Positions 1 to 42,741 of a stretch of 42,741 nt of DNA are shown here, piece by piece; positions within the stretch are counted from its first letter, which is position 1; each line of letters starts with the position of its first letter. The DNA is taken from the IMG/VR virus record IMGVR_UViG_3300013947_000011, positions 1 to 42,741 of that record. One strand, written 5' to 3'. Position numbers and translations under genes: made by a program. Source of the stretch: a virus. The notes under the pieces are model-generated. The model was not told the DNA's origin. It saw only the letters and a list, made by a program, of their open reading frames with translations, and searched no databases.

Positions 1-1
1 G

Positions 2-217
2 GGCAACGCCGCCGCTTCTGGCGTGAGGGGCAACGCCGCCGCTTCTGGCGTGAGGGGCAACGCCGCCGCTTCTGGCGAGAATGGCAACGCCGCCGCTTCT
101 GGCGTGAGGGGCAACGCCGCCGCTTCTGGCTGGAGTGGCAACGCCGCCGCTTCTGGCGTGAGTGGCAACGCCGCCGCTTCTGGCGTGAGGGGCAACGCCG
201 CCGCTTCTGGCGTGAGG
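2..217 (+). repeat. 27-bp in-frame tandem repeat, 8 copies (GGCAACGCCGCCGCTTCTGGC + variable hexamer)
   Basis: The 21-nt core is identical in every copy. Only the last 6 nt vary (GTGAGG, GAGAAT, TGGAGT, GTGAGT). Confidence 0.95.
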
Positions 218-457
218 GGCACGGCGACCGTAACAGGCGCGTATGGCGGCGCAAGAGCACTCGGCCATGATTGCTTGGCCGTCGCGTGGGGGCCTGAAAG
301 CAAGGCTATGGGCAAGCTTGGGAACTGGCTTGTGCTGTCCGAGCACGAGAATGGCACCATCGTAGACGCGCAGATGGTCCGTATTGATGGAGATATCATC
401 AAGCCGGATACATGGTACATGCTGCGCAACGGGGAGCCTGTGGAGGTGGAAGAATGA
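2..457 (+). CDS. C-terminal part of the tandem-repeat phage protein that starts at 42296 (GNAAASGxx nonapeptide repeats followed by a conserved C-terminal domain)
   Basis: The frame is open from position 2. There are 8 perfect 27-bp repeats, then GTATVTGAYGGARALGHDCLAVAWGPESKAMGKLGNWLVLSEH...DTWYMLRNGEPVEVEE. Stop TGA is at 455-457. Confidence 0.8.
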   Translation, partial: GNAAASGVRGNAAASGVRGNAAASGENGNAAASGVRGNAAASGWSGNAAASGVSGNAAASGVRGNAAASGVRGTATVTGAYGGARALGHDCLAVAWGPESKAMGKLGNWLVLSEHENGTIVDAQMVRIDGDIIKPDTWYMLRNGEPVEVEE

Positions 458-546
458 CCATCGTATGGATATTCTGCTTCATCGGCGTGGGGGCCTGCGT
501 TTCCGGGCTGTTGAAGCTGGTGGACTGGATGGAGGGCAAGCGATGA
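454..546 (+). CDS. Small hydrophobic protein (30 aa, MTIVWIFCFIGVGACVSGLLKLVDWMEGKR)
   Basis: ATGA overlap with the upstream stop (455-457) and ATGA overlap with the downstream start (543). One predicted TM helix. Too short to appear in the ORF track. Confidence 0.4.
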   Translation: MTIVWIFCFIGVGACVSGLLKLVDWMEGKR

Positions 547-905
547 TTAAGCGTCTTACCCCGCAGGAAATTGCGGACAAGCTGCGGAAGTGCGCGGACG
601 GGGGCGCATGCAGTACTTGCCCGTGGGATTGTGGAAACGGCAATTGCGTCCCCTCGATAATGCGTGCAGCCGCTGATGCCCTCGACAACCAGCGCACACA
701 TATCCAGGCCCTCATCAGGGCCAACGATGCGCACCGCGAGATGGTGGCCCGCCCTGCTAAGCGCTCCGACATGGTAGAGGCCCTGGACGCCATCGAAAAC
801 GGCATGTCCAGAGTGGCCACGGACCGCGACATCTGGCAGAACGACCTGATCTATGCGCTTTGCCAGGGTGTGCGGCTCCTGCTGGAAGATCGGGTGAAGA
901 AATGA
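543..905 (+). CDS. Hypothetical Cys-rich early protein
   Basis: ATG at 543 follows GGAGGG. The ORF track frame 384..905 contains this start. CSTCPWDCGNGNC motif. Confidence 0.6.
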   Translation: MIKRLTPQEIADKLRKCADGGACSTCPWDCGNGNCVPSIMRAAADALDNQRTHIQALIRANDAHREMVARPAKRSDMVEALDAIENGMSRVATDRDIWQNDLIYALCQGVRLLLEDRVKK

Positions 906-951
906 ACCGTAAAAGGCCGAACGTAGAGCGCCGCCGGAAGGGGGCGGGGAC

Positions 952-1146
952 GTGAGGGTATACCAGTACACCACAGGAGACAAATTCCGGCTACCCATTG
1001 CGCAGGCTGACACGATACAAGAGCTTGCAGGGATTGTCGGCGTTGACCCTGCTGTCGTGCGCAGAGCGTACAAGCGCGTAATGACCGGCGCAGTGAAGCA
1101 GAGCCGATACACCTTTGTAGACATACCGGACGAGGAGGACGATTGA
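952..1146 (+). CDS. Hypothetical small early protein
   Basis: GTG start 7 nt after AAGGGGG. 64 aa with an acidic tail. Confidence 0.5.
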   Translation: MRVYQYTTGDKFRLPIAQADTIQELAGIVGVDPAVVRRAYKRVMTGAVKQSRYTFVDIPDEEDD

Positions 1147-1472
1147 TGTACATTTGCGACGAGTGCGACGCTGTGTTTGATGAACCCATCCGCAAGCAAG
1201 AGTACTCCGAAGAATACGGAGACAGCACCGCATACTACTGCCCCCGCTGCGGGGCAGAGATTGGAAACCCGTATGAATACACGGCTGACGAGTGTCCGTC
1301 CTGCCACGGCGCGAAGAACGCACAGGACCCGGTGTGCCGCAAGTGCAAGCTGCGTGTAAAAGGGCTGCTCCGGCTGTTCGTCGGCGATTTCAACCGACCT
1401 GAACGCGAATACCTGGCCGACCTTCTGGACGGCGATACGCTGGACAACATCGCGAAAGGAGAAAGAATTTGA
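1146..1472 (+). CDS. Zinc-ribbon protein (CxxC...CxxC, CxxC...CxxC)
   Basis: ATG at 1146 overlaps the upstream TGA. Four CxxC pairs are present in the translation. Confidence 0.6.
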   Translation: MYICDECDAVFDEPIRKQEYSEEYGDSTAYYCPRCGAEIGNPYEYTADECPSCHGAKNAQDPVCRKCKLRVKGLLRLFVGDFNRPEREYLADLLDGDTLDNIAKGERI

Positions 1473-1954
1473 ACCTGTATCAGATCGATTCCGCGATTGC
1501 CGAGTGCGTAGACGCGGAAAGCGGCGAAGTCCTCGATTTCGACAAACTCGCGGAACTGAGCATGGAACGCGACCGCAAGATTGAGAACATCGCCCTTTGG
1601 ATTAAGAACGACCTCTCCGAGGCTAAGGCCATCCGGGAGGAAGAGAAGTCGCTTGCCGCCCGCCGCCAGTCCCTGGAACGTGCGGCAGAGAGCAAAAAGC
1701 ACTATCTGGAGTCTGTGCTCAACGGAGAAAAGTTCTCCACGGCTAAGTGCTCCATCAGCTTCCGCACCACCACGAGCGTGGAGTTGGAGGACATGGCCGC
1801 TGCGGTGGCGTGGATGGTGGCGAACGGCCACGGGGACGAAGTTTCCCGTCCGGCTCCCACGGTGAGCAAGACAGACTTGGCCCGGCTGATGAAAACCGGG
1901 GCACAAATCGACGGCGCACGGCTCGTGCAAGGCCGCAGTATGGGGGTAAAGTGA
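1469..1954 (+). CDS. Siphovirus Gp157-like protein
   Basis: TTG start 7 nt after GGAG. N-terminus MNLYQID and coiled-coil layout are typical of the Gp157 family. It lies next to a recombinase gene. Confidence 0.6.
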   Translation: MNLYQIDSAIAECVDAESGEVLDFDKLAELSMERDRKIENIALWIKNDLSEAKAIREEEKSLAARRQSLERAAESKKHYLESVLNGEKFSTAKCSISFRTTTSVELEDMAAAVAWMVANGHGDEVSRPAPTVSKTDLARLMKTGAQIDGARLVQGRSMGVK

Positions 1955-2598
1955 TGGACAATCTCGCAATCTATAACGCCGTGCGCAAGGTACCCGAGAA
2001 CGCAAAGCGGCCCATTTCGGCTGGTAGGCTGAAGGGCAAGACGGATATCAACCCCATGTGGCGCATTAAGGCACTCACAGAACAGTTTGGACCCTGCGGA
2101 ATCGGCTGGAAGTACACCATCACCGACAAGCGCCTGGAAAACGGCGCGAACGGAGAAATCTCCGCATTCCTGGACATTGACTTGTTTGTTAAGGTGGGCG
2201 ACACGTGGTCCGACGCAATACCCGGAACCGGAGGGAGTGCATTTGTTGCCAAAGAGAAAAACGGGCCGTACACCTCCGACGAATGCTTCAAGATGGCTCT
2301 GACAGATGCGATTTCCGTGGCATGCAAGGCTCTTGGATTTGGAGCCGATGTGTACTGGGACGCTGATAGGAGCAAGTACGACAAGACCGCTAGGGAGCCT
2401 TCCGGGAAAGAGAGCCCCGGCGGTGCACAGGAACCCACTGGCCCCGCCTGCGACATGTGCGGGCACGTCATCGCCCCGAAAAAATGCGGCGGTAAGGAAT
2501 ATTCCGTTGCCGATATCATCGCCGGGTCCATGGCCAAGTACAAGAAACAGCTCTGTTGGACATGCATGCGGGCCATCAATGCGGAGAATAAGGCATGA
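1954..2598 (+). CDS. Single-strand annealing protein, Rad52/Sak-like, with C-terminal zinc ribbon
   Basis: ATG at 1954 overlaps the upstream TGA. Motifs INPMWRIKALTEQFGPCGIGW and DAISVACKALGFGADVYW resemble Rad52-type SSAPs. It lies between Gp157 and SSB. Confidence 0.55.
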   Translation: MDNLAIYNAVRKVPENAKRPISAGRLKGKTDINPMWRIKALTEQFGPCGIGWKYTITDKRLENGANGEISAFLDIDLFVKVGDTWSDAIPGTGGSAFVAKEKNGPYTSDECFKMALTDAISVACKALGFGADVYWDADRSKYDKTAREPSGKESPGGAQEPTGPACDMCGHVIAPKKCGGKEYSVADIIAGSMAKYKKQLCWTCMRAINAENKA

Positions 2599-2927
2599 AC
2601 GACCTGGTTACAGAGATCGGCAACAAGAGCCGGATGCTGGACGTGGCCATAACGGAACTAAAAAAGCGCGGGCAGAAATATGCGGAGGCTGAAAAAGCCT
2701 ACCGCATAGCCCTGGCGCGGTGCATCCTCGACGAGCGCGAGAAGGGCACGCCGGTGACGATCATCTCCGATATCTGCCGTGGCTCCGCGCAGATAGCCAG
2801 TCTGCGGTTTGAACGGGATTGCGCAGAGGTGGTGTACAAGTCGGCCATGGAAGCCATCAACTCCATGAAGCTGCAAATCCGACTCATGGACAGCCAGCTT
2901 GACAGAGAGTGGGGTGCTGCGAAATGA
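2595..2927 (+). CDS. Hypothetical early protein
   Basis: ATGA coupling at both ends. Coding-like composition. Confidence 0.55.
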   Translation: MNDLVTEIGNKSRMLDVAITELKKRGQKYAEAEKAYRIALARCILDEREKGTPVTIISDICRGSAQIASLRFERDCAEVVYKSAMEAINSMKLQIRLMDSQLDREWGAAK

Positions 2928-3451
2928 GCCGACGTGAGTTTTCAAGGACCAAGGACATCGCCGGGCAGCGGTTCGGCAAACTGGTAGCGCTATATCCCCT
3001 CCCCCGTGCGGCGACGTGGGGGAACACATACTGGGTGTGCCGGTGCGATTGCGGCAACAAGACGATTTCTAATGGCGCGAACTTGCGCAGAGGGCACAAA
3101 AAGTCCTGCGGGTGCATTAAACACCGGGTTACTCCGACCTACCTGACGTGGAACGGCGAAAAGAAAACAATCTGCGATTGGGCCATAATTACCGGAATCA
3201 GCCCGGACTTAATCCGCAAGCGCTGGAAAGCTGGGTGGCCCGTAGACGCTATCTTCACTGAGGTAGAGAAACCGCAATTGTGCTGGGGCTGCGCCAAGGC
3301 ATGCGGTGGGTGCTCCTGGTCAAAGCGGTTTGAGCCGGTCCCCGGTTGGACCGCAACGCCCACCCTGCTGAGCGGAAAAATATCGTCATTCAGAATCACG
3401 GAGTGCCCGGAGTTCGTATCGGACGGAACGGAGTACGATCCCGATGAGTGA
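2924..3451 (+). CDS. Hypothetical Cys-rich (putative zinc/DNA-binding) protein
   Basis: ATGA overlap at 2924. Motifs WVCRCDCGN...SCGC and CWGCAKACGGCSW. Confidence 0.55.
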   Translation: MSRREFSRTKDIAGQRFGKLVALYPLPRAATWGNTYWVCRCDCGNKTISNGANLRRGHKKSCGCIKHRVTPTYLTWNGEKKTICDWAIITGISPDLIRKRWKAGWPVDAIFTEVEKPQLCWGCAKACGGCSWSKRFEPVPGWTATPTLLSGKISSFRITECPEFVSDGTEYDPDE

Positions 3452-3722
3452 ACGAAGGTGTTTTCTTTGCGGTAGGAACGGCGCACAGGACCCGTTAGAA
3501 CGGCACCACATCTTCGGCGGCTCATACCGCAGAAAAAGCGAGAAATACGGCGCTGTGGTGTGGCTCTGCGGCGACAGGTGCCACAGGAACGGCAAGTCTG
3601 CCGTGCACCGGAACGGCAACCAGATGCGCCGATTGCGCCGGTACGGACAGCTGACAATCATGAAGAACGAGGGCTGGACAGAGGACGATTTCCGGCGCGA
3701 GTTCGGGAAGTCATATCTATAG
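3444..3722 (+). CDS. Cys/His-rich protein, HNH/zinc-finger-like
   Basis: CFLCG...LERHHIFGG...WLCGDRCHRNG pattern. Confidence 0.5.
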   Translation: MSERRCFLCGRNGAQDPLERHHIFGGSYRRKSEKYGAVVWLCGDRCHRNGKSAVHRNGNQMRRLRRYGQLTIMKNEGWTEDDFRREFGKSYL

Positions 3723-3731
3723 GAGGTAACA

Positions 3732-3923
3732 ATGGAAAAGAAATTGCTGTACACGAGAAATGAGGCAGCGAAACTGTTGAGCGTCAGTGTTGACACGCTG
3801 GACGCCCTGCGGCGCGACTGCATCATTCGGGGCTATCACGTGGCCCGTGGCAATCCTCGCGTCTACTTCAAGGCCAAGGACCTGATGAAGTACATGGAGC
3901 GTCTGGAGGTGGCAGAATGCTGA
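3732..3923 (+). CDS. Helix-turn-helix DNA-binding protein (excisionase/MerR-like HTH_17 type)
   Basis: GGAGG RBS. LLYTRNEAAKLLSVSVDTLDALRRD...YFKAKDLMKYMERLE matches the excisionase-family HTH layout. Confidence 0.6.
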   Translation: MEKKLLYTRNEAAKLLSVSVDTLDALRRDCIIRGYHVARGNPRVYFKAKDLMKYMERLEVAEC

Positions 3924-4312
3924 ACAAGGCCATCGTCATGGGTCGTCTGACCCGCGACCCCGAACTGCGTCGTACCCAGAGCGGCACCGCCGTCACCAGC
4001 TTCACCCTGGCCGTGGACCGGGACTTCAAGTCCCAGAGCGGCGAGAAGGAGACGGACTTCATCGACGTGGTGGCATGGCGCAACACCGGCGAGTTTGCCG
4101 CGAAATACCTTGCCAAGGGCCGCATGGCCGCCGTGGAGGGCCGCATTCAGGTCCGCGACTGGCAGGACAAGGACGGCAATCGCCGCAAGGCCGTTGAGGT
4201 GGTGGCCGATAACGTGTATTTCGCGGACTCCAAGCGGGACAGTAAACCCCAGGAGTCTCCCGCGACCAACGCGTTTGACGAAATTGAAGATGATGGCGAC
4301 CTGCCGTTTTAA
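3917..4312 (+). CDS. ssb: Single-stranded DNA-binding protein
   Basis: OB-fold SSB sequence (MLNKAIVMGRLTRDPELRRTQSGTAVTSFTLAV...VVAWRN) with the acidic C-terminal tip DDGDLPF. Confidence 0.95.
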   Translation: MLNKAIVMGRLTRDPELRRTQSGTAVTSFTLAVDRDFKSQSGEKETDFIDVVAWRNTGEFAAKYLAKGRMAAVEGRIQVRDWQDKDGNRRKAVEVVADNVYFADSKRDSKPQESPATNAFDEIEDDGDLPF

Positions 4313-4324
4313 CGGAGGTCCGCC

Positions 4325-5032
4325 ATGCCGAATAGGATTATAAACGAGAAAATCCGCACAAGCAAATCTATCAACCGTCTTACGGATTTCCAATTTCGGC
4401 TTTGGACATATTTGCTGACTTATGTGGACGACTACGGGCGCGGGAGCGCGGACCCCGAAATATTGAAGGGTTTCGTGTTCCCCCGCCGGGCAATCCGGGA
4501 ACAGGATATTCAGAAGGGCCTTGATGCACTGGACCGCAATGGTAGCATTCTCCTCTATGAAGTTGCAGGAGAACCCTATTTTTGCCTGCCGGGCTGGGCT
4601 AAGTATCAGAGGATACAGCAGAAGAAAGCCAAGTTCCCCGACCCACCGGAATCCGCAAACGGGCAGGATTCCACGGTTATCCACGGTGAGTCACGGTGTG
4701 CCACGGTGAGTCACGGTGAGTCACCGCCTGAATCCGAATCCGAATCCAATCCGAATCCAAGAGAGAAAAACGCGCACGCCGCGCGTTTCTCCCCACCAAC
4801 CGTTGATGCTGTGGCGGAATATGTCCGCGAGAAGGGCTATCACGTCAACGCAGATCGCTTTGTGGCCTTCTACCAGCAGAAGGGCTGGATGGTCGGCAAA
4901 AACCCCATGAAGGACTGGAAAGCTGCCGTCCGCACATGGCATTACCGGGACAACCCAAAGCCGCCAGCGGAGCAGAAAGCCCCAAAATGGACGTACAACT
5001 CCGACACCGGCGGCTGGACGCAGGAGGACTGA
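4325..5032 (+). CDS. Replisome organizer / replication initiator (DnaD-like C-terminus)
   Basis: The N-terminus (FQFRLWTYLLTYVDDYGRG) is typical of phage replisome organizers. It lies directly upstream of DnaB and contains internal iterons. Confidence 0.7.
   Translation: MPNRIINEKIRTSKSINRLTDFQFRLWTYLLTYVDDYGRGSADPEILKGFVFPRRAIREQDIQKGLDALDRNGSILLYEVAGEPYFCLPGWAKYQRIQQKKAKFPDPPESANGQDSTVIHGESRCATVSHGESPPESESESNPNPREKNAHAARFSPPTVDAVAEYVREKGYHVNADRFVAFYQQKGWMVGKNPMKDWKAAVRTWHYRDNPKPPAEQKAPKWTYNSDTGGWTQED
4671..4758 (+). repeat. Iteron array inside the organizer gene: six phased 10-bp YCACGGTNNN units followed by five GAATCC-type hexamers (candidate ori)
   Basis: CCACGGTTAT CCACGGTGAG TCACGGTGTG CCACGGTGAG TCACGGTGAG TCACCGCCTG, then GAATCCGAATCCGAATCCAATCCGAATCC. 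Confidence 0.8.
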
Positions 5033-5035
5033 CGC

Positions 5036-6301
5036 ATGCTGGACTCTCTCTACCTGGAGCAAAACGTCATTGGGGCGCTGCTCATCCAGCCGGAATGCTA
5101 CGAAGCTGCCGCAGAGCTGTCCCCGGATGATTTCCTTGTGCCGGAATACGCAGAGCTGTTCCGGGCCATTCAACGCCGGAACGAAGCTGGGGACCCTGCG
5201 GACGCCCCGTCTGTGCTGATGGACGCATCCAGCCGCAATGACAACGTGACCAGCAAGATCATGACGGACTGCATGGACGCTGTCGTGACCACCGCCAACA
5301 TCGACGCGTGGGTGGCCGGGATGCGGGATGCATCCATGGGCCGGAAGCTCAGAGACCTGGGCGAGGAACTCCGAACAGCGGAGCTATCCCCGCAGGATGC
5401 CCTCAGAGCGGCGCAGGAAGCTGTCACAGCGATTCAGGACGGTTCAGGGGTATCCGGGGGCCTGGAAGTTTCCGAAGCCGTGAAGGGCCTTAAAAATCGC
5501 GTTGACAAGGGCTTTGCTGGCGGTCCTCCCCCATACGTCAAGACCGGCTTGCAGGAATTTGACAGATTGCTGGGCGGAGGACTCATCAACGGCGGGTTCC
5601 ACATCGTCGCCGCGCGGCCCGGGAAGGGCAAATCCGCCCTGGCCATGCAAATCGCCCTCAATGCGGCAAAACGCGATGTGAAGGTGCTGTATATCTCCCT
5701 GGAAATGTCGCCGGACGACTGCACCAGCAGACTGACGGCCAACATAGCGGGGATATCCTCCCGGCTGCTGATGTTCGGCGGAACTTTGACGGAAGCGGAA
5801 TACGCCAAGTACGCGGAAGCGTCCGCCAAGCTGTCCGACCTGCCCATCGTGTTCAACCGGCGGTCGAACATGGACATGCGGGCCGTGACAGCGCTGGCCT
5901 ACAGGGTAAAGCCGGGGCTGATCGTGCTGGACCACATCGGTCTGCTGGAGCAGGAAAACAAGAAATCCACGCTCTACGAGAGCACCACGAAGAACAGCCG
6001 ATCGGCAAAACTGCTGGCCATGCGGATGGATATCCCCATGCTGTGCCTGTGCCAGCTGAACAGAGCCGGTGCGTCAGACCGTGGCGGCGAGTTCCGGGCT
6101 ACCATGGCCAACCTCCGGGAGTCCGGCGCGATTGAGCAGGACGCGGACACCGTGACGCTGCTGCATCGCCCGTGCGAGAAGGAGGACCGGGGCGAATGGG
6201 ACCCGGACATGCTGGAGCTATACCTGGACAAAAATCGACGCGGCCCCACCGGGATGGTGAGGATGGCCTATTTCCCCAACACGGGCCGCATAGTGATGTG
6301 A
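5036..6301 (+). CDS. dnaB: Replicative DNA helicase, DnaB family
   Basis: DnaB N-terminal domain (EQNVIGALLIQPE), Walker A ARPGKGKSALAMQ, and RecA-like C-terminal motifs. Confidence 0.9.
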   Translation: MLDSLYLEQNVIGALLIQPECYEAAAELSPDDFLVPEYAELFRAIQRRNEAGDPADAPSVLMDASSRNDNVTSKIMTDCMDAVVTTANIDAWVAGMRDASMGRKLRDLGEELRTAELSPQDALRAAQEAVTAIQDGSGVSGGLEVSEAVKGLKNRVDKGFAGGPPPYVKTGLQEFDRLLGGGLINGGFHIVAARPGKGKSALAMQIALNAAKRDVKVLYISLEMSPDDCTSRLTANIAGISSRLLMFGGTLTEAEYAKYAEASAKLSDLPIVFNRRSNMDMRAVTALAYRVKPGLIVLDHIGLLEQENKKSTLYESTTKNSRSAKLLAMRMDIPMLCLCQLNRAGASDRGGEFRATMANLRESGAIEQDADTVTLLHRPCEKEDRGEWDPDMLELYLDKNRRGPTGMVRMAYFPNTGRIVM

Positions 6302-6308
6302 GGGCGAC

Positions 6309-6677
6309 ATGAAAAAGATCGTTATTCCCCTGCCCCCTGTGACGAAGAAGAACCACCCCAGGCTTATCCGTGGGCCTTACGGTGCTCCGAAGATTCTTCC
6401 ATCCAAGCAGTTTATGGAATATCAGGAATCTGCGGCATGGTACTGCCACGCGGACAAGCTGATTTCAGAGCCGGTAACGGTAAAATGTTTATTTTACATG
6501 CCGTCTCACCGGCGCGTGGACCTGACCAATCTCCTGGAAGCTATCGACGATGTGCTGGTGCATACCGGAGTTCTGGAGGATGACAACAGCAACATCATCG
6601 TGTCGCACGACGGGAGCCGTGTACTGTACGACAAGGAGAACCCCCGGACGGAGGTGTATATCAGCCGGTATGAATGA
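6309..6677 (+). CDS. rusA: RusA-family Holliday junction resolvase
   Basis: PPVTKKNHP...DLTNLLEAIDDVL...GVLEDDN is the RusA signature. Confidence 0.8.
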   Translation: MKKIVIPLPPVTKKNHPRLIRGPYGAPKILPSKQFMEYQESAAWYCHADKLISEPVTVKCLFYMPSHRRVDLTNLLEAIDDVLVHTGVLEDDNSNIIVSHDGSRVLYDKENPRTEVYISRYE

Positions 6678-7083
6678 TTTTGACTATGACTGCATGCAGA
6701 AAAAGCGCATTGCGCGAGGTGCGTTTGCGCATATCAGCCGAAAGCGCGGCGGGTGTACGCTGCCCAGCGACAACCTGACCGCAAAACAAAGAAGGGAGAA
6801 AAACGGAGAAGTGAAAAGCTATAACATCGCCCGGCCCATGCCGTGGCCGGAGTTCAAGGCCATGCCAGAGGATCTGAAGCGCGAGTTCTTACGCAACATG
6901 CAGGGCTTTGGAGGCACCGCAGAATGGCTGGCGGATGAAATGGGTGCGGCAAGCGCGACCATAAGAGCCGCCGCAAAAGCCGCCGGGACGCGCGGAGAGC
7001 CAGCCTACGGGAACGATGCGAAAAGGCGGCGGAGATCATTGCGGGGAACCCGGACGAACAGTGGCTATGCTGGTGCGATTTGA
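6670..7083 (+). CDS. Hypothetical protein; its 3' end runs into the helicase remnant in another frame
   Basis: ATG at 6670 overlaps the rusA stop. The Arg-rich tail after about residue 105 looks like read-through into foreign sequence. Confidence 0.45.
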   Translation: MNDFDYDCMQKKRIARGAFAHISRKRGGCTLPSDNLTAKQRREKNGEVKSYNIARPMPWPEFKAMPEDLKREFLRNMQGFGGTAEWLADEMGAASATIRAAAKAAGTRGEPAYGNDAKRRRRSLRGTRTNSGYAGAI

Positions 7084-7553
7084 ACGCCGAAAGCGAACTG
7101 CTGGCCAAGATTATCCCCGGCGGCGAGGAAGTGCGCGGAAGCGATAAGCCGGAGCAAAAGGAATCCGCACTCTTGCGGTTCGCGGGCGGCGAACTCCGCG
7201 TACTGGTTACCAAGCCGTCTATAGCCGGATTTGGGATGAACTGGCAGCAATGCCACAACATGATATTTGTAGGTCTGTCCGACAGTTATGAGCAGATGTA
7301 CCAAGCCATCCGCAGGTGCTACCGGTTCGGGCAAAAACTGCCCGTAAATGTGCATATTGTCACGTCTGCGGCAGAGGGAGCCGTGAAAGCCAATGTGGAC
7401 CGCAAAGAGCGGCAGGCTGCGGAAATGAAGCAGAATATGGTGCGGTACACGAAAGAAATCTTGAGAAAGGATATCCGGGGGCAGGAACGGGTTGCTATCC
7501 CGTACAACCCGCAGATCGCGATGATTGTCCCGGAATGGGTAATAGGCGCATGA
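7020..7553 (+). pseudogene. SNF2/DEAD-type helicase remnant, C-terminal RecA2 lobe only
   Basis: The frame is open from 6939 with no ATG or GTG; TTG at 7080 is the only start-like codon. The translation EKAAEIIAGNPDEQWLCWCDLNAESELL...RVLVTKPSIAGFGMNWQ...QAIRRCYRFGQ carries helicase motifs IV-VI. Motifs I-III are absent from the window. Confidence 0.6.
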
Positions 7554-8491
7554 ACGTATTGGACCAATTTATTGGACGCAGATATGCAGTGTATAACGGG
7601 GATAGCTGCGAGGTGCTGAAAGGCATCCCCGATAACAGCATCCACTACTCCGTTACCTCCATCCCGTTTGCAAGTCTGTATACATACTCCAACAGTGACC
7701 GAGACATGGGCAACTGCCGGAGTTATGAGGAGTTCGCTGAACAGTATATGTACCTTGGCCGCGAATGGTATCGCGTAATGATGCCAGGGCGGAATGTAAG
7801 CATCCACTGCATGAACCTTCCTACCAGTAAGGAGCGGGATGGGTATATCGGAATCCGGGACTTCCGGGGCGACGTGATTCGTTGGATGCAGTCTCTGGGG
7901 TTCATTTACCATAGTGAGGTGTGCATCTGGAAGAATCCCGTAACCGCCATGCAGAGAACCAAGGCTCTGGGGCTGCTGCATAAGCAGATTAAAAAAGACT
8001 CCTGCATGAGCCGGATGGGCATCCCGGACTATGTGGTGACATTCCGCAAGCCGGGAGAAAATCCGGAGAGGGTTTCCCACACGGACGGCACATATCCAGT
8101 ATCCAAGTGGCAGCAGGTAGCATCTCCTATTTGGGAGGAATACGCATCTCCCACATGGTGGGACATCAACCAGAGTGATACGCTTAATCGTAAAGCGGCA
8201 AAAGACGAGAAAGACGAGCGGCATATCTGCCCATTGCAGCTTTCCGTAATCGAGCGGTGCGTGGAGCTGTGGAGCAATCCCGGGGACATTGTGATGGATC
8301 CCTTCGATGGAATCGGCTCCACCGGATACCAGTCCATTTTGATGGGACGCAGACATATTGGCGTGGAGCTGAAGTCCAGTTATTTCCGACTCGCTGCGGA
8401 AAACTGCGCACAGGCCGAAAAAATGGCCGCGGAGGGTGTTCAGGCAGAAAACGGATATACGCTGTTCGACATGATGGAGGGAGCAATATGA
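7550..8491 (+). CDS. DNA methyltransferase, N6-adenine/N4-cytosine (N6_N4_Mtase) family
   Basis: ATGA overlap at the start. Catalytic-type motif TSIPF near the N-terminus and SAM motif DPFDGIGSTG near the C-terminus (beta-class order). Confidence 0.8.
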   Translation: MNVLDQFIGRRYAVYNGDSCEVLKGIPDNSIHYSVTSIPFASLYTYSNSDRDMGNCRSYEEFAEQYMYLGREWYRVMMPGRNVSIHCMNLPTSKERDGYIGIRDFRGDVIRWMQSLGFIYHSEVCIWKNPVTAMQRTKALGLLHKQIKKDSCMSRMGIPDYVVTFRKPGENPERVSHTDGTYPVSKWQQVASPIWEEYASPTWWDINQSDTLNRKAAKDEKDERHICPLQLSVIERCVELWSNPGDIVMDPFDGIGSTGYQSILMGRRHIGVELKSSYFRLAAENCAQAEKMAAEGVQAENGYTLFDMMEGAI

Positions 8492-10101
8492 TCTACGCAC
8501 AAGAATCCCTCATTGATGAGATTATCGTGGACAACTTCGCGGGCGGGGGTGGTGCGTCAACCGGGATTGAGCTTGCCACGGGCAGGCGGGTGGCAATCGC
8601 CATCAACCACGACCCGGACGCCATCCGGATGCACCGTACCAACCACCCATACACCGCGCATTTGCAGGCGTCCGTATGGGATGTGGACCCGGTAGCCGAG
8701 TGCCGGGGCAGACCGGTGGGGCTGGCGTGGTTCTCGCCGGATTGCAAACACTTCTCCAAAGCCAAGGGCGCGGCGTTGGTGGACCGCAAAATCCGCGGAC
8801 TCGCCTGGATTACGCTGTGCTGGGCGGCAAAAGTACGGCCCCGGGTCATCATCTTGGAAAACGTGGAGGAGTTCCAGACCTGGGGGCCGGTGCGGAAGGG
8901 CAAGCCGGTGAAGAAGCTGGCGGGCACCACGTTCCGGAAGTTTATCAGCCAGCTTGAGGCGCTGGGCTACACCGTGGAGTTCCGGGAATTGGTGGCGGCG
9001 GACTACGGAGCGCCCACCTCCCGCAAACGCTTTTACCTGATTGCCCGTTGTGACGGAAAACCCATTGTGTGGCCGAAGCCCACCCACAGCAAGACCGGTG
9101 CAGATGGATTGCCCAAGTGGCGCAGCGCGGCGGAGATCATCGACTGGAGCCTGCCTTGCCCATCGGTATTCGATACCAAGGCGGACATCATGGGTAAATA
9201 TGGCCTGAAAGCGGTACGCCCTCTGGCGAAAAACACCATGCGGCGGATTATTCGAGGGGTGGACAAGTTTACCATCCGGAGGGGGAAACCGTTTATCGTG
9301 GAATGCAACCACTCCGGCGGCGGTCATATCGCGCCTGTGGGAGACGCATATAAAACCATCACCGCAAAGCATACGGGCGGCATTGTGTGTCCCTCACTGA
9401 TCCAATACCACACGGAACAGGCGGAACACGTCCGGGCGTCCGGGCTGGGTGCGCCCATCAATACCGTGGACGCCTCCAACCGCTACGGCCTGACCTGCGC
9501 CAATCTGGTGGAGTATTACACCGGCGGCAGACCGCTGGACATTACGGACGCTATGCACACGGTAACAAGCCATGATCGTGAGTCCGTGGTGGCCGCTCAC
9601 ATTGCCAAGTATTACGGCGGCGTGGTCGGCGAAAAGGTGGGCGAGCCGTTGCCGACGGTGACGGCCAGCGCTGGAAAGAAGCGGGCGTGCAGCGGCGGAA
9701 CATTCGCCGTGTGCAAGGCCCATCTGGCGAAGATGCGCAGCGGAGACAACCTGGGGCACTGGCCGGAGATTCGCGCTCTACTGAACGAGTTTTGCGGTTA
9801 TACTCTGGCGGAGGACGAGGTGCTTTTGCTGGAGATCGGCGGAACCCTGTACTACATTGCGGATATCGGACTGCGGATGTTGTCTCCGCGCGAACTGTAT
9901 AACGCCATGGGCTTTCCGCCGGATTACATCATCGACCACGACTATGAGGGGAAAGAGTACAAAAAGAGTGCACAGGTGGCCCGCTGCGGAAATGCCGTGT
10001 GCCCGCCCATGGCGACGGCTCTGGTGAGGGCAAACCTCCCGGAGTGGTGCGGGGCGGAGATCACGACCATGGCACAACTAACGGACTGTGTGGCGGTGTG
10101 A
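8488..10101 (+). CDS. DNA (cytosine-5) methyltransferase
   Basis: ATGA overlap at the start. Motif I DNFAGGGGAS, motif IV FSPDCKHFS, motif VI ILENV, C-terminal GNAVCPP. Long variable region between them. Confidence 0.88.
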   Translation: MIYAQESLIDEIIVDNFAGGGGASTGIELATGRRVAIAINHDPDAIRMHRTNHPYTAHLQASVWDVDPVAECRGRPVGLAWFSPDCKHFSKAKGAALVDRKIRGLAWITLCWAAKVRPRVIILENVEEFQTWGPVRKGKPVKKLAGTTFRKFISQLEALGYTVEFRELVAADYGAPTSRKRFYLIARCDGKPIVWPKPTHSKTGADGLPKWRSAAEIIDWSLPCPSVFDTKADIMGKYGLKAVRPLAKNTMRRIIRGVDKFTIRRGKPFIVECNHSGGGHIAPVGDAYKTITAKHTGGIVCPSLIQYHTEQAEHVRASGLGAPINTVDASNRYGLTCANLVEYYTGGRPLDITDAMHTVTSHDRESVVAAHIAKYYGGVVGEKVGEPLPTVTASAGKKRACSGGTFAVCKAHLAKMRSGDNLGHWPEIRALLNEFCGYTLAEDEVLLLEIGGTLYYIADIGLRMLSPRELYNAMGFPPDYIIDHDYEGKEYKKSAQVARCGNAVCPPMATALVRANLPEWCGAEITTMAQLTDCVAV

Positions 10102-10112
10102 AAGGAGGCCCC

Positions 10113-10250
10113 ATGAAACCATCATGTAAAGAACTTGCCGCAACCTTGCGCGAATACGCCGAATGGGCCGATGCGAATATCTACGAAGTACCTATTATGC
10201 TGCCGGACGATTTGAGAACGGCGGCTGATATGCTGGAGAAAGGAGAATGA
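10113..10250 (+). CDS. Hypothetical small protein (45 aa)
   Basis: ATG follows AAGGAGG. Confidence 0.45.
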   Translation: MKPSCKELAATLREYAEWADANIYEVPIMLPDDLRTAADMLEKGE

Positions 10251-10251
10251 T

Positions 10252-10578
10252 ATGGACGCTGTAAAATTTGTGGAGGAGCGACGCCGGATGTTTGCTGTTA
10301 TGGGAGAAAACCCGAAACACAGTATGTTCAACATGGGCACTCCGGCGGAAGAAGTGGTCCGCGAAGTGGAAGAATGGGCGGCTGCTCATCCGCACAAAAC
10401 CCGGCAGGAAAAATTTTTACAGCAGTGGCCCAAGGCGTGGATTGGCCCATCGGGGATTATACAAATTAGTCCGTGCTATATAGATTCGTCACATCTCACG
10501 GACGAGGGGCGGTGTGCTGCCGCAGGGAAAAGCTGCGATACCTGCCGCCGCGAGTTCTGGATGCAGGAGGCGGAGTGA
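10252..10578 (+). CDS. Hypothetical protein
   Basis: ORF-track frame, tightly packed with its neighbours. Confidence 0.5.
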   Translation: MDAVKFVEERRRMFAVMGENPKHSMFNMGTPAEEVVREVEEWAAAHPHKTRQEKFLQQWPKAWIGPSGIIQISPCYIDSSHLTDEGRCAAAGKSCDTCRREFWMQEAE

Positions 10579-10579
10579 T

Positions 10580-10837
10580 ATGGATGATATCACACGCCAG
10601 CCCTGGGCCGAATGGCTGGAAAACTCCCTGGAAACGGTAATGGACATTGAACCGGTATGCCTGTGTATTGCAGCAACAAAGCCGGATGGGACCGTTTTTA
10701 CCGGATATTACAACGCCGATGCAACGGACAAAGCCGTGTTCGCTCACAATATCCAGAGCGATGTGACCATGGATATCATCCAGAATAACATCGACGCGAT
10801 TAGGAAGATGCTTGAGGAGGACACCGACGATGAATAG
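10580..10837 (+). CDS. Hypothetical protein
   Basis: ATG at 10580 immediately follows the upstream stop. Confidence 0.5.
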   Translation: MDDITRQPWAEWLENSLETVMDIEPVCLCIAATKPDGTVFTGYYNADATDKAVFAHNIQSDVTMDIIQNNIDAIRKMLEEDTDDE

Positions 10838-11105
10838 AAGCGAAATCCTGGAATCTGCGCGGCGATGTGTTGCCGGCGACCGCGAAGAGGACTACGGCAA
10901 CCCCGAAAACAACTTTGACCGCATTGGCAAGTTCTGGAGCGCGTACCTCGGCACCCCGGTTGACGCGAAAGACGTGGCTGCCCTGCTGGCTCTGCTGAAG
11001 ATTGCCCGCATTGCGTCCGGCCATGCGAAATCCGATAACTGGGTAGATTTGGCCGGATACGCGGCATGCGGTGGAGAAATCGAAACGGAGGGCGACAATG
11101 GCTGA
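10830..11105 (+). CDS. Hypothetical protein resembling the DUF6378-type domain found at the N-terminus of phage dNTP pyrophosphohydrolases
   Basis: SARRCVAGDREEDYGNPENNFDRIGKFWSAYLG...LLKIARIASG pattern, recognised from memory only. Confidence 0.45.
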   Translation: MNRSEILESARRCVAGDREEDYGNPENNFDRIGKFWSAYLGTPVDAKDVAALLALLKIARIASGHAKSDNWVDLAGYAACGGEIETEGDNG

Positions 11106-11442
11106 ATACGTCGAACGTGAAGCGGCACTCCGCGAGATCGAACGGCGTGAAGCGCTTATGGTTGGAGACAAATGCATTTCTGTTGATGCAATGAAGTCTT
11201 TTATCAAAAATCGCCCAGCTGCCGATGTTGCCTCGGTGGTGCATGGGCGGTGGGAACCAGCTGAAAGCGACTTTGATGACGATGATACTTTATTCGATGT
11301 CGAGGATTGGTGTGATTGGCAGTGCAGCGCTTGCCACGAAGATATTTGTTACGATGACCCGATGGAGCGGCGCTGGCTTCCGAAATATTGCCCCAACTGC
11401 GGGGCGAAGATGGACGGAGGCGGTGAAAGTGCCCAAGATTAA
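11098..11442 (+). CDS. Hypothetical zinc-ribbon protein
   Basis: CSACHEDIC...YCPNCGAKM. Confidence 0.5.
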   Translation: MAEYVEREAALREIERREALMVGDKCISVDAMKSFIKNRPAADVASVVHGRWEPAESDFDDDDTLFDVEDWCDWQCSACHEDICYDDPMERRWLPKYCPNCGAKMDGGGESAQD

Positions 11443-11695
11443 CCCCCGCAGAATCCCCCGCAACCAGGCCGACGTAGACAAAGCCTACAACAACGGCATT
11501 GTGGAGGGGCTGAGCCGGGGCATAGATCTGATGCTCTACGTTCTGATCGACAAGCACGATGCCCCGATGGACGATGTGCAGCAGCTTGCCGGGGAGCTAA
11601 ACCACTCTGCACAATGCGTGGCGGAAGGGTACATTACCTGGGCGGATATCCGGCAGATGCTCAAAGAGTACGGCGTTGAGACGGCGCTGGAATAG
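11423..11695 (+). CDS. Hypothetical protein
   Basis: GTG start after GGACGGAGG. An alternative GTG lies at 11429. Confidence 0.45.
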   Translation: MKVPKINPRRIPRNQADVDKAYNNGIVEGLSRGIDLMLYVLIDKHDAPMDDVQQLAGELNHSAQCVAEGYITWADIRQMLKEYGVETALE

Positions 11696-11703
11696 GAGGT
11701 ACG

Positions 11704-12183
11704 ATGAGCAACAAATACTCGCTCCCCTACGATATCCGCATGGAGTGCATCGCCTACGTCAGGGGATATCCCCGCCGGGTCCGGGCGTACAACGCAGCCC
11801 GGGAAGAAGTTTTGGAATCCTCAGCCTTTGCCATGTCCGGCATGCCCCGTGGCCCCGGTAACAGCAGGATAGCGGAACGCAAGGCGGAACGGCTGGCAAT
11901 CATTGAGAGCTGGCCGGAGACGAAGAAAATGCGGGCCGTGGAATACGCCATGGACAACGTGGGCCGGGATATCGCAAATGAGAACGTGCGGCGCAAGCTG
12001 GTATGGGCGATCATGCGAAACTGCGACAGTCAGAAACAATATCCCATCGAGATGATATCCCCAGCTGGGATAAGCCCGCGCACATTCCGGCGTCGCAAAG
12101 ATAAATTCCTGTGGTTGATTGCGCAAAACGCGAAAATTATTGAAAATGTGGCCCCAAACCACGTTTCAGATGGTGTAAAATAG
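11704..12183 (+). CDS. Late-gene transcriptional activator, sigma-region-4 / RinA-ArpU-like
   Basis: AYVRGYPRR...SGMPRGPGNSRIAERKAERLA...ISPRTFRRRKDKFLWLIA. It is the last gene before the packaging region. Confidence 0.55.
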   Translation: MSNKYSLPYDIRMECIAYVRGYPRRVRAYNAAREEVLESSAFAMSGMPRGPGNSRIAERKAERLAIIESWPETKKMRAVEYAMDNVGRDIANENVRRKLVWAIMRNCDSQKQYPIEMISPAGISPRTFRRRKDKFLWLIAQNAKIIENVAPNHVSDGVK

Positions 12184-12444
12184 TATCATCGGAGAGTGGA
12201 ACCAGTCAGCCCACAAACCGAAATTTCATTTTTCTCTTCTTTCTTTCCTCCAAAGGTTATAAGGCACAGCCGGTAATGTGTGCCTCCGCGCAAGCGGCCC
12301 CGCAAGGGCGTTACCGGCCTCCCTTCTTATCGACAGGACCACCCACGCACTGTGTACCAGGGCGGGCATTTAAGACGTGACCCGCTACGACAGTGCGGAA
12401 CGAAAAAAGCTGTCTCCCACCTTACGGGAGACAGGCCATGGCAT

Positions 12445-12484
12445 GCAGACACTCACGGGATATCTCGCGGGTGTCTGCTTTTAT
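12445..12484 (+). terminator. Stem-loop GCAGACAC...GTGTCTGC followed by TTTTAT (possible intrinsic terminator or part of the structured RNA)
   Basis: 8-bp outer stem 12445-12452/12471-12478 with further inner pairs, then a T-run. Confidence 0.4.
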
Positions 12485-12559
12485 ACAGGCGTAGCCAAAA
12501 GGTAAGGCATGGGACTTTGACTCCCGTATGTGCTGGTTCGACTCCAGCCGCCTGTTCCA
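12485..12559 (+). tRNA. tRNA-Gln (anticodon UUG), CCA encoded
   Basis: Hand-folded cloverleaf. Acceptor ACAGGCG/CGCCTGT. D-arm with GG. Anticodon stem UGGGA/UCCCG with loop CUUUGAC. T-arm GCTGG-TTCGACT-CCAGC. Discriminator T plus CCA. Confidence 0.72.
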
Positions 12560-12659
12560 AATGGCAAAGCTGGCAGAGTACAGGGGAGAAGTCCCCGCCA
12601 GCAGCCCCCGGCCAGGGAATGGCAAGCCGTAGCCGCTCGGCGCACAATAAGCGGCATAC

Positions 12660-12729
12660 GCAGGCGTAGCTCAACGGCGAGAGCGGCCAGAGAGACGCGA
12701 TGCAGGTTCAACTCCTGCCGCCTGTTCCA
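12660..12729 (+). tRNA. tRNA-like element / degenerate tRNA (no anticodon arm)
   Basis: Acceptor GCAGGCG/CGCCTGT plus TCCA, D-arm GCTC-AACGGCGA-GAGC and T-arm GCAGG-TTCAACT-CCTGC are intact. Only 16 nt with no 5-bp stem lie where the anticodon arm and variable loop (about 21 nt) should be. Confidence 0.35.
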
Positions 12730-12854
12730 ACAACCAGGGATAGCCCGACGGGGCGACAAACGGCCATTACCTGCCTTATGGCCGCTTCCCTGGTGATTTA
12801 TTAAGGCAGTGACATTGAGAGCAGTACAAAATTTATATAAAGGCAGGTAATCGC

Positions 12855-13631
12855 ATGAACGAACTGATGATTTTCAACAACCCTGAATTTGGCGCTGTAC
12901 GCACCTTGGAAGATGATGGATGTATCCTGTTCTGTGGAAGCGATGTGGCCAAGGCGCTTGGGTATCAAAACCCAAGTCGGGATGTCAACCGACACTGCAA
13001 AGCTGTCCGAGAAAGATGCACTACCGATTCGGTAGGTCGTCAGCAGACCATGCTTTTCATCCCCGAAAGCGACCTGTATCGACTGGTATTCGGCTCCAAG
13101 CTACCCACAGCGGAAAAGTTCACCGATTGGGTGACAATGGATGTGCTGCCCAGCATTCGCAAAACTGGCGGGTATGCACTGCCGAAAGATTATCCCTCTG
13201 CGCTTCGCGCTCTGGCGGATGCAGAAGAAAAGCGCCTTGCACTTATGGCGGAGAATGAACGCCAGGCGCAAGTTATTGCCGACTTTGAACCTATCCGGCA
13301 GTATGTGGACACCATCCTGGAAAGCCCATCAACCATGGCAACGACGCAAATCGCGGCAGATTACGATATCACTGCCATACAGCTGAATAAGATTCTGCAC
13401 GAAGAACGTGTACAGCGCAGCGTCAACAAGCAGTGGATTCTATATAGCGACCACATGGGCAAGGGCTACACCAAGTCCAAAACATTTACGTTCCAGCATT
13501 CAGATGGCCGCACAGGAACCAGGGTATCAACGGAATGGACACAGAAAGGCCGGTTGATGATACATGAGATTCTGACGCGGCGAGGTATCATCCCCGTCAT
13601 GGATAGAGAATCTTCCCTGGTGATTTACTAA
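12855..13631 (+). CDS. Antirepressor, Bro-N domain plus KilAC domain
   Basis: N-terminus FNNPEFGAVRTLEDDG...FCGSDVAKALGY...DLYRLVFGSKLPTAEKFTDWV (Bro-N). C-terminus TQIAADYDITAIQLNKILHE (KilAC-type). Confidence 0.82.
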   Translation: MNELMIFNNPEFGAVRTLEDDGCILFCGSDVAKALGYQNPSRDVNRHCKAVRERCTTDSVGRQQTMLFIPESDLYRLVFGSKLPTAEKFTDWVTMDVLPSIRKTGGYALPKDYPSALRALADAEEKRLALMAENERQAQVIADFEPIRQYVDTILESPSTMATTQIAADYDITAIQLNKILHEERVQRSVNKQWILYSDHMGKGYTKSKTFTFQHSDGRTGTRVSTEWTQKGRLMIHEILTRRGIIPVMDRESSLVIY

Positions 13632-13698
13632 GGCAAGCGCGAAAAAGAAAAGCGGCTCGTTCTCCACAGCCGCAAATAAAACATAAGGAGATTATGCC

Positions 13699-14382
13699 AT
13701 GAATGAAGATTTGATGATTTTTGAGCGAAAAGATCACGCTGTTGTCAGTAGCCGCGTCATCGCGGAAAGATTTGGCAAGCAGCACCAGCACGTAACGCAA
13801 GCGGTAGAAAATCTCATCAGCGAAAATCCGCTGGTGAGAAATATGTTCATCAAGAGCCGCTACGAGACAGATCGCGGTAGGACCTACAAGGAATATCTTA
13901 TGAATCGCGACGGGTTCTCCTTGCTCGTTATGGGTTTCACCGGGCCGGAAGCTCTGGAGTGGAAGCTGAAATACATTAACGCATTTAACCGAATGGAGGA
14001 GTTCATCCGGGAGCGCAAATCCACCGAATGGCTCATGACCCGCAAGCAAGGGAAACTCGTCCGCCGTGCGGAAACAGATACATTGGCTAGCCTTATCGAA
14101 TATGCAGAATCTCAGGGTAGCCGCAACATGCGCAAGCAAGCATATACCATCTATTCAAAACTGGTCAACGACCTGGTTGGCATTAAATCTGGCGAACGCG
14201 ACTCCGTTCCGTTCAAGACGATTTCGGTTATCGGGTTCCTCGAAGATATGATTCTGCACACAGTTGCGGAAGAAATGCAGAAAGGCACCCATTACAAGGA
14301 CATTTACAAGATTTGTAAGGCAAACGGCGAGGCGATCATGCGCTTTGCATATCTCCCTTCCCATCCGAGCATACCAGCATAA
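13699..14382 (+). CDS. Rha-family phage regulatory protein
   Basis: VVSSRVIAERFGKQHQHVTQAVENL...YLMNRDGFSLLVMGFTG is the pRha signature. Confidence 0.78.
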   Translation: MNEDLMIFERKDHAVVSSRVIAERFGKQHQHVTQAVENLISENPLVRNMFIKSRYETDRGRTYKEYLMNRDGFSLLVMGFTGPEALEWKLKYINAFNRMEEFIRERKSTEWLMTRKQGKLVRRAETDTLASLIEYAESQGSRNMRKQAYTIYSKLVNDLVGIKSGERDSVPFKTISVIGFLEDMILHTVAEEMQKGTHYKDIYKICKANGEAIMRFAYLPSHPSIPA

Positions 14383-14492
14383 CACAGCCCCCATACGACA
14401 ACACATAGGAGTGCCCAATTGGGCGGGAGAACTTGTGCCACACACAGCGCAGAGGTGGGAGCGCGGCACAATAAGAACAGGAGGTGACATAG

Positions 14493-15143
14493 ATGGCAAG
14501 TAAAATCACACAGGTTATGCGAGAACAGGTCCTTGCCGACTATGACGCGTGTAAGCATATAGCGACTGTAGCAAAGCAGAACGGGCTATCCGAACCGACT
14601 ATCCGAAAGATCATCGTACAAGAACGCGGAGAGAATGCCATCTCGCATAAAGCTGGCGCTGCATCTGCATCTGTAACGGCCAGATGTACCGCGACGAACG
14701 AAGAAATCTCACAAATCGTTAGGGAGTCATTCCAATACTTCAAGAGATCCTGCGTAAAGACTGACGAAGAATGTGCTGATAGGCTTAACGACTATTTCAG
14801 GCAGTGTGTAGAAGAAGGGCAAATCCCTACGGTGGAAGATATGTGCCTCGCTCTCGGAGCCGTAAACCAAACGGTCTTGGACTGGCAAAAGGGATCAATG
14901 GGCCCCGTGAGAGCTGAAATGATGAAAAAAGCCAAACAAATTCTGGCCGGAATCGATGCAAAACTGGTCTCACAGGGCAAAATTCCGCAGATTACGTACA
15001 TTTTCCGCGCGAAGAACTTTTTCGGCATGACCGACAGGCAGGAAGTTGTTCTCACGCCGAACAATCCACTTGGGGCAGAAACGCCGCCCGAGGAACTCCA
15101 GAAGAAGTACATCGAGGCGGCGTCATGCGACTATGAAACTTGA
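14493..15143 (+). CDS. terS: Terminase small subunit with N-terminal HTH
   Basis: GQIPTVEDMCLALGAVNQTVLDWQK...IFRAKNFFGMTD matches the Terminase_2-type small subunit. Good GGAGG RBS. Confidence 0.68.
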   Translation: MASKITQVMREQVLADYDACKHIATVAKQNGLSEPTIRKIIVQERGENAISHKAGAASASVTARCTATNEEISQIVRESFQYFKRSCVKTDEECADRLNDYFRQCVEEGQIPTVEDMCLALGAVNQTVLDWQKGSMGPVRAEMMKKAKQILAGIDAKLVSQGKIPQITYIFRAKNFFGMTDRQEVVLTPNNPLGAETPPEELQKKYIEAASCDYET

Positions 15144-15274
15144 TTTTCTTAGCGACTATTCAGCAACTTTCGGAATGTGGGCAACGTTTTCCCCGGGTTT
15201 ATACACGGTTTAGCGACTATCAGCGACTTTCGCGCAGAAACCGGGCGACTATCAGCAACTTTCGCAGCGACTAT
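15127..15274 (+). repeat. Five GCGACTAT boxes, three of them within 20-21-nt GCGACTAT(T)CAGCRACTTTCG repeats
   Basis: Boxes start at 15127, 15152, 15214, 15245 and 15267, beginning at the terS stop codon. Confidence 0.85.
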
Positions 15275-15547
15275 GGCACACAGACGGTCACGCAGGGAAC
15301 CGCCCGGGACTGTACAGGAATCTCCACAGAACCCGCCGCAGAACCGCGCGGGAATCTGCCCGAAAACAGGGAGCGGCCCAGGATGACCGCCAGAATGCAG
15401 CGGAACCACCCCGGCGGAACCCAGACGCACAGCGCCCCACAGCGCCCCAGCACGGCGCGAAAGCACACGGCAATATAGGGATAGCGCCACACGCGCGGAA
15501 CGCGCAGAGGGCCGTTAAAATGCGATTCGGGACGGGGCACAAAGAAA

Positions 15548-15604
15548 CCCGCACAGCCTAAGCCATGCGGGCAAAAGGAAAGCCGCCCCGGAAACCGGGA
15601 CGGC
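15548..15604 (-). terminator. Two tandem intrinsic terminators for the leftward operon
   Basis: Read on the minus strand: GCCGTCCCGG-TTT-CCGGGGCGGC followed by TTTCCTTTTG (15571-15604), then CCCGCA...TGCGGG followed by TTTCTTTG (15536-15571). Confidence 0.7.
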
Positions 15605-15619
15605 CTGTTGCCTGGTAGG

Positions 15620-15817
15620 TCATCTGTAGAGATACTGCCGGATGCAATATTGGGTACTGCAATAGCAGGGGAGCAGCACATATAGCTGACCCTTGCGATT
15701 GCCCCCGGCGGCCTGTACCGGCTGCGCGTCGGGGTCTGCCAGGCGGCTAACGTATCCGCGCTGGTACTTGGTGTCGGCTGCCTTATATCCGGCCTTGATC
15801 GCGTCTGCGTATGTCAT
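15620..15817 (-). CDS. Hypothetical small protein (65 aa, MTYADAIKAGYKAADTKYQRGYVSR...)
   Basis: Internal ATG at 15817 with an AAAGGA RBS. From memory, it resembles small conserved proteins of Firmicutes conjugative elements. Confidence 0.5.
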   Translation of the reverse strand: MTYADAIKAGYKAADTKYQRGYVSRLADPDAQPVQAAGGNRKGQLYVLLPCYCSTQYCIRQYLYR

Positions 15818-15954
15818 GATAATATATCCTTTCCGGGGCTTGGGGCCCCTGTCAGACGGTTGATTGGTTACTTGGATTTGTGGACCACGTCGGCCAGGAC
15901 GGCCAGCGGAAACCAGATGATCAGCAACAAGAGAGATAGCAATCCTGCACCCCC

Positions 15955-16230
15955 TCAAACCAGGCAAAACCGGCGCGAGGTGGTCTGTTTGGTATACTTG
16001 GCGTACAGATCCGGCTGATCGGCCTTGAGGGACTTAGAGTCCAGCCGGGACGATGTAACGGACTTGTAGGTGATCTTGTAATCCAGGCCCGCCAGGGTAT
16101 CAACCCCGGCGGCGTCCATGTGCTGCTTGATGGAGTCTTGCAAGCTGTCGATCTCTGCGGCCAGCTCATCGGCCATGCGGCGGAGCTCTCTAAGCTCCTG
16201 GACCTTGGCGGCGATCTCGTTAGCGCTCAT
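15955..16230 (-). CDS. Hypothetical coiled-coil protein (91 aa, MSANEIAAKVQELRELRR...TTSRRFCLV)
   Basis: ATG at 16230 with a GGAGG RBS. ATGA overlap with the upstream gene. Confidence 0.6.
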   Translation of the reverse strand: MSANEIAAKVQELRELRRMADELAAEIDSLQDSIKQHMDAAGVDTLAGLDYKITYKSVTSSRLDSKSLKADQPDLYAKYTKQTTSRRFCLV

Positions 16231-16622
16231 GATTGCACCTCCTTGCAAGCGGCGACAACAACGCGGGCCGCCTGATATAGGGCGCGGGCCTGGACGTCAA
16301 GCCACGTCTCTATGCGGTTGGGATTGCGTGCACCGTAGCGCGTCTTGCGCAGCTCGGAGGGTGTGCAGAGCCGCTCGGCGATGTCCCCATCATACACCAG
16401 GGAGCAGCCGCCGGAACTGTACTCGCTCCAGCTCCTGGCACCGCCCAACATCCACTCGCGGAGCTGGGCGGCATCTTCGGGGCCGTGGCCCTCATAAGCC
16501 GCATACCCCTCCAGGCTGCCCAGCAGGTCCAGCGCGTAGGCGATAACACCGCGCTGCCATGCGCTACGGGTGCGCACACGCTCGATCTCCTCACGCGCCG
16601 CGTCATAGTTGATATCCATCAT
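16227..16622 (-). CDS. Hypothetical protein (131 aa)
   Basis: ATG at 16622, 8 nt after GGGAGG. First gene of the leftward operon. Confidence 0.6.
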   Translation of the reverse strand: MMDINYDAAREEIERVRTRSAWQRGVIAYALDLLGSLEGYAAYEGHGPEDAAQLREWMLGGARSWSEYSSGGCSLVYDGDIAERLCTPSELRKTRYGARNPNRIETWLDVQARALYQAARVVVAACKEVQS

Positions 16623-16771
16623 GATACATACCTCCCGGCCTTATTGGCCTATCTCTTGACCAGGTGGGCCGGGCGTGGTACACTGTACCCGCTGGGCCTC
16701 TGGTCTGGTGTGGGGAGCGTGTCCGCATTGCTTGACCGGCGGCGGGTGCGCTCCTCTGCTCTACACATACC

Positions 16772-16799
16772 ATTATAGCAGATTATGCGTAATTGTCAA
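16772..16799 (-). promoter_or_regulatory. Near-consensus sigma-70-type promoter firing leftward (TTGACA-16 nt-TATAAT)
   Basis: Plus-strand ATTATA at 16772-16777 and TGTCAA at 16794-16799. TGCGTAATT direct repeats at 16786 and 16817 overlap or flank it. Confidence 0.6.
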
Positions 16800-16941
16800 T
16801 AGCAAAATCATGATTTTGCGTAATTTGCGGGTAGCGGACCGCGCGATAAGTGACCGGGGCGGGGGATATTTGGGACGAGAGCGGGGCCGGGTAAGCCCCG
16901 AAATGCCCGCAAAAAATAAAAGAGAAAAACAAAATGGCGGC

Positions 16942-16971
16942 TTGACATTTACGTTTACTGTGTGGTACAAT
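16942..16971 (+). promoter_or_regulatory. Promoter for the recombinase gene (TTGACA-18 nt-TACAAT with TG-extended -10)
   Basis: TTGACA at 16942-16947 and TACAAT at 16966-16971. It is followed by the palindrome AATCCAA-TT-TTGGATT at 16985-17000. Confidence 0.5.
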
Positions 16972-17022
16972 AACCGTAGAAGCCAATCCAATTTTGGATT
17001 GACCCCAAAGGAGGAGAGCCGC

Positions 17023-17784
17023 ATGAAAAACGTGGTTGCGTATATCCGCGTGAGCACAGACGGGCAAACCGGAGAAGATAAGTTCGGCCTGGACGTGCAG
17101 CGCGAACAGATAGAGGAATACTGCCGCAAGAACGACATGAACATCATGCGGTGGTTTTCCGACGAGGGAGAGAGCGGCGCAAAGTACCGCCCCGGGTTTG
17201 ACGAGATTGTTTACGGAGAGGTGAGCAATCCCCCTTATGAAGCTGTAGTAGTTGCGAAATCTGACCGAGTGGCCAGAGACATCAACATATACTTTTACTA
17301 CCAAGGCGCACTGCTTCGCAAAGGCATTGAGCTAATCAGCATCTGCGAGGACTTCGGGCAATTTGGCGTATTTGCCGGGATGCTCAAGGCGTTCACCCTG
17401 ACGTGCGCCGAGATGGAACGGGACAATATCAACAAGCGCACGAGCGCTGGCAGAGCAGTTAAAGCCTCCCGAGGCGGCTATTCTGGTGGTCGCGCACCTA
17501 TGGGGTACGAAGTTCGCGGCGGCGCGCTCTGCATTAACGAGAAAGAAGCGGATGTTGTCCGGCGGGTATTTGAGCTTCGGGACGGCGGCGTGACTCTTAA
17601 TGGAATCGTGGACAGTCTCAACAAGGACGGGTATACCACTAGGAACGGGAAGCCGTTCGTTATCAGCACGGTGCAAAGCATCGTGAACAACCGGAAAACC
17701 TACGAAGGGTTTTACCGGTACGGGAAAAACAAGGAATGGGTCAAGGGCCAGCATGAACCGATTCTGGCAACGGGCGCGAAGTGA
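17023..17784 (+). CDS. Serine recombinase, truncated large-serine-recombinase type (253 aa)
   Basis: Catalytic N-terminus VAYIRVSTDGQ...SDRVARD and recombinase-domain motifs GRAPMGYE. It ends right after the conserved HEPI motif (QHEPILATGAK*). No zinc-ribbon or coiled-coil region is present. Confidence 0.8.
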   Translation: MKNVVAYIRVSTDGQTGEDKFGLDVQREQIEEYCRKNDMNIMRWFSDEGESGAKYRPGFDEIVYGEVSNPPYEAVVVAKSDRVARDINIYFYYQGALLRKGIELISICEDFGQFGVFAGMLKAFTLTCAEMERDNINKRTSAGRAVKASRGGYSGGRAPMGYEVRGGALCINEKEADVVRRVFELRDGGVTLNGIVDSLNKDGYTTRNGKPFVISTVQSIVNNRKTYEGFYRYGKNKEWVKGQHEPILATGAK

Positions 17785-17834
17785 AGTAATTCCCCCGGCC
17801 AACCGGGAGAAAATAAATGTGGAGGAAAAGGAAA

Positions 17835-18302
17835 ATGAAAGCAAAGAGAGTGTGGGCGATGCTGCTTGCCATCATGGTGGCGGCAATTGCTATGGTCGGG
17901 TGCAGCGACGGCACCGCGGACCAACCGGATGACGGCGAGACCGGAAATCAGACCGTTGAGAAGGTCGTATATGACGGCGAGACGTTCAAGGCAACGTACC
18001 TGGGCATCACGGAGCTAGATTCCGTGCCGGGGGTCTGCTACATCCAGATGAAGTTTGAGAACAAGACGGACCAGGAAATCACAGTATATCCGCAGGACAG
18101 CTCTGTGAATGACACGATGGTCCAGTACTTGGGCGGAGTCCCCGCAACAATGCAGGGCGGGAAAAACATCAATTATTCCATGTTTTTCTACCTTGAAAAG
18201 GCTGGCATGTCCGACATTTCCGAGGTCAAAACACTTGAGTTCAAACTGACCGCTGATTTCAACGAGACCTCTGACACGATCACAATCAACGTGGGTGAGT
18301 AA
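17835..18302 (+). CDS. Lipoprotein (signal peptide plus lipobox AMVGC), DUF4352-like beta-sandwich
   Basis: MKAKRVWAMLLAIMVAAIAMVGCSDG. GGAGG lies 9 nt upstream of the ATG at 17835. Confidence 0.75.
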   Translation: MKAKRVWAMLLAIMVAAIAMVGCSDGTADQPDDGETGNQTVEKVVYDGETFKATYLGITELDSVPGVCYIQMKFENKTDQEITVYPQDSSVNDTMVQYLGGVPATMQGGKNINYSMFFYLEKAGMSDISEVKTLEFKLTADFNETSDTITINVGE

Positions 18303-18320
18303 TCTATACAAGCAAATAAA

Positions 18321-18354
18321 AGAGACGAGTTCTTTCGGGAACCCGTCTCTTTTT
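18321..18354 (+). terminator. Intrinsic terminator after the lipoprotein gene
   Basis: AGAGACGAGTTC-TTCG-GGAACCCGTCTCT followed by TTTT. Confidence 0.8.
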
Positions 18355-18373
18355 ATGCGCAAAAGGAGGACAC

Positions 18374-20029
18374 ATGGACTACGCGAAACTGGCAGAAAAC
18401 ATAAAACAGCATATTGCGCGGAATCCGTCTGACCATGTGCCGTACATGGACCTTCTATCCGTGTGCCGACAGTTAGAGCCGGATGATTTCGCTCTGGCCC
18501 ACGCGCTGAACAAGGATTTGCGAAAGCTGAGTTCTTCTGCCCTGCACACGTGCAGCGCAAAGGCGGCGGATTCTCTGTTCGACGTGTACAAAAAGGCCAT
18601 GTGCTTTGACGCACCGCACGATTTCGATACGTTCCTGCTGTACATCGAGATGAACCGCAAGCCGGAGAAGAAATTCTACGCGCCCAGGCGACATTACCTG
18701 CGGCCAATTGTGGCGGCGTATCAAGAGGTTTTGGACGGAAAGCTGCGGCTTTTGACGCTGTCACTGCCCAAACGCGCCGGGAAATCTCAGTTGGGTATCA
18801 ATTTTGTCAATTTCCTGTCCGGGCGGGAACCGGACAAGTCGTCCCTGATGGAGGGGACGGGAGACGACTTGGTGAAAAGCTTCTATTCCGGGTGCCTGGA
18901 GTATCTGCAAACGCCGAATGAATATTTATTCTATGACGTTTTCCCCAATTCCCCGCTGGTGCAGACCAATGCGGACACAAAGATACTGAATCTTCGGTCA
19001 AAATCCCGTTTCCCAACGGTTATGTGCCGCTCCATCGACGCAAGACAGGTGGGCCTGTCGGAGGCTACGAACGTCCTATATCTGGATGACTGCGTAGAGG
19101 GCCGCGAGGAAGCGAAAAACCGCCAGAGACTGGACGATAAGTGGGAGGTTATATCCGGCGATATTCTGGGCCGCGCCATTGAGGGTACACCAATCGTCGC
19201 CACGGGGACCCGGTATTCCCTGTATGACCCCATCGGCCACCTTCAGGAGGAAGCGCAAAAGGGCGGATGGGCCTGGAAAGCCATCGAAATACCGGCGCTT
19301 GACCCCGTTACGGACGAGAGTAACTACGAATACGAACGGGACGGCAAAAAGGTGTTTACCACGGCGTATTTCCGCGAACAGAGGGAGCTTTTGAGCGCGG
19401 AACAGTTTGAAAGTGAATTCCAGCAGCAGCCCTTTGAGGCGAAGGGGCTGCTTTTTAACAAAGATGAGCTGAACTATTTCTTTGAGTTGCCCACGGACCG
19501 TGGCCCGGACGCTGTTATTGCCGTGTGCGACACCGCAGAAAGCGGCAGCGACAGCACTGCCCTTCCCGTGGCGGCGCTGTACGGGGATGAGGTGTATATC
19601 GTGGACGTGGTGTTCGACGATTCACCGCCGGACGTTACAAAGCCGGAATGCGCCAAGTGCCTGATAGACAACCACGTTGCGGACGCGCTGTTTGAAAGCA
19701 ATAACGCGGGCATGTACTACGCCAGAGATGTTGCGGAAATCGTCCGCCAGCGTGGATATAGCGTCGGAATACGCACAAAGAGGACCATTTCCAACAAACA
19801 GACGCGAATTGAATTTGCGTCCGACAACATCAAAAAACACTTCTGGTTCAAGCATCCGTCCACCTATAAGCGGGGTAGCCAGTACTTCAATTTCATGAAG
19901 GAAGTCACCACCTACACCCGGAGCGGCAAGGTGCCGCACGATGACGCGCCGGATTCCCTGTCCCTGCTGGAGAACGAAATCCGAATGCGCGTGGGCGGAA
20001 AGGTGGAAGTGTTCAAGCGGCCATTTTAA
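18374..20029 (+). CDS. terL: Terminase large subunit
   Basis: Walker A LPKRAGKSQ, Walker B LYLDD, and a C-terminal RNaseH-like nuclease region (AVCDTAESGSDSTA, HDDAPDS). Confidence 0.88.
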   Translation: MDYAKLAENIKQHIARNPSDHVPYMDLLSVCRQLEPDDFALAHALNKDLRKLSSSALHTCSAKAADSLFDVYKKAMCFDAPHDFDTFLLYIEMNRKPEKKFYAPRRHYLRPIVAAYQEVLDGKLRLLTLSLPKRAGKSQLGINFVNFLSGREPDKSSLMEGTGDDLVKSFYSGCLEYLQTPNEYLFYDVFPNSPLVQTNADTKILNLRSKSRFPTVMCRSIDARQVGLSEATNVLYLDDCVEGREEAKNRQRLDDKWEVISGDILGRAIEGTPIVATGTRYSLYDPIGHLQEEAQKGGWAWKAIEIPALDPVTDESNYEYERDGKKVFTTAYFREQRELLSAEQFESEFQQQPFEAKGLLFNKDELNYFFELPTDRGPDAVIAVCDTAESGSDSTALPVAALYGDEVYIVDVVFDDSPPDVTKPECAKCLIDNHVADALFESNNAGMYYARDVAEIVRQRGYSVGIRTKRTISNKQTRIEFASDNIKKHFWFKHPSTYKRGSQYFNFMKEVTTYTRSGKVPHDDAPDSLSLLENEIRMRVGGKVEVFKRPF

Positions 20030-20035
20030 GGGGGT

Positions 20036-21487
20036 ATGCCAATGAATCTTTTTGGCCGGAGAGTTATCTACACAGACGTTGAACACGTCACCCGGGGAAA
20101 CGTGGTGGAGGTGCTGCAAAGAGCCATGCCCATTCACCTGATGAACCGGTCGGACATTGAGTATCTTTACAGGTATTACAAAGGGGACCAGCCCATTTTG
20201 GGCCGGGTAAAGGACGTTAGGCCGGAAATCAACAACAAAATCGTTGTGAACCGGGCGAATGAGATCGTTTCGTTCAAGGTGGGGTATCTGCTGGGTGAGC
20301 CTGTGCAGTACGTCAGCCGCGGGGACGACGAAAACATCGCCGATGGCGTATCCAAGCTCAACGATTATGCGCTTTCGGAGGACAAACCCGCCAAGGACAA
20401 GGAGCTGGCGGACTGGTTCCATATCTGCGGCACGTCGTACCGCATGATCCTGCCGGACAAAATGGCAGACGTGGAAGAGGATGAAGCGCCGTTTGAGATT
20501 TTCACCCTGGACCCGCGCAACACCTTTGTGGTGTACTCCAGCGGACTGGGGCATCGCCCCATTCTGGGCGTGACGTATGTGCAGAAAGAGGACAACACCG
20601 TTGTTTTCTGCTGCTACTCCGAGGATACGTATTTCGAGGTAACGGAAACCTGGGACGTGAAAGCGGAGCCGCAGATTCTGGGCATCCCCATTATCGAATA
20701 CCCCGCCAATGAAGCCCGGCTGGGCGCTTTCGAAATCGTGCTTCCCCTTCTGGACGCCATCAACAACGTTCAATCTAACCGCATGGACGGCGTGGAACAG
20801 TTTGTCCAGGCCCTCATGCTGTTCCACAACGTGGACATTTCGTCCGAGGATTACAAGAATCTGCGGGCAGAGGGCGCTATTAAGTTCAAGGACATTGACG
20901 CAACGCTCAAGGCTGACGTTGGGTATCTGACGGCAGAGCTGAACCAGACGCAGACCCAGACCCTGACAGACGACATGTACGACACCGTTCTGACGATTTG
21001 CGGTATGCCGAACCGAAATGGAGGATCCTCCACCAGCGACACCGGATCTGCGGTCATCATGCGCGACGGATGGTCATCAGCAGAGGCACGGGCAAAGGAT
21101 TCCGAGCAGATGTTCAAACGGTCCGAAAAGCAGTTTCTGAAAATCGCTATCAAAATCTGCAACAATCTGCGGGCGCTTTCTCTGAAAATGTCCGCTCTGG
21201 AAATCCGGTTTACGCGCCGGAACTACGAAAATATCAGCGAAAAGGCCAGCGTTCTGGTAGCCATGCTGAACAACGGGAAAATTGCCCCTCAGCTGGCATT
21301 CACGCATTGCGGCATGTTCTCTGATCCACAGCTTGCGTACAAAATGAGCGCGGAATATGCCGAAAAGCAAGAAGAAAAAGAATTATCGACAGGGAAGTCG
21401 TTAAAACGCGACGGGGAGACAACCCTGCAAAAAACGGAAAACAGTGCGGAGGGAACCGCCCAAAAAACGCAGGAGGTATCAACATGA
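20036..21487 (+). CDS. Portal protein, SPP1 gp6-like
   Basis: YLYRYYKGDQPIL...NNKIVVNRANEIVSFKVGYLLGEPVQY is a typical SPP1-type portal sequence. An alternative ATG at 20042 has better RBS spacing. Confidence 0.88.
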   Translation: MPMNLFGRRVIYTDVEHVTRGNVVEVLQRAMPIHLMNRSDIEYLYRYYKGDQPILGRVKDVRPEINNKIVVNRANEIVSFKVGYLLGEPVQYVSRGDDENIADGVSKLNDYALSEDKPAKDKELADWFHICGTSYRMILPDKMADVEEDEAPFEIFTLDPRNTFVVYSSGLGHRPILGVTYVQKEDNTVVFCCYSEDTYFEVTETWDVKAEPQILGIPIIEYPANEARLGAFEIVLPLLDAINNVQSNRMDGVEQFVQALMLFHNVDISSEDYKNLRAEGAIKFKDIDATLKADVGYLTAELNQTQTQTLTDDMYDTVLTICGMPNRNGGSSTSDTGSAVIMRDGWSSAEARAKDSEQMFKRSEKQFLKIAIKICNNLRALSLKMSALEIRFTRRNYENISEKASVLVAMLNNGKIAPQLAFTHCGMFSDPQLAYKMSAEYAEKQEEKELSTGKSLKRDGETTLQKTENSAEGTAQKTQEVST

Positions 21488-22059
21488 AAATCGACACCAG
21501 CAGAATCGAAGGTTACGCAGATATGTCCACGGAGGACAAGCTCAAGGCCCTGGAGGGTTTTGAGTATGAGGACAACGCCGCAGAGCTTGCCCGGCAGAAG
21601 AACGCTATTTCCAAGGCAAATTCTGACGCCGCCAAGTGGAAGCAGAAGTACAACGACATGCTTTCCGAGGACGAGCGCCAGAAGCAGGAACAGGCCGACA
21701 GCATTGCCTCTATGCAGAAGGAGCTTGACGAGCTGAGAACGGCAAAGACCGTCTCTGAGTACAAGGCAAAGTTCGTGGCGCAGGGCTATGCTGAGGACCT
21801 GGCCGACGATACGGCAAAGGCCCTGGCGGCGGGTGACTCCGCAAAGGTCTTTGCAAACCAGCAAAAGTTCCTGGATGAGTATGCCAAAAAGGTGAAGTCC
21901 GACATCCTCAAGAGCACTCCCGCGCCGCACGGCGGTGCCAGTTCCGTTGGAATTGATTACGACAAGAAGATCGAGGAGGCGCGTGTAAACAAGAACTATG
22001 CGGAGATCGCTTATTACACGCGCCTGAAAGCACAGGAAGAATCCGCAAATAACAAATAA
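21484..22059 (+). CDS. Scaffolding protein
   Basis: Coiled-coil, charged protein between the portal and capsid genes. ATGA overlap with the portal gene. Confidence 0.7.
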   Translation: MKIDTSRIEGYADMSTEDKLKALEGFEYEDNAAELARQKNAISKANSDAAKWKQKYNDMLSEDERQKQEQADSIASMQKELDELRTAKTVSEYKAKFVAQGYAEDLADDTAKALAAGDSAKVFANQQKFLDEYAKKVKSDILKSTPAPHGGASSVGIDYDKKIEEARVNKNYAEIAYYTRLKAQEESANNK

Positions 22060-22072
22060 AAGGAGTTAAGAC

Positions 22073-23104
22073 ATGGCAGATACTTTTGCTACCAGTTTTG
22101 CAACGCTGAACTATTCCGGTATGCTCTTTAACAAGGGCAATACCAAGACCCCCCTGAGTTCTATTATCGGTTCCCGGGCCAAGGTGACGAACCATGTGGA
22201 GTTTGTTACCGGCCAGGAGTACACCACCGGCGGCGGCGCACAGCCCGCTATTTCCGAGTCTGCGTCCCTGACTGCCCCCGACGCGTCCATTGTGACCCGG
22301 GAGCAGAAAACCAACGTCACCCAGATCTTCCACGAGGCCGTGGGCATCTCCTACGCCAAGCAGTCCAATATGGGCACCCTGTCCGGCCTGAACGTAGCTG
22401 GTCAACAGGCAAACCCCATTAACGAACTGGACTTCCAGGTCGCTGCTAAGATGCAGAAGGTCAACCGCGACATTGAGTACACGTTCATCAACGGCGTGTA
22501 CAACAAGGCCGCCGACGACACCAAGATCAACAAGACCCGTGGTCTTATCCCCGCTATCACCACCAACGTCACGGCCATGGCCAGCAAGCCCCTGGGCCTG
22601 TGGGAAATCGCCGACATGGTAAAGAAAGTCTATGGCCAGAACGCTCCCACCGATGGCCTGTGTCTGTGGTGCGATGCTGTGACCATGTTCCAGATCAACG
22701 CGGACGCTGTTCAGAATGGTCTGACCGTGGTTCCCGCCGCCCGTAACATCAACGGTATTTCCCTGTCCAGCGTGGTCACTCCCCTGGGCGTGGTGTACCT
22801 GTACCTTGGTGAGTGTCTGCCCGCTGGCACCGCTCTGCTGCTGAACCTGGACGTTATTTCTCCCGTGTTCCAGCCTGTGCCCGGCAAGGGCAACTTCTTC
22901 CTGGAGCAGCTGGCCAAGACCGGCGCGGGCGAGAAGTATCAGTTGTTCGGCCAGATCGGTCTTGACCATGGCCCCGAGTGGTACCACGGTAAGTTTACCG
23001 GCATCGCCACCACCCTCACCAAGCCCACCTACAGCCGCAGCGTGTTCATTGCCAACGACGTCGACAATCCCGTGAACACCAAGGCCGTCAGCACTTCCGG
23101 CTGA
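22073..23104 (+). CDS. Major capsid protein
   Basis: Its position, size (343 aa), strong AAGGAG RBS and highly expressed-type codon usage fit a major capsid protein. Confidence 0.82.
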   Translation: MADTFATSFATLNYSGMLFNKGNTKTPLSSIIGSRAKVTNHVEFVTGQEYTTGGGAQPAISESASLTAPDASIVTREQKTNVTQIFHEAVGISYAKQSNMGTLSGLNVAGQQANPINELDFQVAAKMQKVNRDIEYTFINGVYNKAADDTKINKTRGLIPAITTNVTAMASKPLGLWEIADMVKKVYGQNAPTDGLCLWCDAVTMFQINADAVQNGLTVVPAARNINGISLSSVVTPLGVVYLYLGECLPAGTALLLNLDVISPVFQPVPGKGNFFLEQLAKTGAGEKYQLFGQIGLDHGPEWYHGKFTGIATTLTKPTYSRSVFIANDVDNPVNTKAVSTSG

Positions 23105-23118
23105 TTGGGGGGTATGAG

Positions 23119-23430
23119 ATGAGCGACGAGGAAAAGCTGGTCATGCTGGGAGACGTGACCGGGGAGACAAGCGAACCGGTTCTTTCTGCGTATCTGAAGA
23201 TCGCTGCCAGCAAAATCCTTCGGAGGGCGTTTCCGTTTGGGACGGATGTTACCGTCGTCCCCGCATGCTATGAGATCAACCAAATCGAAATCGCCGCATA
23301 TCTCATCAATAAACGCGGGGCAGAAGGAGAAACGGCGCATAGCGAAAATGGCGTTTCCCGGTCTTATGAGGGCGGCGACGTTCCGCCCTCTCTTATGCGG
23401 GAGATCGTGCCATTTGCGGCCACCATGTGA
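23119..23430 (+). CDS. Head-tail connector (gp6-like / SPP1 gp15-like)
   Basis: Size and position. LSAYLKIAASKILRRAFPF pattern. Confidence 0.65.
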   Translation: MSDEEKLVMLGDVTGETSEPVLSAYLKIAASKILRRAFPFGTDVTVVPACYEINQIEIAAYLINKRGAEGETAHSENGVSRSYEGGDVPPSLMREIVPFAATM

Positions 23431-23439
23431 GGCGCAGAA

Positions 23440-23811
23440 ATGAAAATCATGAGCCGAAACAAAAGGCCGTGCTGGTATCTTTTGTACCAGGGGACAGAGT
23501 TGGGGAAAGACGCTGGCGGCTACGAAACCGGCGAAAAAAGCGTGAAATACGCAGACCCGGTGAAAATAGAAGCCAACATCTCCCCGGCTGCCGGTTATGC
23601 GCAGATTCAGCAGTTTGGGCAGTTCATCTCCTATGACAAGGTGATCATCACAGACGATATGACCTGTCCCATCGACGAAAATACAGTACTTTTCATCGAC
23701 AAAAAGCCGGAATATAAAGACGGGAAACCGCTTTATGACTACGTTGTAAAGCAAATTGCCAAATCTCTGAATTTGGTGTCCATCGCCGTCAGTAAGGTGA
23801 ACGTGTCGTGA
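23440..23811 (+). CDS. Head closure / head-tail adaptor protein
   Basis: Synteny after the connector gene. Confidence 0.5.
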   Translation: MKIMSRNKRPCWYLLYQGTELGKDAGGYETGEKSVKYADPVKIEANISPAAGYAQIQQFGQFISYDKVIITDDMTCPIDENTVLFIDKKPEYKDGKPLYDYVVKQIAKSLNLVSIAVSKVNVS

Positions 23812-24335
23812 AAAGGGCTGTAAAGACGGCGCTGTCCGCATCGGGCGTTCAGCGGATGATCGATGCAGTCGAGGCTTACCGGACGTGGTTGGAGGACCGG
23901 GCGAATGCACTTCTCCGGGAGCTTTCTTCCATGGGGTATGATATCGCATCCGCAAAATTCGAATCTGCCGTATATGACGGGACAAACGACACCAAGGTAA
24001 AAATTGAAGAACGAGACGGACGCACGGCGGCGGTGGTAGCTGTCGGTGCGTCCGTCCTGTTTATTGAGTTTGGCACTGGCGTTACATACCCAGATAATCA
24101 CCCGGAAGCCGCGCAAAACGGCATGGTTCGCGGCGCTTACGGAAAGGGCCACGGCAAGCAAAGGACGTGGGGCTACTACGGAGACCCCGGAACAAATGGG
24201 GTTGAGCAAACCAACCCCAAAACCGGCAATACGGTGGTCCTGACTCACGGCAACCCGGCCAACACGTGCATGTACGACACAGCAAAGGAGCTTTCAGAAA
24301 GGCTCCCGGCCCTGGTCAAGGAGGTGTTTCGATGA
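23808..24335 (+). CDS. HK97 gp10-like tail component
   Basis: GTGA overlap at the start. VLFIEFGTGV motif. Confidence 0.6.
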   Translation: MKRAVKTALSASGVQRMIDAVEAYRTWLEDRANALLRELSSMGYDIASAKFESAVYDGTNDTKVKIEERDGRTAAVVAVGASVLFIEFGTGVTYPDNHPEAAQNGMVRGAYGKGHGKQRTWGYYGDPGTNGVEQTNPKTGNTVVLTHGNPANTCMYDTAKELSERLPALVKEVFR

Positions 24336-24733
24336 TCGACATTGAAAGCAGAGTATATACGTCAATCGCGGAACAGCTCCGTGAGAAATACCCGGGCATT
24401 GACGTGGCCGGTGAGTATATCAATGCGCCCCCTAAATTCCCGCATGCCAACATTGTGGAGCAGGACAATTACACCGCCGCCAATCGCCTGGATTCCTCCG
24501 AAAGCGAGAGGTATTCGGTGCTGATGTACGAAGTGAACGTCTACTCCAACAAAACCGGCGGGAAAAAGAGCGAGTGCCGGGCTATCATGGCGGACATCGA
24601 CAAGATGATGTATGCGCGTAACTTCACGAGGATTTCCATGTCCCCGGTCCCGAACATGGAAAACGCTTCTATCTATCGCCTTGTTGCCAGATACAGGGCG
24701 GAAACAGACGGGACCACCATTTTCAGACGATAA
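24332..24733 (+). CDS. Tail completion / tail terminator protein
   Basis: ATGA overlap. Position immediately before the tail tube gene. Confidence 0.5.
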   Translation: MIDIESRVYTSIAEQLREKYPGIDVAGEYINAPPKFPHANIVEQDNYTAANRLDSSESERYSVLMYEVNVYSNKTGGKKSECRAIMADIDKMMYARNFTRISMSPVPNMENASIYRLVARYRAETDGTTIFRR

Positions 24734-24782
24734 CAGAAAGGAATGATGACCTATCGCTATCTCTACCTACAAGGTTTTCCTG

Positions 24783-25181
24783 ATGCACAAAAGTACCACT
24801 TCGCAGTGGACGAAACTGATCGATATCAAGGAATTCCCCGACCTGGGCGGCGACCCCGACATGCTGGAAACTACCACGCTTTCTGACAAGATGCAGACCT
24901 TCATTGCGGGCATCCAGTCCATGGACGGCCTGTCCTTTACCGCCAACTACACCTTGGCCGATTATAAGGCGCTCAAGGAGCTGGAGGGCAAGCAAGAGGA
25001 TTACGCCGTCTGGTTCGGTGGCACCGAGAATGCGGGGACGCTGAATCCTTCCGGCTCTGACGGCAAATTCAGCTTCAAGGGCGAACTGTCCGTGTACCCC
25101 ACCGGCGGCGGCGTCAATGAAGTCGTGGGCATGGCTATCACCATCGCGCCCTCGACCGTAATCAACCTGGATGAAGATTAA
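24783..25181 (+). CDS. Major tail (tube) protein
   Basis: WTKLIDIKEFPDLGGDPDMLETTTLSD motif. The 5' end is uncertain (see findings). Confidence 0.7.
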   Translation: MHKSTTSQWTKLIDIKEFPDLGGDPDMLETTTLSDKMQTFIAGIQSMDGLSFTANYTLADYKALKELEGKQEDYAVWFGGTENAGTLNPSGSDGKFSFKGELSVYPTGGGVNEVVGMAITIAPSTVINLDED

Positions 25182-25195
25182 GGAGGAAACAGAAC

Positions 25196-25531
25196 ATGGC
25201 AAAGACGCTTACTATTAATGACCCCGTGACCGGCATTGCGTACACCCTGGAGTATACCCGCAAGACCGTGGAGCTTATGGAAAAAGAAGGGTTTGTTGCG
25301 ACCGAAGTTGAAAGCAAGCCTATGACCAGACTCCCCGCGCTGGTTGCTGGAGCTTTTAAGGCACACCACCGGTTCGTCAAGCGCGATGTGATCGACCGGC
25401 TTTACGCGGGTATGACTAAGAAGGACGAGCTGATCGGCAAGCTGGTTGAGATGTACAACGACCCCATCATCGCCCTGCTGGACGAGCCTGCGGAAAGCGA
25501 GGAAAACCCTACCTGGACGGCGAACTGGTAA
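25196..25531 (+). CDS. Tail assembly chaperone (gpG-like)
   Basis: Position between the tube and tape-measure genes. AAGGAGG RBS. Confidence 0.7.
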   Translation: MAKTLTINDPVTGIAYTLEYTRKTVELMEKEGFVATEVESKPMTRLPALVAGAFKAHHRFVKRDVIDRLYAGMTKKDELIGKLVEMYNDPIIALLDEPAESEENPTWTANW

Positions 25532-25956
25532 ACGAGTCGCCGTCGAATAAAGCGGGGGAGCCAATCCCCCGCTATTCCGATAAATTCTATGAGCTGTTTC
25601 CCTATTATCTGGCCATCGGCATGACCTATAACCAGTACTGGGACGAGGACTGCGAACTGGTCAAGTATTACCGGGAAGCAGCAAAAATCAAACGCGATTT
25701 GACGAACCAGACCGCATGGCTGCACGGCGCATACATTTATGAAGCCGTGGCGGATTTGGCCCCCATTCTCCGCATGGGCGGCAAGAAGGGTACCAGGCCG
25801 AAGCCGTACCGCGATTCCCCGTTCGACCTGTATGCACAGGATGAGAAGCCCAAGAAACGGGAGCAAGGTGACAAGAAAGCGCGGTCCGTCATGGAAATGT
25901 TTATGATCGCGAACAACAAACGATTTGAACAGGGAGGTGGTAAGAATGGCGGATAA
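25196..25956 (+). CDS. Putative -1 frameshift fusion chaperone (gpGT-like)
   Basis: The -1 frame is open from 25450 to 25956 with no start codon before 25621. It encodes a conserved-looking segment (YSDKFYELFPYYLAIGMTYNQYWDEDCELVKYYREA). Confidence 0.4.
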
Positions 25957-28909
25957 TGTGGAAATCCAGGGGTTAGAGTTCCAAATCAAGGAAAACAGTG
26001 ACAGCGCTGTAGCGTCCCTGGAGAAGCTGCAAAATACCCTGGTTCGGCTGAAAGCGGCCACGTCTGGAGGTGTGTCGGCTCTGCGCACTACCGCCAGGCA
26101 GCTGGATTCCCTGAACAAGGCCCTGGAAAACACCAGCGCAGATAAGCTCCAGCGGCTCCGGTCTTTGACCAGCGGGCTGAAAAGCCTGAGTGAGGTCAGC
26201 GACGTTAGAATCTCCAGTTCCGTGCCGAACCAAATCACCGCACTTTCTACGGCACTGAGCCAAATCAAGACAACGGACGGCGATAAGCTGATTGCCCTCG
26301 CAGACGGAATGCGCCCGCTCTCTGAGTTGGGACGTTCCAATCTCACATCGTTTATCAACCAGCTTGGAAGGCTCCCGGAGGTCATGCGGGAGCTTGATGC
26401 AGCGGATTTGGATATGTTTAACCGCCAAATGCGGGAGCTTGCGGCGGCGATTCGCCCGTTGTCTGACGAGATGCAGCGCCTTGGAACAGGCTTTGCCGCG
26501 CTACCTGCCAGACTCCAGCGGGCCATTACGATGGTGAACCAGTACAATGGTGCCGTGCAGCGCGGGGCGCGCAGAACAAGCGCATTCAGCAGGGCCACGG
26601 GCATGATTCGGTTCGGTGTCTTGTATGCCGGATTGCGGCGTGTGGTGGACCTTATCGGCACGGCTATTACGGAATCCAATACGTACCAAGAGGACCTGAA
26701 CCTGTTCAACGTCGCGCTGGGCAAATACGCAAAGGAAGCGCAGAACTACGCGGAAAAAGCGTCGTCCGTGATTGGCATCGACCCGGCGCAGTGGATGCGG
26801 AATCAAGGCGTGTTCCAGACGCTTTTGACCGGATTTGGCGATACAGAGGACCGGGCATACACCATGAGCAAGAACCTGACGCAGCTGGGCTATGACCTGT
26901 CCTCCTTCTTCAACATCTCTGTTGAGGAATCCATGCAGAAACTACAATCCGGCATTTCTGGCGAGTTGGAGCCTCTGAGACGGTTGGGCTATGACCTGTC
27001 CGTTGCACGATTGCAGCAGGAAGCGCTGAATCTGGGCATCACGAAGAGTGTTTCCGCCATGACTCAGGCGGAAAAGGCGGAACTGCGTTACTACGCCATT
27101 ATGACACAGGTGACTACCGCGCAGGGAGATATGGCCCGAACGCTGGAAGCCCCCGCTAACCAGCTGCGTATACTTAGAGCGGAAATCACCCAGGTGACCC
27201 GGGCAATCGGTAATCTGTTTATCCCGATTCTGACTAAGGTACTTCCTTATGTTATTGCGTTTCTGCAAATCGTCCGCGAGTTGGCGAACGCGCTGGCCAG
27301 CCTGTTTGGGTTTGAGCTTACGGACGTTGACTGGGACGGCGTTAATCGCGGCGCTACCGCTGCCGGGGAGCTTTCGGACAACATGGACGCAGCTGTAGAC
27401 GCTGCCAAGGAGTTCAAGCGCTATACCATGGGCTTTGACGAATTGAACATCCTGCCGTCTAACACGGGTTCTTCCGGCGGAACGGACACTGGCGCTACCG
27501 GTTCCGTGGGGCTTGGCATTAATTTGCCCGAGTACGGATTCCTGGATGGGGCTGTTCAGAACAAGGTTTCCGAAATCAAACAGACCATCGAAGATAATAT
27601 TGCGGAAATCAAGGCCGCATTGGGGGCGGCTGATTTCGTTATTGGCGCGATTCTCGCCTTTACAGGAATTAACGTTCCCGTCGGCATTGCTATGATGGCA
27701 AGCGGCCTTGCGCTGATGATCTCCGGTAACGAAGATAACCCGGACGCTGTGAAGAATGTTCTGGATGGCGCTATCGCAAACATCGACCTTGTGAGCGGAA
27801 TTGCGGCGCTGGTTATCGGCGCAATCCTTGCCTTTTCCGGGGCAAACATTCCCATCGGTATTGGCCTTATGGCCTTTGGAGCAACGGAATTGATTGCGTC
27901 TCAAACCCTGACGTGGGATAAACTGTCGGAGGACGTCAGACAAATTATTGGCGGACTGGTCACATTCGTTGCATTGGGCGCACTGGCGGTAGGCGCTATT
28001 TTGGCATTCTCCGGGGCGAATATCCCGCTGGGCATTGCCTTGATGGTGGCCGGTGCGTTCGTGCTGGCCACAGCGATTATCCCAAAGTGGGATGAAATGC
28101 CCGATTCCGTGAAAAAAACAATCACAACGGTCATGGCGATACTCGGTGCCGCCCAATTGGCAATTGGCGCACTACTCACGTTTACTGGGGCGAACATTCC
28201 TCTGGGCATCGCCCTAATGGCAATCGGGGCGGCGTCTCTTGCGACAGCTGCGGCGCTGAACTGGGACACCGTCTCGACGTTCTTGAAAAAGGCAATCTCT
28301 TATATCGCGGGTATCGTTGGCGGTGCGCTCATGGTTCTCGGCGTTTTGCTATGTCTGTCCGGTGTTGGAATCGGCCTTGGCCTTGCGGTGCTTGCCGCCG
28401 GGCTTGCATCGTCTTACGCTGCGTGGAAGCTGGATGACAACCCCGTTACGCGCTTCGTAAAGAAGATGGCTAACGGAATTATTTCCATTGTCAACGTCGT
28501 AATCGACGCGGTGAATGAGATGTTCCATCTGGACTTTAAGGGCCTGAAAATTGGCGGTGTTCAGATTATTCCCGCTTTCAATAAGCGATTGGTGAACATT
28601 CCGAAGATCAAACAGTTCTCCGAGGGCGGCTTCCCCAATGAAGGACAGTTATTCATCGCCCGTGAAGCTGGCGCGGAGATGGTGGGCAACATCGGCAGGC
28701 GCACTGCCGTTGCGAACAACGACCAAATCGTCTCCGCCGTGTCTGATGGCGTGTATCGAGCTGTAATGTCCGCCATGTCCAATAAGGATGGAGCGAGTGG
28801 GGATATCAATCTCACCATCAATATGGACGGCGACGTGGTATATCGCGGTGTCGTGAAGAAGAACAAAGAGGTAGTCCGGGCAACCGGAAAATCTCCCCTG
28901 TTCGCGTAA
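25946..28909 (+). CDS. Tape measure protein
   Basis: 987 aa, coiled-coil N-terminal half, and five hydrophobic 58-aa repeats. Confidence 0.9.
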   Translation: MADNVEIQGLEFQIKENSDSAVASLEKLQNTLVRLKAATSGGVSALRTTARQLDSLNKALENTSADKLQRLRSLTSGLKSLSEVSDVRISSSVPNQITALSTALSQIKTTDGDKLIALADGMRPLSELGRSNLTSFINQLGRLPEVMRELDAADLDMFNRQMRELAAAIRPLSDEMQRLGTGFAALPARLQRAITMVNQYNGAVQRGARRTSAFSRATGMIRFGVLYAGLRRVVDLIGTAITESNTYQEDLNLFNVALGKYAKEAQNYAEKASSVIGIDPAQWMRNQGVFQTLLTGFGDTEDRAYTMSKNLTQLGYDLSSFFNISVEESMQKLQSGISGELEPLRRLGYDLSVARLQQEALNLGITKSVSAMTQAEKAELRYYAIMTQVTTAQGDMARTLEAPANQLRILRAEITQVTRAIGNLFIPILTKVLPYVIAFLQIVRELANALASLFGFELTDVDWDGVNRGATAAGELSDNMDAAVDAAKEFKRYTMGFDELNILPSNTGSSGGTDTGATGSVGLGINLPEYGFLDGAVQNKVSEIKQTIEDNIAEIKAALGAADFVIGAILAFTGINVPVGIAMMASGLALMISGNEDNPDAVKNVLDGAIANIDLVSGIAALVIGAILAFSGANIPIGIGLMAFGATELIASQTLTWDKLSEDVRQIIGGLVTFVALGALAVGAILAFSGANIPLGIALMVAGAFVLATAIIPKWDEMPDSVKKTITTVMAILGAAQLAIGALLTFTGANIPLGIALMAIGAASLATAAALNWDTVSTFLKKAISYIAGIVGGALMVLGVLLCLSGVGIGLGLAVLAAGLASSYAAWKLDDNPVTRFVKKMANGIISIVNVVIDAVNEMFHLDFKGLKIGGVQIIPAFNKRLVNIPKIKQFSEGGFPNEGQLFIAREAGAEMVGNIGRRTAVANNDQIVSAVSDGVYRAVMSAMSNKDGASGDINLTINMDGDVVYRGVVKKNKEVVRATGKSPLFA
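27626..28475 (+). repeat. Five tandem 174-bp (58-aa) hydrophobic glycine-zipper repeats inside the tape measure gene
   Basis: The GAILAFSGANIPLGIALMA-type core recurs at 27644, 27818, 27992, 28166 and 28340, exactly 174 bp apart. Confidence 0.9.
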
Positions 28910-28922
28910 GGAAGGAGGACGC

Positions 28923-29294
28923 ATGGCAATCATCACGGTAAAAAAGAAAGACGGAACCACTGTGCCGCTCCCTGACCCTAAGTCTTTTTCCTGTGGATTG
29001 CAGGATGTAGATGCGGACGGTTCCGGCAGAAACCAGAACGGTGACGCGTTTCGCGACAGAGTGGCCAGAAAGCGGAAATGGACCATGGAATGGCCCCCTC
29101 TGACTGCTGAACAGTGCTCCACAATCCTGAAAGCCGTCACGGACGTGTTTTTCCAGGCGACAGGGCCAGACGCGGAGGACGGCGCAAACCGCACTATGAC
29201 GTGCTATGTGGGCGACCGAACTACGCCCATGTATTCCTGCATTGACGGAGAATGGAGATGGGAAAGCCTGTCCATGAATTTCGTGGAGAGGTGA
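28923..29294 (+). CDS. Distal tail protein-like (small, DUF6711-like)
   Basis: Position after the tape measure gene. RKRKWTMEWPPLTAEQCSTILKAV pattern, recognised from memory. Confidence 0.5.
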   Translation: MAIITVKKKDGTTVPLPDPKSFSCGLQDVDADGSGRNQNGDAFRDRVARKRKWTMEWPPLTAEQCSTILKAVTDVFFQATGPDAEDGANRTMTCYVGDRTTPMYSCIDGEWRWESLSMNFVER

Positions 29295-29298
29295 CGCC

Positions 29299-30945
29299 GT
29301 GTACAATGTCTCTTCCGCGTTTCATACCGCATTTGCGGATTATGGCCGCGAGATCAAGGGTAAAGTGATTTTCAACGGGCAGACGGAGCTTGACGGGTAT
29401 TATCTTCAGGAGATTACCGCAACACCGGCGTTTGATTCCTCGGACGGTATCTCCGTTGGCTCCGCCTGTTCCGGGCGGTGCAAAATCCGCATTTACAAGC
29501 CGGATGAGCCGCTGCAATTGTCCGGCGGGTATTTTGTGCCGTATATCGGCATCTTCGTTCCGGGCGGCGATGCAAGCACAACCGCCATTGCCGGTCAGGC
29601 CGTGGCAGGCAAGGCAATCGTCGGCGTAAGCGCCGCAGGGTCCGGGGTGGAGTATGTCCCACTGGGCCGATACTACATTCCCACAGACGGCATAGAGGAT
29701 TTGGGGTATGGCTGGGAAATCACCGGCTATGATCAAATGTCCTCCCTGACGGAGAAGTACACCCCGCAAATCGAGTTCCCCGCCACGCCCGACGCTATGC
29801 TGACAGACCTGTGCGCCCAAAGCGGCTTAACACCCCCGGAAGCAAATTTCCCGGATATGACCATCGAATCCGTGTTTGATGGGACCATCCGTCAGCAACT
29901 GGGGTGGCTGGCTGGTCTGTGTGGCAAATCCGCGCACTTCGACCGGGACGGCAATCTGGTATTCAAGTGGTACACAAAGGCGACTTTTCAGGTCAGCCGG
30001 GAGCAACAGTACATGTCTGGCCTGACCCGCACGGCAGACGGCCTGTTCACTGTGACCAGCCTTACCACCGGCACGGAGGATGAGCCTATTACGTCCGGCA
30101 CCGGCTTGGGTATCACGTCCACAAACCCGTACATGAATCAAGACGTTGCGGACCTGATTCAGCCAGAGGTGGAGATGTCCTTCCTGCCCTGCGACGTGAA
30201 ATGGCGCTGTGACCCTTCTATTGAGGTGGGCGACATTATCCAGGTGGAGGGCGATACCGGCGAATGGCTGGACGTGTGCGTTATGGATCAGGAAATCCAC
30301 CTGTACGGCGGTCTGTCCTGCACAATGCACAGCTACGCCCCGCAAGATGCGGATTACGCCATGGAAAGCCCTACAGAGCAGCGCATCAAACGGGCTTATG
30401 AAGGGCTTACCAAGGCCATGCAGAACGCCACGCAGAAAATCATCGGGGCAAAGGGCGGGTATTATGAGCTGACCCTGGACGAGCAAGGGTTCCCCATCGG
30501 GTGGACCCTGCGGGACACGCCCACCATTACGCCCAATACCCGGATGTGGATTATGTCCACAGGTGGTCTGGGATTCTCCAAGGACGGCGGTAGCACCATT
30601 TCCGGTGTTGCCCTGACCATGGACGGCGAGATCAATGCGAATGTCATCACCGCTGGGCAGATGTCTGCCGAAAGAGTCACCGTCAACGGCCAGACGCTTT
30701 CGGACTTCATCGACGCTGGTATTGACGACGATGGACATCCGGTGCTGCGTATCGGTTCTTCTGCGTCGGAAATCGTCCTGAAGGAGTACAACGACAAAAT
30801 CGGATTCTACGATACCTCCGGTACCTTGCTGGCGTACTGGAACAACAACAGCTTTGAGCTGGTGGAGCTGAGCAAGTTCCGCCTGGGGCCCATGGGCATT
30901 ATTGTACAGCCCAACGGGTCAGTGTCCTTCGTGGGGGTAAGTTAA
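29299..30945 (+). CDS. Tail-associated / baseplate hub-like protein
   Basis: GTG start after GGAGAGG. Synteny. Confidence 0.6.
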   Translation: MYNVSSAFHTAFADYGREIKGKVIFNGQTELDGYYLQEITATPAFDSSDGISVGSACSGRCKIRIYKPDEPLQLSGGYFVPYIGIFVPGGDASTTAIAGQAVAGKAIVGVSAAGSGVEYVPLGRYYIPTDGIEDLGYGWEITGYDQMSSLTEKYTPQIEFPATPDAMLTDLCAQSGLTPPEANFPDMTIESVFDGTIRQQLGWLAGLCGKSAHFDRDGNLVFKWYTKATFQVSREQQYMSGLTRTADGLFTVTSLTTGTEDEPITSGTGLGITSTNPYMNQDVADLIQPEVEMSFLPCDVKWRCDPSIEVGDIIQVEGDTGEWLDVCVMDQEIHLYGGLSCTMHSYAPQDADYAMESPTEQRIKRAYEGLTKAMQNATQKIIGAKGGYYELTLDEQGFPIGWTLRDTPTITPNTRMWIMSTGGLGFSKDGGSTISGVALTMDGEINANVITAGQMSAERVTVNGQTLSDFIDAGIDDDGHPVLRIGSSASEIVLKEYNDKIGFYDTSGTLLAYWNNNSFELVELSKFRLGPMGIIVQPNGSVSFVGVS

Positions 30946-32669
30946 TGGCAAGCATTTACGGCGCAAAATCTTCCACCGGCTGGCAATTGCGGCTGGATTA
31001 CAGCATTTCTCAGAGCATTGCGGACAACAAGTCCACTCTGGCCCTGACACTGTACATCTATGACGGCACCGGCGAGAGCTACAACCTGGACGCCAACAGC
31101 TGCTATTACACCCTGCAAGGCACCAAGGTATACAATCCGTACCGGTACAATTCCAAGGGCTGGTACAAGCTGGGCAGCAAGTCCGTCACCGTAGCTCATA
31201 ACAATGTGGGCAAGGGGTCCGTGGCGCTTTCTGCGGACTGGCACAGTGGATTCACGTCGTCCTACACGCCGTCGAGTTTGTCTGTCTCCGGCACGGTCAA
31301 TCTCCCGGATATCCCCCGGGCATCTTCCGTGTCGGCGTCCGGCCTTGTGCTGGGTTCTGCCGGGACACTTGCAGTGACCCGTGCCGTGAACACCTTCACG
31401 CACACCGTCAAACTCAAATGCGGCTCTGCGGCGCAGGTGACTGTAGCAACGAAGTCCAGCGCCACTTCCATTCCGTACACGCCGCCCCTGGATTGGGCCG
31501 TGCAGAATACGTCTGGAACCTCCGTAAACATCACGGCGGAGATCACCACCTACAACGGGGACGCCGTGGTGGGCACCAATACGACCACACTGACAGCGTC
31601 CATCCCCGCATCGGTAAAGCCCACCCTGTCCGTAAGCCTGGCCGACGCCTCCGGGTATCAGCCTACTTACGGCTGGGTGCAGGGCAAAAGCAACCTGAAA
31701 GCCACGTTTTCCGTTGCTGGGTCTTATGGCAGCACCATCAAGGCCAAGTCTCTGACCATAGGTGGGAAAGCCGCCAGCCCGGACGGGGACAATGCCCTTA
31801 CCGGAAGCGGCACAGTAGCCGTTGTAGCCACCGTCACGGACAGCAGAGGACGCACGGCATCCGTTACCCAGAACATCACTGTGAACGCGTACAGCGGCCC
31901 AGGAATCCAGAATTTAACCTTTGTGCGCGGCTCTTACGCGAACGGCGTGTGGACGGAAAACGCCATGGGCGCGGATATCAAACTGACGTTCACCCTGTCC
32001 GTTCAGCTGACCGGGAACAAGGCATCTGTGGAGATCACCGGCGCGTCCACGCTGGCGAATCAGACCAGCGGCGCAAAGACCGTGTATCTGGTGGCCTTTG
32101 GCACGGACACGACCGGTGTTGTGCAGGTCAAAGCTACGGATGCGCTGGGCACTGTTGTAACGCGGGAAATCACCATCCCCACCGTTTCGGTACCCATGAA
32201 TATGAGCTTCACTCTGCCCGGGATATGCTTCGGCGGCGTGGCCGAGCATGAGAAGGTGGTGGAGTACAAATGGCCCATCCGGTATCTGGGCAAGTCCCTC
32301 CTGGACTACCTCCACCCCGTCGGCAGCATCTATCAGTCCACGGACCCCACATCCCCGGCGGACCTGTTTGGCGGCACCTGGGAGCAGATCAAGGACGTAT
32401 TTCTTCTGGCGGCAGGCGATTCCCACGAGGCCGGGGCCACCGGCGGTGAGGAAACGCACGTCCTGACGGCGGCGGAGATGGCGGACCATACCCACGGCTA
32501 CGATTACACGGGCCAGAGCGACGCCACCGGCACCGGGGCCATTAAAATTGTATCTCCCGGCAGCACCGCCAACGCTTACACGGGCAAGGCTGCGTCCAAC
32601 TGCGGCGGCCAGGCCCACAACAACATGCCGCCGTACCTGACCGTGTACACATGGCGCAGGACGGCGTAA
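30945..32669 (+). CDS. Receptor-binding / tail fibre protein (DUF859-like N-terminus, tail-collar-like C-terminus)
   Basis: C-terminus PVGSIYQSTDPTSPADLFGGTWEQI...GGEETHVLTAAEMADHTH...NNMPPYLTVYTWRR. Confidence 0.65.
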   Translation: MASIYGAKSSTGWQLRLDYSISQSIADNKSTLALTLYIYDGTGESYNLDANSCYYTLQGTKVYNPYRYNSKGWYKLGSKSVTVAHNNVGKGSVALSADWHSGFTSSYTPSSLSVSGTVNLPDIPRASSVSASGLVLGSAGTLAVTRAVNTFTHTVKLKCGSAAQVTVATKSSATSIPYTPPLDWAVQNTSGTSVNITAEITTYNGDAVVGTNTTTLTASIPASVKPTLSVSLADASGYQPTYGWVQGKSNLKATFSVAGSYGSTIKAKSLTIGGKAASPDGDNALTGSGTVAVVATVTDSRGRTASVTQNITVNAYSGPGIQNLTFVRGSYANGVWTENAMGADIKLTFTLSVQLTGNKASVEITGASTLANQTSGAKTVYLVAFGTDTTGVVQVKATDALGTVVTREITIPTVSVPMNMSFTLPGICFGGVAEHEKVVEYKWPIRYLGKSLLDYLHPVGSIYQSTDPTSPADLFGGTWEQIKDVFLLAAGDSHEAGATGGEETHVLTAAEMADHTHGYDYTGQSDATGTGAIKIVSPGSTANAYTGKAASNCGGQAHNNMPPYLTVYTWRRTA

Positions 32670-32682
32670 AGGAGTGTATTAC

Positions 32683-33942
32683 ATGCCTGATATCAACATT
32701 ACCGTCACCGATAAGCGCCCGGTGTGTACCACCGGGACAACCGTTGTGTGCGACAACAGCGACTACACCGTGCACTGGGACCTGGATGAGGAATGGAGCG
32801 CATACGACACCAAGACCATGCGCGTGATCTACATGGACAGCACCTACGCCGACACCGTGTTTACCGGTGACAGCGTGGCTCTGCCGCCGGTGCCTGTGCC
32901 CGGTGTCGTGCAGATCGGACTCTATGCCGGGGATATCCACACCAGCCGCATGGCGCTCCTGCGTGCGCTGGCGTCTGTGCGGTCTGCCAGCGGTGCTCCC
33001 GCCAATCCCGCGCCCGATGTGTACGACCAGCTCATGGAGCGCATGAGCCAGATCGAGAATCCCGACTGGAACCAGAACGACCCCACAGCAAAGGACTACA
33101 TCAAGAACAGGACGCATTGGGTGGAGACTATCTACACGGAGATGTTCTCGGACGATGCCGTGCCGTTTGTTGACGGTGGATACGGGGCTAATTATGCACC
33201 GGATGAAGTGACATGGACTCTCACTCCCGGAGAAAATTATAAGATTGTGTTCGACGGTGTTGAGTATGAGTGTGATTGTCGGAGTTACTATTACTATGGC
33301 AGGACATGGACTTGGCTGGGGAACGGCTCTCTTCTCGCACCGTACAGTCAGTTCGCGGGGGATACTGGCCATCCGTTCTTGATTACCGCAACGAGTATGG
33401 CCGCCAAATCGGAGGGTAGCCATTCGATTCAAATCACTTCCGTCAGAGATGAGTATCATTGTCTTGACCCGATGTACCTAACGGACGTTGAGAGCGCATT
33501 GACTGATAACTCGAGACGGATTCTTGGTATGAATGCGTCGAATATTGTTACAACGGGAAATAGTGCATACGTTGCCGCCAATGAAACGGTTCAGCGGATT
33601 ATGATGAATAACAATTATTACAACAATTTGGACGCTCGGACACATTCCGTGTTCCTTATCGTTACTCCTACTGGCAAAACGTATAAGGATGTGCTTGGAG
33701 TCCTCCAGCTGCGTGTGCGACAGAATAATGGGACGGTAAATTTGACCCCTCGGAATTCTGACGGAACGACCGTGACTGGTGGTGAGCTTCCACCTGACTG
33801 TACGCTGTTAGCCGTAACGTGGACCGACCAGTTGTTGCTTCTCAACCCTGTTCAAACGGTTTCGCTGCCTGCTGTTACAACCTCCGACAACGGCAAAATC
33901 CTGAAAGTCGTAGACGGTGCTTGGGCCGTGGTTGATGCGTAA
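32683..33942 (+). CDS. Tail fibre-associated protein with a low-GC C-terminal module
   Basis: AAGGAG lies 8 nt before the ATG at 32683. There is a composition break near 33150. Confidence 0.55.
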   Translation: MPDINITVTDKRPVCTTGTTVVCDNSDYTVHWDLDEEWSAYDTKTMRVIYMDSTYADTVFTGDSVALPPVPVPGVVQIGLYAGDIHTSRMALLRALASVRSASGAPANPAPDVYDQLMERMSQIENPDWNQNDPTAKDYIKNRTHWVETIYTEMFSDDAVPFVDGGYGANYAPDEVTWTLTPGENYKIVFDGVEYECDCRSYYYYGRTWTWLGNGSLLAPYSQFAGDTGHPFLITATSMAAKSEGSHSIQITSVRDEYHCLDPMYLTDVESALTDNSRRILGMNASNIVTTGNSAYVAANETVQRIMMNNNYYNNLDARTHSVFLIVTPTGKTYKDVLGVLQLRVRQNNGTVNLTPRNSDGTTVTGGELPPDCTLLAVTWTDQLLLLNPVQTVSLPAVTTSDNGKILKVVDGAWAVVDA

Positions 33943-33976
33943 TGTGCCCGATTCGGGCACCGAAAGGAGTGATTCA

Positions 33977-35797
33977 ATGGCCTTTGACAAGACAACCTTT
34001 GTGGACAACCAAACCGTCATCGACGCTGCCACCCTCAACGCCATCCAGGATGAGTTGGTCCGGGTGGGAGCTGACAAATCCATGGGCCTGTCCGGTCTGG
34101 CGGCGGATGACCAGATCATGGTATCCGCCGTGGATGCAGACGGCAAGCCCACCGGTTGGCGGAAAAAGTACCGGGACATGCTCAACGTCCGGGACTTCGG
34201 AGCCAAGGGCGACGGCACCACCGACGATACGGCGGCCATCCAGGCGGCGCTGGACGCAGCCAGCGCCAGGGGTATCTCCACCGTGCTGTTCCCCGCCGGG
34301 ACCTATAAGGTCAGCGCAGGCACGGCGGACAACAATTTCTATGCCGCCCTGACGGTGCACAGCGGGCAGCGCCTGGTTTTCGACGCCGCTACCCTACAGC
34401 TGACTGCCAACGGCTACGATTTCTACGCCGTGCTGAACATCCACAACGTGAACAACGTCACCGTCGAGGGCGGCCTGACCATCGTCGGCGACCGGGAGTC
34501 CCACACAGCCACCACCGGCGAGAGCGGCCACGGCATCCGTATCGTCAACAGCCACAACGTCCATGTCAGCGACGTAAACATCCGGTACACCTGGGGCGAC
34601 GGCGTATGCGTGGGCGGCAACGGGACCATGGCGGAGATATCCCAGAACGTGACGCTGGAGCGCATCCGCACCTACAAGTGCAGCCGCAACGGCCTGTCCA
34701 TTATCGAGGCGGACGGCGTGGTGGTGCGGGACTGCGACTTCACCTATACCGACCGCACCGCCCCCCAGTACGGCATCGACGTGGAGCCCAATCTGGGCAC
34801 GGCCACCAACATCACCATCGAAAACGTGCGGATGCTGAACAACGGCATCGGCGGCTTCGCACTGTACACCACCAAGGCCACCCTGCCCGGTGTGCTGACC
34901 TTGCGGAACATCGAGACGGACGCCAAGACCATTATATACACCAGCAGCGCCGCAGGCGGCACCTTTGACGTCCGCGTGGACGGCTGGCGGCATACCCAGA
35001 AGTCCGGGGAATCCAATCCCACGCTGCGGCTGTCCGGCAAGGGGAGCCTGCGGATCAAGCAGCTGTACGTCGTCAACAAGAGCGCCAACCGGGTCATCAT
35101 CCCGCTGGACATTGAAAATCTGCGCATGGACGGCGTGACGGTGGAGGATGACCCGACGGTGAGCATAAAGGGAACGCTCTCCATCTCAGGATCGGCGGAT
35201 ACCTCCATTGACAAGGCCGTCATCACGGGATTTCTCAGCCGGAACCCGGCGGAGGTGACCTGGTATTCCGGCAACCAACTGACGGTGGACAATTTGCAGG
35301 ACACGGTGGTGAACCTCAACGAGCACCTGACCACCGGCGGCAGCAGCGAGAGCTACAAGCTGCTGCTGTGCGACAAGACGCTGGTGCTGGGCACGGCCCT
35401 CAGCGCCAAGGCCCGGGTGTTCATCCCGTACACCTACGGCAACGTGAATCCCTTCCGGGTGGTGAACACCACGGCCACGGAGGTACAGCTGTACACCACG
35501 GTGTCGGCAGGCATTACGTTTGTGGGCGACGTCCCCGGCGGCAGCTCCGCCAACTCCGCTTCGCTGGCCGGGAACGCCAGCTATGAGGTCACACCCATGC
35601 TGGCCAGCGGCCTGGTGTATGTGCGGAAGCTGAACACCCCGGTCCCTGCCAAGACCTCCGAAATCACCAACGACAGCGGGTACCAGACGGCGGCGCAGGT
35701 GGAATCCACCGTAACAGGCAAGGGATATCAGACGGCGGCACAGGTCAGCGCCGCCATTACGGCGGCCATCGGCGCAGCAATGGAGGCGAGCTACTGA
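33977..35797 (+). CDS. Tailspike with pectate-lyase-superfamily beta-helix (putative polysaccharide depolymerase)
   Basis: NVRDFGAKGDGTTDDTAAIQAALDAA signature followed by repeated beta-helix rungs (NVTVEGG, NVHVSD, VVVRDC, ITIENV). Confidence 0.78.
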   Translation: MAFDKTTFVDNQTVIDAATLNAIQDELVRVGADKSMGLSGLAADDQIMVSAVDADGKPTGWRKKYRDMLNVRDFGAKGDGTTDDTAAIQAALDAASARGISTVLFPAGTYKVSAGTADNNFYAALTVHSGQRLVFDAATLQLTANGYDFYAVLNIHNVNNVTVEGGLTIVGDRESHTATTGESGHGIRIVNSHNVHVSDVNIRYTWGDGVCVGGNGTMAEISQNVTLERIRTYKCSRNGLSIIEADGVVVRDCDFTYTDRTAPQYGIDVEPNLGTATNITIENVRMLNNGIGGFALYTTKATLPGVLTLRNIETDAKTIIYTSSAAGGTFDVRVDGWRHTQKSGESNPTLRLSGKGSLRIKQLYVVNKSANRVIIPLDIENLRMDGVTVEDDPTVSIKGTLSISGSADTSIDKAVITGFLSRNPAEVTWYSGNQLTVDNLQDTVVNLNEHLTTGGSSESYKLLLCDKTLVLGTALSAKARVFIPYTYGNVNPFRVVNTTATEVQLYTTVSAGITFVGDVPGGSSANSASLAGNASYEVTPMLASGLVYVRKLNTPVPAKTSEITNDSGYQTAAQVESTVTGKGYQTAAQVSAAITAAIGAAMEASY

Positions 35798-36408
35798 TGG
35801 GAAAGTACAGCACCCTGAGCGCTCTGCTGAGCGCCATTGCGGACGCCATCCGCAGCAAGACCGGCGGCGGGATGGCCATTGCCGCCGAGGACTTCCCGGA
35901 GGCCATCAGCGGCATCGTCACCGGCGGCGGAGTGGATACCGGTGACGCCACGGCCACGGCGGGCGACATTCTGGCGGGCCTGACGGCGTATGTGGCCGAG
36001 GGAAAGGTCACCGGCACGCTGAAAATGGCCCAGGGCACCGTGACACTGGGCAAGACAGTGACCAGCGCCGTCTACGAGACCGTCACCCACAACCTGGGCA
36101 CGGTCCCGTCCCTGATCCTCCTGCGGGTGGAGAATACCCCCGCCTTTGACGGGACGGCCACCTACAACGTGGTGTGCGGATATGCGGTCAACTTCGCCTC
36201 CGGGCTGGTGCCGGGGGTGCGGACCAACAAATCCGCCGCCCAGTGCATCAACTCCAGCGGCAGCGGAGCGGGCGACGCTACCGCAGCGGCGGCAACCACC
36301 TGCGTGGCGGACCAGATCACCGCCAGTTCCTTCCGCCTGCGGACCAACGGCTCCTCCCGATGCTGGGCCAACGGGTCCCGGATCCGGTGGATCGCGCTGG
36401 CCCTCTAA
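35797..36408 (+). CDS. Hypothetical tail-fibre-module protein
   Basis: ATGA overlap with the tailspike gene. LSALLSAIADAIRSKTGG motif. Confidence 0.5.
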   Translation: MGKYSTLSALLSAIADAIRSKTGGGMAIAAEDFPEAISGIVTGGGVDTGDATATAGDILAGLTAYVAEGKVTGTLKMAQGTVTLGKTVTSAVYETVTHNLGTVPSLILLRVENTPAFDGTATYNVVCGYAVNFASGLVPGVRTNKSAAQCINSSGSGAGDATAAAATTCVADQITASSFRLRTNGSSRCWANGSRIRWIALAL

Positions 36409-36414
36409 GGTGTG

Positions 36415-36438
36415 AAAAAGGAGGGCGATTAGCCCTCC
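36415..36438. terminator. Bidirectional hairpin GGAGGGC-GATTA-GCCCTCC
   Basis: A-run upstream and T-containing run downstream. The loop contains the stop codon of the RHH gene. Confidence 0.5.
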
Positions 36439-36569
36439 CGTTTCAGCGCCTGTGTTATCAGGTGCTCGATGTAGTTGGATACGCTGCGGCCCTCCGCTTC
36501 GGCGGCGGCCTGGATTTGCTCTTTGAGCTCCGGCGTGAGCCGGATGTATAGACGTTCTGTCTTTTTCAC
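36429..36569 (-). CDS. Ribbon-helix-helix (CopG/Arc/MetJ-type) protein, 46 aa
   Basis: My own translation: VKKTERLYIRLTPELKEQIQAAAEAEGRSVSNYIEHLITQALKREG. GTG start 8 nt after GGAG. Absent from the ORF track because it is shorter than 60 aa. Confidence 0.72.
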   Translation of the reverse strand: MKKTERLYIRLTPELKEQIQAAAEAEGRSVSNYIEHLITQALKREG

Positions 36570-36587
36570 GACTCTACTCCTCTTTGC

Positions 36588-36788
36588 TCAGGCGACGGGG
36601 TTTTCCTTGCTGAACTCCCACTCCTCGCCATACTTTGCGGCGTGGGCCTTCTCGTAGGCGGAAAAGAACTCCTGCTCAGTGCAAGGAGCGAGTTCACTGT
36701 GGATGGTTTCCCGGATTTCGTCGTCCATCAGGTTGACGGCGGCGTCAAAATCGATCTCGGTGCCATAGTTGTTAATAACGATTGTCAT
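36588..36788 (-). CDS. Small strongly acidic protein (66 aa)
   Basis: About 15 Asp/Glu against 4 Lys/Arg. First gene of the leftward pair. Confidence 0.6.
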   Translation of the reverse strand: MTIVINNYGTEIDFDAAVNLMDDEIRETIHSELAPCTEQEFFSAYEKAHAAKYGEEWEFSKENPVA

Positions 36789-36790
36789 GT

Positions 36791-36861
36791 CTATTGTCCT
36801 TCCCGGCCTTGTGGCCTGTCCGTTATCTTTAGCTTGGCTCTATTGTACGCCTATTGTACGC
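36791..36861. promoter_or_regulatory. CTATTGTACGC tandem direct repeat (36840-36850, 36851-36861) plus partial copy CTATTGTCC (36791-36799); candidate operator
   Basis: Exact 11-bp tandem duplication upstream of the leftward acidic-protein/RHH operon. Confidence 0.5.
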
Positions 36862-36937
36862 ACAAGTCAATTGGTGAAATAGCCAAACATTACACAAAAA
36901 ATTAAAGCAAAATCACAAATTGAAAGGAGATACACGC

Positions 36938-37411
36938 ATGAAAGAGAACACAATCAAGGCCGCGCTGGCGGCCACCCTGGGGGCACTGTGCGCCTACGGC
37001 TTGCAGTTGCTGGTGCCGGTGATGGTGCTGGTAGCGGTGATGCTGCTGGACTACGCCACGGGCATGGCTAAGGCATGGAACGCCGGGGAGCTGTCTTCCC
37101 GGGTGGGCCTCAAGGGCATCTTGAAGAAGGTGGGCTATCTGGTCATCGTCGGCGTGGCGGCTGTGGTGGACTGGCTGCTGCGCTATGGAGCCGACACTGT
37201 GGGCTGGGACTGGCCGGTAGAGTTCCTGTTTGCCAGCATCGTCATTATCTGGCTGGTCATCAACGAGCTGCTGTCCATCCTGGAGAACGTGTCGGCCATC
37301 GGCGCTCCGGTGCCGGGCTTCCTCCATGCGCTGCTGAAGAAGTTGAAGGTACATACTGAGGACACGGCGGCGGACAAGCTGCCGGGAGAGGAGGACAACG
37401 ACAATGAGTAA
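36938..37411 (+). CDS. Holin (toxin-secretion/phage-lysis holin family, TcdE-like)
   Basis: Three or four TM segments, DYATGMAKAW and INELLSILENV motifs, charged C-terminal tail. Confidence 0.82.
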   Translation: MKENTIKAALAATLGALCAYGLQLLVPVMVLVAVMLLDYATGMAKAWNAGELSSRVGLKGILKKVGYLVIVGVAAVVDWLLRYGADTVGWDWPVEFLFASIVIIWLVINELLSILENVSAIGAPVPGFLHALLKKLKVHTEDTAADKLPGEEDNDNE

Positions 37412-38090
37412 GAAGGTCTACATTTCCCCCAGCGACCAGACGGAAAACCGCTACGCCTGGGGCAATACCAACGAGCATGTCCAGTGCCAGAAGATCGCCG
37501 AGGCAGAGGCTGCCGCCCTGCGCCGCAGCGGCGTGGAGGTGAAGCTGGCAGCCTTCGGGTCCACCATGGCCCAGCGCTGTGCCGAGTCCAATAGCTTCGG
37601 CGCGGACATCCACAACTGCGTCCACACCAATGCCGCCAACGGCAAGGTCATGGGCACCCGCCTGTTCTGCTACGCCATCCCCGGCAAGGGCTACGACGCC
37701 TGCAAGGCCGTGTTTGACCAGCTGGCCCCGCTGACGCCGGGAACCTCCGAGAACATCCAGAAGAATCCCCAGCTGTACGAGGTGCGCACCCCTGCCGCGC
37801 CGTCCGTGTACTGCGAGTGCGAGTTCCACGACACCGCCGAGGGTGCCAAGTGGATCGTGGAGCACACCACAGACATCGGCGAGGCCATCGCTAAGGGTCT
37901 GTGCAAGTACCTGGGCGTGAAGTACGTCCCGGCCAAGCAGGAGGCTTCCAAGCCCGCCGAGACCACCCAGGGCGATACCCTGTACCGGGTCCAGGTGGGC
38001 GCTTTCGCCGTCCGCGCTAACGCCGAGAAGATGCTGGACCGCCTGAAAAAGGCTGGGTTCAGCGGATTTGTTGTGGAAGGCAAGAAGTAA
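37404..38090 (+). CDS. Endolysin: N-acetylmuramoyl-L-alanine amidase (Amidase_3-like) with C-terminal SPOR domain
   Basis: ADIHNCVHTNAANG and YCECEFHD metal/catalytic motifs. C-terminus YRVQVGAFAVRANAEKMLDRLKKAGFSGFV is SPOR-type. Confidence 0.88.
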   Translation: MSKKVYISPSDQTENRYAWGNTNEHVQCQKIAEAEAAALRRSGVEVKLAAFGSTMAQRCAESNSFGADIHNCVHTNAANGKVMGTRLFCYAIPGKGYDACKAVFDQLAPLTPGTSENIQKNPQLYEVRTPAAPSVYCECEFHDTAEGAKWIVEHTTDIGEAIAKGLCKYLGVKYVPAKQEASKPAETTQGDTLYRVQVGAFAVRANAEKMLDRLKKAGFSGFVVEGKK

Positions 38091-38101
38091 GCCCAGTTCT
38101 C

Positions 38102-38124
38102 AAATTACCCACGAAATTACCCAC
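38102..38124 (+). repeat. Arm-type repeat pair AAATTACCCAC-GAAATTACCCAC (left of attP core)
   Basis: The same tandem pair recurs at 38322-38344. Confidence 0.8.
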
Positions 38125-38171
38125 GCGCCCAGTAAAATCGAGCAACACCAATATGATTAGCCGCTTTTAGC

Positions 38172-38199
38172 TGGGGTTCGAATCCCCGACGGGGCACCA
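38172..38199 (+). other. attP core: 3' fragment of a tRNA gene (T-arm, acceptor 3' strand, ACCA)
   Basis: TGGGG-TTCGAAT-CCCCG-ACGGGGC-A-CCA. No matching 5' acceptor strand (GCCCCGT), D-arm or anticodon arm lies upstream. Confidence 0.7.
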
Positions 38200-38203
38200 A
38201 ATT

Positions 38204-38248
38204 AAAACCCGTGTATCCGCAATGGATATGCGGGTTTTCTTTTGTTTT
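38204..38248 (+). terminator. Strong intrinsic terminator after the lysis genes / tRNA fragment
   Basis: 15-bp stem AAAACCCGTGTATCC/GGATATGCGGGTTTT with a 5-nt loop, followed by TTTTCTTTTGTTTT. Confidence 0.85.
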
Positions 38249-38321
38249 CGAGGGGTTTCTGCGTTTCACCTTCCTGCGTATTCCGCAAGAAATTCGCAGT
38301 TCATGCGCATATTTTACACAC

Positions 38322-38344
38322 AAATTACCCATGAAATTACCCAC
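38322..38344 (+). repeat. Arm-type repeat pair AAATTACCCAT-GAAATTACCCAC (right of attP core, next to int)
   Basis: 22 of 23 nt identical to 38102-38124, in the same orientation. Confidence 0.8.
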
Positions 38345-38357
38345 AAAAAACCGGACC

Positions 38358-39365
38358 CTACTCCGGCGTGATGATTCCCTCGAAAAAGCTGTCCACTTTT
38401 TCGGACACAGCTTTCTGCCCACTTGACATGGTGTGCTGGTAAACTGTTTTCAGCATGATATCCGTGGCATGCCCCATGCGCTCTTGTGCGTACTTGTTTG
38501 GGATGCCAAGCGCAAGCATAACACTGGCGTTAATATGGCGCAGATCGTGAAACCTGTAATGCTGAACCCCGGCCCGCTTGCAGATTGTCTGGAACCGGGA
38601 ATAAAGTGACTGCCGCTTCCCAGGGAAAACGTACTCTGATGCGTGGGGAGCGTCCTCCATCAGCCGCAGGATATATTCCGGCACCAGCAAATCCCGCTGT
38701 GAGCTGTAGGTCTTTGTGGTTTTCTCGCCCTCGTCTACCCTGGCCCGCCGGATGTGGAGCACATTGCCGTCGAGATCGTCCCATTTCAGGCCGAGGATTT
38801 CTGACATGCGCAGCCCCATCCAGACGGCCAGCATGATGGGCAATTCGTCACTTGTCCCCTTTGCCGCTTTCGCAATCTTAGCAATATCTTCGACGGACGG
38901 TATTGCAATGTCATATTTCACCTTCTGTGGGAATGTTGTGTGGAACGTCATATCCGGGTTGTAGGCCGTCAGAGCCGCGCTCAGAAGTCCGTGGGCGTTC
39001 CGGACGCTCTTGGGCGACCTCTCCTTTGCCATCTCGTTCACGGCCTTCTGGACTGCCTGCTGCGTCACTGTGCTTACCGGTGTACTCGCCAGCCACTCCG
39101 GCAGGGCATTCGCCTGAATCCGCCTATACCCGGCGATTGTCGATGGGGACAGCACGGCATCCTTGCTGTCAATGTACAGGTCTATCGCCTCGCCAACGGT
39201 TATGTCTCGCCGTTTCTGGGCGCTCTGCAAGCCCGTTTTCACGGCGGCGGCCTTAGCCTCCGCCTCCCTTTTCGTCGGCTCTGTGATAGACAGGCGAACA
39301 CCGTCCACCATTAGCTTTACGTTCCAGTTGCCGGACGGCAGCTTTGTGGCCTTTGGTATTTTCAT
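38358..39365 (-). CDS. int: Tyrosine integrase
   Basis: ATG at 39365 after GGAGG. N-terminal SAM-like domain. Catalytic motifs LRMSEILGLKW (Arg), HDLRHINAS (HxxR), MGHATDIMLKTVYQH (His...Tyr). Confidence 0.92.
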   Translation of the reverse strand: MKIPKATKLPSGNWNVKLMVDGVRLSITEPTKREAEAKAAAVKTGLQSAQKRRDITVGEAIDLYIDSKDAVLSPSTIAGYRRIQANALPEWLASTPVSTVTQQAVQKAVNEMAKERSPKSVRNAHGLLSAALTAYNPDMTFHTTFPQKVKYDIAIPSVEDIAKIAKAAKGTSDELPIMLAVWMGLRMSEILGLKWDDLDGNVLHIRRARVDEGEKTTKTYSSQRDLLVPEYILRLMEDAPHASEYVFPGKRQSLYSRFQTICKRAGVQHYRFHDLRHINASVMLALGIPNKYAQERMGHATDIMLKTVYQHTMSSGQKAVSEKVDSFFEGIITPE

Positions 39366-39625
39366 TGGTGTACCTCCTTCGTAGAATTTTCTCCGCCCGA
39401 TTTGGGCAGAATGCGGATTGACTAATTCGAACAAAAGTTCTATTATTGAATGCATAGAGAAACCGAGGATAAACCCGCCAGGAAATTCATTAGATTCTGT
39501 TTGTTTGCCCCGCAGTTCTCGGTGTGTGGAACTCGCGGAGCGATTTTGAAAAAAATCTGACTATCCGTGCATACTATAGTTGGCATTTTCAACACGAGGG
39601 CCAAAAAGTATGGTAGGATGGTTAC

Positions 39626-39856
39626 ATGGACAGCAGAGTTAAGGATAGGCGGTTGTATTTCGGGCTTACGCAACGGGAGATTGCAAGGCGCATTGGAATA
39701 ACCAGCACAGCTATGTCCGAAATCGAACGCGGTGTGCACATCCCCAGCGCCGTGGTGGCTATCCTTATTGCGCGAGAACTCAAGACAAGCGTGGAGGACT
39801 TGTGGGGAGACGTAGCGGACAAATACCGGCCAAAGGATGTGGAGAGAAAAAAGTGA
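39626..39856 (+). CDS. XRE-family helix-turn-helix regulator
   Basis: LTQREIARRIGITSTAMSEIERGVHIPSAVVAILIAREL. Confidence 0.78.
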   Translation: MDSRVKDRRLYFGLTQREIARRIGITSTAMSEIERGVHIPSAVVAILIARELKTSVEDLWGDVADKYRPKDVERKK

Positions 39857-39871
39857 GGGGTGGGCGTTGCA

Positions 39872-40021
39872 ATGGCAGATACTTGTGTTATAATAGAACA
39901 GATGAACGATAAGGCTAAGGGCGAGTTGGTCGGCAAGGCGATAGAGATGATCTGCAAGCTGACAGACGCGCAGCTCTACCGCATTATGGAGGCAATGAAG
40001 AATGACGAACCAGCCGAGTAA
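39872..40021 (+). CDS. Hypothetical small protein (49 aa)
   Basis: My own translation: MADTCVIIEQMNDKAKGELVGKAIEMICKLTDAQLYRIMEAMKNDEPAE. Weak RBS. Confidence 0.35.
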   Translation: MADTCVIIEQMNDKAKGELVGKAIEMICKLTDAQLYRIMEAMKNDEPAE

Positions 40022-40067
40022 ACCGGCTGCGTGGGCCCAGTACACTTTTTGCAGGGGGTGATTAGAT

Positions 40068-40259
40068 ATGAGTAATTCGGTGCTGTATGCGCTTGCTCTG
40101 TTCGCCGTTGCTGGCACAGTCATGCAATGGGTCAACATCTGGCATATCCTGAATAGGCTGGATGCGCTGGAGCGAGGGCGCTGGTCAGCAGAACTTCCCC
40201 AGCAGATACCCGCCGAGCATGCACAGGACGCTGCAAATGATTCCGGCCCAGAAATATAG
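40068..40259 (+). CDS. Small membrane protein (N-terminal TM helix)
   Basis: GGGGGTG RBS 7 nt upstream. Its 3' end overlaps the convergent gene 40185-40394 by 75 nt. Confidence 0.4.
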   Translation: MSNSVLYALALFAVAGTVMQWVNIWHILNRLDALERGRWSAELPQQIPAEHAQDAANDSGPEI

Positions 40260-40394
40260 CCGCGACATCTTTTCAGCCCTCCGCTTTTCTTCTTCTGCCC
40301 GCACAAGCCTATCGACGATGGGCGGCACAACTTTCCCCGCCGCAATATCCGGGATTTTAAATTCCGTCCCTTGGAAATTGATATAGTCGCTCAT
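40185..40394 (-). CDS. Small tail-anchored membrane protein
   Basis: ATGA overlap with the upstream repressor-like gene. C-terminal TM segment LYFWAGIICSVLCMLGGYLLG. Confidence 0.55.
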   Translation of the reverse strand: MSDYINFQGTEFKIPDIAAGKVVPPIVDRLVRAEEEKRRAEKMSRLYFWAGIICSVLCMLGGYLLGKFC

Positions 40395-40846
40395 TTGCCA
40401 TCCTCCTCAAAAGCGGCTTTTGCCAGCCGAAGAAACCGTTTCAACCTATCCTCTGGCAGGGACTTCACAAATTCTATAGCTTCCAGCTGCATATCGCTCA
40501 GCGCTTCGCCATCGGCGGGGCGCTCTTTTTTTATGCCCTCCGCACGCTTCTGCTCCACCAGGCTACGCACAAGCTCAATGTCTTTCTGGCACTTTACCGT
40601 CTCCGACTCGTTCGCACCCTTATGCAGCAGAATTTCTTCTGGCGTGGTGTTCAGTAGGATGCACATCTTGGCAGCTTCTTCCGGGGATGGGAGATTTTTG
40701 GGAGGATTTCGGCACCAGTCTGATACCCACGTTTTGTGGTCCTCTCTCCCCATCTTTATACAAAATAGGACGTTGTGACGAAATTCAGCTTTTATCTTAT
40801 CAAGCACTACAGGGATATTCAGTTTGACGGTTCTTCTTCGAGGCAT
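40391..40846 (-). CDS. CI-like repressor candidate (divergent, degenerate XRE-type HTH)
   Basis: ATG at 40846 after GGGGGA. KTWVSDWCRNPPKNLPSPEEAAKMCILLNTTPEEILL fits the XRE HTH layout. It is divergent from a consensus rightward promoter. Confidence 0.6.
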   Translation of the reverse strand: MPRRRTVKLNIPVVLDKIKAEFRHNVLFCIKMGREDHKTWVSDWCRNPPKNLPSPEEAAKMCILLNTTPEEILLHKGANESETVKCQKDIELVRSLVEQKRAEGIKKERPADGEALSDMQLEAIEFVKSLPEDRLKRFLRLAKAAFEEDGK

Positions 40847-40859
40847 TACATTTTCCCCC

Positions 40860-40888
40860 TTTACAGGCATATAATTATTGGCTATAAT
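40860..40888 (+). promoter_or_regulatory. Rightward early promoter 1 (TTTACA-17 nt-TATAAT)
   Basis: 25 of 30 nt identical to the promoter at 41530-41559. Confidence 0.65.
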
Positions 40889-40959
40889 AAAGGTGGTACG
40901 ACAACAAACAACGGGATAAAAACGCAAATAACGGATTACTCGAAAAGGAGGAACATATC

Positions 40960-41172
40960 ATGGAACTATCCGGCCCCAGAATCCTTATCGCGTCTAACGG
41001 GCGCAAAACCTACGCCGTTGTGAATGGAACCCCCACCATCTGCGAAGAACTCGTGTTCTCCGCAGATGGCATTGACGTAACGCTGACCGTGAAAGATCAG
41101 CACCTCGACAGAGGGTTCACCAAAGAGCAATTCGAGGAATTTCTTGAAAGCGAGTTAGGGCTTAAGCTGTGA
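40960..41172 (+). CDS. Hypothetical protein in the Cro position (70 aa)
   Basis: AAAGGAGG RBS. First gene after promoter 1. Confidence 0.5.
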   Translation: MELSGPRILIASNGRKTYAVVNGTPTICEELVFSADGIDVTLTVKDQHLDRGFTKEQFEEFLESELGLKL

Positions 41173-41436
41173 CAGGAAGGACAGCCCTTCCTTTATGGCA
41201 TCTTTCTTTTTATTTTCCATAAGGATGATGGCCTTGTCGGTTAGCCTGACGTTGCCGACAACGTCAATCTGGATATAACCCGCAGCTTTCAGCTCTTTCC
41301 GGCTTTCGGACAAGCTGCCCGCGCAATTTGGGAAATAACCCGCCTGTTCCTTCCCCTGCCCGTTCTTGATTCTCTGGCGATACTCGCTGTAGAGTGTAGC
41401 CAGAGAATCTTTTGCGCTTCGCGTTAAATCTGCCAT
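41155..41436 (-). CDS. Hypothetical protein (93 aa), possibly winged-helix
   Basis: ATG at 41436 after GAGGGAA. Its 3' end overlaps the 40960-41172 gene by 18 nt. Confidence 0.45.
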   Translation of the reverse strand: MADLTRSAKDSLATLYSEYRQRIKNGQGKEQAGYFPNCAGSLSESRKELKAAGYIQIDVVGNVRLTDKAIILMENKKKDAIKEGLSFLSQLKP

Positions 41437-41529
41437 GGTTCCCTCATTTCTCGCCCGCTTGTGCATCATTGCCAAGACGAGCGGTATTTTTTTGTATGTA
41501 TTTATTGGCATAAAAGTAATGCCTTCCGC

Positions 41530-41558
41530 TTGACAGGCATAAAATATATGGCTATAAT
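41530..41558 (+). promoter_or_regulatory. Rightward early promoter 2 (TTGACA-17 nt-TATAAT, full consensus)
   Basis: The spacer GGCATAAAATATATGGC is an imperfect dyad. Confidence 0.7.
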
Positions 41559-41627
41559 AGCAGTACAGACATTGATAAAGGCAACAAAAACCCAGGCCCC
41601 CAAAGATTTCATTTCTTTTGCGGGCTT

Positions 41628-41915
41628 ATGGCCGATATTTTGTTGGCTGACACTTACATGATAGCGGCTTTGAGTGCTCTTGTCAAGTTCTATACGAAGA
41701 AAAGAGGTGATAAGCGCTTGAATTTGAAGGAGTTCCGGGCACGGGCTGGGCTGAGACAAATCGACGTGGCAAAGAAACTGAACGTCACACCCATGGCCGT
41801 GTCCAACTGGGAAAACGGGCTGAACAAAATCGCCCGGAAGTATCACAAGAAGCTGGCCAAACTCTACGGCTGCACCGTGGACGAGCTTCTGGCCGGGAAC
41901 GAGACGGGAAAATGA
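41628..41915 (+). CDS. XRE-family helix-turn-helix regulator
   Basis: LKEFRARAGLRQIDVAKKLNVTPMAVSNWENG...LAKLYGCTVDELL. The start codon is uncertain (41628 or 41658). Confidence 0.72.
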   Translation: MADILLADTYMIAALSALVKFYTKKRGDKRLNLKEFRARAGLRQIDVAKKLNVTPMAVSNWENGLNKIARKYHKKLAKLYGCTVDELLAGNETGK

Positions 41916-41982
41916 GGAACCACAAAAAATGCCCCGCCAGGCGGCAACCTGACGGGGCGGCGAAGAAACAATAGCAAGGATT

Positions 41983-42012
41983 CTCCACGGGTATTATACC
42001 ACACCCGTGGAG
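41983..42012. promoter_or_regulatory. Perfect 10-bp inverted repeat CTCCACGGGT-N10-ACCCGTGGAG
   Basis: It ends 19 nt upstream of the ATG at 42032. No T-run follows it. Confidence 0.5.
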
Positions 42013-42031
42013 AAGTGGCAAGGAGGAAAGT

Positions 42032-42283
42032 ATGCCAAAGACAAAGCCGCTTATCCGTGACGAGAAAGCGGAACGCGCCGAGACCCGGCGCAAACTCATC
42101 CAATCCAAGATGGGAGCCAGGGATATCCGTTCCCGGGTAGAGCTGTCCCGCCGTATTGGTATCAGCGACACCACACTTTACAACAAGATGCGTTCCGGCT
42201 GCTGGACCGCCGATGATCTGGCAAAAATGGACAAGGTGCTGCGATTTTCCGCCGAGGAGCTGGCGGCAATCGTGCGCGGATAA
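42032..42283 (+). CDS. Small DNA-binding (HTH) protein
   Basis: AGGAGG RBS. LSRRIGISDTTLYNKMRSG motif. Confidence 0.55.
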   Translation: MPKTKPLIRDEKAERAETRRKLIQSKMGARDIRSRVELSRRIGISDTTLYNKMRSGCWTADDLAKMDKVLRFSAEELAAIVRG

Positions 42284-42295
42284 GGAGGAGTAGAA

Positions 42296-42741
42296 ATGAA
42301 AGCTTACAAGGGGTTCGACAAGGACCTGAAGTGCCGCAGTTTCCAGTATGAGGTCGGCGGAGAGTATGAGGAGCAGGAGGCCAGTATTTGCCGCAAGGGC
42401 TTCCATGCATGTGAGAACCCGCTGGACACGCTGCGGTACTATCGCCCCGGCGATAGCCGTTACTGCGAGGTGGAACTGGAGGATAACGGCCAGCGCAATG
42501 GTGACGATTCCAAGGTGTGCGGCAAGAAAATCAAGATCGGCGCAGAAATCGGGCTGGATGGCGTAATCGAGGCCGGAGCGCGGTTCATCTTTGAGAAATG
42601 CGAGGGAGTATCCGAAGATCGTGCATCTGGCGAGAATGGCAACGCCGCCGCTTCTGGCTGGAGTGGCAACGCCGCCGCTTCTGGCGTGAGGGGCAACGCC
42701 GCCGCTTCTGGCGTGAGGGGCAACGCCGCCGCTTCTGGCGT
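42296..42741 (+). CDS. N-terminal part of the tandem-repeat phage protein (continues at position 2)
   Basis: GGAGGAG RBS. My own translation: MKAYKGFDKDLKCRSFQYEVGGEYEEQEASICRKGFHACENPLDTLRYY..., then GNAAASGxx repeats. There is no stop codon before the window end. Confidence 0.8.
   Translation, partial: MKAYKGFDKDLKCRSFQYEVGGEYEEQEASICRKGFHACENPLDTLRYYRPGDSRYCEVELEDNGQRNGDDSKVCGKKIKIGAEIGLDGVIEAGARFIFEKCEGVSEDRASGENGNAAASGWSGNAAASGVRGNAAASGVRGNAAASG
42638..42741 (+). repeat. 27-bp tandem repeat, 3.85 copies at the window end (same unit as 2-217)
   Basis: Identical 21-nt core. Positions 42691-42741 are identical to 1-51. Confidence 0.95.

Follow-up and report, generated by a model that had tools for sequence, protein, structure and literature searches.

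Exchangeable small genes on a conserved chassis between terS and terL of temperate gut Oscillospiraceae siphoviruses

The 3.2-kb interval that separates the terminase genes terS and terL in the window—the whole 42,741-nt stretch of viral DNA analysed here—is a fixed, lineage-wide docking bay and not a one-off insertion. The lineage in question consists of temperate siphoviruses of gut Oscillospiraceae, and related phages within it swap small genes in the bay, on conserved promoters and linkers; the swapped genes probably serve host takeover or immunity. The region is made up of a conserved chassis and swappable slots. To the chassis belong a pac-like array, a strong promoter at a fixed position with a structured leader, a linker after p91 that leads into slot 3, an element of 74 nt, a junction with a ribosome-binding site, and a terminator. 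Open reading frames (ORFs) are exchanged at recurrent breakpoints within the chassis linkers, and from this exchange come two divergent, self-contained predicted transcription units. ‘Unit L’, antisense to the packaging genes, comprises the promoter P_L, a leader, the genes for p131, p91 and p65, and two terminators. ‘Unit R’ comprises the promoter P_R2, a short serine recombinase, a lipoprotein and a terminator. Taken together with the functional proposals made below, the interval is best explained, we think with somewhat better than even confidence, as the local copy of a hypervariable accessory region that lies, across the lineage, between terS with its probable pac site and terL. The features, in order along the window, are as follows.

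14493–15143, + strand: putative terS (216 aa), with a weak N-terminal helix-turn-helix and a gp3-like packaging domain
15127–15274, + strand: GCRACTWT array, 8 motifs, spacing mostly 10–12 nt
15144–15619: non-coding stretch of 476 nt between terS and p65
15275–15546, no strand given: slot 0, a G+C-rich variable spacer without a convincing gene
15572–15547 and 15606–15580, − strand: tandem terminator-like hairpins closing the leftward operon
15620–15817, − strand: p65 (65 aa, pI 9.3), variable slot 3
15848–15955, − strand: conserved p91–slot 3 linker, a small hairpin and ribosome-binding site
15955–16230, − strand: p91 (91 aa), the operon's most conserved gene, with a 4-nt ATGA overlap with p131
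16227–16622, − strand: p131 (131 aa, all-alpha), variable slot 1
16623–16718, − strand: conserved leader with a long hairpin, a small hairpin and a Shine–Dalgarno sequence
16656–16684, + strand: conserved promoter-like site inside the leader, TTGACC-17-TACACT plus TG
16799–16772, − strand: P_L, consensus sigma-70 promoter, TTGACA-16-TATAAT (12/12) plus TG
16856–16929, no strand given: 74-nt G+C-rich hairpin and A-tract element between the divergent promoters
16942–16971, + strand: P_R2, recombinase–cargo promoter (11/12) plus TG
17023–17784, + strand: short serine recombinase (253 aa), a catalytic domain and a ‘Recombinase’ domain
17776–17837, + strand: conserved junction with a palindrome, a GGAGGA ribosome-binding site and the cargo start codon
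17817–18302, + strand: lipoprotein (acidic, pI 4.6) in the cargo slot
18318–18353: bidirectional terminator directly ahead of the terL ribosome-binding site, a hairpin preceded by an A-run and followed by a T-run
18374–20029, + strand: terL (551 aa), matching PHROG 38 (E 2e-45)

The bay between terS and terL in related phages

Both genes were found in 72 related genomes, where the gap between them measures 2810–5145 nt; in none of the 72 are they adjacent. A gap is also seen in distant prophages of Oscillospiraceae and Lachnospiraceae. A sequence-only reading of this DNA had placed every feature of the interval correctly, and had supposed that terS and terL are normally adjacent and that the interval might be the remnant of an integrated element; the gap in all 72 relatives and in those prophages speaks against both suppositions. 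Morons, in the Hendrix/Juhala sense autonomous extra genes of a late operon, are inserted between genes that are adjacent in relatives, and in this respect the interval does not qualify as one: the bay is constant, and individual cassettes are present or absent. Units L and R do resemble morons in each having their own promoter and their own terminator. The same reading's view of the contents as autonomously transcribed accessory cassettes appears sound, since they vary in presence and absence, and each has a near-consensus promoter and a predicted terminator.

By tblastn, all 70 relatives have a serine recombinase, while p91 is found in 56 of them, p131 in 45 and p65 in 13; the same genes are thus not carried universally as a packaging module. 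Locus L004 has the same design with different cassettes. Mosaic breakpoints recur at 15262–70, 15569/83, 15848–69, 16242, 16628–16718, 16856–16929, 17776–17837 and 18309, and elements of the chassis are common to phages whose terL genes are 79–97% identical. We suppose that shuffling takes place by homologous recombination at the linkers.

These comparisons bear on the proposal that a foreign mobile element once entered between terS and terL and decayed, leaving a truncated integrase as the recombinase and the rest as leftover cargo. The recombinase does lack the portion in which large serine integrases have their zinc ribbon and coiled coil, and the G+C content of the interval (0.58–0.61) is slightly above that of its flanks. 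Against this, the interval occurs in every relative on a shared chassis, no direct or inverted repeats were found flanking it, and the recombinase is kept in its ~250-aa form, catalytic residues intact, down to 30% identity. The proposal is largely refuted on these grounds and is the least probable of those we consider.

The terS end and the leftward unit

The gene taken as terS matches PHROG 606, ‘terminase small subunit’ (E 3e-9), and Pfam GP3_package at E 5e-4 and 20.7 bits, which is under the 29.4 cut-off; no PDB relative was found. The gene at the terS position of locus L086 carries GP3_package. Identity in terS is 94–96% among 26 close relatives and 36–46% in more distant ones, and terL always lies downstream. 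At the 3′ end of the gene begins the GCRACTWT array, which contains 8 of the 11 matches to this motif in the window and is kept in all group A loci. In group B, whose terS is only 46% identical to that of the window, the same place is occupied by at least 10 copies of GCGACTTT, phased at 11–12 or 33 nt. Judged by its motifs, the array is probably a terS-binding or pac region. The stretch beyond terS had been described as 480 nt of repeat-rich non-coding DNA; it is non-coding, and repeats cover only its first ~130 nt, the remainder being unique to the window and locus L001. Within it, slot 0 is matched in 0–4% of group A loci, with an 88% match only in L001, and in some relatives this slot contains small + strand genes.

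A promoter scan on its own is weak evidence, because it found 5 sites where 3.2 were expected. Promoters of at least 11/12, with the −10 ending 56–60 nt from the conserved leader, occur in 92% of 60 related loci, versus 1.4% of control windows. The leader has homologues, 55 of them unique in sequence, in groups A and B, where it precedes 8 first-gene families unrelated to one another. Its hairpin is maintained in two haplotypes with 3 compensatory pairs—covariation that rests on only those two—and the folding z-score of the window leader is −1.69. The + strand site inside it reads TTGCCA-17-TATACT in the type B leader. Further along the operon, the p91–slot 3 linker is found in 100% of group A, independent of the content downstream, and the tandem hairpins that end the unit have stems of 11 and 12 pairs and moderate U-tails. 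Host RNA polymerase would read this unit, as it would unit R, without dependence on the late operon, in the lysogen, as soon as the DNA has entered the cell, or in both situations.

The three small proteins are products of real genes. Comparison with Pfam, PADLOC and known folds gave no match for any of them; PADLOC returned 0 families for all six proteins searched, at E up to 0.1. No recognised anti-defence domain, no significant match to a defence or anti-defence family and no helix-turn-helix, as an Aca autorepressor would have, was found in any of the three. p131 has ~5,739 homologues and no PHROG family; its AF2 model (pLDDT 82.7) has no fold match in PDB or BFVD. p91 combines a 39-residue helix with a small beta/alpha unit, and nearly all of its 631 homologues are likewise 91 aa long. 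It matches the C-terminal region of PHROG 434 (E 1e-15), PHROG 6244 and PHROG 1956, with weak matches to Sipho_Gp157 and Mu Gam-like proteins, and its AF2 model (pLDDT 78.6) has no PDB fold match. p65, with 54 homologues, all of ~65 aa, also matches no PHROG family. A resemblance to proteins of Firmicutes conjugative elements had been suggested for the trio. This holds only loosely: homologues of p91 occur too in small integrase-bearing islands, and the contexts seen for p131 are for the most part phage terminase regions.

We propose that unit L encodes small binding proteins for phage–host conflict, and favour, tentatively and at a little under even odds, a role in counter-defence over prophage-borne defence. 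Four observations point to a role in such conflict. First, in L086 a p131 homologue is fused to AcrIC5, an acidic type I-C inhibitor, at the equivalent antisense terS–terL locus. Second, one alternative slot-1 protein has a net charge of −33. Third, p131 alleles are only 48–78% identical in phages whose terL genes are 96–97% identical. Fourth, Pseudomonas phage JBD26 has a moron in antisense orientation, Tab, between its terS and terL (PMC10884400). Fusions to AcrIC5 occur in 6 of the best 120 of the p131 homologues (AcrIC5 is recognised in one, P0040, at E 1.7e-21), and weak, sub-threshold matches to Tad3 in 8 of 39 family members (best E 0.0025); the p131 of the window itself has no Acr domain. 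Together with envelope cargo in the rightward unit, the AcrIC5-fused homologues and Tab make defence, anti-defence or lysogenic-conversion cargo, as the sequence-only reading had it, the most reasonable interpretation.

The acr–aca operons and anti-defence gene clusters of temperate phages are similar in having a constitutive-type promoter of high strength, very small proteins that evolve fast, and cassette-like replacement at a fixed locus, as well as in the fusion of a p131 homologue to AcrIC5. They differ in that the window operon has no Aca-type helix-turn-helix gene and no recognised Acr domain; the conserved member here is p91, a helix with a beta unit, and not a helix-turn-helix protein. 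Found in 80% of relatives, p91 may be no weapon but a regulator that the lineage conserves. In distant relatives an XRE gene lies on the other strand.

By location, strand and autonomy, the closest precedent is the Tab/anti-Tab moron of JBD26, an analogy that also supports the second likeliest role. Tab is a single 83-aa gene of a Mu-like Pseudomonas phage, with its own promoter, and is variable among relatives (PMC10884400). Like Tab, the genes of unit L are small, variable, placed between terS and terL opposite to the late operon, and provided with their own promoter; unlike it, they form a three-slot operon on a conserved leader, accompanied by a second, divergent unit, with no anti-factor gene after terS. 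If the antisense operon were transcribed constitutively in lysogens, its small proteins might block the replication or assembly of incoming phages and the lipoprotein might block DNA entry, the resident phage escaping through a cognate late-expressed factor. The terminators, the resemblance of p91 to a C-terminal module of phage exonucleases and to Gam/gp157-like proteins, its occurrence in integrase-bearing islands, and cargo consisting of lipoproteins and membrane proteins would all suit such a defence. The lack of a PADLOC match does not, nor does the non-coding state of slot 0, which leaves no obvious gene for an anti-factor directly behind terS; the AcrIC5 fusion and hyper-acidic alternative favour counter-defence. 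We regard Tab-like defence as possible but rather unlikely.

The rightward unit and its recombinase

The 74-nt element between the two promoters occurs throughout group A (100%), in 69% of group B and in 58% of group C (36 variants aligned). Because it lies upstream of either recombinase type, it is probably not a site specific to one recombinase. Palindromes lie nearby: the 12-bp ATTAYGCRTAAT occurs at 16782–16793, within P_L, and at 16813–16824, and a perfect 8+2+8 palindrome lies at 16984–17001, in the 5′ UTR after P_R2. In groups A and B, the block containing P_L (16716–16855) shows complete linkage with the recombinase allele, and a search for operator motifs gave none that generalised across alleles.

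The recombinase matches Pfam Resolvase (1.6e-24) and Recombinase (8e-12), and the N-terminal half of CcrB. Its catalytic and recombinase domains are homologous to those of TP901-1 Int, TnpX and CcrB, and its N-terminal catalytic domain has the nucleophilic Ser and the conserved Arg residues of large serine recombinases (LSRs); it has neither the zinc ribbon nor the coiled coil by which LSRs select att sites and control directionality. It also differs from a small resolvase (~190 aa) in that an LSR-type Recombinase domain, instead of a helix-turn-helix, follows the catalytic domain. Conservation reaches at least 90% at R9, S11, D81, R82 and R85 among 34 family members; homologues of 49–99% identity all end after HEPIL, as do the ~100 closest cluster representatives, which are 240–270 aa long. 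On this sequence evidence the protein, which had been called truncated, is a native-length member of a widespread family of ~250 aa and not a decayed fragment. In many relatives the slot is filled by a true small resolvase of ~200 aa, and in Lachnospiraceae relatives by an XRE helix-turn-helix gene. The integrase of the phage is a separate tyrosine recombinase (38358–39455).

Tn3 and gamma-delta, whose resolvases bind res, offer a comparison, as do resolvase control regions and plasmid multimer-resolution modules generally. In these, too, a serine recombinase gene diverges from a neighbouring unit, palindromes overlap promoters, and there is linkage between promoter block and recombinase allele; besides the difference in C-terminal domain, no three-subsite res was recognised in the window. 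The window recombinase, catalytically intact by sequence, probably binds the linked palindromes of the divergent control region, where it may regulate the unit or recombine.

That every relative has a serine recombinase hints that it may belong to the core functions of the phage and not to its cargo. One can imagine a genome-handling module in which the repeats serve as pac, the small proteins help or control packaging, and the recombinase acts at a nearby site in the terminal redundancy, circularising injected DNA or resolving multimers, much as Cre–lox adjoins pac in P1. The conserved catalytic residues, the distance of 2–3 kb from the pac-like array and the palindromes of the control region agree with this. 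Its improbability, in our estimation, stems from the interchange of two unrelated recombinase types (short LSR-like and small resolvase), the replacement of the recombinase by an XRE gene in Lachnospiraceae relatives, the dispensability of the small genes in many relatives, the phage's own exonuclease, and the failure to identify a directly repeated recombination site.

The junction that follows the recombinase contains a 9+4+9 palindrome, TTCCCCCGG-CCAA-CCGGGAGAA, at 17790–17811. All of group A (100%) has it, whichever recombinase type precedes and whatever cargo follows, and its sequence is conserved only within that group; both cargo ORFs begin MWRKRKM. An integron-like platform, in which the recombinase captures and swaps cassettes at the 17776–17837 and 18309 junctions, would account for the palindrome, for a recombinase always followed directly by a cargo slot whose boundaries recur sharply, and for the arrays of 1–4 cargo genes that occur among relatives. 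We consider it very unlikely: the same junction stands behind two unrelated recombinase families and is restricted to group A, the 60–90 nt of conserved flank suffice for homologous exchange, and no repeated attC-like site was seen between one cargo gene and the next.

In our preferred explanation, homologous exchange on the chassis, unit R would supply a protein of the cell envelope that excludes superinfecting phages or modifies the surface. The cargo in the window has a signal peptide, MKAKRVWAMLLAIMVAAIAMVG, ending directly before a C, and a lipobox by inspection against a PROSITE-type rule. It matches no family, and ATG at 17835, with its GGAGGA ribosome-binding site, is the better start. 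In relatives its place is taken by a 270-aa protein that combines a tRNA_anti-like OB domain with three transmembrane helices, by a membrane-anchored protein of 244 aa, or by other lipoproteins. Ltp of TP-J34 and Llp of T5 are phage-encoded lipoproteins that act in superinfection exclusion. The window gene is similar in being prophage-borne, with its own promoter and terminator, and in being replaced by other envelope proteins in relatives; it differs in sequence, no similarity to either having been detected. The terminator that closes the unit is kept in all group A loci, and terL, beyond it, has 430 relatives in IMG/VR.

The interval between terS and terL

The genes terS and terL lie 3,230 nt apart in this phage, separated by a conserved accessory-gene bay and not by an insertion. 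All of the elements that the sequence-only reading listed between them are present. They are given below with the two flanking genes and a 74-nt element:

Features of the terS–terL interval
14493-15143: terS (PHROG 606, E 3e-9)
476 nt after terS: non-coding stretch without a convincing gene
leftward: three genes of 131, 91 and 65 aa (p131, p91 and p65), the first two overlapping by ATGA
leftward, end of operon: two terminator hairpins
16799-16772, minus strand: P_L, the operon promoter, sigma-70, 12/12 with extended -10
16856-16929: 74-nt element, a G+C-rich hairpin plus A-tract (also, e.g. at 8687-8760 of related locus L004)
16942-16971, plus strand: rightward promoter, 11/12
rightward: serine recombinase gene, 253 aa, Resolvase and Recombinase domains
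rightward, between recombinase and terL: lipoprotein gene
20 nt before terL: hairpin plus T-run terminator
18374-20029: terL (PHROG 38, E 2e-45)

A terL scan of IMG/VR found 430 relatives, of which the best 80 were kept. These comprise group A (26 loci, terL 96-97% identical), group B (~42 loci, 81-84%) and group C (12 loci, 79%). The positions of both genes could be determined in 72 loci; in every one of these, terS precedes terL by 2,810-5,145 nt (median 3,757 nt). The same gap occurs in prophages with terL 63-79% identical, from isolate genomes and MAGs of Oscillospiraceae (Dysosmobacter segnis, Faecousia and Ructibacterium) and Lachnospiraceae; it therefore does not stem from a recent insertion into one phage. 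The interval had been described as an ‘accessory island’ splitting genes that are normally adjacent. Its contents do vary between phages, but the gap itself is constant among relatives. Nor is it a moron in the strict sense, flanked by genes that are adjacent in relatives: the bay stays and its contents change. Annotation pipelines that expect terS beside terL would overlook terS in this lineage. A single-sequence search against solved structures found no relative of terS.

Constant segments and exchangeable genes

Within group A, the blastn conservation profile alternates between segments present in 100% of loci and segments present in 0-77%. Breakpoints recur at the constant segments, with a scatter of a few bases.

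Constant and variable segments of the bay
Constant, group A: terS and the first ~130 nt downstream; 15848-15955; 16628-16718; 16856-16929; 17776-17837; 18309 onward
Variable: 15275-15546, in the window and GenBank MT836871 only
Variable: p65, 13/70 relatives
Variable: p91, 56/70 relatives
Variable: p131 (slot 1), 45/70 relatives, alleles just 48-78% identical
Variable: promoter-plus-recombinase block
Variable: cargo gene (between recombinase and terL)

The cargo slot illustrates the pattern. In 18 loci it is filled by the 161-aa lipoprotein, in 29 by a protein of 270 aa that has three transmembrane helices and a tRNA_anti-like OB domain, in 20 by a 244-aa membrane-anchored protein, and in further phages by other lipoproteins, yet the cargo ORFs share a ribosome-binding site and start codon (MWRKRKM...). 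Cassettes would be shuffled by homologous recombination at the 60-110-nt linkers, with site-specific exchange a possible alternative route. Inversion was considered and rejected: inverted repeats are absent both from the operon's flanks and from the rest of the window, and all group A and B loci carry the operon on the minus strand. One related phage (L003, MT835537) has an additional insertion slot at 1517-3002, after the cargo terminator and before the terL ribosome-binding site; its ~1.4 kb carry a ribbon-helix-helix-like gene, a 74-aa gene and a Bro-N/KilAC antirepressor.

Control elements and the short serine recombinase

Beside terS, 8 GCRACTWT motifs occupy 15127-15274, against 11 in the whole window. 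Group B has at least 10 GCGACTTT copies in the same place, phased at 11-12 or 33 nt, despite a terS that is only 46% identical. This helically phased array resembles a terS-binding pac region, and is a candidate for one.

The leader of the leftward operon (16623-16718, minus strand) stands upstream of eight unrelated first-gene families in different phages. A promoter of at least 11/12, with its -10 ending 56-60 nt upstream of the leader, occurs in 92% of 60 loci versus 1.4% of control windows, and the spacing is kept although the promoter block exists in unrelated versions. The leader can fold into two hairpins, one long and one small; the small one has the form GGCC-loop-GGCC and adjoins the Shine-Dalgarno sequence. 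The long stem occurs as GACCAG/CTGGTC or GCCAAC/GTTGGC, amounting to three compensatory pairs, and the small stem has one compensatory variant. Support for an RNA structure is moderate, because there are only two haplotypes and the folding z-score, from a single sequence, is -1.69. The hairpin was judged sequence by sequence; RNAalifold chose another, weak structure because a MAFFT gap fell in one hairpin arm. Also within the leader, at 16656-16684, is a conserved plus-strand promoter-like site with an extended -10 that faces P_L, and face-to-face interference between the two is possible.

The 74-nt element is common to groups A, B and C (terL 79-97% identical), and lies upstream of either type of recombinase; neither of its strands reads as a terminator. 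An Rfam scan of 15100-18400 found no family except a sub-threshold, terminator-like sbrA match.

The recombinase had been read as truncated. It belongs instead to an intact family of short proteins: all homologues, whether 99% identical or as little as 49%, end 2-9 residues past HEPIL, and residues R9, S11, D81, R82 and R85 each show at least 90% conservation among 34 family members. HMMER against 1.84 billion cluster representatives returned 28,832 relatives. Of these, the nearest ~100, at 34-65% identity, almost all measure 240-270 aa and have the same end point, and full-length recombinases of 470-545 aa appear only below E ~1e-32. The protein is neither the phage's integrase nor a decayed fragment. 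These ~250-aa serine recombinases form a large, overlooked family that keeps its catalytic residues and has no usual DNA-site-choosing domain.

A serine recombinase, either the short form or a ~200-aa resolvase, occurs in the interval of 70/70 relatives; Lachnospiraceae relatives have an XRE helix-turn-helix gene there instead. In one Lachnospiraceae prophage (L099, 7508-9677) that gene is on the plus strand, and the antisense operon encodes a p131 homologue together with a Cys-rich protein of 96 aa and an FtsK/HerA-like ATPase.

We propose that the recombinase binds the divergent control region, by analogy with the action of Tn3 resolvase at res. In groups A and B, linkage between the P_L block (16716-16855) and the recombinase allele is complete despite the universal 74-nt element between them, a pattern that fits a cognate protein-site pair. 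P_L is overlapped by two ATTAYGCRTAAT palindromes, and the recombinase 5' UTR contains a perfect 8+2+8 palindrome; as a general operator partner of the recombinase alleles, ATTAYGCRTAAT was not supported, since a strict pattern search did not generalise. Alternatively, the enzyme could act in circularisation or resolution near pac, as Cre-lox does in P1.

Candidate counter-defence genes and the surrounding genome

Hypervariable loci are the store of weapons that phages hold against host immunity. For Oscillospiraceae hosts, we know of almost no characterised defence or counter-defence genes.

p131 has ~5,739 homologues and belongs to no Pfam or PHROG family. Its AF2 model is all-alpha (pLDDT 82.7), and has no PDB or BFVD neighbour better than E ~0.5. 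p91 has 631 homologues, nearly all 91 aa long; it matches the C-terminal module of the PHROG 434 exonuclease and, weakly, Gp157 and Mu-Gam. Its model, a 39-residue helix with a small beta/alpha unit, likewise has no PDB neighbour better than E ~0.5. It is not a copy of the C-terminus of the phage's own exonuclease, to which it bears no similarity. p65 has 54 homologues and no family match. Profile searches of p131 and p91 against solved structures gave no match, PADLOC matched none of the three, and NCBIfam was uninformative.

Among the top 120 p131 homologues, six carry a fusion to AcrIC5 (E 1.7e-21), an acidic protein that inhibits type I-C CRISPR. In another phage, one of these fusions occupies the equivalent antisense terS–terL locus, beside resolvase genes. 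Elsewhere, another p131 homologue is the first gene of an antisense operon beside a different terL family. Sub-threshold Tad3 matches occur in 8 of 39 p131 members. p91 is also found in small integrase-bearing islands, but with unrelated neighbours, and we rejected the idea that the trio recurs as a unit in other elements. Among the alternative slot-1 proteins, one has a pI of 4.05 and a charge of -33, recalling DNA-mimic inhibitors; 8-10 alternative cassette proteins matched only families of unknown function in Pfam and PHROGs.

The nearest precedent for the bay comes from phage JBD26, whose 83-aa moron Tab is encoded on the minus strand between terS and terL, has a promoter of its own and confers prophage-borne defence (PMC10884400). 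Like acr-aca operons, the bay combines a strong promoter with cassette turnover; unlike them, it has no helix-turn-helix Aca gene. Literature searches for hotspot surveys and the GuFi phage preprint yielded nothing on the locus.

The bay would lie just downstream of pac, and so within the first headful's terminal redundancy, and would enter the cell first. Its antisense orientation would bring in the consensus promoter ahead of the genes, in the manner of the T7 leading end or the leading region of conjugative plasmids. On this reading p131, p91 and p65 would be interchangeable counter-defence proteins, made before host immunity acts. That the bay is such a ‘first-in’ platform, and the short recombinases a new class that binds its control region to switch or recombine it, we regard as improbable. 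The bay is a good candidate source, though no categorical surprise: it is sharply delimited, recurs in hundreds of gut Clostridia phage genomes, and is easy to harvest because its contents sit on a conserved promoter-and-leader chassis. A testable shortlist comprises p131 (~5,700 members, some anti-CRISPR-fused), p91, p65, several envelope proteins and at least seven alternative slot-1 families, including that of net charge -33.

The window spans an entire temperate phage genome, ~42.4 kb long. The same 27-nt tandem array occupies both ends (1-294 and 42569-42741), and encodes, in frame, GNAAASGV(R/S) nonapeptide repeats; the window is therefore circular, complete and cut within a repeat-protein gene. 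It codes for a replication initiator and DnaB, two DNA methyltransferases, an endolysin and a tyrosine integrase (38358-39455). The large methyltransferase genes form a tandem pair (7316-10101; PHROG 67 and PHROG 116), likely an anti-restriction function outside the bay. Five 10-nt iterons (CCACGGTGAGT-like, 4671-4724) within the replication-initiator gene (4325-5032) are probably the phage origin. CAAATTACCCAC repeats between the endolysin and integrase genes (38101-38356) may be attP arm-type sites. The stretch 12485-12807, which immediately precedes the antirepressor genes Ant and Rha and terS, contains a tRNA-Gln and a second, odd gene resembling a tRNA, to which ARAGORN gave no assignment; it also has an Rfam match to int-alpA sRNA whose 43 bits exceed the gathering score. 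Finally, a 34-nt promoter-like repeat (TTGACAGGCATA...GGCTATAATA) occurs twice, at 40856-40889 and 41526-41559, in the leftward lysogeny-side region.
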